From Macrostomum lignano (lineage: Eukaryota), in contig NIVC01000136.1 in the NCBI GenBank assembly GCA_002269645.1, forward strand, positions 444,520 to 508,519: a stretch of DNA of 64,000 bases, given 5' to 3'. The first letter of the stretch is position 1. Every line of letters begins with the position of its first letter. The notes under the pieces are model-generated. The model did not search any database, had not been told where the DNA came from, and was given only the letters and a program-made list of their open reading frames with translations. Position numbers and translations under genes: made by a program. Positions 1-64,000 of this stretch are shown here, piece after piece.

Positions 1-3000
1 GTCACATGCCCGGTTAGTGTTGATACCGCTGTTGTTAAACCGTACGCTTCTAAAAACCACTATTGCATAAAATTATTTAATCACTAACTTTAGGCCGGCT
101 CAATGATGGTGACTGCCGATTGCTGTCCGTCATGCGTCACTAAGCCGCCCACAACGGGCCCGGAGACCACATTGCCGCCCACGACTACAGTTGCGCCCAA
201 GCGTGTCTGCCACTACCTGGATCCTGCGACCAACCGTACTGTGGAGAAATCAGTACGAAATAAATTATTTTGACAAATTTATTTTAACAGTTGAGCACCC
301 GAATTAAACTCCTTTCTTTTGACGCGATTGCAGATCAATGAGACCTGGGTTGAGACAGCCGTCGGTACGTCCTGCAAGCGTGTCTGCTCGTGCACTACGG
401 CCGCCATGGTCGAGTGCAAGAGTGTCGCCATCAGCGCCGCTGAGAAAGCGCAATGTTTGGAAAGCTGCCAGAAGAAGTATCCGGTATGTTTCTACCCACA
501 AGCAAATTTTCTTACTTCAATTAGTACATGTAGGTTTAGTCTAGAATTAACTGTCGCACTAAAACTTTTTAGACTGACAAGGATGTGAAGGCCAACTTCG
601 ATTCCAGCTGCCGTTGCGGCTGCACGTCAAGCTGCACAGAGTTGAAGGTGTGCGAGCTGCCTTGCAACGAGACAGTTGGCAGTTTGGACGAGCAGAACCT
701 CTACTGTCTGTCCAAGGGCCTTTTCAAGACCGAGCCAAAGTGCACCTGCAGCGAGGCTCTGCCAGGCTACGGAAGCTCGGAAGTTAGAAGCGCCACTTTC
801 GGAGGTGCAAAACACTGCTTCGCTCAGAAGACGTGCACAAAGAGCTGCAATTACAACGGCAAGAGAGTTCCGGTACGCATTTTTTACAGAAAGTTAGAGT
901 ATTAATGATTGATGTATTTATGACTCGCTCAAAATGTTTTCTCTAAAAACCAATGCGCAGATCCACGGTGTGGTCAAAGAGGTGGACTCCACTGGTAGCG
1001 TTATTCCATGCCGAGAGTGCACCTGCGGCGAGTCCTTCACAATGTCGTGTAACACGGTGAAGAACTGCACTGTGACCACAACTGAGGCGCCAAAAACAAC
1101 GACGGCTCCGGGCTGCTCCTGCGCCAAGCCCTACGAAGAGTCCGTCAACTCCACTGGAAAGTGCCGGGAGAAGATCTGCCACTATCTTAAAGGCTCGTGC
1201 GTTTCTCGCGGCGAATGCAACTGCGAATGTAAGGGCGCCTATCTGTTCTTCAACGGTACAACCTGCGTTAACCAGGCCAACTGTTATTGCAAAGACGAGA
1301 ATGGCGCTTTGAGAAAGGTGTGATTTCATCATTTATCCTTTTTTCATAAGACTTTAAGACTTACTTATTTGCAACTTTTCTGCCGACTCACCCATTTAGA
1401 ACGGAGAGAAATGGCAAAACCCGACCGATCCGTGCAAGACGCACATGTGCGTGGACAACCAAATCCAGACGTCTGATAGACGGCCCGACTGTCCGAAGTT
1501 CGTTTGCCCACCAGACTCTGTGCGCCAGGTTCCCCCTGGCAAGTGCTGTGCCATCTGCACGCCGCAGAATGTGACTACAACAACAGCAACCACTACCCCG
1601 AGGCCGACAACTACGACACCGATGCCGACGACAACAACACTACGATGCGCCGATTGCGGCATCTGCAAGATCCCTGGCTGCTTCCCTGCAGACAGTCTAG
1701 AGCTTGTCACTGCAGCAGCCGCCAGAACCTGCGACTACCAGCACTGCTGCTCCCCACCATCTTGCCCATCAAGCACAAGCGAGGTCAGGTACATCCGCTA
1801 CAGAACCGTATGCGTGGCTTACAAGCTTTGTATGACGACAACAACCCCGCCGCTGCCGACCACAACTACCACAACACCGATGCCAACGACGACTACCGCG
1901 TTTATCGAGCGTCACGGTATGGAAAATAATTATTTTGGGGTTGTATATTTGAGCTTTAAAAACCAATAAAAGTAACTTAATTTACAATTGCAGTGTGCAC
2001 TGATCCAATGACGCCGATGAGAGCCATCCAGAGCTACACTGGTACGTCTGGTATCGCATCTGAGGCTAGCCCCGGCAAGTCCGGCTGGCGGCCATCGACC
2101 AGTGGCACAATGAATGAGATGCTGACCATCAAGTTGGGCTTCGGAATTCCGTTTACTGGCTTCGAAATTAAGACATCTAACGTGAAATTCTTCAGAGTGA
2201 AGTACAGTGACGCAACTGGCAGGGTATTCAACCCTTACACTGAGGCCAGCGTCACTAAAGTGTTCTCAGGCAGCGACTTTGCCTCAACCGGCCGATTTAT
2301 CTTCCGCAAGAGTTTCGTCGAGACGGTAGTCTACGTGCGACTGGAGATCATTTCGTTTGTTATCCCTGGCGCACCGGCATCAATTAACTTCGAGCCTCTG
2401 GGATGCTACAAAGTGACAACCACAACACCTTCAACTACAACTACAACTTTGAAGCCAACAACAACAACACCGATTCCTCCAACAACAACAACAACAACAA
2501 TCGCTCCAACGACTACACCATCTTGCACTATCACCGAGGGAATGAACGCCGACCTGTACATTCCACCAACTTCCATCACAGTGAACCCACGCCTTGCCTG
2601 GGGATCAGTCAATGATATCCGACCGTCCGGTTCGGGCTGGAAGGTCCCTGTAGCAAGACCCGGAGAAGACAATCCGAGCGTTGTTGTCGACCTAACTCGT
2701 GGCGGAGTTGATGAGCCTACCTTCTTGGACACTGTACAAGTCTTTGGCAATGCTAAGTCCTTCAGCCTGCTGTACACGAAGAAGGGCTCAAGTGAGTTCA
2801 AGCCGTTTGGCTCACTGAACTGGCCAAGTCTGGTTCCAGCCAAGGTTACTCAGAATGACTGGACTCAGGTCAAGATCGTTTTAACTGGCCCAACAAACTC
2901 CTCTGACAGCACTTACGATGTGAAGATCTCTATCCGTGGCTGCTTTAAGTCCAAGCCATTCGTGACTACACCGGCTCCTACCATCTGCCCACTGACTGAC

Positions 3001-6000
3001 GGAATGAGAGAGCCGGCCTATATTGAGGATTCGGCTATCACCGCTGTTTCAAGCGGTAGCACACCAGTCCCAGTGACTGAGGTCAGAGCCGGAAAGACCG
3101 GCTGGGTGGCTCCATTGACTGGCAGTCAAGTTATCATCGACTTTACAAATGGTGGCAAGACAGCTGCGCCAAGAATCGCTAGCTTTGCCGTGCGAGGCAC
3201 CGTTAAGACCTTCCGAATGATGTACCAGCTAAAGGGTAGGTCAAGCTTTGAGCCATTCCCATCGATTGTGACTCAGATCCCAGCCAACAAACATATTGTG
3301 ACGAAGCCGGAGCCAGAGGTTGAGAAGCTGAAGATCATCCCAGTTGAGCCAGCCGATAAGTCTCAGACGAATTTCCGGTTCACAATCGAGGTAATCGGAT
3401 GCTTCCAACGAATCCCAGCAACAACTACAACCACAGCGGCAACAACCACAACGACACCTGTGCCAACAACAAAGCCGCCTTGTGACGAAATTATGTCAGG
3501 AAGAGAGATTTCTTCTCGTGCGATCAAGGTGCAGCCGGCGCCAAAGAACTCTATCGACTCTATTCGAGCCGATGCGGCTGGAGTGATTGTGCCAATGCCC
3601 ATCGACCCGTCTCCAGCCAAGCGTCCGACTGTTGAAATTGACTTGACTGATGGTGGAAAGTATCAGTTTGCCAAGATGCACCGCTTCAGGGTGTCCGGTA
3701 GTGTCAAGCTGTACGATCTGTATTTCCAGTACAACGGTGAGAGTAACATGACTCGCTACCCAGAGTCCAGCTCTTATCCAAGTTCTGGCAACGAGATCAT
3801 CTACGTTGATCCGCACGCCAATGTTCAGAAGATTCGTATGGTTCTAAGAAACAACACGGACGCCAAGGCTGAGAACTATCAGTTCAGCATTCACGTCGTC
3901 GCTTGTCTTAACCCGGCAGTGGCCACAACTACAAGTTCGGCCATTACCAACACAGCCACTGCTTCGACAGGCAGTGTTACCAGATCGATACCACCTTTCC
4001 CTACTCGGCCGCATGTCACCACAACAGCCAGTGCTACAACAACTGCTGCTACAACCACAACAACAGCTGCAACCACAACAACAGCTGCTACAACTACAAC
4101 TACGGCTGCTACAACCACAACAACGGCAATGCCAACAACAACGACACCTAAATGTCCGATTGTTGAAGGAATGTCGAGCCCGAAATACATCCCGGATTCT
4201 TGGATTTCTGTTAGGCCCAGCAACTATTCATCAACAATCCCAGAAATTAGAAAGGGAACGTGGACAGTGCCTAAGGACCTTGACGGCCGCCTTGTGCAAA
4301 TCATTGTCAACAGCACAAATGTTCCATTCGAGGTTGACAGAATTGAAGTCGGTGGAAACGTAAAGGACTTTGCTCTTGAAATCGTGACACCCGATGCATC
4401 AAGACTTCGGCCATTCCCATTGGATGGAACGCCATTGAAGGGCTCTGCGAATGTGAGCCTAACACTGACGGCGTTTAGAGTCACTCTGCGCTCAACTTCT
4501 AATCCAGCTGACAAAGACTACGTTACTGGCTTGAAGGTATTTGCTTGCCTGAAAGAAACAACTGCCACGACCACACCGGGTAAAACTAACACAGCAACAG
4601 AATACACAGGTACTGTAACGAGATCAACGCCAAAGCTGCCATCAATTCCATCATTTACTACGACTCCAGCTAGTACAACAACAATGGAAGTAACTAACAC
4701 AGCGACAGAATACACGGGTACTGCAACAAGATCAACACCCAAACTTCCACCAATTATTCCGACTCGGCCACCCACTACTACCGAAGCAGCTACAACAACA
4801 ACAACAGCTTCTACTACAACAACTGCTACAACTCCAACTGAGAGGATTAAGGAGAAGACAACCACTGCAGCTCCAACAACTACAACAACACCAAAAAAGA
4901 CAACTACTACAACAGCTGCGACTACAACAACCGCTACTACTCCAACAGAGAGGATCAAGGAGAAGACAACTACTCCTACAACAACAACAACAACAACAAC
5001 AGCTGCAACAACAACAACAACAGCTGCGACAACAACAACAACAACCGCTACTACTCCAACGGAAAGGATCAAGGAAAAGACGACTACTCCTACAACAACA
5101 GCTGCTACAACAACAACAACGACAGCTGCGACAACAACAACACCTGCAGTGACAACCACAGGACCTCCTTCGCTGCCTGAATGTGACGCTGGCAAGTATG
5201 CTGACGGCATGTCGAATCCGAAATACATTCCTGACTCAAGCATCGAGGTTTATCCAGCTAACTTATCCTCAACAAAGGGTAACGTTAGATCTAAAGGCTG
5301 GGTTGCTCCTCTTATGCAAGCTGGACGCCAGCCGGAAGTCAAAATCACATTTGTCAAACCAACGAGAATTGATTCGGTAAGATTGGCGCTACAAGTAAAC
5401 AGTTAACAAATTTACAAATGCTTAAAATTATGTTTATGCTTAAGATTATTATATTTTAATTTTAGATCGTCGTCCGTGGAGACCTTAAGACGTACGTGCT
5501 AGAGATTCAAGAGGACGGTGCCAAGACAACAAGAGTTTATCCCGAATCTGGAAGAAAACTTATTGGAAATAAGGAAGAGCGAATGATTCCCCACCGCGTA
5601 TTGACACAAGTTGTTGTAAGACCATCTGTACCTCTTGTGATCGACCAGAAGTCATACAATCTGACTGTTGCTTTGCATGGCTGTTACGTGATTGCCGAGA
5701 CAACCACGACTGTAGCAACAACTACAACTACAGCAGCGCCAACGACAACAACAACACCAACTACAACTACAAGGCCAGCGACGACTACAACTACAAGTAT
5801 TACAACAACAACAAAGGCACCAACTACCACCACAACACCAACAACAACAACCAAGGCTGCTACAACAACCACGACAAAAGCAGCAACAACAACCACCTCA
5901 ACCGCTGCACCAACAACAACCACCTCAACCGCTGCACCAACAACAACCACCTCAACCGCTGCACCAACAACAACCACCTCAACCGCTGCACCAACAACAA

Positions 6001-9000
6001 CCACCGCACCAACAACAACTACTCAGAAGCTAACTACAACGACCACTGCTTCGACAACAACAACAACGGCTACAACTACTACAAATGCGACGACAACCAG
6101 TAAAAACACGGCTACCAAGTCAACTGGGACTGTCACAACAAAGAAGTTGACTTTCCCAACTATTTCAACGACTCCGTCTGTTGCCACCACAAGTAAGACA
6201 CTGGATAACTTTTATAAAACTATCAATTACGAATAATGACGGAAATTCTTATATAATTTATTTATGCTATAATTTTTGCAGCTGCTGCAGAAACGTGCAA
6301 TGAGGAGGGCATGACACCAGAGAATGCTCCTGTCAGCGCCATCAGCATACTGCCAGCCAACATGAGTCTGACTGATGATAAGGAGCTTATCCGACTGAAC
6401 AGAACTGGAATGAAGATCATGAAGCCCACCGATGATCAGCCCAACCCAGAAATCATCGTCGACCTGATGCTCGGTCGTACAAAGGCTCCGTTCATCGAGA
6501 GAGTCTACGTTATGAATAATATCAAGACAGCCAAGATGGAGGTTCAAACACCTGGCAGCAGTGCATGGGTGCCAGCCTCTGGAAGCTCAGCACTAGTTAA
6601 CTTCCGTGAAGCCCCCAACTACAAGCCTGTGCTGAAAACAGCAGTTAAACTGCGCATCACACTGCTTACAACTCTTGACTCTATTGACAAGCACTTCCTA
6701 GTAACACTGTCCATCAAGGGCTGCTTCACCAAGCCAATCATTACACCGACAAGTTCCACGGGCACGGTTACAACAGCCACAACGTTGCCTCGTAAGTTTC
6801 TAGTTTATTATAATTACTAAAGACTTTGTGCACAACGTATCCTTATTTATTTGCAGCATGTGAGATTACCGAGGGCATGGACGTACCAGCAACAATAACG
6901 GACTCTGCCATTGAGGGAAAGCCGGATCACCTGAGCAACCCAACTGAAGCTAGACCTTCTAAGGGTGGCTGGAGAGTGACAGTGCCGAAGGTGCCCACTG
7001 ATGCCAAGCCCTACATCACAATCGATCTCACCGAGGGTGGCTACAGACAGCCGCAGTACACAGACAGAGTCTCTGTCACTGGCAACGTAATGTTTTACAG
7101 GCTTTTGATTAAGGAGAAGCCGGGCGACAACTTCACACAGTACCCACGCAGCGTAGAGCTAATCAGAGGCAACAACCCGCAGTACATCCTTCCTCGGCGA
7201 ACAATCGCTGCCATCAGAATCGAGCCAGTTAAACCTATGACGTCGGATGCAACCCACTTCAAGTTCCATGTTCACGTGTACGCTTGCTTCAAGTCGTTCT
7301 CAACTACAGCTGCGCCACCCACGACGACAACAACTAAGGCCCCGACAACAACCACGCCGACAACAACTGTAACTACAACTACCATGCCGACAGAAAAAAT
7401 CAAGGAGAAAACAACGCCGCCAACAACAGCTGCACCGGTCACCACGACAACCACAAAGGCCGCGACAACAACTACAACTTCAGCAACAACCACTACAACT
7501 CCGACAACAACCACAACAACTCCGACAACAACCACAACAACTCCGACAACAACCACAACAACTTCAGCAACAACCACAACAACTCCGACAACAACTTCAG
7601 CAACAACCACAACAACTCCGACAACAACTTCAGCAACAACCACAACAACTCCGACAACAACTTCAGCAACAACCACAACAACTCCGACAACAAATTCAGC
7701 AACAACCACAACAACTCCGACAACAACTTCAGCAACAACCACAACAACTCCGACAACAACAACAACAACTCCGACAACAACAACAACAACTCCGACAACA
7801 ACAACCACAACTCCGACAACAACTACAACGGCAACACCAACAGAGCGAATCAAGGAAAAGACGACAACACCATCAACAACAACTACAACTACAACCACGA
7901 CAACGACCCCGACAACCACTACAACGCCAACAACTACAACAACTCCAACAACAACAACAACTGCGGCGCCAACTACTACAACAGCAGCTGCACCAGGTAG
8001 ATACAAAGTCAATTAAGTGAATGGTTCAATATTTTATCAATTATTCTTACATGAAATTAATGTTTTAAAAAACTTTTACATTTTCTGCTCTTTTTTCCAG
8101 AATGTGGCGTTGACGGTCTGAAGAATGAGCTCATTATTCCCAACTCGGCCATCAGTGGTGGGCCTGAGACAGTAAGCGCTGTTCGCAATGTGCGAAGCAA
8201 CCTTGGTGGATGGAGGGTTGCAGTGCCATCTGCGGGACAGCCAAGACCTAACGTGACTATCGATCTAACAGCCAATGGACTGGCAAAGCCCGCGCCTCTT
8301 ATTGAGCAGATTCGCGTGGTTGGCAACGTGCAGAAAGTTCTTGTCCTGATCCAGTACGCTGGCGAGAAGACCTGGGTTTCCGTTCCTGAAGGCTCTGGGC
8401 ATGTTACTAATGGAAATACACCGATAAATATTTCACCGAATGCGAGACTAGCAAAGGTGCAAATTGTGCCTTTTACAGCTGACAGCTCTACTGTGACTCA
8501 CTATCGATTCCATGTGATCGTTCTGGGTTGCTTTAAGGAAGTCCTTACCACTACTGCTTCTGTACCAACTACAACCACTCCGGCAGCAACAACAACAACA
8601 TCACCGACTACAACAACAACAACACCGACTACAACAACAACAACACCGACTACAACGACAGCGACGACAACAACAACAGCAACGACAACAACAACACCGA
8701 CAACTACAACAACAACACCAACTACAACAACAACTACACCAACTACGACAACACCGACAACAACTACTACCGCGTCAACAACAACAACAGCGCCATCGAC
8801 AACCAATGCCAAGTGTCCTATCGTCGATGGCATGGAGAGCCCGAAATCTATTAGCAGTGACAGCATCCAAATTAGTCCAATGACTTCGAAGGTGTCCATC
8901 GACAGTTTACGACCTAAAGCTGGAGGCATAGAATTGAGCAAGATAGACGAACCGTACGTAACAGTTGATCTGACTGAAGGTGGCAAAAAGAAAGGAGAGA

Positions 9001-12000
9001 TAGTTACTGGAATCAAGGTAACAGGAAACGTTAAAACTATGCACATCTCATTCATGAGAGTTGGCTCGACTGAGTTCGAGTACTATCCTTCAAAGTCGAG
9101 TGAAGTGCCCGCTGACAAAGAGACTGAGCTGCCGCACTACATCACTGTGTCTAAAATCAGAGTTAAACCGAGCTCCACACTGGTTGATTCTGACAAGACC
9201 TACAAGTTAACCTTAGCTGTAAATGGATGCTTTAAGCAGGTTCCCACTGAACCTCCAACAACAACAAAGACAAAGGCAACAACAACTACGACTACACCAC
9301 TAACAACAACCACTACCGCAGCACCAACAACAACAACAACACCATCTACCACCACCACAACGCCATCAACAACAACAACAGCTGCAACAACAACAACAAC
9401 AACCGCTACTACTCCAACGGAGAGAATCAAGGAAAAGACAACTACTCCTACAACAACAACAGCTGCAACAACAACAACAGCTGCAACAACAACAACAGCT
9501 GCAACAACAACAACAACAACCGCTACTACTCCAACGGAGAGAATCAAGGAAAAGACAACTACTCCTACAACAACAACAGCTGCAACAACAACAACAACAG
9601 CTGCAACAACAACAACAACAACAACAGCTGCAACAACTACAACGCCTGCAGTGACAACTACTACCACAACGCCAACAACGACAACACCAAGAACTACTAC
9701 TACAACATCAACAACAACACCATCTACCACCACAACGCCAACAACAACAACAGCAACAACAACAACGACCACTACCACAACACCAACAACAACAACAACT
9801 CAACGACCAACAACTACTACGACTTCGCCACCAACAACAACAACAGCATACTGCCCGTGGAATGATGGAATGAAAGATTTTACAGCCATTCACACGGGTA
9901 GCATCAATATTTATCCTTCGTCATCATCCGTGAAGCCAGATGACGTGAGACCAACAGCGACTGGAATTGAGTTACTTAAGGCAGACTCTCCTTATATTGT
10001 TGTTGATCTAACAAATGGCGGACTCAATAAGCCTGTTGTCATTAAATCTCTCAGAGTTGTAGGTAATGTGAAGAATATTTTGGTTTCGTACGTCCCAGAA
10101 GGTTCGACAGAATACACTTACTATCCATCGAAGTCAAAGGTTATCTCGACAGAGGCTGATATTGATATACCAGGACATGTCAGCGTGAAGTATTTGCGAA
10201 TCAATCCCGTGTCGACTAAGAACCCGGATGACGCAAGATACAAAATAACTGTCAGTGTTATTGGTTGCTTTAAGCAGGTTTCGACAACACCAACAACAAC
10301 AACAGCTACAACAACAACAGCTAAAAAAACAACAACAACAGCTGCACCAATAACAACAACTACAACTCCATCAACTACAACTACACCGCCAGCGTCAACT
10401 CATGCCTACTGTCCATGGAACGACGGCATGAAAGATGTCACCGCCATTCATTCGGGCAGCATTTCAATTTCTCCACCATCATCTACAGTGAAGGTTGACG
10501 ACATTCGTTCTGGCAGTGCTGGAATCGAACTGAAAAAGTCGGCGGAACCGTATATTACAATCGACTTGACAAACGAGAAGCGAAACAAGCCTGTTGTAGT
10601 TAAGACAATTAAAATCACTGGTAATGTGAAGAACGTACTCGTTTCGTACATCCCAGCAGGATCTACAGAGTACACGTTCTACCCAGAGAAATCGAGACCG
10701 CTTCCAACTGATGAGGATATCGAGCTGCCAAAGTACGTTAGCATTAGCAGCCTCAGAATTGCCCCGGAGTCGACCAAGGAGCCAACTGATCCTACGTACA
10801 AACTGTCTATCAGCGTGGTTGGTTGTTTCAAGCAAGTCACCACTACGCCAGCAGCAACAACGACAACAACAACAGAAACAACCACAAGAAGCACTACCAC
10901 CGCATCAGCAACAACTACAACGGCACCTCCGACAACCACAGCACCATTCTGCCCATGGGCTGATGGAATGAATGACACAACCATGGTACACACAGAGAGC
11001 ATCGATATCTCTCCGCCGACATCGGGCGTTAAGGTTGACGACGTACGTACATCGGGCTCTGGTTTGGTGCTGAAGAAGACATCCGAGCCATACGTATCGA
11101 TTGACCTGACCAACAATGGTGCGAATAAGCCTGTAGTCGTGGAAAGCATTCGAGTGTCAGGAAACGTTGATAAATATTTGGTCTCTTACATGCCAGAAGG
11201 ATCAACTGAGTTCACATACTATCCATCCAAGTCTACTCCAGTGTCAGCTGCAACTCCACTGAAGCTCTTGAAGTACACAACAGTGTCAAAGCTTCGCATT
11301 CAACCCGTTTCAACAGTTAATTCAACCGATTCAGAGTACAAATTCACCGTTTCACTGATTGGATGCTTTAAGCAAGTGTCTACAACCCCAACAACAACTA
11401 CGACAACCATGAAGCCTACAACAACCACATCGGTTCCGAGCACGACTACAACACCTATGTCGACTACGACTACCGAAGCTGCCACAACTACACCGAAATA
11501 TGGTAGGTTTTATAATGCTTAATTTTTTTATTACATAATTAACCGCTTTTAACGACGAGCTATCCACATGTATCTCATTTTAGCCTGCCCAAGTGGCGCC
11601 ACGTACATGGAGGGAATTTCTTCCACTAAGTATGTCCCTGACAGTGCAATCATGGGCCAGCCAGACACACTCAGCCAGCCAACCAATGTTAGATCAACGA
11701 AAGACGGATGGAAGGTTGCCAAGGCGACTGCTGATCAACCAAAGTCATATCTGCTTGTTGACTTGACGGACAACGGCAAGCGTCATCAGCCGATTGTCAG
11801 AAGTGTGAGTAATCGGTGCTTGAAATTTGAATTCAAATTGCAATAGTAGTTTTTAGAAATCGTACACGATTTATGAATGTCCTTTTTGAATCTTTCTTTG
11901 TCATTTTAGTTGAAAATCTTTGGCAACGTCAAGACTGCTCAACTGAAGATTAGGTATTCCAAGGACGGCGAGTTCACAGTATATCCCGAGACTGGCTCCA

Positions 12001-15000
12001 AGATGATCAATGGAAACGAAGATGTTTTCATCATGCCGGCGTCCAGAATCTCAGCCATTAAGATTGTGCCCCTAGTGTCAACCATTCCCGACGATACACA
12101 CTTCAGGTTCAAATTGTACGTACATGGCTGCTTCTTTAATGAAGTTATCACGACCACTGCGACGACAACAACAACAACACCGACAACAACAACAACGCCT
12201 ACTCCAACGACTACTACGACAACTTCTACAACAACAAAAGCACCTACTACCACTGCGCCAACAACAACAACAACACCAGAGGCTACAACAACCACGACAG
12301 AAACAACTACAACACCGAAGCCTACAACGACAACAGCGACAACAACAACACCAGAGCCTACAACAACAACAAAAGCAACAACAACAACAACAGCCAGGCC
12401 GACTACAACTACAACAACAACTACTACTACAACTCAGAAACCAACAACTACTACATTGGCTCCCACTACGACAACAACACCAACTACTACCACAACTGTA
12501 GCACCAACTACAACAACAACGCCAACAACTACCACAACAACAGCACCAACTACGACAACAACACCAACTACCACAACAACAGCACCAACTACGACAACAA
12601 AACCAACAACTACCACAACTACAGCTCGAACTACGACAACGATGCCAACAACTACCACAACTCCGACAACAACTACCACAACTCCGACAACAACTACAGC
12701 AACAACTACAACTGGAGCTCCAACTACCTGCCCGCTCGGATCGGACATGCAGGAAGTGATGGCCCGGCCCTCTGTCATTCCAGACAGCGCTATTCGAGTT
12801 CGTCCGGTGTCTGAGGCGTTTGATGCCGCCAGTGTACGACCGAACCGTGGAGGCTGGAAGGCCGTCGTGCCCGCTGCCAACGAGAGCAAACCTGAGATCA
12901 CAGTTGACCTGATGAGCAGCCCGTCAGTGACATCGGCGCCGATCGTTCAGAAGATCAGACTGGTTGGCAATGCAAAGACCGCCTATCTGATGGTGCAATA
13001 TAACAAGGAGAAATCATACACCCGATTCCCTGAGTCAACAACAGCTGGTATCAACGGAAACGAGGACATCTACATCCCGTCTGCATCGAGAATCATGTCG
13101 ATCAAGGTGTTGCTGAAGGAGCCAAAGGATGCTTCCCAGACACACTTCAAGGTACATCTCGAAGTATTCATGTGCGTTCCGAAGACAACAACAACTGCTG
13201 CCACGACTGCAACGGAGCGAATTAAGGAAAAGACTACAACTTCAGCGACAACAACAACAACTGCAGCGACAACAACTGCTACTACAACAACACCAAAGCC
13301 AACAACAACTACGGCACCACCAACAACAACTACTCTTGCACCAAGTACAACAACAACTCCTACCACGACAACACCTAAGACAACTACTACAACGGCTTCC
13401 ACAACCACAACCACAGCTGAACGAACAACGACGACAACACCAGAGCCGACCACAACTACAACATCAACACCAAAAGCAACAACAACTACATTGGCTCCCA
13501 CTACGACAACAACACCAACTACCACTACTACAGCACCAACTACGACAACAACGGCAACAACTACCACAACTGCGACAACTACCACAACTCCGACAACAAC
13601 TACCACAACACCGACAACAACTACAGCAACAACTACAACTGGAGCTCCAACTACCTGCCCGCTCGGATCGGACATGCAGGAAGTGATGGCCCGGCCCTCT
13701 GTCATTCCAGACAGCGCTATTCGAGTTCGCCCGGTGTCTGAGGCGTTTGATGCCGCCAGTGTACGACCGAACCGTGGAGGCTGGAAGGCCGTCGTGCCCG
13801 CTGCCAACGAGAGCAAGCCTGAGATCACAGTTGACCTGATGAGCAGCCCGTCAGTGACATCGGCGCCGATCGTTCAGAAGATCAGACTGGTTGGCAATGC
13901 AAAGACCGCCTATCTGATGGTGCAATATAACAAGGAGAAATCATACACCCGATTCCCTGAGTCAACAACAGCTGGTATCAACGGAAACGAGGACATCTAC
14001 ATCCCGTCTGCATCGAGAATCATGTCGATCAAGGTGTTGCTGAAGGAGCCAAAGGATGCTTCTCAGACACACTTCAAGGTACATCTCGAAGTATTCATGT
14101 GCGTTCCGAAGACAACAACAACTGCTGCCACGACTGCAACGGAGCGAATTAAGGAAAAGACTACAACTGCAGCGACAACAACAACAACTGCAGCGACAAC
14201 AACAACTGCAGCGACAACAACAACTGCTACTACTACGACACCAAAGCCAACAACAACTACGGCACCACCAACAACAACTACTCTTGCACCAACAACAACA
14301 ACAACTCCCACTCCAACGGAGCGAATCAAGGAAAAGACTACGACTGCAGCGACAACAACAACATCTGCTACTACTACAACACCAAAGCCAACAACAACTA
14401 CGGCATCACCAACAACAACTACCATTGCGCCAACTACAACAACTCCCACTCCAACTGAGCGAATCAAGGACAAGACTACAACTGCAGCAACAACAACAAC
14501 TACTGCTACTACCACAACAACAGCTGCGACGACCACAACAACCGCTGCACCGACAACAACAACAACGCCTACTACAACGACTGCTTCAACAACCACTACT
14601 ACAACTCAAAAACCAATGACAACAACAACTGCTGCGCCAACGACGACAACTGCACCAACAACCACTACCACAGCCGCAGTAACAACCACTTCTATTATCG
14701 ATTGTGACACTCTTGAAGAAGCCATCAATAACCCGAGCTACATTCCTGCGACAGCCGTTACAGTCAGTGTGGGATCGTTCTCTCAGAATAAATGGACAAT
14801 TCCAGCTTCCGCTAAGTCGCCTAGTATTGAGGTCGTCATGAACCGCATGTACAGCTCTCTAAAATTGGCTCAGGTTTGTAACTCACCTAGACTCTATTTT
14901 CAAAAGTAAAAGCTAAATAAAGTATTTATTATTTCTATTTTCAATATTGTACACTACTTACATTGTTCTAGGTTCGCGTGGACTCGCCAGTCGCCGGATC

Positions 15001-18000
15001 AGTCGTGGCTGAGTACATATATGCCAACGAGACAGCTTGGACCCCAATCAATGAAGTTGGCAAGCCGAAGGGAACTATTTCGTCCGGACTTACATTTGAA
15101 GTTGCCCCGAGGGCTAAAATTACAAAGATCAGGTTCACAAATGTTACTTTCTCATCTGCAGCAGATGTTACTGCTACTATTAGCCTTAAGATCTGCAAAA
15201 TGAATGGCGTTAATACTAATACTGCTGGAACTGCAACAGCCACAGCGAAGACGCCGTTCAAACCACCAACTGTTCCTCGTTACACAACAACGGAAGCGCC
15301 GACAACAACAACAACAACAACAACAGCAACAACAACAACAACAACGCCAGTCCCTACTACCACAACAACACCAAAACCAACAACAACAACAGCTCCAACA
15401 ACCACTACTACAACTCCAACAACAACAACTACAGAAATACCAACGACTACGACTACTACAACAACAGCAAAACCAAAAACAACAACCACACCAGAGACAA
15501 CGACTACCACTACAACACCAGAACCAACAACAACAACCACACCAGAGCCAACAACTACCACAACAACACCAGAACCAACAACAACAACCACACCAGAGCC
15601 AACAACTACCACAACAACACCAGAACCAACAACAACACACCAGAGCCAACGACTACACAACAACACCGCAGACAACTACCAACTACAACTACAAGTTCCT
15701 ACAACCACAACGACACCAAAAACAACAACAACTACACCAGTTCCGACAACTACAACGACGCCAACTACTACTACAACAACCACATCAGCGCCAACAACTA
15801 CTACTACAAAAGCAGCAACAACTACTACTACAGAAGCAGCAACAACTACTACTAGCCCAGCTTGCGACGAGACTTGTCTGTTGGACTTCGGCTGCGACCG
15901 AAACGCTCAAGTGCGAGCCCCTGGTGGTGCGTCCTCAGTTCAGCTGACTGACTTTAAGGGATCCATCTCAGAGCAGTTTGCGTGCATTGCAAAGACAGTC
16001 ACTTGCTGTCCAGATGGCTACAGCAAGGTCGACAAATTCTGCGTCAAGGACACGGTTGGTTGCACTACAACGCCTCCAATCGATTGTAAGTCGCCACTTC
16101 CAAGCACCTGCCTAAAAGAAGTGACATGCGAAGAGATGACATCCGTGAGATTCAGTGAGCCTGTAAACTCTAACTCCAAATGTCACAGCATTCTGTCGAA
16201 CTGCGGATCATCTATCTGTCCAACTGGATATCGAAACAACATGAAGGGATATTGTGTCAAGTACCCAGGCTCAGATACATGTCTCAGAGCCTGCCAGTGC
16301 AAGTTCAGAAACGGAACCACAACTGACATCCGCATTGATGAGTGGTGTGACATGGGTGACTGCAGAGAGTGCCAGTGCCGCTGGGACTCCAAGAAGGGAG
16401 GCAAGATTTGGAGCAACTGCCGAGCCGGCGTCTGCACATCGCATCGCCCGACCACAGCGGAGCCAATCACAACAACAACTAAGATTGTTACAACTACAAC
16501 CACGCCAGTGCCAACAACTACAGTCTTGGAGACAACAGTGGCTCCGACTCCGCCACCAGTGTGTGACAAGGTTGTCAGCGATGTATCTAGCGGCTTCTTC
16601 CTGCGCTTTGACGCTTCTTCAACAGAGGAAGGCAGAACTGTAAGCAACGCAGCGCCAACCTCTACAGGCTGGCGTTCAGCCTCCAGCGATTCCAACCCGT
16701 CGTTGAGCGTTCGCTTCAGAGACACCATCCAGCTGTCGCACATTGACATCAGCCCGTACAATATCCGTTCCGTATCCATTGACGTCAGCACCGATAATCG
16801 AGTATTTACACCTGTCAAAGATGCCTCTGGAGCCATCCGGCTGTGGAACATGAACGACAAGTTTGGCGAATATCAGCGAATTCGGCTGGCCATGCTAAAG
16901 GCGGATCTTATCGATACGCTCGCCGTGCGCATCAACATTCAGCGCATCAGGTCAGATTTGGCCACCGGCCTCAACATCCGGGTCTACGGTTGCCCGCCCG
17001 AGTGCAAATCGCCAATGGTGCCCACCAACTGCACCTGTGTGAAGACCTGCGACAAGACCGAGTGCCCGACAGGATCTGCTTGCCTGCCAGGCTGCACCTG
17101 CCCGGAGGGAATGGTAATGAACGGTGGAAAATGCATCGCTCGAACGGAGTGCCCGTGTTACTACAACGTTCAGAGCAGAGTACTCAAGGTTTGTAATATT
17201 CATCTTTGCATCAATATACATGTAGCTTCACTTCATATTTTCGATATTAATGTCATGATAACATAGCGGTACAACCCACCATCCTTTGATTATTCAGATT
17301 GGTGAGAAGATCCCGAGTGCGAAGAATTGCACAGATGTTTTGTGCACAGCTAGCGGACTGGTGCGTGAAGTGAACACAGAGCGTGACGGATGCCACAATT
17401 GCAGTAAGTTTTGAGCATTGCCTCTGCAAGTTAATTTTAATTCTATATACGCAGGTAAAAACAATTGCAAATCTACTCGTCCCTCAGCCGGTGGCATGGA
17501 GTGGACACCGTGCAAAGACTGCCACAAGACCTGCAAGCACCGCAAGATGTCTGCTGCCTGTCTCGCAACCTGCAAGCCTGGCTGCGCCTGCCCGAAGGGC
17601 ACCTACATGGACGAGGCCTCAGGAAAGTGCGTGCCCAGCTGCCCCTGCGAGATGGAGGGTGTAAAGTATCCAGTTGGAAAGAAATGGACTGACAAGTGCC
17701 GCTCCTGCGAGTGCACCATGGAAAAGGGCGCCGTGTGCAAGGAGTCCGGCTGCCATCTGTCAACTTGCCCATCTGGATATGTGATGAAGAACGACGACCC
17801 CGCCGATGGTAAGTGCTGCGAGTGCGTGCCGATCAAGTACTGCGAGTACAAGGGCGTGAAGCACCCTCTCGACACGGTGTGGTCTGACGGCCCGTGCAAG
17901 TCGCTCGAGTGCCGACGAACCTCATCGGGCGAAACCAGGCTGGTAGAGAAGATCACAGAATGCCCAGCTAAATGCGCCAACGGCATGGCACCTGTGGTAA

Positions 18001-18840
18001 AGGGCAACAAGTGCTGCTACTGCGAGCCTGTGACCACCACGACTGCTCCGACTACGACAACTACCGCTATCGTCACAACCACTGCGCCAGTCTGCACGCT
18101 ACACCTCTGCCGACTGCCATGCGGCTCCGAGTCCATGAGCAACATGACCGACGTCCGGTCCAAGTGCATCAAGTCAGGCTACGTAAACTGCGGCTACGTC
18201 TGTCCAGCCGGCTACACGATGCGCAATTTGTCGTCTGGCAACGTCGTGTGCGAGATGATCGAGGCCTGCACCACAACAACTCCCGCTACAACAACAACTA
18301 CAGCCGCCATTACAACAACCACTCTGGCTGCCACAACAACTACAAATGCTACAACAACTGAGGCGCCATCCAACTGCAAGCCGGTGACAACTGCGGCCAA
18401 GGTGCTGCGTCAGGGCGACTGCGTGTCAACCAAGGCGGTGGCCCTGACCGCCTGCGCGGGTGGCTGCTCCAGCGGTGCCTACGTGAGCGAGGCTACTGGC
18501 ATGCTGGTCAGTCAGTGCGCCTGCTGCCAGCCAACATCCACGAGCACTATGGAGACGCAGCTGTCTTGCCGTGAGTGCCTCCTCCGTTCAGTTCGTTCAA
18601 AGCAAAGTTCTCTTGAGCTAGTCTTGGAGTTCCAGACTTGAGCAAATAATACCAATATTAGTTCAATCATGTATCAATTGCACCCTGCTCAATTGAGGTA
18701 GCCTAGGCCGGGGTTTCATTCTGTGGTCAGCCTTGAACAAACAACTAATTACATGAACTATTTAACTTTCAGCTGGCGGAGTCACCAAGACGTTCAAGTA
18801 CCAGGTGATTCGGGCTTGCGGCTGTCGGAGCTGCAAGTGA
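1..18840 (+). CDS. Giant secreted mucin/hemolectin-like protein, 5'-truncated by the window. Exons: 1-12, 94-252, 334-483, 573-872, 961-1317, 1400-1916, 1994-5376, 5466-6192, 6282-6791, 6857-7996, 8101-11502, 11584-11804, 11910-14873, 14972-17188, 17298-17403, 17455-18570, 18773-18840. Domains: VWC/TIL-like Cys modules, 18 discoidin(F5/8C)-like domains with Thr-rich spacers, TIL, VWC, C-terminal cystine knot.
   Basis: All junctions are GT..AG and the phases are mutually consistent (exon sum divisible by 3, about 5,780 codons). It ends ...CQPTSTSTMETQLSC|PGGVTKTFKYQVIRACGCRSCK-TGA, a CTCK pattern. TIL-like CKDCHKTC..CLATCKPGCACPKG is present. AATAAA lies at 18961. Confidence 0.9.
12655..14290 (+). 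repeat. Recent intragenic tandem duplication (927-nt offset) of one discoidin-like domain plus its Thr spacer
   Basis: GGAGCTCCAACTACCTGCCCG at 12714 recurs at 13641. The two domain copies differ by only a few synonymous changes that I could see (CGT/CGC, AAA/AAG, TCC/TCT). Confidence 0.9.
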
Positions 18841-18960
18841 GGACTGTGATTATCATGTCTGCTGCCAATCGTGAACAGCTTAAATAACTCTGACTACTTA
18901 CTGTATGATAAAGGGGACACAGAATCTTCCGCTGTGATTTTCCTTGATGCCCGATTCTAC

Positions 18961-18966
18961 AATAAA
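18961..18966 (+). terminator. Candidate polyadenylation signal of the mucin-like gene
   Basis: AATAAA about 120 nt after the stop codon. Confidence 0.55.
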
Positions 18967-19629
18967 TATATCTTTTCTTATTTTTCTTCTCTTCCCTGGT
19001 TGAAAGGTTTCAAAACAAAATTAAAAAACTTCCAACTCACAAATCCAACATTGTTAGAATTGTACGCCATAACTGGACACGTGGATTTCGGGTGCGTAGT
19101 GTAAGGTATTCTGACTTCCTCGACTTTGTGTCACCGTAACTAGCTTCGATAAATAAGTTTGTGTTGGCTGGAAAAATTTTGTTAATACTGGACTATCATA
19201 ATTAATAACAGAAAACAAAAGAGAAGAAAAACATTGAAACAAAATTCACACGCAAAAAACTATCCTACCAACCCAGCCAACATAATTAATAAATAAAGTT
19301 ATTGTTTTCAAAACTTGTGATTCTCTATTTTTCGCGCCAAAGTACGCCTAAAAGATTTAAATTGAAAACAGCTCTTGTTATCTATAGTTTTGATCTAAAT
19401 AATTTTTTCCGTTGAAATAAAAGGACAATAGATTAGAACAAAACATATGTTTATTAGTGACAAAAGATCTGCTGGCCTTCCAGTTACGCGCACGCAGTTA
19501 AATATTTTGCTTCGGGTTTTTTCACGAAAATCGAACAACCTACTAATAGTAGCATGGTTTCCCTAAAACTACTTATATCAGATGTCGGAACTTTTCAGAA
19601 ATTCTCTAATACGAGCGTATGTGCGATAG

Positions 19630-20640
19630 TTTTTTACTCTCTCTCCCTCTCCTCAGTCTAACTCTCTCCCTCTCCTCACTCTAACTCTCTCCCTCTCCTC
19701 ACTCTAACTCTCTCCCTCTCCTCACTCTAACTCTCTCCCTCTCCTCACTCTAACTCTCTCCCTCTCCTCACTCTAACTCTCTCCCTCTCCTCACTCTAAC
19801 TCTCTCCCTCTCCTCACTCTAACTCTCTCCCTCTCCTCACTCTAACTCTCTCCCTCTCCTCACTCTAACTCTCTCCCTCTCCTCACTTTAACTATCTCCC
19901 TCTCCTCTCCCTCTCTCCCTCTCCTCACTCTAACTCTCTCCCTCTCCTCACTCTAACTCTCTCCCTCTCCTCACTCTAACTCTCTCCCTCTCCTCACTCT
20001 AACTCTCTCCCTCTCCTCACTCTAACTCTCTCCCTCTCCTCACTCTAACTCTCTCCCTCTCCTCACTCTAACTCTCTCCCTCTCCTCACTCTAACTCCCT
20101 CCCTCTCCTCACTCTAACTCTCTCCCTCTCTCACTCTAACTCCCTCCCTCTCCTCACTCTAACTCTCTCCCTCTCCTCACTCTAACTCTCTCCCTCTCCT
20201 CACTCTAACTCTCTCCCTCTCCTCACTCTAACTCTCTCCCTCTCCTCACTCTAACTCTCTCCCTCTCCTCACTCTAACTCTCTCCCTCTCCTCACTCTAA
20301 CTCTCTCCCTCTCCTCACTCTAACTCCCTCCCTCTCCTCACTCTAACTCTCTCCCTCTCCTCACTCTAACTCTATCCCTCTCCTCACTCTAACTCCCTCC
20401 CTCTCCTCACTCTAACTCTCTCCCTCTCCTCACTCTAACTCTATCCCTCTCCTCACTCTAACTCCCTCCCTCTCCTCACTCTAACTCTCTCCCTCTCCTC
20501 ACTAACCTTCTTCTTCTTCTTCTCACTGACCCTCTCCCTCTCCTCCCTCTACCCATCTCCCTCTCCTCACTCTAACCCTCTAACTTTCCTCACTCTACCA
20601 GAAATCCTCTCCCTCCTCTTCCTCTAACCCTATCCCTCTC
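19630..20640. repeat. 23-bp polypyrimidine/polypurine minisatellite (CTCTAACTCTCTCCCTCTCCTCA)n, about 35-40 copies, degenerate at the right end
   Basis: Direct inspection of the tandem units. Confidence 0.95.
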
Positions 20641-21313
20641 AAACTTCTAGTCCGGTACAAACCTCTAGTACTGGAAGTAAAAACGTCCAATCCAGTACAA
20701 GCCAATTTATGAAGTACATTTCAGACAAATTACAAGTGATGTGGGGAAATTCTGCAAAGTAATGAGTTTCATAAAAAATGAAGCTCAACTTGAGATATCG
20801 GCAAGTTACAAATGGCAAGTGAGAAGCGTTTTTTCCAAAAGCCACGTCACATGGGATGATGTCTCTACAGGACGAAGTCACGATGGATTCTTGACAAATT
20901 AATTACAGTCGCAAGCGTGAACTCTTCACAAGTGCATTGATCAGTTATCAGCTTGATTCACCAATTTTGATGTTGCTCGAGAAGCTGCTGCTTTATAAAA
21001 CAAGAGCTCACTTGAATGAAACCGATCTGATACTCGTACAGCTCGGCAAACACACCGAGATCTGAGCTTGAGAATTCGGTGCATCAAAACTTGTTGAGCT
21101 GCTACGAAGAGGCAACGTCATGTGTCATGTACAAGCAGACGGTTTTGCGACAACTTATCCGAATATCTTTGAGGCCAATTCAAGCGCTCTGCAGACAGAA
21201 TTGGCTTCAAACACCTGTCCGAGTAAAGTCAAGGAGGATCTGCTCCGCATTCTTAAAACTGGAGAGGCAGAATGGTCATTCCTCAATAAGGATTTCCTTG
21301 GGAATTAGTGATA

Positions 21314-21696
21314 GGCTCGGCCTTGGGAGTTAGCGGTACGCTCGGCCTTGGGAGTTAGCGGTACGCTCGGCCTTGGGAGTTAGCGGTACGCTCGGCCTTG
21401 GGAGTTAGCAGTACGCTCGGCCTTGGGGGTTAGCAGTACGCTCGGCCTTGGGAGTTAGCAGTACGCTCGTCCTTGGGGGTTAGCAGTACGCTCGGCCTTG
21501 GGAGTTAGCGGTACGCTCGGCCTTGGGGGTTAGCAGTACGCTCGGCCTTGGGAGTTAGCGGTACGCTCGGCCTTGGGAGTTAGCGGTACGCTCGTCCTTG
21601 GGAGTTAGCAGTACGCTCGTCCTTGGGGGTTAGCAGTACGCTCGTCCTTGGGAGTTAGCGGTACGCTCGTCCTTGGGAGTTAGCGGTACGCTCGTA
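21314..21696. repeat. 25-bp minisatellite (GCTCGGCCTTGGGAGTTAGCGGTAC)n, about 15 copies
   Basis: Unit starts at 21315, 21340 and so on, with few SNP variants. Confidence 0.95.
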
Positions 21697-22135
21697 CCCC
21701 GCTGACCAGCCAATTGAGAGGGTCATGGTTACCGGAGAAAGATTGATCTGCTCTGTTACTCTAATAGAGCTGCTTCGCTTCGCTGCCAGTGTGATCCAGA
21801 TCGAGTTGGGACTCATCCGCTTACAGGTAAGTAGAGGACCGTCACAGCTGGATTTGCATAGGATAAAAATCCATTACCTGCACCCAGTAATTGCTCTGGA
21901 GACACTTACCTGTAGTTAGAGCTGCTTACTGTCAGCTCTTTCAAAGCTCTTGTTTAAAATGGTAATTACGATGAAAACATCGTTGCAGACGAGAAGACAG
22001 GTAGATAAGTAAATAATGGGCCTAAACAGACAGCTTCATTTCAGCTGCTCTGACTCACGAACTGAGTGCTTCGCTAACAGTAAAATTCATTTACCGATGC
22101 AAACAGACGGTGGGCCTAATATCTTCGGCCTGAAT

Positions 22136-22144
22136 CTATATAAA
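22136..22144 (+). promoter_or_regulatory. Candidate TATA box of the WSC/PAN gene
   Basis: CTATATAAAA about 50 nt upstream of ATG 22190. Confidence 0.45.
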
Positions 22145-22189
22145 ACTTCTGTCTAATGCAACAGTGACAAAACCCAGTCCAGCCGGGCC

Positions 22190-23030
22190 ATGCTTCTCAG
22201 CAGGATCCTCTGCGCTGCTCCGATCCTGAGCTGCCTGATCTGCGCCGTCTCTGCGTCAGTTCCAGACATCGGACGTCGGCTGTTTTGTTGACTACACGAA
22301 TGGAACGAGAGACGTCGGTGACATGAAGCACCTCAACCTCACACGAATCGGCAGCTCCGAAGTATCTCCGATATTCGAAGGCGGTAACGCTTTTGTCGGC
22401 AGCTACTCGATAATGACCCACGAGCTGTGCGGCAGCGTCTGTGGTCTGGGAGGCTTCCAATTCGCGGCTCTGCAATCGATGTACTGGTGCTTCTGCGGCA
22501 ACTCGTACGGGTCGCTGGGCACTGCTCCTGAATCGAACTGCACTCATGCTTGCAGTGGAAACCACACGCAGAACTGCGGAGGCCACTACCGAAACCGGGT
22601 GCTCCGGCTGACCTACACCAACGGTGAGTTGCTGCTGCTGGTGGCTATATGTTCGACACCTGTTCTCTTATGTTGCGACATTGTATGTTGGCGACAAAAC
22701 TAAGTTTAAAGCAGTAACTCAAATTTCAAATGCCTTTGATTGGCGCGATTTGTTTAACTTTAAATGATTTCATTCTAAACTAAAGGTAACAACTTTTTCG
22801 TCCACGGCAACCGGACCTTCGTCGAGCTCAACAACGCTAATGCGCCGAACTTTACGACTGTCAGCGCTTCGAGTTTGATCCATTGCACGTATCTGTGCTC
22901 CAGTAAAGGTTCCGGTTGCCAGGCGGTGATCTTCAGCCAGCAGCAGCGCCTGTGCCACCTGCTTGAGTTCGCTGCGGTCCCGGCCGCCCTCAGCAGCGAA
23001 AGCAGCGGCGAATTCTTTGTCCGTGGCTGA
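22190..23030 (+). CDS. Secreted WSC-domain + PAN/apple-like protein (exons 22190-22623, 22786-23030). A 1-nt frameshift at about 22256 means it is either a pseudogene or a sequence error.
   Basis: Signal peptide MLLSRILCAAPILSCLICAVSA, then (shifted frame) QFQTSDVGCFVD...CGSVC..GFQFAALQSMYWCFCGN...CTHACSGNHTQNCGG (WSC pattern). Exon 2 has C-x3-C..C..C (PAN-like) and ends in TGA at 23030. The GT/AG phase-1 junction fits. Confidence 0.8.
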
Positions 23031-24043
23031 GTGCGAATTGAGCAATTGAGCAGAGCACTGTAGGAAACGCAATTTAGAGTCAGATCAATACGTACAAATT
23101 TCAACTAGCAAGCATGTATACCTAAGCCTAAAGTACTAACCGGTTAGAGAAGTCTGCGTTTGAAATTGACTGACCGAAATTGTAGGCAAAACTGTTTTTG
23201 CTTCAGCCTTTCTCGTCCCGAATTCCAAAAAAAATTTATTCTTCATCCCAACAGCGTTTCAATGTATATTTTCCTTGATAGTATTTGCGAATGAACTTCT
23301 GTGCGTAAGACATTCTCTTTCTACTTTTATTCTGTAAATCTCCAGAAAAAAATAAAGCTGACTGCATGTATGTGCAATCGGAGCAATGACGTATCCTTAA
23401 TTGTTTTCTGTTTTCCCTCTAAACAGCAGAAAATGTTATTTTTAAACGCGTTTACTCGTACAAGAATTTGCCTTAATGCTATTCGTAATGACGCAGCAAC
23501 CGCAGCGATCAAGACCAGGATCCGGCAGATCCCTTCGATCAGCGCGCGTCCATATCCATTTAATTGGTTCTGATGAGTACTATCGAATCGTCAATGACCA
23601 GATCGTTCGTGACGCATCCCGACCTGGCGCTATTGTAACTAAACTCGGCTCTATGTACCCTGTGGGTCTATTTTTGTCACCGAAGTCGCTGCAGAAGAGA
23701 TTAAATAAAAAGGCAGAAGCAACATAAGTTTGTTAAATTATTCTTTCCAAAGCGCTTCTGTCCGTCAAGGGCTTGGGAGTGAGGTGAGGGAGAGGGTATA
23801 GTGAGGAGAGGGAGTGGTATAGTGAGGAGAGGGAGATGAGTAGAGTCATCGCTAGTATGTCTACTCACCACTGTGCGACCATTTACTTGCGTTGGCCCCT
23901 TGCGTCTTTACCTCTACTCTATAGTACTCGTACATTATTGCAGCTGCTTTTTGCCCTTATTATATTTGAGCTTGCGTCTCATTTTTAATACTTGTCTTGT
24001 ATGAATTACAAATACGACTGGTATATGCAATACAATGCTTTAA

Positions 24044-24218
24044 GGCTCGTCCACACAGCCATCAAATAAGACAGCATTTCGTGTGACCACACAGTTTGTA
24101 CGTCAAATTTGATTCCTTTGTACATTGTTCGTGTGATTTGGTCACTCGTTTGATCGAGAACAACTAAAGCACAACTTTAGTAGTCCGGCATTGCGTTTAA
24201 TGGCAGTGTGAATGGGCC
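24044..24218. mobile_element. 175-bp MITE with about 23-bp imperfect TIRs (PIF/Harbinger/Tourist-like end sequence)
   Basis: Left end GGCTCGTCCACACAGCCATCAAA matches the reverse complement of the right end, GGCCCATTCACACTGCCATTAAA. TTAA flanks both ends. Confidence 0.7.
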
Positions 24219-25373
24219 TTAAGACTCCTGACTAAAGGTGTCACCTGTTTAGTCAAATTCTGAAATTCTAGTTGAGTAAAAAACTTCAGTGGACACAAAA
24301 CTGCCTGCAACCTTTTTTTACTGTGGCCAGCTGGAGACGGATTGAGCAGTGCGTTCGGCCAATGTAAAACCGAATTCTAATCCCCTTGAGAAACACAGAC
24401 ACCAAGACATTAGCAGCATCAAGGGTCCGATCCCTATCATTGGCGTTTAGGCAATCAATTATTCGCTCACAGGCTCCTACTTGGCAAACCCACCAATCGA
24501 CGAACTCTTCGAATTGAATCGAGTTCTTCTAGACAGCTGCTATTCCATTTATCTTATTCCGAAATCACCTCCGACCTTTAATTCGTTTCATCCGCACGTT
24601 GAAGCGGTTTTTCTGCAGCTATCATTTCGGGTCCTTAGCTGACCCAAAACAACTTTGTTGCAGGTCAGGCAAACGTTGAGTTGTGCGGAACTGCTGCTTT
24701 TTGTTTTAATTTTAGCGGTTAAATTTCAATTGAATAAAAAATTAAATGGGCTTTATATACTCTTTTGGGGGCTTGAAAGACACACTAGGAGGGGCGGGGT
24801 CATACTATATATGCTTTTAAAAAGCATTAGAGCGGCGTTAATTGGGGAAAATATTTATTATTTTATAATTGTTTACACAAAAATTGAAAATATCCCCCAT
24901 TTCGAACCCCACAGTGCCACACAGCGAAAACCTCATGCCCCCCACCCCAGCTCAACCGCCCCCATTACGATAGGCGATCTTAGTTTGTAGTTATTCTACA
25001 TAGAATTGAACAGTCTCAGTACGTATAATATGCCCTTTGTAAAATATTGCTTTTTTGTAAACGTGTTTGTCGGAACTAAAAATTTAATTCAGTACGGGGA
25101 GGGTACGGGCACCCCTACCCCCATCGACCCGCACGCCCGTTCTTCTATCTCCATGGCAGGGTTCTGCTAACCCGTACTACTTAAAGTATTCAAAACAAGG
25201 AAGTACAGTTTTGTTTTGCTGTTAAATTTAATCCGTTGATTATTGAAATCTCTTTTATTCGCTTCAATGCGACAACATGATTTTTTGCTTTGGAACTCTT
25301 TTCTGAGTTGAAAGGTTTGCTAAAGATATTCAAATTTTGGTCAGTTTTTTGCTTCAAGCGGGAACACCTCAAC

Positions 25374-26560
25374 TCAAATCTTCCAATAGGCGCACTTGTT
25401 CCCCCTGTTCATGCGGCTCGATGCCCTGCAGTTGAAGGACTTGGCGAACTCCTTGTTGTGAGACATGACGCTGTCAACTCTAAACTGGGTGATTTCGTGC
25501 GGTTCAAAATATTTGCAGCCCCTAATTTTTATCATCTGTCTATAAGCGAGCTGCGCTGCCAGTGTAAAAAACAGCCGATTGAGCTAGAATTGGTCAGCAG
25601 ATCCAGTTCGGCAGAGTCCACCTGCGGCTTGGCTGGTGTTGCTCAGCTCAATGAATGCTTTAGTAGCCAGCTCTAGGATTTGCAGATCCTGCACGAAGGC
25701 GTGCATATGAGATGGAAGACGCATCCGCTTGCTTTCCGAAAGTTTCAGCTTTGTTGCATTGAAGCTGGCTCCTTCTGGGTAGCTGTCGTTGATAAATCTA
25801 TCTAAAGCTGTCGAAGAAAGGGTTTTTGATCCAGAATCGATGTTGTGGATATTCTTGAACAGATAAATACTTTACCATCCACTTGGAGCAAAGACAGTCA
25901 AAAACAACAATTTGGATTTTTTGGCATAGGCCTGAACAAGAGGCGCATAGGCTCTTTTCAGGGCTGGTACAAATTCGCCCGATTCTCCTTCGTCCGACAG
26001 TTCGAAAAAGTCAGCAGTGTATTTTAGCCTTTGAAGTCGTTTAATGGTTTGATTTGACCTTAATTCTGAGATGTTACACTTTGTATAGCGACCCTCTTGA
26101 CGATCTGAAATTTCTATACTCGTAATTTAGCTGATTTACTAATGGGACACAGGGGCGACTCCTGATGTTCCCGTGCCCCTAAGTCCTCGAGTCATTGGCG
26201 TGGAAACTCCGGATCCCCTTCGCGGTGGAAGGAGGCTTCGGAGTGGCTCTGGCCGTACGGCGGCATCGGTGAGCAAATCGGCACTGAGCTCTGGAGCAGC
26301 TACCAGTCCGTTGAAGTCAAAGCAGATTCCCTGGCCTACTTTTCGAGTTGCACGAGCATTCGCCTGATCCGATTTAGATCCACACAGCGCAACAGAATTA
26401 CGCTGCCTCAAGCCCTAGGTCAGATCATTCCAACTCTGATTCTGTTGCTTCTGTGTGCGACACTCGTAATCTTCGCCGATCAAAGCCAAGGTCGAACATT
26501 TCGCCAACCCATGCATTAAAGCGAAGATACTCAGCCAGCTCCGCACTGTTGTATTATTGG
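25374..26560 (-). pseudogene. Decayed M13 (neprilysin/ECE-like) metallopeptidase C-terminal fragment
   Basis: The minus-strand translation ends LNRLFFTLAAQ...QFRVDSVMSHNKEFAKSFNCRASSRMNRGNKCAYWKI*. This matches the M13 C-terminal signature (xLFFxxxAQ; FRV..N..EFAKAFNC...S.MN...KC..W). Several stops and shifts lie upstream, and no HExxH was found. The 5' limit is uncertain. Confidence 0.55.
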
Positions 26561-26571
26561 TGTACTAGCTT

Positions 26572-26689
26572 TGTGCTAGAAAAGAAAATTATCAGCCTCT
26601 GGGGCTGCGACTCACTTATCTGTATATTGAAGCATGACTGAGCCATAGGTATAAAATAAGCATTTACATTTGCATTCGTTGGAAACACA
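26572..26689 (-). repeat. 3' LTR (or LTR part), TG..CA, preceded by a polypurine tract
   Basis: The minus strand reads AAAGGGGGAGAGATAT|TGTGTTTCC...TAGCACA. There is a near-identical direct repeat at 30197-30313. Confidence 0.7.
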
Positions 26690-29600
26690 ATATCTCTCCC
26701 CCCTTTGAACAAATACAGTCAGACAAACCAAAAAATGTTCAGGAATCGTTGCCCAAATTATCCAGGCACGAATCTCTCCGGCGGCTTTGGATTCTGTCGG
26801 AGACCGATTCCTCGTTGTCGATCTCTCACTGTAGGCTCCTCCTGTACTGGCTGGTTTGCTGCTTTGAGCCTTGAGGGAACCTCCGTCTCGCATTTTTCTT
26901 CTGGGGAGTCTTTCCAATTAACTCTCTTTAGTCGCGAGAAGTTCCTTCGCACTATTCTGCCGTCTTCGGTTTGAATCCTCACAGTCGTGCCATTAGTCCC
27001 GACGACCGTTCCCGGTTGCACTTCATAAGGCTGTTCGTACTTGCTGTTGCGAAATTCTCGTCTCCAGATGACCTGATTGCCAGGGCAGAACATCTTCTGG
27101 TACTTGGCTAGTCCGTCTTCTGCCATTTTCCGTTTGTACTCGTCATCACGAGCTTTGATGTCGCTGTTTGGAGTCATGGTTCTCCTTTCGGAATTGGTAA
27201 CTTCCTGTCGAATTCTCTCTTAAAGAATAGCATCCCTGGGGATTCTCCAGTCGCGCGGATCGGTGAAGATCTGTAGCTGTACAATAACCGTCCAAGTTCT
27301 TGTTTCAGGTTATTCCTTTCCCGACTGCAGATTTGCAGGGTCTTGTTTAGAGTTTTGTTGAAGCGTTCCACTTCTGCGTTGCCACGAGGCCAGTATGGGG
27401 TGCTCTTTCGGTGCTTTACGTTAAATTCTCGCATTAGATTCTTGAATTCTTCGGATATGAACTGTGGACCATTGTCTGTGATTAATTCTTCTGGTGCACC
27501 GTACGAGTGAAATACTTCCTTCATTTTATTGCTCACCTCCGTCGCGTCAGCCTTCGGCAACACGTAAACTAACGGGTAGCGAGAATAGTAGTCTACGATG
27601 ACTAATAGTGTCTTTCCAGACGGAAGAGGTCCTTTTAGATCGGTACCTATTAGCTTCCAGGCTCCTTCTGGTAGCTCCGTCGGAATGATTGATGGTTTTC
27701 TCGTTTCCGGAAGTGCTCTTGAGCAACTTTCACATGATGATACAAAGTTCTGTACATCTTCTGCCATCAGAGGCCACCAAACGCATCTTTTCAGCCGCTC
27801 AGTGATTTTGGTGATTCCCAAATTCCCTTCGTGCATTGTCTCTAACACTGCCATAACAGACTTTCTCGGAACTACATAGCGGTCTTGGTACAACAGGACT
27901 CCATTTGTGCTGGAAAGTTGGCTTCTGACATTGTAATACGTGTTGGATTTACTCCATTGCCCCGTTTGTAGCGATCTCAAAGCTGATTGAATCCACGGGT
28001 CGTCTTTTGAATCGTTCTCAATGTCACTTTTAGAGATTCCCCAATATTGAACTTCCGTAGAAATTTGCTGGATGAGATGTTCGTCTGCCTTGGCACTTGA
28101 TGCTTTGGGGTTCTCCACGTTCATCGGTTGTCTGGATAAATAGTCTGCCTCATTCGCCTCTCCTGGTTCGTAATTTAATTTGAAATTGAAGTGCTGGAGG
28201 CGCATCGCCCATCTCTCGATTCTCGGAGGCGGTTTGGAACCTGGGCGAAAACAACCAAGCAGTGGCTTGTGATCAGTAATAACCGTGAATTTTGGAGCGC
28301 CCAGTAGATAGATTTGAACCTTTTCACACGCCCATTTTATTGCTAATGCCTCGCGCTCGGTCTGGCTGTACCTTCTTTCGACGTCACTTAGCGTCCTGCT
28401 TGCGTAGCATACCGGACTGATGGTGCCTCGACTGTCTGTTTGGGTTAGGACAGCTCCGAGACCCACCGGTGAAGCGTCGACTCGCAGTTCGATTGTTCTT
28501 GAAGTGTCGAAGTAGGCCAGTGTTTCTGGGGTAGAAGTTCGTCTGCAAAGGCTTCCTTTCGTTTGTGCTCCAGTTCCAGTTGCACCTGCTTTCCAGCGTT
28601 TCGCGTTAACTTCTGAATCGGTTCTGCGATGGTCGCCAAGTTAGGGATGAAGCGTGAGACGAATTGCACTAGGCCCATGAATGACCTTACCTCGCTGGGA
28701 TTTGTAGGTTCTCTGAAAGTCCGAATGGCTTGCACCTTTGCGTCACCAATTTGCAATCCCTTGCGAGTCAGTAGCATTCCCATGAAGGTTATTTTATCCA
28801 CTGAAAACTTGCACTTTTCCTTCCCGATGGTTATGTTATTCTCTTTCAGTCGTTGCAGGACTTTTCTCAAGCGGTCATTGTGCTCTTCCAAAGTACAACC
28901 GTAGATCCCGATGTCATCCTGGATATTCAGAACTCCTGAAATGCCAGCAAGAACTCAATGAATTTCCGATTGGAGTGTAAACGATGAGTTCACCCAGCCC
29001 ATTGGTAGTCTCTTGTATCTCATAAGTGGCCAGTCTTTCAAGCCTGTTGAGAATGTCGTGAGCATCCTGGAGTCTTCGTGCAGTTCTAGCTGATGAAACA
29101 TTTTGTTACCATCCAAGTAGGAGAAGTACTTAGCATCGCCAACGTTAATCAGTTGTTCGTCGATGCTGGGCAGTGGGTAGTGCTCCTTTCTAGTAGCCTT
29201 GTTTATGTTTCTGAGATCAACCGTGGCTCTCAATTTACCGTTGGCCTTCGGAACAGCCACTAATCTTGACACCCATTCAGTAGTTCCCTTGACTGGCTCG
29301 ATTATATCATCTTTTAACTGCCCTTCTAGTTCTTCGCGCAATTTCTGATGGAGGTGTGCTGGTATACGCGATGGTGGATGAACAATAGGATTGGCGTTCT
29401 CCTTCAGGCGAATCTTAACTTTGCTGTCTTTGAGTTTTCCTATTCCACGGAAGACATCCTTGAACTCTTCCAGAATCACTTGCGTTGGCTGCTGAATGTT
29501 CTCGATATGAAGGCAGCTTTTATCCGAGCCCCATGTCAGGAAACCGTGCTTGAAGGCATCCTCAAATCCGATAGTGTGCGTGCATCCTTTACTGGGGTTA

Positions 29601-30196
29601 CGTGAAACTTCATTTGCTGTGTACTTCCGTTGAGAGTAACTTCCAGATTTACTGTGCCTTGGGTTTCGATGGGGATCCTGGCCAGTCGAAAATTAGTATC
29701 TGATCGCACTTTTAGCAACTGTGTTGTAGGATATTAGATTTAGATTGGAGCCCGAGTCAATTAGTACATCGCATTTTCTGCCGTTGATGACAGCTTGCTT
29801 TGTTGCACCGTTCTTCTTCGCGCTAACGCTTGCTATCGTATGAATCTCCTCTGAGTCTGACGATTCAGTCACGCCAGATTTTTTCGTTTCGTAAACTTGA
29901 AGTTTACTTTTGGTTGGTACTTTGGTTCTGCACATCTTAGCATGATGTCCCACCTTGTTGCATTTCTTGCAAGTATCGTTGCGCGCATAGCAGTTTTCTG
30001 CTGTATGTGAGCTTCTTCCACAGCGGCTACAGACATCGCGAGCACTGGACTTTCTTCTGGGAAACTGCTTGCTGTCAATTCCAGTTTTCTTCGATTTAGG
30101 GAATCTTCTTGGTCCTTTTGACTGTCCGACTGCATTGACGGTGCTCGGGTCGGAGACGTGCTTCTCAATGACACCGCTCTGGCTGTTCGTCGATTC

Positions 30197-30313
30197 GTGC
30201 TAGAAAAGAAAATGATCAGCCTCTGGGGCTGCGACTCACTTATCTGTATATTTAAGCATGACTGAACCATAGATATAAAATAAGCATTTACATTTGCATT
30301 CGTTGGAAATCCA
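30197..30313 (-). repeat. 5' LTR fragment fused directly to mid-gag
   Basis: About 115-bp match to 26572-26689 with a few substitutions. It joins gag at TTTTCTAGCAC|GAATCG, and no PBS is visible. Confidence 0.7.
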
Positions 30314-31100
30314 ATAGACACATCCACGGTTCCCGTCTCGGAAAGACGCACCAGCTTGCCGTCATGCAACATGTGAATCAGCACCTTTTCGTTTCCAATA
30401 ATCCAGTCACCGAATGACATCGACTCAACAGCCGCTGACTTTGACTTCATACTCAATCGGCCCGATTTATCGACTGTGGTGGCCAACCCGGCATCCTTCT
30501 GCTCACGGCTACTTAGGTGTTCCACCGGCCTGTACGCCCCTCCGACAACTGTCCCTTCTGACTCAAGGTTGGGGCCTTCATTCAAAACCCTCTCAAAAAG
30601 GCACGACATCTCACCGGGCGGATCATTGCGTCTCCGTAGATCGAGCGTCAGCTTCTAGAGCGGCTTCTTGCTTGCGCAGAGTCAGAAGGCGCACCCTCTT
30701 CTCTGCGAGCTCCTCGTGGGGCATCTCCACGTCCTCTGCCTTTTGCTATTTCTGGAACTATTGTCCGTGTCTAGTTCTTCTCGACGTGGGTCAGTCGGGG
30801 CGTTGAGTTCCAGTTGCGTTGCTTCGTGGTGAGCAGCCAAGCGTTCCCTGAGTACTGCATTTCGGCCGTTTGTAGAGAGATCTGCCTGTATAAGCGCGGC
30901 CTTCAGGCCTTTCACAGTCTCGGGCATATGCACTCTGTGGTTTGAGTCAGCCATTGCTACGCAGGGGTAAAAAAATTCAACGCATCGAGAACAAGCGATT
31001 TCAACTCAAAACGAGGCCTAAAAAGGCACAGAGCACAACCAACCACCCACACCAACGCCGCAAACCCACCCCCACGGGTGGAGCCAAACAACCCCACGTT
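30314..31100 (-). mobile_element. Remnant ORF1 with an N-terminal SAP motif, resembling DIRS/Ngaro-type (tyrosine-recombinase retrotransposon) gag-like proteins; frameshifted and truncated by the Gypsy insertion
   Basis: ATG 30954 gives ..TVKGLKAALIQADLSTNGRNAVLRERL (SAP pattern). Downstream MSFGDWIIGNEKVLIHMLHDGKL recalls the DIRS-like ORF1 motif from memory; no search was run. Confidence 0.4.
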
Positions 31101-31118
31101 AGTCCACGCCGTACACAG

Positions 31119-34100
31119 TACTGACAATAGACAGCACAATACTGATAGAACAGACAGCACAATACTGATAGAACAGACAGCACAATACTGATAGAACAGA
31201 CAGCACAATACTGATAGAACAGACAGCACAATACTAAAAGAACCGACAGCACCATACTGATAGAACAGACAGCACAATGCTGATAGAACAGACAGCACAA
31301 TACTGATAGAACAGACAGTACAATACTGACAGAACAGACAGCACAATACTGATAGAACAGACAGCACAATACTGATAGAACAGACAGCACAATACTGATA
31401 GAACAGACAGCACAATACTGATAGAACGGCACAATACTGATAGAACACAGCATACTGATAGAACAGACAGCACAATACTGATAGAACAGACAGCACAATA
31501 CTGATAGAACAGACAGCACAATACTGATAGAACAGACAGCACAATACTGATAGAACAGACAGCACAATACTGATAGAACAGACAGCACAATACTGATAGA
31601 ACAGACAGCACAATACTGATAAAACAGACAGCACAATACTGATAGAACAGACAGCACAATGCTGATAGAACAGACAGCACAATACTGATAGAACAGACAG
31701 TACAATGCTGACAGAACAGACAGCACAATACTGATAGAACAGACAGCACAATACTGATAGGACAGACAGCACAATACTGATAGAACAGACAGCACAATAC
31801 TGATAGAACAGACAGCACAATACTGATAGAACAGACAGCACAATACTGATAGAACAGACAGCACAATACTGATAGAACAGACAGCACAATACTGATAGAA
31901 CAGACAGCACAATACTAAAAGAACCGACAGCACAATACTGATAGAACAGACAGCACAATACTGATAGAACAGACAGCACAATACTGATAGAACAGACATC
32001 ACAATACTGATAGAAAAGACAGCACAATACTGATAGAACACACAGCACAATACTGATAGAACAGACAGCACAATACTGATAGAACAGACAGCACAATACT
32101 GATAGAACAGACAGCACAATACTGATAGAACAGACAGCACAATACTGATAGAACAGACAGCACAATACTGATAGAACAGACAACACAATACTGATAGAAC
32201 AGACAGCACAATGCTGATAGAACAGACAGCTCAATACTGATAGAACAGACGGCACAATACTGATAGAACAGACAGCATAATGCTGATAGAACAGACAGCA
32301 CAATACTGATAGAACAGACAGCACAATGCTGATAGAACAGACATCACAATACTGATAGAACAGACAGCACAATGCTGATAGAACAGACAGCTCAATAACT
32401 GATAGAACAGACAGCACAATACTGATAGAACAGACAGCTCAATAACTGATAGAACAGACAGCACAATACTGATAGAACAGACAGCTCAATAACTGATAGA
32501 ACAGACAGCACAATACTGATAGAACAGACAGCACAATACTGATAGAACAGACAGCTCAATAACTGATAGAACAGACAGCACAATACTGATAGAACAGACA
32601 GCACAATGCTGATAGAACAGACAGCTCAATAACTGATAGAACAGACAGCACAATACTGATAGAACAGACAGCACAATGCTGATAGAACAGACAGCTCAAT
32701 AACTGATAGAACAGACAGCTCAATAACTGATAGAACAGACGGCACAATACTGATAGAACAGACGGCACAATACTGATAGAACAGACAGCATAATGCTGAT
32801 AGAACAGACAGCACAATACTGATAGAACAGACAGCACAATGCTGATAGAACAGACATCACATTACTGATAGAACAGACAGCACAATGCTGATAGAACAGA
32901 CAGCACAATACTGATAGAACAGACAGCACAATACTGATAGAACAGACATCACAATGCTGATAGAACAGACAGCACAATACTGATAGAACAGACAGCACAA
33001 TACTGATGGAACAGACAGCACAATACTGATAGAACAGACAGCACAATACTGATAGAACAGACAACACAATATGATAGAACAGACAGCACAATGCTGATAG
33101 AACAGACAGCTCAATACTGATAGAACAGACAGCACAATACTGACAGAACAGACAGCACAATACTGATAGAACAGACAGCACAATACTGATAGAACAGACA
33201 GCACAATACTGATAGAACAGACAGCACAATACTGATAGAACAGACAGCACAATACTGATAGAACAGACAGCACAATACTGATGGAACAGACAGCACAATA
33301 CTGATAGAACAGACGGCACAATACTGATAGAACAGACGGCACAATACTGATAGAACAGACAGCATAATGCTGATAGAACAGACAGCACAATGCTGATAGA
33401 ACAGACAGCTCAATAACTGAAAGAACAGACAGCTCAATAACTGATAGAACAGACGGCACAATACTGATAGAACAGACGGCACAATACTGATAGAACAGAC
33501 AGCATAATGCTGATAGAACAGACAGCACAATACTGATAGAACAGACAGCACAATGCTGATAGAACAGACATCACAATACTGATAGAACAGACAGCACAAT
33601 GCTGATAGAACAGACAGCTCAATAACTGATAGAACAGACAGCACAATGCTGATAGAACAGACAGCTCAATAACTGATAGAACAGACAGCACAATACTGAT
33701 AGAACAGACAGCACAATACTGATAGAACAGACAGCACAATACTAATAGAACAGACAGCACAAAATTATACTGATAGAACAGACAGCACAATACTGATAGA
33801 ACAGACAGCACAATACTGATGGAACAGACAGCACAATGCTGATAGAACAGACAGCACAATAACTGATAGAACAGACAGCACAATACTGATAGAACAGACA
33901 GCACAATACTAATAGAACAGACAGCACAAAATTATACTGATAGAACAGACAGCACAATACTGATAGAACAGACAGCACAATGCTGATAGAACAGACAGCT
34001 CAATAACTGATAGAACAGACAGCACAATGCTGATAGAACAGACAGCTCAATAACTGATAGAACAGACAGCACAATACTGATAGAACAGACAGCACAATAC

Positions 34101-35671
34101 TGATAGAACAGACAGCACAATACTAATAGAACAGACAGCACAAAATTATACTGATAGAACAGACAGCACAATACTGATAGAACAGACAGCACAATACTGA
34201 TGGAACAGACAGCACAATACTGATAGAACAGACAGCTCAATAACTGATAGAACAGACAGCACAATACTGATAGAACAGACAGCTCAATAACTGATAGAAC
34301 AGACAGCACAATACTTATAGAACAGACAGCACAATGCTGATAGAACAGACAGCACAATGCTGATAGAACAGACAGCACAATACTGATAGAACAGACAGCA
34401 CAATACTGATAGAACAGACAGCACAATACTGATAGAACAGACAGCACAATACTGATAGAATAGACAGCACAATACTGATAGAACAGACAGCACAATAGTG
34501 ATAGAACAGACAGCACAATACTGATAGAACAGACAGCACAATACTAAAAGAACCGACAGCACAATACTGATAGAACAGACAGCACAATGCTGATAGAACA
34601 GACAGCACAATACTGATAGAACAGACATCACAATACTGATAGAACAGACAGCACAATACTGATAGAACACACAGCACAATACTGATAGAACAGACAGCAC
34701 AATACTGATAGAACAGACAGCACAATACTGATAGAACAGACAGCACAATACTAATAGAACAGACAGCACAATACTGATAGAACAGACAGCACAATACTGA
34801 TAGAACAGACAACACAATACTGATAGAACAGACAGCACAATACTGATAGAACAGACAGCACAATACTAAAAGAACCGACAGCACAATACTGATAGAACAG
34901 ACAGCACAATGCTGATAGAACAGACAGCACAATACTGATAGAACAGACAGTACAATACTGACAGAACAGACAGCACAATACTGATAGAACAGACAGCACA
35001 ATACTGATAGAACAGACAGCACAATACTGATAGAACAGACAGCACAATACTGATAGAACAGACAGCACAATACTGATAGAACAGACAGCACAATACTGAT
35101 GGAACAGACAGCACAATACTGATAGAACAGACAGCTCAATAACTGATAGAACAGACAGCACAATACTGATAGAACAGACAGCTCAATAACTGATAGAACA
35201 GACAACTCAATAACTGATAGAACAGACAGCACAATACTGATGGAACAGACAGCACAATACTGATAGAACAGACAGCACAATACTGATAGAACAGACAGCA
35301 CAATACTGATAGAACAGACAGCTCAATAACTGATAGAACAGACAGCACAATACTGATAGAACAGACAACTCAATAACTGATAGAACAGACAGCACAATAA
35401 TGATAGAACAGACAGCAAAATACTGATAGAACAGACAGCTCAATAACTGATAGAACAGACAGCACAATACTGATAGAACAGACAGCACAATACTGATAGA
35501 ACAGACAGCACAATACTGATAGAACAGACAGCACAATACTGATAGAACAGACAGCTCAATAACTGATAGAACAGACAGCTCAATAACTGATAGAACAGAC
35601 AGCTCAATAACTGATAGAACAGACAGCTCAATAACTGATAGAACAGACAGCTCAATAACTGATAGAACAGT
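31119..35671. repeat. 23-bp satellite (GAACAGACAGCACAATACTGATA)n, about 195 units, with 24-bp variant units (..CAGCTCAATAACTGATA) and higher-order blocks
   Basis: 23-nt period (ACTGAT at 31141, 31164). Variant units recur, e.g. TACTAAAAGAACCGAC at about 31236, 31915, 34543 and 34863. Confidence 0.97.
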
Positions 35672-35912
35672 TACTTAGTAGATTAAATCAGTATCAGTAA
35701 TGAAACACTTCAGAAAAGCCTCTTGCGCTCGTAGCAACAAAACGTTAATGTTTTCAGCTGGTACTTCAATTTATTGGAAATCTGAGTCTAAAAACTTTGA
35801 ATTAACTGCGAACAGCATCTGTATACGAGCGTATTAGCTTAAGCATGCAAATAAGTAGCTCGTAACTACTTCAATGAACAGAGTGCATTATTGCGTTGCT
35901 CAGTTTTGATGC

Positions 35913-38900
35913 TCAAATCTGCAGCATCAGCCGCACTTCACGAAGAGACACAATAGTAGAGCCAGAGTACCATATCATATAGCCGTAATTTCGTCTCTCT
36001 CGCGAAGGAAAACGTCCGTTAGGGTTGGCTTTATAGCAGTTTTTAAACCACCAGCCTCCTTTTCCAGGAGTGCTTGAGCATAAACCAGAGCCATTCTCCT
36101 TGTCCATCGTGGAGAACCGCATGCCTCTTTGGGTCTTCAACGCGTCAATGCTGACACTGGACCTGTCCCTCAGCATCTCTCGGTACGTCATCCGATACCC
36201 AGTGCTGGCGTCTCCCACCTGGAATCCCGCGTACTCCGCATGCAGCTCAGAGCCGCTCCACAGCTTCATCTCCACTCTGAGGGTGGCGCCGCCCTGGCTG
36301 AGCGAGTGGATGGCGGAGAGACCTGCGGGAGGAGAGCGGCTGAGTCTGAGTCACTTCTGCTCGGCTTGTCGCCGCTGCTGCCAGGTGAATCGTCATTCGG
36401 ATGTTGAGATAAAATTTTACCAGTGTGCGTTTCATAGCAGATGGTGGAGCTAAATTTGTTTATTGCAAAAGCTAAATGCTCCATTTTAAGCCTTCTGATA
36501 TCCCAGATGAGCAGCTTTTTTGCTCTTCTAACACAGCAATTTGGGTTTTTAAATTGTATCAGATCAGGACTGAAACGAATTGTTATCTGAATACTTCGGT
36601 TTGCATTCTTGACTGCGACTCAGAGCAATTACTTGTCGGAGACAAGCTAACTTCACACTTTTTCAAAAGTACGTCATGTACTCGTATCTATTATAAGGTT
36701 TTTATGAGGCTTTAATTTTTTTATCTTTTACATGGCATTAAAGGTGCAAATCTTTATTAGTTAAAGAAATGGCTCCAGGACCAGGCTTTCTGCAAACTAT
36801 AGAGAAATAAACGCAAAAGCTTTTTATTTGCAGCGATTATTGTGGGGTTGAGGAGAATGATTGACCAGTGGGAAGCGGATCTTCGCAGCTGAAGTACACC
36901 AGTGTTTATCGTCACAAAATTGACGATACTGTATTTCTATAAAATGAATTAAACTGTAAGTAAAGCTCCTTAGCTGAAAAAATGAAAAATCATAAGTAAC
37001 AAATAATGTAACAATCAGTCAGTTTCAAGCAGCACCACCAGAACCGAGTCGGCTGGTGCTGCTCTGGCTGGTGCTGCTCTGGCTGGCGCTGCTCTGGCTG
37101 GTGCTGCTCTGGCTGGTGCTGCTCTGGCTGGTGCTGCTCTGGCTGGTGCTGCTCTGGCTGGTGATGCTCCGGCTGGTGCTGCTCTGGCTGGTGCTCCTCC
37201 ATTTCAACAAATGCACTGTGGTTGCCAACACAGCAAGCCCGCGTGTCTTGTTCGAACAGCTTGTGAAGGGCCGATCTGTTTTTTCACTGCTCTTCGCTTC
37301 AGATTAGCTTTGGGACTTCCATTTTTCGAAATTTTCTTTGTCTGAACGGAGTTTCAAAATCATTTTCATTGGTAAGTCCAGAAAACTTTTATCTTTCATT
37401 TTACTTCATCTGAAGCACACTATTGGATATCGACGGTCCTAGCGGTATAAAAACCACAGTCAGTCCACAGTCAAGACTGCACACACAGTCTTGAGCCAAG
37501 GAAACCCAAACTTGGATTCAGGACTCTCCTTGCACTCAGAACCGAAGAACGGATGGTCTCATCTTTTTGGTGAGCTCGAGGAAAATAATGGCAGCAGCTT
37601 ACTGGTTTACCTGAAGCAGCCCGAGGACCCGAAACGCAAATCAGTCGGGAAAGGTCAATGTAGAGCATTGCCGTCATGCCGCAAATTGGACTTAATATCC
37701 TATTAAAAGGGCGGGCAGCTAAGCTTTTTATCAATCTTTCATCCGTTGAAAGTGCATGAGTCAACTAGCGTTTCATCATAAGATTCACATGATCAGCTAC
37801 CACTCCCGTTATACAATACGAGTATTAGTTGATGCAAAACTGCCGCTCACCGATCCAGAAGTCAGTGCCGTCACCGAACCCAGTCTCGTACTCAGTCCAG
37901 TTTCGTTGGAAACTAACTCTGCCGGTAAGTCGCTGCTGTATCTTCACAAACCAGCGACCGTCTGGAAGCATTTGAAACACCGCTGTGCGTTGGTCAGTGG
38001 CGCTGTGAAGCTTGGCGCAGGACTTCAGACTGGAGCAGCTGACTGCATCTTCAGACGCTTTCATTCTCCATGACGAATCGATTTGGCTGGACTTGGAGAG
38101 GCACTGCTCAGCAACCAGCGATTTCACCCGCCACTGCACGTGTCGCCACAGGTCAGCGGGCTCCGCCAGCACAGCAGTCCTGGAAATCGTCAAATCATTT
38201 CTTGAACGGTGCAGTTCTACATAGAAATCTCTACCTATAAAAATGAAAACTCTGGGTCTGTGTGTTTGCGTTTGCCTTTGCCTTTTGAGGCAATTTGTGT
38301 TTGCCTCAAATAATAATTTTACATGAATGTACTCTATTTTAAATTAACTCTATCCTAACTATTAACAGATTTTTGTTTGAGTTTGACCTTAGATTGTACG
38401 AGCGTAGAATACATGCAAAAATAGTCCTGTTTTCCCAGGTTTCAAAATGGAATTCCCTAGGTTTAATATCCGCGGGTTTCAACAGCTTCTTTATTATAAA
38501 TTACTATCAAATCAAATAATTCTATTGCATCCGATAGCTAAATAGCAACCAAGCTGGTACTGAAAGAATTTTTAGTACTCTCGCTAAGACTGCTAAGTCC
38601 TGCTCAGTAAATAATATCTATTAAACAAAACAAAATGTCAGCTAACCTGAGATCGCGGCAATCTGTCAAGGTTCTGCAGAGCAGCCGCACCTGAGCGGAC
38701 CTCCAGTCTGCCGACGCCATCAGCGGACCGACCTCGAACCGAGCACTCAACGAAGAGCTCACCGATCTCTCAGCAGTCCACAGCCGCATGAAATCGACCG
38801 AGCGAGGCGACAAATCGGCCAACTGAGTCCTCACAGCATCGCGTGTGGCCTCATCTTGCAGCACCAGATCCAGCTTCAGGTAGTGCATGTCTCGGCTGTA

Positions 38901-39788
38901 GTCATATCTGACTGACTCGCTGCTCAAGCTGGAGACGTTGTGGCACAGCAGAGGCTCGATGAGGAAGTGGCCCTCGATGTCGAGTGTCTGGTGCACTCGG
39001 GCAGAGCAGTTCTCTAGTTTGACGGTGCGGATGAATTTCAGCTGTCGGCATGTCGGCAGAGGTAAGAATCTTTGCCGGTGCAAGTCCAGATCGAACATGC
39101 TGTCGTTTTGCAGCATTACGCGGCTCTGAACCTCATGACAAGATCCGTTTGCAATGATAAAAGCTGATATCTTCACTTTTTCAAGAGCCTCTTGTGGTGA
39201 GCTTCCAAAGTCATCACTGCGCTTCAGCTGGGTATATACTGATTGAAAATGCCGGAGGGGTAAACTTTCCTGTAAAATCTTTGGACGTGAAAATTTACTT
39301 GAATTGTTCTTGAAAACAATCCTTTTGAAGCCGAGTCTCAGAGTGGCTACTGGCTCATCCGGAGTCCACAGGAAGCTCAAAACCCGAACCGATGAGCGGT
39401 TGTTGGCTGAGACGCTGATGTTGGTCACCGTGGCGAATCTCACAGACCTCGGTGACAGATCCCGCAGTTGACGCTGAGCCTCTGCGAGCATCCCAGCATC
39501 CCTCATCAATACAGGAACGCTGAAGTACAGCTGCTGGGTGATGAAGTCGAATCGGGGAACAATGCCTCTCAGGCTGTCCGTCACGCACATGAGCGGCTCG
39601 ACTGCCAAGTGCGGACCGTCGCTCGCTCCCGTGTCGTGCACGAACAGCGCGCAGCCGTTCACGCTGAGCTGCGCCACGAAGCGGAGCCGCGGAGAGTCAG
39701 CGGGAGCGCACTGGGAGACCTGGCCGGCTGCCAGCGAGCAGAGCAGCAGAGCCAACGCTGCAGAAACTCGCAACTGAAAGAGCTGCAT
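35913..39788 (-). CDS. Secreted fibrinogen-related protein (FReD/FREP-like): signal peptide + 2 copies of an unrecognised domain + FBG domain. Exons 39788-38647, 38179-37851, 36322-35913.
   Basis: Phases match (AG|G, then G|GT). FBG motifs IQQRLTGRVSFQRNWTEYETGFG..FWIG|LSAIH, FSTMDKEN, GGWWFKNCYKANPNG, EVRLML*. Hydrophobic N-terminus MQLFQLRVSAALALLLCSLAAG. Confidence 0.8.
37050..37198. repeat. 15-bp minisatellite (CTGGTGCTGCTCTGG)n, about 10 copies, intronic
   Basis: Direct inspection. It lies within intron 2 of the FReD gene. Confidence 0.9.
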
Positions 39789-39923
39789 GGCTTTAGATGC
39801 AAGGCCTGAATGTCTTTAAACTTTTTATTGCTTTGATTTGCACAATGGAATTCTGATGCGTATCGCAGTGTGTGGACGCAGCCAAGTTAGAAGCGAAATT
39901 CGGGCTGTGCGCTGCACCGGCTT

Positions 39924-39930
39924 ATATAGA
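39924..39930 (-). promoter_or_regulatory. Candidate TATA box of the FReD gene
   Basis: The plus strand has CTTATATAG (TATATAA on the minus strand) about 135 nt upstream of ATG 39788. Confidence 0.35.
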
Positions 39931-40639
39931 GCTCACACAACGTGGGGGGCATGCCGTCCAATAGTGAAAGCCGCAATAGCGTAAATCTGTTGAACCTCTC
40001 AGCTGGGTGCATCCGAACCCCCAGTCAAACTGTCGAGCTGTTTAGTGCCTGTGCATTCGTGCTGCACCAGCTGAAGTCCCTGGCCACCACAAGGCACGGC
40101 TTTGTTTCTGCGAACTGAAAAATTTGAAGAGCTGCGCGTGACCGCAGGCCGTAGCATTCCATTTAGAAATGGCTGTCAACCAGCGCATCGCGTAAACAAA
40201 TTAATTTATTAACTCAGGTTTTCTTAGTCTTCTTCGTTTTTGCTTTTAGCGCATCATCTGAACGAAATACATTTCTTAAATATAAATTCAACAGAGGCGT
40301 CTGTAATCTGTCTGTCTGAATCTGTCTTTGTCGAGTGCACCAAACGCCTGCGAGCCAACTCACAGATCAGGAGGAGAGCCTCAGAAATGATGAGACAGCA
40401 GTAGAGTATAAATAAATGACGGGAAACCTTTGAAGTGGGAATCCGAGCAACTGCAACTTGGCGACTGTAGCGCTACTCTTATTCGTTTACAGATTAAAGT
40501 CAGTCAGTCGCGCTGGTCTATCTTGAATGCTGTTAATTAAATAGCCAGTTGTTTTCATTTCGACAGTCAATCGAGAATTTACGAGTACATGGCACACAAA
40601 AATCAATCAAACGGAATACTAAAACGAACTACGGGAATT

Positions 40640-42200
40640 TCCCTTTGGCAGTTGATCTCCGGCATTTCCCCTCCGGAATTTACCTGCCAGCAATTTCCCT
40701 CTGGCAGCAGAGGGAATCTGGCATCATTCCTTCTGGCCAAAGGGGAAGTGCTGGATTGGAAACGCCGAAGAAGAAACGCCAGAGGGGAAGTGCTGGATTG
40801 GAAACGCTGAAGAAGAAACGCCAGATGAGAAGTGCTGGATTGGAAACACCGAAGAAGAAACGCCAGAGGAGAAGTGCTGGATTGGAAACGCCGAAGAAGA
40901 AACGCCAGAGGGGAAGTGCTGGATTGGAAACGCCGAAGAAGAAACGCCAGAGGGGAAGTGCTGGATTGGAAACGCCGAAGAAGAAACGCCAGAGGAGAAG
41001 TGCTGGATTGGAAACGCCGAAGAAGAAACGCCAGAGGAGAAGTGCTGGATTGGAAACACCGAAGAAGAAACGCCAGAGGAGAAGTGCTGGATTGGAAACG
41101 CCGAAGAAGAAACGCCAGAGGGGAAGTGCTGGATTGGAAACGCCGAAGAAGAAACGCCAGAGGGGAAGTGCTGGATTGGAAACGCCGAAGAAGAAACGCC
41201 AGAGGAGAAGTGCTGGATTGGAAACGCCGAAGAAGAAACGCCAGAGGAGAAGTGCTGGATTGGAAACGCCGAAGAAGAAACGCCAGAGGAGAAGTGCTGG
41301 ATTGGAAACGCCGAAGAAGAAACGCCAGAGGAGAAGTGCTGGATTGGAAACGCCGAAGAAGAAACGCCAGAGGGGAAGTGTTGGATTGGAAACGCCGAAG
41401 AAGAAACGCCAGAGGAGAAGTGCTGGATTGGAAACGCCGAAGAAGAAACGCCAGAGGAGAAGTGCTGGATTGGAAACGCCGAAGAAGAAACGCCAGAGGA
41501 GAAGTGCTGGATTGGAAACGCCGAAGAAGAAACGCCAGAGGGGAAGTGCTGGATTGGAAACGCCGAAGAAGAAACGCCAGAGGGGAAGTGCTGGATTGGA
41601 AACGCCGAAGAAGAAACGCCAGAGGAGAAGTGCTGGATTGGAAACGCCGAAGAAGAAACGCCAGAGGAGAAGTGCTGGATTGGAAACGCCGAAGAAGAAA
41701 CGCCAGATGAGAAGTGCTGGATTGGAAACGCCGAAGACGAAACGCCAGAGGAGAAGTGCTGGATTGGAAACGCCGAAGAAGAAACGCCAGAGGAGAAGTG
41801 CTGGATTGGAAACGCCGAAGAAGAAACGCCAGAGGGGAAGTGCTGGATTGGAAACGCCGAAGAAGAAACGCCAGAGGAGAAGTGCTGGATTGGAAACGCC
41901 GAAGAAGAAACGCCAGAGGAGAAGTGCTGGATTGGAAACGCCGAAGAAGAAACGCCAGAGGAGAAGTGCTGGATTGGAAACGCCGAAGAAGAAACGCCAG
42001 AGGGGAAGTGCTGAAGGTGAAGTTCCGGAGGTAATATACCGGATCGGAGGAGAGATCCAGAGAGAAAGTGTCGGAATGGATGAAAATATGAAAGGGCAGA
42101 GGCGGAGGGGAAATGTCAGAGGTGAAGGCCAGAGGGAAAGTTTACTATTGTCAGGAGGGAATGATTGAGTGATAGTGCGGGAAAGGAAATGCCAGAGGGG
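40640..42200. repeat. 42-bp minisatellite (GAAGTGCTGGATTGGAAACGCCGAAGAAGAAACGCCAGAGGA)n, about 30 copies at 40740-42012, inside imperfect inverted flanks
   Basis: 42-nt period (GAAGTG at 40745, 40787). Left flank TTTCCCCTCCGGAATTTAC and ATTTCCCTCTGGCA match the reverse complement of right flank GTGAAGTTCCGGAGGTAAT and TGCCAGAGGGGAAAT. Confidence 0.9.
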
Positions 42201-42348
42201 AAATATGGATGTGAATATAGCGCAACTCGTATCAAAATATTTTCAATCGCCTCATTATACAGAGAACTGCATCAATTAAGCTCCACTGTGCCTCTAAAGA
42301 TTGGCGACTTTGATTCATGTTTGATAAAATGGCTTGCTATTCATACTG

Positions 42349-43022
42349 TTAAAATACTGATAGAACAGACAGCACAATACTGATAGAACAGACAGCACAA
42401 TACTGATAGAACAGACAGCACAATACTGATAGAACACACAGCACAATGCTGATAGAACAGACAGCACAATACTGATAGAACACACAGCACAATGCTGATA
42501 GAACAGACAGCACAATACTGATAGAACAGACAGCACAATGCTGATAGAACACACAGCACAATACTGATAGAATAGATAGCACAATACTGATAGAACACAC
42601 AGCACAATACTGATAGAACAGACAGCACAATGCTGATAGAACACACAGCACAATACTGATAGAACAGACAGCACAATACTGATAGAACAGACAGCACAAT
42701 GCTGATAGAACAGACAGCACAATACTGATAGAACAGACAGCACAATACTAATAGAACAGACAGCACAATACTAATAGAACAGACAGCACAATACTGATAG
42801 AACACACAGCACAATGCTGATAGAACAGACAGCACAATACTAATAGAACAGACAGCACAATACTGATAGAACACACAGCACAATACTGATAGAACACACA
42901 GCACAATGCTGATAGAACAGACAGCACAATACTGATAGAACAGACAGCACAATACTGATAGAACAGACAGCACAATACTGATAGAACAGACAGCACAATA
43001 CTGATAGAACAGACAGCACAAT
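42349..43022. repeat. 23-bp satellite, left arm of the second array
   Basis: Same unit and orientation as 31119-35671. Confidence 0.97.
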
Positions 43023-43226
43023 GGGGGGCAAACGGCAACTTAAACCGAGGGACTCTGTGACATCCGCCAGCTTTTCGTTTTTCGAGGAGGCTCTTCCCCC
43101 TCCTTTTCGTTCTGGCCTTGCGTGGAAGCGGCTAGCTTCCTCGTCTTGGTCTGCTGGTGGGGGACGGATCCCCCCTGCTGCTTTTTTGCGGGGCAGGTGG
43201 CTGCTAAGTAGTTGGCTGCTGGCTAA

Positions 43227-48313
<5,087 letters not shown>

Positions 48314-48403
48314 TCCTTGTGCTCTTTTACCTTGGGGTTGCGATAGGGGCCTCGCGGCCTATTCGCGGCGCCTGCGCCCCCCGTCAGTAGTAAGTAAGTA
48401 AGT

Positions 48404-50586
48404 ACAGACAGCACAATACTGATAGAACAGACAGCACAATACTGATAGAACAGACAGCACAATACTGATAGAACAGACAGCACAATACTGATAGAACAGA
48501 CAGCACAATACTGATAGAACAGACAGCACAATACTGATAGAAAAGACAGCACAATGCTGATAGAACACACAGCACAATACTGATAGAACAGACAGCACAA
48601 TACTGATAGAACAGACAGCACAATACTGATAGAACAGACAGCACAATACTGATAGAACAGACAGCACAATACTGATAGAACAGACAGCACAATACTGATA
48701 GAACAGACGGCACAATACTGATAGAACAGACAGCACAATACTGATAGAACAGACAGCACAATACTGATAGAACAGACAGCACAATACTGATAGAACAGAC
48801 AGCACAATACTAATAGAACAGACAGCACAATACTGATAGAACAGACAGCACAATACTGATAGAACAGACAGCACAATACTGATAGAACAGACAGCACAAT
48901 ACTAATAGAACAGACAGCACAATACTGATAGAACACACAGCACAATGCTGATAGAACAGACAGCACAATACTGATAGAACAGACAGCACAATACTGATAG
49001 AACAGACAGCACAATACTAATAGAACAGACAGCACAATACTAATAGAACAGACAGCACAATACTGATAGAACAGACAGCACAATACTGATAGAACAGACA
49101 GCACAATACTGATAGAACAGACAGCACAATACTGATAGAACAGACAGCACAATACTGATAGAACAGACAGCACAATACTGATAGAACAGACAGCACAATA
49201 CTGATAGAACACACAGCACAATACTGATAGAACAGACAGCACAATACTGATAGAACAGACAGCACAATACTGATAGAACAGACAGCACAATACTGATAGA
49301 ACAGACAGCACAATACTAATAGAACAGACAGCACAATACTGATAGAACAGACAGCACAATACTGATAGAACAGACAGCACAATACTGATAGAACAGACAG
49401 CACAATACTGATAGAACAGACAGCACAATACTGATAGAACAGACAGCACAATACTGATAGAACAGACAGCACAATACTGATAGGACAGACAGCACAATAC
49501 TGATAGAACAGACAGCACAATACTGACAGAACAGACAGCACAATACTGATAGAACAGACAGCACAATACTGATAGAACAGACAGCACAATACTGATAGAA
49601 CAGACAGCACAATACTGATAGAACAGACAGCACAATACTAATAGAACAGACAGCACAATACTGATAGAACAGACAGCACAATACTGATAGAACAGACAGC
49701 ACAATACTGATAGAACAGACAGCACAATACTGATAGAACAGACAGCACAATACTGATAGAACAGACAGCACAATACTGATAGAACAGACAGCACAATACT
49801 GATAGGACAGACAGCACAATACTGATAGAACAGACAGCACAATACTGACAGAACAGACAGCACAATACTGATAGAACAGACAGCACAATACTGATAGAAC
49901 AGACAGCACAATACTGATAGAACAGACAGCACAATACTGATAGGACAGACAGCACAATACTGATAGAACAGACAGCACAATACTGATAGAACAGACAGCA
50001 CAATACTGATAGAACACACAGCACAATACTGATAGAACAGACAGCACAATACTGATAGAACAGACAGCACAATACTGATAGAACAGACAGCACAATACTG
50101 ATAGAACACACAGCACAATACTGATAGAACACACAGCACAATACTGATAGAACAGACAGCACAATACTGATAGAACAGACAGCACAATACTGATAGAACA
50201 CACAGCACAATACTGATAGAACACACAGCACAATACTGATAGAACAGACAGCACAATACTGATAGAACAGACAGCACAATACTGATAGAACACACAGCAC
50301 AATACTGATAGAACAGACAGCACAATACTGATAGAACACACAGCACAATACTGATAGAACAGACAGCACAATACTGATAGAACAGACAGCACAATACTGA
50401 TAGAACAGACAGCACAATACTGATAGAACACACAGCACAATACTGATAGAACAGACAGCACAATACTGATAGAACAGACAGCACAATACTGATAGAACAG
50501 ACAGCACAATACTGATAGAACACACAGCACAATACTGATAGAACACACAGCACAATACTGATAGAACAGACAGCACAATACTGATA
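48404..50586. repeat. 23-bp satellite, right arm of the second array (about 95 units, more homogeneous)
   Basis: Same unit; mostly 23-mers with single-base variants. Confidence 0.97.
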
Positions 50587-50879
50587 AAAATCATTACTGG
50601 TAATTCCCGTGCGAAAATGAATGTACAGAGAAATTTGCAAACATTATCTGTCTGTTTGAGTTGCACAGATTTCTGAGTTGGGGTGTTCAGCCTTTTATAG
50701 TTAGCTTTTTGTTAGAAATAGTTTGCGTCTATTAAAATGAGTTTATAGAGTATAAATGTGTTTTCACTTTTTATGCGCTAGATTGTTTTCAGTCAGTAAG
50801 ACTCTTGCAATCAGGGAGACGTAAAAATCAATATTTTTTGTTATTAATAATTAGCAGCAGCAGGCTTGTTAGTCTCCCA

Positions 50880-51400
50880 ATAATGTTTAGCATAAGTTCG
50901 AAAATCTGGATCTGAGTCAACAGAGTGCGCCACTGAGTTGCTCAAGTTTTGATGCTCAAATCTGCAGCATCAGCCGCACTTCACGAAGAGACAGCTGGAC
51001 AGAGCCATAGCTCCAGCTGATATACCCTTCGGCCTTCAGCTAGGTGCATCCGAACCCCATATGGCTAGACTGGCGACTCGTGCTACATCAGTTGAAGTAA
51101 CGCCACAAGGCACGGTTCCATTTCTTCTTACAGTAAAAATTTAAAGATCTGCGCGTGACCGCAGGCCGCAGCATTTCATTTCGAGATGGCTATCTTCCAG
51201 CGCATGCATGTGTAAGTCTCATTCGGCTTTTCTCTCAGACCTCGGATTCTGTCAGCGTTATCCATCGCGTAAACACTTTGGCTTTCTATGTTTTCTTCGT
51301 TTCTGCTTTCAGTGCATTGCCTGAACGCTGAAGCAAGGAGAGACCTCTATCATGTTGGGGACGAATGTCTGTGTCGAGTGCACCAGTCTCGAGATCTGCA
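50880..51400. repeat. Diverged duplicate of 35830-35950 (FReD 3' end) joined to a duplicate of 40000-40350
   Basis: TTTTGATGCTCAAATCTGCAGCATCAGCCGCACTTCACGAAGAGACA is shared with about 35904-35950. GGTGCATCCGAACCCC, CCACAAGGCACGG, GCGCGTGACCGCAGGCCG and GTCGAGTGCACCA are shared with 40000-40350. Confidence 0.85.
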
Positions 51401-52664
51401 ATCAGCAGCCAAGCAACAAGGGTTGCAGCAATAAACAGGGTGAAAATCAAGATAGCTGCATAACGAATCTGGCACAGAAGGAGAACGCACAGAAAGGTTC
51501 TTAGAGCGGGACAGGAAAGCGAGACCCACAGATCGAGCCCTACCGCTGGCGACCCTGTGCTGGCGCCCCACAATACCCCCCACCCAAATTGCATTTCAAG
51601 TTCCTTTCAAAGCACCGCTGGTACAGACCGCATCAAATGACTTCTCCTAAAGATTTTGCAAAAGAAAAAAGAGAATTCTACGGGTAGAGAATTATTAAAC
51701 AGCCTATTGAAAACTGAGACTGGGAATCTCATCTGTCCATCCTGCACTCCACTTATCCCTATAGGCCCTTCTCTACATGGAAAGTGTCCACTTTTGGCGG
51801 GTGCTCACGATGATGAACCCCACAGAATCTCACAGACTGGCACAGATTTTGGGTAGTTTTTCTGCTTTTTTAATGAGACAGGTAAAATGCCTGTAATTAT
51901 TGAAAAGCATAGAATAGAAGCGCTCCCCACTGCATACAGTTATCTCGCTTCTCCCGCTCATCCTAAACTTCTGCCTTTCCAAGCAGAGTCGCAGGCTGTA
52001 TCTATATATGCGACAGTCATTTTCCACGAGACTGCAACTCTAGCGTAAAAGTAGGCACTGACTTTGGTTGACAAACTCGTAAATTTACGTAAACTTACCC
52101 TCCGTGAAGTAAACTAACGTCAAATAGCGTTTATTTACCTGAAACCACGTTAATCAACCTTCAAGCTATTGGTTAATTAACCCCCCCCCCAGTATTACGA
52201 GCAACCATCGTTTTCAACGGGAACTGATCGGGAGCATGAGAATTTCCCACAGGAAGTTATCCCGCCGAGATTTCTCCGCCGAGGTTGTCCCACAGCGAGG
52301 TTTTCCCGCAGGGGTTTTCTAGTCGGAATTTCAACTCAAATACAGTCTATAGACTAAACTAGACTACTGTATTTGAGTTGGTATTTGAGTTTAGTTCTGC
52401 TCTCCTCTCATTTGTTCTGTTCTGTTCTGTTCTGTTCTGTTCTGTGGTCTGTTTTGTTTAAACTTTTTACACCAAATCAAATTTTGCTGTAAAAAATTAA
52501 ATAAACTGAGATCATGAGTGTATTTGAGCTACACATGATTCTATATTTAAGATGGTTAATATTTTCGAATATGCTTTTTGTTAATTTAGTAGTAGGGCGA
52601 ATTATGATACTGCCGCACTAGCACTGGCGAGATAGGCGGCAATGCAAATGTACAGGGAAAAATA

Positions 52665-53210
52665 CACTGCGGAGATATGAGCCCTATCTCTGTGCATTGG
52701 GGACGGCTAAGCACTGCAGAGATATGAGCTCTATCTCTGTGCATTGGGGACGGCTAAGCACTGCAGAGATATGAGCTCTATCTCTGTGCATTGGGGACGG
52801 CTAAGCACTGCAGAGATATGAGCTCTATCTCTGTGCATTGGGGACGGCTAAGCACTGCAGAGATATGAGCTCTATCTCTGTGCATTGGGGACGGCTAAGC
52901 ACTGCAGAGATATGAGCTCTATCTCTGTGCATTGGGGACGGCTAAGCACTGCAGAGATATGAGCTCTATCTCTGTGCATTGGGGACGGCTAAGCACTGCA
53001 GAGATATGAGCTCTATCTCTGTGCATTGGGGACGGCTAAGCACTGCAGAGATATGAGCTCTATCTCTGTGCATTGGGGACGGCTAAGCACTGCAGAGATA
53101 TGAGCTCTATCTCTGTGCATTGGGGACGGCTAAGCACTGCAGAGATATGAGCTCTATCTCTGTGCATTGGGGACGGCTAAGCACTGCAGAGATATGAGCT
53201 CTATCTCTGC
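52665..53210. repeat. 47-bp tandem repeat (about 11.5 copies) with an internal palindrome, in the presumed Polinton TIR
   Basis: CACTGCAGAGATATGAGCTCTATCTCTGTGCATTGGGGACGGCTAAG, period 47 (52712, 52759). CAGAGATA/TATCTCTG arms surround GAGCTC. Confidence 0.95.
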
Positions 53211-53402
53211 TTAACACAGGAGTGATAGGAGAAGAGGCGGCCTATTTCTTTACACTGGAGATGGTTAACACTGCAGAGATAGGAGGAGAGGCGGCCTATC
53301 TCTTTGCATTGGGGGTGGTTAACACTGCAGAGATAGGATGGAGTGGGTTAGCTTAGCTGAATGAATGTTAATCTATGTAATTGGAAATAATGTTTGCGAA
53401 AG

Positions 53403-53464
53403 AGCCAATCACAGAGCCCGGAGTGGGATGGGTGGTTTGGGGTGGTTCGGTCGAGGGTATATAA
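53403..53464 (+). promoter_or_regulatory. Candidate Pol II promoter (CCAAT box + TATA box) driving the first Polinton gene
   Basis: AGCCAATCA at about 53403 and GGGTATATAAG at about 53455-53465; ATG at 53570. Confidence 0.5.
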
Positions 53465-53569
53465 GCCCCGAAACTGACAAGAAAGAATTCTCAATTTTTC
53501 AAATCCAAAATTTCATCCGAACTTTTCCTCAGCTTTTAACTTTTGTGAGTTTTCAATTGCGAAAGGAAA

Positions 53570-54343
53570 ATGGACATCTGTGAAGGCTATAAGGCACAAG
53601 TCCAGGAGTTTGAAGGACAAAAATTTATCGCTATTCGCAAGTTTTACCGACACGGCAGCACGGCAAGTCTGAAGCCAGGCGTCCCAGGATTCAACCTGAA
53701 TGTTCACCAATGGAAGAAATTGAAGGAGGTGAAACGCTCACTTGTGATTTCTGCACGCAACAACGAGCCCAAGGTCGTGAAACTCGGCTTCGATAAGTTT
53801 GTGGAAGTCAAAGGCGGCATCATTTGGCTCAAACGGCTGCCGGAAGATTGCTGCGAGGAGTTTTTGAGACGAAACGCCGTACCACTGACTCCGCCGCTGT
53901 GGCAGAAGCTCTGGAAAATCGCCTCCTGGATCGACGGTCAGCTGGTGGCTCCCTTGAGGAACTCAATGCAGTACGAGCTGGAGTCTGATGAGGAAGAGGA
54001 GGAAGAGGACAAGAAGCTCAAGTTGGAGGCTGACCAGGACACGAAGCCCATAATGGAGACTGATGAGGGCGGAGAGCATGCTGATGACGAGGACGTTAGC
54101 TCGCCCACAAGGCCGCGCATTGTGACTGAGCCTATCACATCCACACCGATACCTTTGGTTGATTCTGATGCTGGACTGCTTCCGCAGCGGGACACCAACC
54201 TTGAGGAAGATCCGGTGTGGTATCAGTTCAGGGCGCATGCAGCGGCTTCGACGGTGAGCAGCAGCAGCAGGAAGCGAAAGCTGCCATTTCAACTTCGTCG
54301 GCAGGACGCGATGAGGCTGCCCAATGTTCGCTTTGATAACTGA
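53570..54343 (+). CDS. PC4/Sub1-like (transcription coactivator p15, ssDNA-binding) domain protein with an acidic low-complexity tail
   Basis: AQVQEFEGQKFIAIRKFY...KPGVPGFNLNVHQWKKLKE matches the PC4 pattern (V.EFKG...IDIRE.Y......PG.KGISL...QW..L). A second degenerate copy follows (KFVEVKGGIIWLKR...NAVPLTPPLWQKL), then ESDEEEEEED. Confidence 0.75.
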   Translation: MDICEGYKAQVQEFEGQKFIAIRKFYRHGSTASLKPGVPGFNLNVHQWKKLKEVKRSLVISARNNEPKVVKLGFDKFVEVKGGIIWLKRLPEDCCEEFLRRNAVPLTPPLWQKLWKIASWIDGQLVAPLRNSMQYELESDEEEEEEDKKLKLEADQDTKPIMETDEGGEHADDEDVSSPTRPRIVTEPITSTPIPLVDSDAGLLPQRDTNLEEDPVWYQFRAHAAASTVSSSSRKRKLPFQLRRQDAMRLPNVRFDN

Positions 54344-54670
54344 ACAGCTAGAATGCTTTGAATGCATTGGACTAACTAAATTACTTTTAGCTTGCACATG
54401 ATTATCCAGCCTATATCTGACGGCACTATGCTGTTTTTTATCTCTGCTATTTCTGAAATGCTGGTGTGCGAGTGTTTTAGTGTTCGTTTTTATGGATTGT
54501 TTGCTTTCGGAAAATACACCGACTGTTACGATGTTAGAGGTTTCAATCTGACAGTAATAAATTAATTTGCCACTCGTTTCTCTATCATTTAATTGGAATA
54601 TAAATTTCTACTTAAGAAAAAAATACTGTACAGCTAGAGCAGGTGGATAGGCACGTATCTTGATAAACCC

Positions 54671-55740
54671 ATGATGGAGAAAATTTATTTGAAACCTGAG
54701 CAACCGGCTAGTTTTTCTTGTGCCTCAAAGTTGCTGCATGAAGTGAGGCAAAGAGGTGATCGAATATCTGCAAAGAGCATTGAGCAGTGGCTCAGCGAGC
54801 AGCCAGTGCACACTCTGCACAAGCCAGCTAGGAGGCGATATCCAAGGGCCCCAATCATAGTGCGCGCAATCGATGATCAGTGGGAACTTGACTTAGTGGA
54901 AATGATTCCATTTGCAAAGCATAATAAAGGCTACAAATATATTCTCACATGCATTGACGTGCTCTCAAAATGTGCTTGGGCCAAGGCACTGAAAAATAAA
55001 TCTGCTGCAGAAGTGAAGTCAGCATTCGAGAGCATACTGAGAAGTTCAAAGCGACAGCCGCGCACAGTTCGCACAGATCAGGGGAAGGAATTTATCAACT
55101 CCACTTTCCGTCAATACTGCATTGACAGAGGGATTCTGGCTTTCCCAACTAACAGCGAGCAGAAGGCGGCTGTCATTGAGCGATGGAATCGGACTCTGAA
55201 AAGTAGAATGTGGCGCTACTTCACCTACAAGAGCACACTGCACTGGCTTGATGTGCTGCCTAAGCTGGTAAAATCCTACAACAATACCTACCACAGAAGC
55301 ATCAAAATGGCACCCACTAGTGTCTACAAAGAGAATGAATCTGAAGTGTGGATGAACCTGTACGACGGAAAAGCAGTCGAGACTCTAGAAAAATTAAGGA
55401 AGCCTAAATTCGCTGAAAACCAGTCAGTGAGAATTTCCAATGCTCCACGGCTATTCAAAAAGGGATACAAAGCGAGCTGGAGTGAGGAAGTGTACACCGT
55501 GGTGAGCAGAGCCCCAAAACATTATCCCTACATGTACAAGATTAAAGACATGCGGGGGCAAGAGATTCGAGGACTCTTCCATGAGCACGAGCTGCAGGCT
55601 GTCCCGGACTCACAGCGGCTGTATGTGATTGAGAAGATCCTGAAAACGGAGAAGCGGAAGGGAAAAATTCGCTATCTGGTGAAATGAGCGGGCTACGACT
55701 CGACTGGCTGGGTGGATGAAAAAGACTTAAGAAAGGTTTA
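54671..55740 (+). CDS. Polinton retroviral-type (rve) integrase with a C-terminal chromodomain interrupted by a TGA at 55685-55687
   Basis: DDE residues ELDLVEM / RTDQGKEF / AVIERWNRTLK. The C-terminus reads YVIEKIL...RYLVK*AGYDSTGWVDEKDLRKV-TAG. Confidence 0.9.
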
Positions 55741-55778
55741 GCTTTGGCACATCCCTCATCTTGAAGTTTATCATTATA

Positions 55779-56588
55779 ATGCGAACTATTTTGATTAACA
55801 GTGAGCATGCTGAAGGTACTCCTAGTGACTTTAATTTTTACCTGCCTTCACCTATTTACTTGGATCGAAATGTGGACTATGAGGCAGGTCTGGCTGAAAT
55901 CCATCTGCCTGCTGCATGGTTCAATGTTGACGAGCCTTACTGCTTCACTGTCTCAGATGGAAGAGAGCATGAGGCCCTGGTTCTTCAACCCGGACGCTTT
56001 GCTAGAGTGGAGGAGCTGGTGGAGCGCCTGAATGAGCTGCTGGCCAACTCTGATTCGCTGTTCTTTGATGCAATGAGTGACAGGGAGTCTGAGATGGAGG
56101 CTGATGAGTCCGGCCTGATGGGGCGTAGTGGCAACAGGGAATTCGGTATGAAGTTCGAAATCCACAACTCACGAACTGTGGTGCACAACAACACTGCGAG
56201 AGCAGAGCTGTTTCTTCCATCTAGTAAAATTCTGCATTGGCTGGGATTTGGAAACCAGGCTGTGAAAATCCAGCCAGGGAGCCGCGTGTCCGAGCATTGC
56301 ATTGGCTGCCCGCGCACCAGCTTAATCAATGTGCACTGCAGTATCGTTGAGTCAACTAATTGCAACTGGAGCTCCTTGTTGAGAACAGTTGGAATGAAAG
56401 CCGGCATTGAATGGGGCAACTATCAAACAAAAATATTTAAGAAAACAATATTCTTCCCGATTCAACGAATCAGTCTTCTTCACAGCATTCGAGTTCAGCT
56501 CCGTGACATCTATGGTTGCCCACTGATTGCACAGACTCACAGCCCTGTTCTGCTTACAGTTCAAATTCAGGAGAAACGCATTCAATGA
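55779..56588 (+). CDS. Polinton minor capsid (penton, single jelly-roll) protein
   Basis: N-terminal TPSDFNFYLPSPIYLD..YEAGLAEIHLP, C-terminal LHSIRVQLRDIYG; the position in the morphogenesis cluster fits. Confidence 0.7.
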   Translation: MRTILINSEHAEGTPSDFNFYLPSPIYLDRNVDYEAGLAEIHLPAAWFNVDEPYCFTVSDGREHEALVLQPGRFARVEELVERLNELLANSDSLFFDAMSDRESEMEADESGLMGRSGNREFGMKFEIHNSRTVVHNNTARAELFLPSSKILHWLGFGNQAVKIQPGSRVSEHCIGCPRTSLINVHCSIVESTNCNWSSLLRTVGMKAGIEWGNYQTKIFKKTIFFPIQRISLLHSIRVQLRDIYGCPLIAQTHSPVLLTVQIQEKRIQ

Positions 56589-56961
56589 ACTACCAGCAGC
56601 TAATCCAGCAATATTCGGGGTGAGGACAGGACACGAAAAGCCTGCACTCTATGGCTGTGGGAGCTTCCCAGGGATCATGACATACCAGCCTCCGCCAGCG
56701 GCTATATCATCATCATCAGCCTCGACGCTTAGCAACGTCAGGCGCAAAAGAAATACTGAAGCAAGTCCGAAACGATTGAAGAAAAAGAAGGGCACCCGAA
56801 AGGCAACTGGTGGAAATCGCAGTAAGAGGTCGAGCAAGGCTAGTGGGAAAAAGCTTAAGAATAGGAAGACGAAAGCAAAGAAGAATAGAGCAGGCGGAGG
56901 AAAGCGAAAGCAAAAAGTCAGCAAGAAAACTGTGAAACGCGTGCTCGACTCTCTGTCATAG
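56585..56961 (+). CDS. Small Lys/Arg-rich putative virion core/DNA-condensing protein (frameshift at about 56620)
   Basis: ATG overlaps the penton stop (ATGA). MNYQQLIQQYSG then +1 shift to ..YGCGSFPGIMTYQ, followed by a very basic tail (KRLKKKKGTRKA...KNRKTKAKKNR). Confidence 0.5.
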
Positions 56962-56963
56962 AC

Positions 56964-58246
56964 ATGGCTTACGGATTCAATCCCAGACTTGATTTATTTA
57001 AGACGCCCGTTCTACAAACCTGCATTGAAAAAGCTACTTATGTTGATATTCACCCAGTTAATTCCATTGTTGCAAACTCTCCCATTGAATTTGACTGCCA
57101 CCAATCTGCCGATGAATACACAGATCTGCTGAATTCTTTTCTTTATATTCGCTGCCGCCTTGTGAGACTGGATGGGGGTTTGCTGAGGGAGGATGTTCGA
57201 GATGGAGATGGCATCATCACCGAGCGCAGAGACAGTGACGTGCACCCAGAAAATTTTGTTCTGTCTACAGCCTTCTCAGATGTAATTGTGAGCATTAACC
57301 AGCGAGTGGTGTCTGGTGGAGACCAGCTCTATCCCTACCATGCGTACTTCAAAGCACTAATGAGCTCATCCGATGCCCAGCAACTAAAACTTTACCCTGC
57401 TGGCTTCCTGGAGCCGAACTCGGCAGCTGAAGAGCACACGGAGAGCCACAGGGAATCCCAATGGATGGAGTATGCGGGGCCGCTCTTCAGCGATGTTTTC
57501 CAGTGCCCAGTGTTTCTGCTAAGCAATCTGCACCTGCACATCAAACTGGTCCCCAGCGATGGGGCCTTTGCCATCAGAACCCGAATGCAAACAACGCGGC
57601 ATACCGAATGGAAATCTCTCACAGCATTCTGCATCTTCGCCGAGTCAAAGTGATGCCCCACATCAGCCTGGCCCACGAGCAGGGGTTGACAAACCAAAAT
57701 GCACTGTATCCCATCGAGCGAACTGAAATGCAGAACTTCATCCTACCCCAGGGTATTCAGTCAAAAAACATTGAAGGATTCACTCATGGAAAATTGCCGA
57801 AGTTTATCATGCTGGCCTTCGTGAGCCACCGAGCATTCAACGGTCATCATCACGCGAGCCCGTTCCAGTTCCAGAGCTTCAACCTTAGCCGATTGGCTCT
57901 AAAGAAAGGTGGGGAAACCGTGTGCCACGGCGCCTTCACACCTGAAAACAATTCCTTTGTAAGAGAATACTTGCACTACCTGAAAAGCTGTCAATCTGCA
58001 AGCCACACAAACTCGGTTCCGTGGATCCCCTACCAGCTCTTCTCCAACAACAGCACGGTGTTTGCATTCGATCTCACACCCGAGGGAGCGGCTCTGTGGT
58101 ACGGACAGAAGGAGGGCAACCTGCGGCTGGAGATTCGCTTCCAACAGGCTCTGAATGAAGCGGTGTCCCTGATTGCTATGTGCCTGTATGACTCGCTGAT
58201 TGAGGTCACCAAGCACCGAGAGCTTTTGCTGGACTATTCATCTTAA
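56964..58246 (+). CDS. Polinton major capsid protein (double jelly-roll), one frameshift at about 57570-57590
   Basis: LDLFKTPVLQT..SPIEF..YTDLLNSFLY..LYPYHAY..GPLFSDVF..LHIKL, then in the other frame LHLRRVKV..YPIER..GKLPKFIMLAFV..FNG..PFQFQ..FAFDLTP..GNLRLEIRF. Combined about 427 aa. Confidence 0.85.
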
Positions 58247-58251
58247 TTGAC

Positions 58252-58710
58252 ATGGATGCAATTCAACTACTTAATCTCGCCAGAAAATTTTTGCCTTACC
58301 AAAAATTTCTCATAGTTACTTTACATTTGCGCTATAAAAATTCTCTGCCCTTGAATGTAAAAAGAAAATTTAGATCATCAATTTCCTTTGAAAACAAGTT
58401 TGTTTTTGTCCTACTTCAGCACAATGGCTCATTTGGTCACTGGGTGGTGTGCTATGTTGGGCAAGGAAATCGCATTGAGTTGTTCAACTCCCTCGGCTGG
58501 GAACCTGAAATTTTATCTTTGGTTTATAATTTGTTTCGAGAGATTAAAACAACTGGCTTTTGGCTCCGAAGCAATATAAACAGAGTTCAATGTGCTAACT
58601 CTAATAAATGCGGAGTGTTTTGCATCTATTTTGCTTATCAAAAGTTTCTGTTCAATCGGTCATTTGAGGGGATTTTGAAGCATTTGCATGCTAATGAAAA
58701 AATCATTTGA
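58252..58710 (+). CDS. Adenain-like (C5) cysteine maturation protease
   Basis: GHWV..IELFNSLG..VQCANSNKCGVFCIYF (His, Asp/Asn, Gln, Cys arrangement). Confidence 0.85.
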   Translation: MDAIQLLNLARKFLPYQKFLIVTLHLRYKNSLPLNVKRKFRSSISFENKFVFVLLQHNGSFGHWVVCYVGQGNRIELFNSLGWEPEILSLVYNLFREIKTTGFWLRSNINRVQCANSNKCGVFCIYFAYQKFLFNRSFEGILKHLHANEKII

Positions 58711-58753
58711 ATGATAGAATCTTACAGAGGTTTGAAGCCAACTTAAGAAAAAG

Positions 58754-59487
58754 ATGTCCGTGATTTCTAATATTTATGCATTAAACATGGGAGAAAAGCA
58801 AGTTTGCTACGATATCCGCCTCAGGCAGGGAAGCTGCATGATTGTCTGCGGGCCCACCAATGCAGGAAAAACAACCTTTGTCAAACACCTGATCCAGTAC
58901 AGAGACGTCATGTTTGATGTGAAGCCTGGCAGAGTTCTGTGGTACTATGGGATCTCACAGGCAGGCCATGCAGAACTGAGCAGCCTAGGTGTGCAGCTGC
59001 GCCAGGGATTTCCCACCAACATCGAGGCAGCACTTAGGCCCAATGACCTGGTTGTTTTCGATGACTTAATAGAGGAAACTTCAAACTCTGCTTCAATGCG
59101 AAATTTTTTCACAGGAATCGCACATCACTTGCCGTGCTTCTTGGTGATGCTGACTCAGAATATATTTTTCAAGGGAAAAGAGTCGCGAACAATGAGCTTG
59201 AATGTAATGTATTTAGCTATCTTGAAAAACCCCAGAGACCAGCTGCAGATTGCAGCACTGGGCAGGCAGTGCTTTACAGAGAAGCCCGGCTTTCTGCTGT
59301 CAGTGTTCAAGCACGTGACCGCGCAGGGCAGGGGAGCTACCTGTTCCTGGATTTTCACCCATCAACTCCCGATGAGCTGCGAGTGCGGGCCAGAATTTGC
59401 CCAACCAGCGACCCCATCTTGTATTTGCTTAAGAAAGTGAAGCTTGTTTTTATCAGCTATTGTTTTCATCGCTATGGAAGTGCTTGA
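58754..59487 (+). CDS. A32/FtsK-like genome-packaging ATPase (frameshift at about 59330)
   Basis: Walker A GPTNAGKT, Walker B LVVFDDL, LTQNIF, KNPRD. The C-terminal SYLFLDFHPSTPDELRVR is in the shifted frame. Confidence 0.9.
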
Positions 59488-59492
59488 TTCAC

Positions 59493-59811
59493 ATGCAAGT
59501 TTTTTGCGGTTCTTGCGTCACCTAAATATACCGTGCGCTTCAAGCGGCTGTTGATAAAAAATTGTCCAAAAGAAGTGCGTTATTTTCTTGTCGAGGCCTG
59601 CCATAATCTCTTACAAAACAATCTATCGTTTTCGCTCGATGAAAAAGCTGTTCTTGCAAAGTCAAAAGAGATAATTCGAAAAATTACTCACAAAAGAAGA
59701 AAGACAGACTTGTTGAAGGCTGGCTTCATCAAAATACTCCCGATTCTGCTTAAGCTGGTAAAGAAGAAGAAGCAAAATGAACAAATTTTCAGAAATGGTT
59801 CTGATTCCTAA
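59493..59811 (+). CDS. Conserved small basic Polinton protein of unknown function (probable 1-nt frameshift in the T-run at about 59500)
   Basis: EACHNLLQNN..LAKSKEIIRKI..LLKAGFIKILP pattern typical of Polinton small ORFs (recalled, not searched). Confidence 0.5.
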
Positions 59812-60370
59812 AGCAGAGTATGAGATGTTGATGCAGAATTTGAAGCCAAATGAGACTACCACTGAAGCTGACTTGAAGCAGGCTCAGAAGAAATGCGATG
59901 ACATCTTGTATGCCGAGGATTGTCCAGAAGATGTGAAAACCGCCATGTACCAAAGTGCAATGCAAAGTTTGCTGGCCAAGCGCAAGCACGCTGGAAAAGA
60001 AGGATCACGAAATACTGAAGCCAAGTTGATGAAAACAGAGACACCCCAGATGAACACCTGGGAAGAGAAGATCAGCAAGTCGGTGCCACAGAAATTCAAA
60101 ACCAGGGCTCGCAGTCTGTGGACGATCCTGTCCACCAATCCAGAGCTGATTCGAGTTTGTGAAAACGGGGAGGTGGAAATCGCAGGCACGTCAATCCCTT
60201 CCTCAAACATACTGGACTTGATTCAGCACGCAGTGAGGGATTCGCCATGTGAGCGTGAACCAGTTGGGTGGAACGAGTTCATCGATTTTCTGCAGCAGAA
60301 AAAGCTTAATGTTCCGCTTTCCGCTATTGGTAAATCAGTTAAGAAGAAAATGGCAACCAGCAGAGGGTGA
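59777..60370 (+). CDS. Conserved Polinton protein of unknown function
   Basis: EMVLIP N-terminus, GEVEIAGTSIPSSNILDLI..PVGWNEF..LNVPLSAI. Confidence 0.6.
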   Translation: MNKFSEMVLIPKAEYEMLMQNLKPNETTTEADLKQAQKKCDDILYAEDCPEDVKTAMYQSAMQSLLAKRKHAGKEGSRNTEAKLMKTETPQMNTWEEKISKSVPQKFKTRARSLWTILSTNPELIRVCENGEVEIAGTSIPSSNILDLIQHAVRDSPCEREPVGWNEFIDFLQQKKLNVPLSAIGKSVKKKMATSRG

Positions 60371-60496
60371 ACTGGAGAAAGAACAGGAGAGTCTAGTCAA
60401 GGGGTACGGGAGCAACACAGCCTGGCTGAAACTGCCTGCCAGAAAAGTATATAAGAAGGTGGACTGACTCCGAAATTTTCGAAGGAAAGCTGCATC

Positions 60497-60940
60497 ATGA
60501 ACTACATTGACTTCCAAGGATTCCGTGCAACAGCACAAGCAAAAAATTTGTTGTGAAGGAGTTGGCAGTTGTTCAAATCAGAGCGGGGAGCTACCGCATT
60601 GCTCACCATGTGTACGCACCTCCGTATCCATGGGAGAGAGTCTCACCTGACATGCGAGTTTACTACAGACAGCTATCTAAGAGTCTGCACCAGTTTAAGT
60701 GGAATGATGGAACCCGTCCGTACATGGAACTGGCGGAAGACATTCTGAGCATTGCCAGTGGTCCGATCTGGTCAAATGGGGAAAGGAAGTCGATTTTTCT
60801 GACTGAGCTGCTTGGAAGACAGGTTTATAACCTAGAAGATTTGGGAGCACCCTCGACTGAAGATTCAGATACTGGCTGTGCAGTGAGAAATTCGTTGCTG
60901 CACTACAGTTGGCTTAAGCCAAAGTTCTGCATCAACTTAA
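60497..60940 (+). CDS. Polinton accessory protein with a possible DEDD/RNase H-like exonuclease fold (frameshift in the A-run at about 60545); 3' end approximate
   Basis: MNYIDFQGF...(shift)FVVKELAV...APPYPW...HQFKWNDG...YNLEDLG...CAVRN. Confidence 0.45.
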
Positions 60941-61015
60941 GAAGCGAGCAGTGTCCGTGGCACACGAGCAGTAAAGTTGGCAGAAGCAGATTTGGTGAAG
61001 AAGTTGACGATCGAA

Positions 61016-61588
61016 ATGAGCCCACCAGCTACAGCCCTAAGAGTGACCAATCTGGTTGGCGGAGTAGATCTGAGACTGGATGGTGGCAGGGGCGCTCAGC
61101 TGCCTCTACGGGAACTGGCTCTCAGCATGGCTCATGTGATCTACCGGCCCGTCTGGCCCCGGGTGCTCATCAAGCGGATGCGAAGTCCCAGAGTGACTCT
61201 GCTACTCTACCCTACTGGGCAACTGAGCATCTGCGGTGCCAAGACCCACGCAGACGCCAAAAGGGCTGCCCGTCGCTTCGTGGCTATGCTGCATCGGAGA
61301 GTGCCGGCTCAACTGCTGCCTCATCAAACAATTTGTGTTCGAATTAAAACTATTACTGCTCATGGACAGCTCCCAGTTCATTCCGCACTTTCCTTATTAA
61401 TGTTAAAATCAATTATCCCAAACGCCGAATATGAACCAGAATCCTTTTCTGCTTTAATTTTCAATTTAAACTTTTGTAAATGTCTGCTTTTTCACAGCGG
61501 CTCTTTTGTTCTCAGTAGAGCTCGGTCCTTGAATCAGTTGCATACCGATAGCATGCGTCTACTCAATGTAGTTCTTTCCATTGAATAA
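61016..61588 (+). CDS. TATA-box-binding protein (TBP)-like protein, complete two-repeat core, 190 aa
   Basis: Repeat 1: VTNLVGGVDL..YRPVWPRVLIKRMRSPRVTLLLYPTGQLSICGAKTHADAKRAARRF, against TBP [56 protein letters not shown]. Repeat 2: IKTITAHGQL..YEPESFSALIF..CLLFHSGSFVLSRA, against YEPELFPGLIY..LLIFVSGKVVLTGA. AATAAA overlaps the stop. Confidence 0.88.
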   Translation: MSPPATALRVTNLVGGVDLRLDGGRGAQLPLRELALSMAHVIYRPVWPRVLIKRMRSPRVTLLLYPTGQLSICGAKTHADAKRAARRFVAMLHRRVPAQLLPHQTICVRIKTITAHGQLPVHSALSLLMLKSIIPNAEYEPESFSALIFNLNFCKCLLFHSGSFVLSRARSLNQLHTDSMRLLNVVLSIE

Positions 61589-62169
61589 AAATAAAAGTCA
61601 AGTCAAGCAATTTGCCGCAAATATTTCAATGATTAGTGAAAAGTGAATAAAAGGATAAACTTAGTATTCTTTACATTCATTTTCCCAGGCAGACAGCTAT
61701 GGAACACTTCAAAAACGTATTTAGCCCATCACCAAAAGTATCGCAAAACGCATATCAAATCCGAAAGTAAACAATACTACCATCGTTATAACAAACGATG
61801 TGCACCGAGAGAAGAGAAATAGAAAAGTGATAGAGAAAATATGATTAAAACGCTGATTGAATTTACAGGAACAATTTGTGTCAGATAAAAACCAAAAACA
61901 CATTTTAAACAAGTAGTACACAAAGCAAACAAAAATGAATTAATATTGTATGAGCGCACTTGCCACAGCTTTATAAAAAGTAAAACTTAAATTGATATCA
62001 ATATTTCACGCCGCAAAAACAAATTGACAGCTAAATCTAGCGCAATTAGCCAAGCATACAAATTTGTAAAAGTTACTACATGCAAGTCACTACATTTAAA
62101 ACAGAATTTGGCAATTTAAACAACTCTAAAAGCAAGAAAAAGTACTAAACAGTCTGTTAAACACCCGCA

Positions 62170-64000
62170 CTAGACCAGTCGGATGCGCTTCAGCTGATCG
62201 TGGGATGCGGGCGTCAGCGCATAGTGTCCGTAGGGCAGGCTTCGATTACTGCTAAGCCACACTCGCTTATCCTCCCACACCGATAGGCTTCTTTTCTCCA
62301 TGACCGACGTGAAGATTTCGTGTTTCTTGGAAACAATCGCTGTCATGGCAACCATCTGCTCTTGCTTGGACTCGAACGCGTCGACATAGTTCGCATGCGA
62401 AATTTGACTGCTTCACGCCTTTGGCAGTTTTCTTGATCTTTGCACTCGAATTCTCGGCAGGGAGAAACGAATAAAGTTTTGGACGCAAAAGAATCCACTC
62501 CTGGTAAATTCCACCAGCAGATTCATCTTTAACGCAGCCCAGCTTTCCTTTTAACTCTTCAGAGAAATGCGGATGGTCTCGAGAATAGTTGGATGTGTCA
62601 AGTATTTTTTCCTCTCTAAGCTTCGGGATTACCTCCGATGTTAAATCATGATTCTTGAAAGCTAGAAAAAATGAGTCAGTATCACCTCCGCAAAGCATCA
62701 TGTCTCTGGAACCGTCTGAATGACAGAACAGCGGTCGGAGCCTGTCATATAGTAGGCTGTACATGGCCATCTTAGAGAGATCGAGAACTGCCTGGCCAAC
62801 GAAAATTGCCTTGTCAAGCGTGACTTTATCTTTTTTGAGCTGAAAAATGCTCAACGACTCATTGATAATCGAGAATGCGGCACAGTTTGGTCGAGAGGCG
62901 CAAGTTTCTGCTTGAGTCTGGTTAGTGCAAATTCGAACATCGCATCTTTTTCGAACGTTTTCCATAGTTTTTCCAAAGAGAGAATTGTTTTTCAATTTGT
63001 AAAAATCCTTAGCAAACTCGGAAGTTGCCAAAGCTCTTTTTTCATTGTTGCTGGCAATGTACGGCGCGAAAATATTTTCCTGCTTGAACGAAATCATTTT
63101 TTTGACGCACTTGATCCGCATTCCGTGTTGCAGGTAAAATCTTAAAACGTGCTGTGAACTACGTAAGAATCCTTGTCGGTACAGGTGAGTAGAAGCTTCT
63201 CCGTTGCTTGAAACTTAGCTTCAGCATTGCCAGTTCGCTGTTCAGCAATCTCTTTCCATAGTTCGGCCATGTACGGCGAGAATTGATCTGGCTGTGGTTT
63301 TGATTTTTCAGGTGCAAACGGTAACTCCTGAGTCGAATCGTGAATCTCAGCTGGGTATTCTAGATCGAGTTGAACAAGGTAGGCGATCTCGGCTTCTGGA
63401 TTGAGTGACAGAAACCGATTTGAGTCCCAGAACTGGATTTCCTGTTCCGGTACCCACCTGAATTCCCTGCATGGAAGCGGAAGCGACACAGGCAAAGCCA
63501 TACAAGTGTTCATATCGATCGCATGAGGCTTACACTCTCTTGCTGCTATCATCATAACCTGGCAAGCTAGATTATTACCTTTGACGCAATGCACATTAAT
63601 GAAGGACATGCCTCCTCGTATTCCCTTCTCAACAGATGATACATGTCAGCATCAGTCAGCTGCTCTAGAACCACTCCAGTCGACTTTAGAGCTGAGTCGT
63701 AAGACAAACCAGGAGTAGTAAAGTATGTGTACCGGATCCAATCCGTCCTCTTTCAGACTGGCCTGTCGGAATGTCTCGAAAATGTCAGCCAGCTGCCTTA
63801 CATCCATTTCAAGATAGGCGAGCATATAATCCTTCAAACTTTTGCATTGAAATGCCGCCCATGCCGCTCTTGCTCTATGTAGTCGTCGTCGGAAATTCCC
63901 CTATCGGAAAGTCGATTAAAAAAAGCATCTTTAGGTGGCAAACCGACTGCTCGAGAATCTCAAATCCTGTGAGGTAATCATATGGAAAATCCCTTTTTTT
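62170..64000 (-). CDS. polB: Protein-primed family B DNA polymerase, C-terminal part, multiple frameshifts; 5' part outside the window
   Basis: KGDFPYD, YLEMDVRQLADIFETFR, IDMN(N)LYG (shifted), LDLEYP..HD..LPFAPE, KDFYKLKNNSLFGKTMENVRKR, GDTDSF, KDES, LRPKLY, KTAKGVK, WEDKR..LPYGHY*. Confidence 0.93.

Follow-up and report, generated by a model that had tools for sequence, protein, structure and literature searches.

A Polinton (Maverick) element in the genome of the flatworm Macrostomum lignano encodes its own TATA-binding protein (TBP) homologue, which is under purifying selection and is not a recent retrocopy of a host gene. TBPs were present in all six Polinton families in which the TBP region was examined (A to F); they fall into two lineages, here called group I and group II, each with its own short word before most genes of the central module. 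What is new here is a full two-lobed Polinton TBP and the presence of two lineages with two words in one host. As an overall reading, which we hold tentatively and at chances a little short of even, we propose that animal Polintons may run a sigma-factor-like cascade on host RNA polymerase II, in which each lineage would pair an altered-specificity TBP with a matching variant TATA word before its late genes (TAAGAA versus TATAAGC), giving natural orthogonal pairs in one genome, one lineage likely taking the start codon of its TBP from the host spliced leader.

The window, to which coordinates without a locus handle refer, is the whole stretch of 64,000 nucleotides that was analysed. The contig ends at window base 64000 and the right end of the element lies beyond it. 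The features of the element in the window are as follows.

52588 to 52912, no strand: left terminal inverted repeat, with AGTAGT as its first bases and extending at least to 52912; 47-bp tandem repeats occupy part of it and run on to about 53209
53570 to 54343, plus strand: PC4-domain gene (PF02229, E 5e-8)
54671 to 55687, plus strand: retroviral-type integrase (PF00665, E 3e-13)
55779 to 56588, plus strand: penton-like ORF, named from gene order, with no Pfam match
56964 to 58246, plus strand: major-capsid-like gene, in two pieces in the window copy, named from gene order, with no Pfam match
58252 to 58710, plus strand: adenain-like protease (PF00770, E 1e-4, just over the cut-off)
58754 to 59440, plus strand: packaging-ATPase-like ORF with a Walker A motif and Pfam matches below the cut-off
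60497 to 61347, plus strand: nuclease-like ORF, broken in the window copy, with no Pfam match and an Atlas lead to Maelstrom at 0.88 only
61016 to 61588, plus strand: TBP gene of the Polinton (family A of group I), with a two-lobed product of 190 aa that carries Arg168, identified by Pfam and a structural model
61040 to 61300, plus strand: TBP repeat 1 (residues about 9–95), near-identical among subfamilies and overlapped by the upstream ORF in the −1 frame
61337 to 61582, plus strand: TBP repeat 2 (residues about 108–189), with the EPE stirrup motif and both Phe residues, diverged among subfamilies and lying beyond the module crossover
62267 to 64000, minus strand: 3′ part of a protein-primed DNA polymerase B (pPolB) gene, broken in the window copy

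The gene order is thus PC4, integrase, penton-like, small basic, capsid-like, protease, ATPase-like, two ORFs without a name, nuclease-like, TBP and convergent pPolB. The retroviral-type integrase, the adenain-like protease and the protein-primed polymerase identify the element as a Polinton, the last being recognised in sister copy C754 (PF03175, E 7e-20), with E 0.0014, under the cut-off, for the window fragment. Sister copies are 12–17 kb long and have terminal inverted repeats with AGTAGT termini, and clean 6-bp target duplications were present in four of the six elements for which both ends were available. In their pPolB, integrase, protease, ATPase-like and capsid-like genes, terminal inverted repeats and 6-bp target duplications these elements resemble Polintons/Mavericks, adintoviruses and MELD viruses as far as the text of PMC8502044 describes them. 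No RNA polymerase ORF was seen in the 12–17 kb elements, so the Polinton TBP must use host or helper machinery.

Elsewhere in the window we noted a 20-nt inverted repeat with a 19-nt spacer (52327–52385) just outside the left end of the element; a very large gene of many exons, rich in Thr, whose product has repeated domains and Cys-rich ends like those of a mucin or adhesive protein (934–18641); broken minus-strand fragments that resemble pol and gag of LTR retrotransposons (26758–30609); and an apparently intact non-LTR retrotransposon (43572–48313) with a 307-aa ORF1 and a 1272-aa ORF2 in which endonuclease-, RT- and RNase H-like parts could be discerned by eye.

An initial annotation of this DNA had read the TBP gene as an intact, intronless ORF of 190 codons encoding both TBP repeats, placed between the nuclease-like ORF and the convergent pPolB. 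All of this was borne out: the ORF is open over 190 codons without an intron, and PF00352 matched two stretches of it (E 2e-24), scoring 85.6 bits where the cut-off is 22.9. Among the PDB sequence matches at E ≤ 1, 35 of 36 were TBPs. An AlphaFold model, made from a folding alignment of 17 rows, two of them host paralogues, had a pLDDT of 91.7 and showed the saddle fold, with a Foldseek TM of 0.83 to solved human, yeast and archaeal TBPs and a VIA-align Z of 20.1 to human TBP (rmsd 2.0 Å over 175 residues). The protein is thus a member of the TBP family, sharing the two-repeat saddle (Z 19–20, rmsd about 2 Å) with cellular TBPs (human 1cdw/7egb_P, yeast 1ytb, archaeal 1mp9/2z8u) and with the TBP of the host; unlike them it is only 24–27% identical to cellular TBP, lacks an N-terminal tail and is encoded by a mobile element. 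A database protein at 99% identity is labelled Macrostomum lignano.

The same annotation had set the intact TBP gene against frameshifted neighbours. The TBP ORF is indeed open, but the contrast proved weak: in a 98%-identical sister copy the capsid, protease and nuclease-like ORFs are unbroken, and 10 of the 12 neighbouring indels listed (of 26 rows) differ from the window in every covering run of four public sequencing runs. Because both the contigs of these runs and the sister copy depart from the window in this way, the frameshifts are probably assembly errors or private to the window copy, and they do not show that TBP was spared. The contigs of the four runs covered genes and intergenic parts evenly, with no clear splice, and for that reason these runs are uninformative on transcription.

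The host genome has a canonical TBP gene (L033) and a TRF2-like paralogue (L040), and the Polinton protein is 26% identical to each. Both host genes were seen as one uninterrupted ORF in three copies each; because they too are uninterrupted, the lack of introns says nothing about retrocopy status. With 150 of 232 candidates scored, the genome gave at least 152 matches to the TBP ORF, at least 31 of them 99–100% identical, full length and without stops. They belong to family A (about 72–100% identity) or to family B (38%), whose central genes are in the same order. Between nine family-A subfamilies, dN/dS was 0.15–0.49 in all 36 pairs, and 0.06–0.33 outside the overlapped part in the 27 of 36 pairs for which it could be estimated. 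With 26% identity to the host protein, at least 152 matches and dN/dS below 0.5, the gene is not a recent host-TBP retrocopy.

Relatives outside this genome were few (P0003–5, at about 72% identity, P0007–8 and P0019); on the basis of the tree described below they are assumed to be of Polinton origin. A family profile run against 1.84 billion representatives gave eight matches at E ≤ 1e-30, one of which was an ordinary plant-type TBP. A search of viral contigs with two alignments (A1 and A5) found no relative, and a third (A4) gave one distant match, on a giant-virus-like contig. A metagenome scan gave seven loci at 24–33% identity, none of them Polinton-like in the ORFs listed. Trees were built from 60 and then 37 rows, with long branches and with labelled viral TBPs and other profile matches left out. 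In the 37-row tree group I (99/98) and group II (100/100) were each one clade, and both groups lay with four short TBPs on one side of a branch with 95/89 support, whose other side held cellular TBP, archaeal TBP and TRF2. L040 grouped with a rotifer protein (100/99), apart from the Polinton TBPs, which did not fall in the TRF2 clade. Several short, tail-less TBPs were noted among the database proteins (P0071, P0087, P0099 and P0118; also P0061, P0078, P0098 and P0111); four are neighbours of the Polinton TBPs in the tree and may derive from other mobile elements. TBPs are known from other algal mobile elements (PMC10675990).

Group II was exposed by a search with the family-B ATPase (150 of 346 candidates scored), made to find a TBP-less Polinton as a control. 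No such Polinton was found in the genome by this search, which instead yielded three further Polinton families with a different gene order; each has a frame resembling TBP that precedes a deoxynucleoside kinase gene and pPolB. Four further group-II stretches in which the TBP region is absent or cut (C1430, C4948, C4976 and, in part, C1668) were excluded from the counts. Group-II TBPs are more divergent: two of three passed the PF00352 cut-off, and their profile matched group I with a probability of 97.6. The group-II TBP had 75 genome matches (86 candidates). The TBP of family F, a family seen around TBP only, was folded with no cellular TBPs in the alignment and again gave a TBP saddle (pLDDT 90.8), with TBPs as its top structural matches (Foldseek E 2e-9). 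The deoxynucleoside kinase (PF01712, E 1e-24) directly follows TBP (L159:7372-8202), and in family D a single open frame of 473 codons spans both.

In the TBP frames of group II the first strand of the fold is not preceded by an ATG (L159:8203-8757, L161:8286-8840, L156:345-893 and L186:1507-2061). Three of them start right after a pyrimidine tract and an AG acceptor, in phase 0, and the L156 frame starts in the same phase after a shorter TTTTCAG. The host spliced leader is described as ending in ATG in the available text of PMC8629364 and PMC12582326. Trans-splicing may, judging from these acceptor-like starts, supply the start codon of the group-II TBPs; alternatively, these genes may have a short cis exon.

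Comparison of the family-A subfamilies showed a mosaic whose boundary lies within the TBP gene. From the integrase to TBP repeat 1 the subfamilies share 89–97% DNA identity, and their divergence begins at TBP codons 106–120; the ATPase is 97–99% identical as protein among four of them, whereas pPolB is 45–72% and PC4 about 72% identical. The crossover zone (61330–61380 in the window) lies between the TBP lobes and divides a shared capsid/integrase block from subfamily-specific pPolB arms, with repeat 2 travelling with the pPolB arm in recombinants. Because divergence starts where it does, many of the TBPs are chimeric, with repeat 1 shared and repeat 2 specific to the arm. A preprint describes how replication and morphogenesis modules reassort in this virus group (bioRxiv 10.64898/2026.10.13.758929). 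Positive selection on repeat 2 was considered and rejected, as dS rises alongside dN there. The nuclease-like ORF enters the TBP gene in the −1 frame without a stop for 107–111 codons (110 in the window; 129 in family B), and synonymous permutation gave P values of 0.000–0.013 for this overlap, the family-A rows not being independent; it is likely, from these sequence comparisons, to be a selected dual-coding stretch. The gene order of family B is rearranged relative to family A: TBP is followed, on the other strand, by a PC4-like gene, and pPolB precedes the integrase (L077 start, C494; L062 end, C110).

In TBPs V122, V161 and N159 have roles in the DNA-binding face, and E186 and E188 form an acidic C-terminal stirrup that contacts TFIIB (these residues, and those compared with cellular TBP below, are in yeast TBP numbering as set by alignment; numbers of the window protein stand in brackets or with its own residues). 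As in cellular TBP, the window protein keeps N69 (N12), V71, T112, L114, E186, E188, F190 (F144) and F207 (F159). Unlike cellular TBP, every family examined has Tyr at F116, Ser or Thr at V122, and Thr or Ser at N159 and V161; in group I, T124 is Cys, P191 is Ser, Thr or Asn, V203 is an invariant Lys, and F99 is Pro, with Trp or His before it and Arg after. The window protein therefore has only two of the four canonical intercalating Phe residues and one of the central Asn pair. The initial annotation had both Phe residues of repeat 2 retained, and Asn retained in repeat 1 and replaced by Thr in repeat 2, as found here (N159 is Thr112). It also had the Phe pair of repeat 1 replaced by other aromatics, which is correct for F116 (Tyr65) but not for F99: in the gap-free alignment F99 falls on Pro48, and Trp47 (His in family B) is one residue earlier. 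The changed DNA-face residues are invariant across families A and B and the outside relatives. The acidic stirrup (E140-P141-E142, equivalent to E186/E188) is invariant in 14 of 14 group-I sequences and reads DAE in group II, and a patch on helix 2 is basic in family A and acidic in family B.

In the literature on cellular proteins, as far as the sources consulted go, the four Phe residues kink TATA DNA and TRF2 lost Phe residues and TATA binding (PMC10005294), while in yeast TBP P191 limits position 1 of the TATA box and residues 194/203/205 (I194/V203/L205) set position 2, as in the altered-specificity mutant TBPm3 (PMC1636458). The Polinton protein resembles TRF2/TBPL1 (L040 in the host) in being a TBP paralogue with altered intercalating residues, TRF2 being described as serving a subset of genes (PMC10005294); unlike it, the Polinton proteins fall outside the TRF2 clade, and TRF2 has lost other Phe residues (only F207 is kept) and retains N159.

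One residue of the window copy is uncommon. Position 168 is Arg in the window, as in 6 of 76 fetched full-length family-A ORFs, and Gly in the other 70 and in host TBP. Arg168 is a real minor variant, because the Arg allele was seen in one of four public sequencing runs; it may impair the window copy of TBP.

Upstream words were counted on the coding strand of five group-I and three group-II modules and compared with 200 shuffles. In the window TAAGAA was the top 6-mer upstream of starts, before 8 of 11 genes; the group-I word, first found there, held when it was then sought in subfamily C130 and also in family B, where DNA alignment is confined to two short patches. [AT]TAAGAA occurred 9, 10, 8, 7 and 7 times in the five group-I modules (expected 0.9–1.4), a count reached in none of the 200 shuffles, and was absent from the other strand; an earlier count over six group-I modules had given 7–10, with one minus-strand site. 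TATAAGC, which was found in the same three group-II elements in which it was counted, occurred 7, 5 and 5 times (expected 0.2–0.3; 0 of 200 shuffles; none on the other strand). Each word was at chance in the other group, with [AT]TAAGAA occurring 1, 2 and 0 times in group II and TATAAGC in none of the five group-I modules. TAAG alone was not enriched (observed 14–28, expected 20–31). The signal is local to the module, since CTTAAGA over the whole window was at chance (10 against 9.4). The sites in the window are as follows.

53458 to 53465, plus strand: canonical TATATAAG box without TAAGAA, 112 nt before the PC4 gene
54612 to 54618, plus strand: [AT]TAAGAA, intergenic, 59 nt before the integrase ATG
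55727 to 55733, plus strand: [AT]TAAGAA, 52 nt before the penton-like ATG, inside the 3′ end of the integrase (Leu-Arg, TTA AGA, in families A and B)
56437 to 56443, plus strand: [AT]TAAGAA, 148 nt before the small basic ORF
56855 to 56861, plus strand: [AT]TAAGAA, 109 nt before the major-capsid-like ATG
58743 to 58749, plus strand: [AT]TAAGAA, 44 nt before the conserved ATPase ATG
59429 to 59435, plus strand: [AT]TAAGAA, 45 nt before a 112-aa ORF, overlapping the ATPase stop codon in sister copies
60339 to 60345, plus strand: [AT]TAAGAA, 158 nt before the nuclease-like ORF
60448 to 60457, plus strand: composite TATATAAGAA, a canonical TATA joined to the word, ending 46 nt from the start of the nuclease-like ORF
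60937 to 60943, plus strand: [AT]TAAGAA, 79 nt before the TBP ATG

The group-I sites cluster before genes, with 9/9, 7/8 and 7/7 of them within 170 nt of a start (P ≤ 2.5e-4); two of the family-B starts used were off by 1–2 nt, with no effect on the count. Many lie 41–59 nt before the start and almost none under 33, and this spacing suggests a −30 element. Each subfamily, and family B too, has the word again ahead of the integrase, in intergenic DNA that cannot be aligned; some sites overlap stop codons or Lys-rich coding sequence. For TATAAGC the test was weaker, with 5/7, 3/5 and 3/5 sites near starts (P 0.001, 0.02 and 0.06). PC4 had TATAWAA upstream and no TAAGAA in all seven copies checked, the family-B TBP gene has TATAAAAG upstream, and no [AT]TAAGAA was found upstream of the protease or the 197/230-aa ORF. 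The commonest family-A form of the word is CTTAAGAA, with three differences from TATAWAWN. An assignment of TAAG to positions 5–8 of a TATA box was dropped; positions 3–6 would fit TATAAGC, CATAAGAA and CTTAAGAA together. TTAAGA in the E2 early promoter of adenovirus was considered as a precedent and set aside when a literature search found nothing.

The idea in the initial annotation of a private promoter-recognition factor gains a candidate target from these data, the lineage-specific upstream word; [AT]TAAGAA is more likely to be that target than the TATATAA box before PC4 or the 47-bp repeats. We consider it somewhat better than an even chance that late genes are served by a TBP specific to the lineage, the element TBP, which would likely bind its own [AT]TAAGAA word and recruit host TFIIB and RNA polymerase II as an early-to-late switch. 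Host TBP would first read canonical TATA boxes, at PC4 beside the termini and at the family-B TBP gene. The element TBP would then accumulate and read Y-W-T-A-A-G-[A/C]-A sites, for which host TBP would have little affinity. Through the changes at V122, V161, N159 and F116 in all families, and at P191 and V203 in group I, the element TBP would accept G at position 6 and be less strict at positions 1–2. Seated about 30 nt before late start sites, with the kept E186/E188 stirrup docking TFIIB, it would turn on the integrase, capsid and packaging genes. Against this, word and TBP could co-vary by shared descent, and the two lineages amount to one contrast.

Host TBP may itself read the words, because there are crystal structures of wild-type TBP on comparable single variants, T(−30), G(−26) and C(−25), according to the titles of PDB 1qna, 1qn5 and 1qn3. 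The words could then be weak TATA boxes for host TBP, and the element TBP a decoy for TFIIB, NC2, Mot1 or Brf1 that dampens host transcription or relieves repression of the element. The three altered central base-contacting positions and the invariant EPE stirrup of group I would agree with such a role, as would the Pro/Trp and Tyr in place of the repeat-1 Phe pair, recalling TRF2 and its loss of Phe and TATA binding (PMC10005294). However, the changed DNA-face residues are invariant in families A and B and the outside relatives, which fits new specificity better than loss, the helix-2 patch is kept basic in family A and acidic in family B, and the difference in word between the two TBP lineages would be left unexplained, so that we regard this as unlikely. 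If instead both TBPs read the words, the element copy might be a dosage booster free of TAF control, or might direct Pol III-type initiation through Brf1. That TATAAGCA and TATAAGAA are near ordinary TATA boxes, that the nuclease-like gene has the composite TATATAAGAA, and that helix 2 stays basic in family A would all suit this idea, but the commonest family-A form, CTTAAGAA, departs from TATAWAWN at three positions and the genes are protein-coding and up to 1.3 kb long; we give it a slim chance.

TAAG is the core of baculovirus late promoters and is kept in both Polinton lineages. By analogy with virophages, whose promoter motifs are also those of their giant viruses, the TAAG-core word might be a late promoter for the RNA polymerase of a helper large DNA virus, with the element TBP an accessory or partner of that polymerase. 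TBP-like proteins do occur in giant viruses and mirusviruses, the accessible text of one study giving TBP in 59% of mirusvirus genomes (PMC10132985). Yet TAAG by itself is not enriched, the flanks carrying the signal and differing by lineage; the 41–59 nt spacing fits a −30 element better than a start-site motif; and the viral contigs searched with A1 and A5 held no relative, beside the one distant A4 match. We also know of no helper virus for this host, and think this explanation distinctly improbable. Finally, the position of the gene next to pPolB in group I and upstream of the deoxynucleoside kinase and pPolB in group II, and the co-inheritance of repeat 2 with the pPolB arm, might point to a TBP fold repurposed for a non-transcriptional task, for example to bend DNA during packaging or at the terminal origin, with the words read by another factor. 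The TFIIB-type stirrup is nevertheless kept (EPE in group I, DAE in group II) and the words are at gene starts, not at termini, making this very unlikely.

The expectation that a Polinton TBP had not been described stood in part. No study of one, or of such a promoter word, was found in the literature searched, with most subscription papers and Repbase outside its scope, but the Fig. 5 legend of Starrett et al. 2021 labels a TBP in an unnamed MELD virus (PMC8502044), as does the preprint. A text search of the supplement of that paper (figures being outside its scope) found TBP, TATA and Macrostomum absent, and a term search of a nematode Polinton paper found no mention of TATA or promoter (PMC10748475). 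In the text consulted the MELD virus TBP is thus a one-word label without analysis (PMC8502044), whereas here TBP is present in all six families examined, under selection and paired with lineage-specific words. The TBP folds of Nucleocytoviricota and Mirusviricota (Foldseek on BFVD, TM up to 0.7) are comparable viral proteins, but are 12–20% identical in the best matches and belong to viruses that encode their own RNA polymerase.

Phage late sigma factors include T4 gp55 and SPO1 gp28/33/34. The system suggested here would resemble these, and the TAAG late promoters of baculoviruses, in that an element-encoded specificity factor and a private word would drive late genes; unlike the sigma factors, with which there is no homology, the factor here is a TBP for a eukaryotic polymerase. 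The finding supports a virus-like early/late programme for Polinton elements and bears on the timing of gene expression in animal Polintons, which have neither an RNA polymerase of their own nor a known helper virus. The specificity of TBP has hardly changed across eukaryotes and archaea, and natural pairs that read different words, if true, would inform TBP–DNA recognition and might serve as orthogonal transcription parts. A TBP variant with a defined promoter word is directly testable in this flatworm, for which transgenesis is available.
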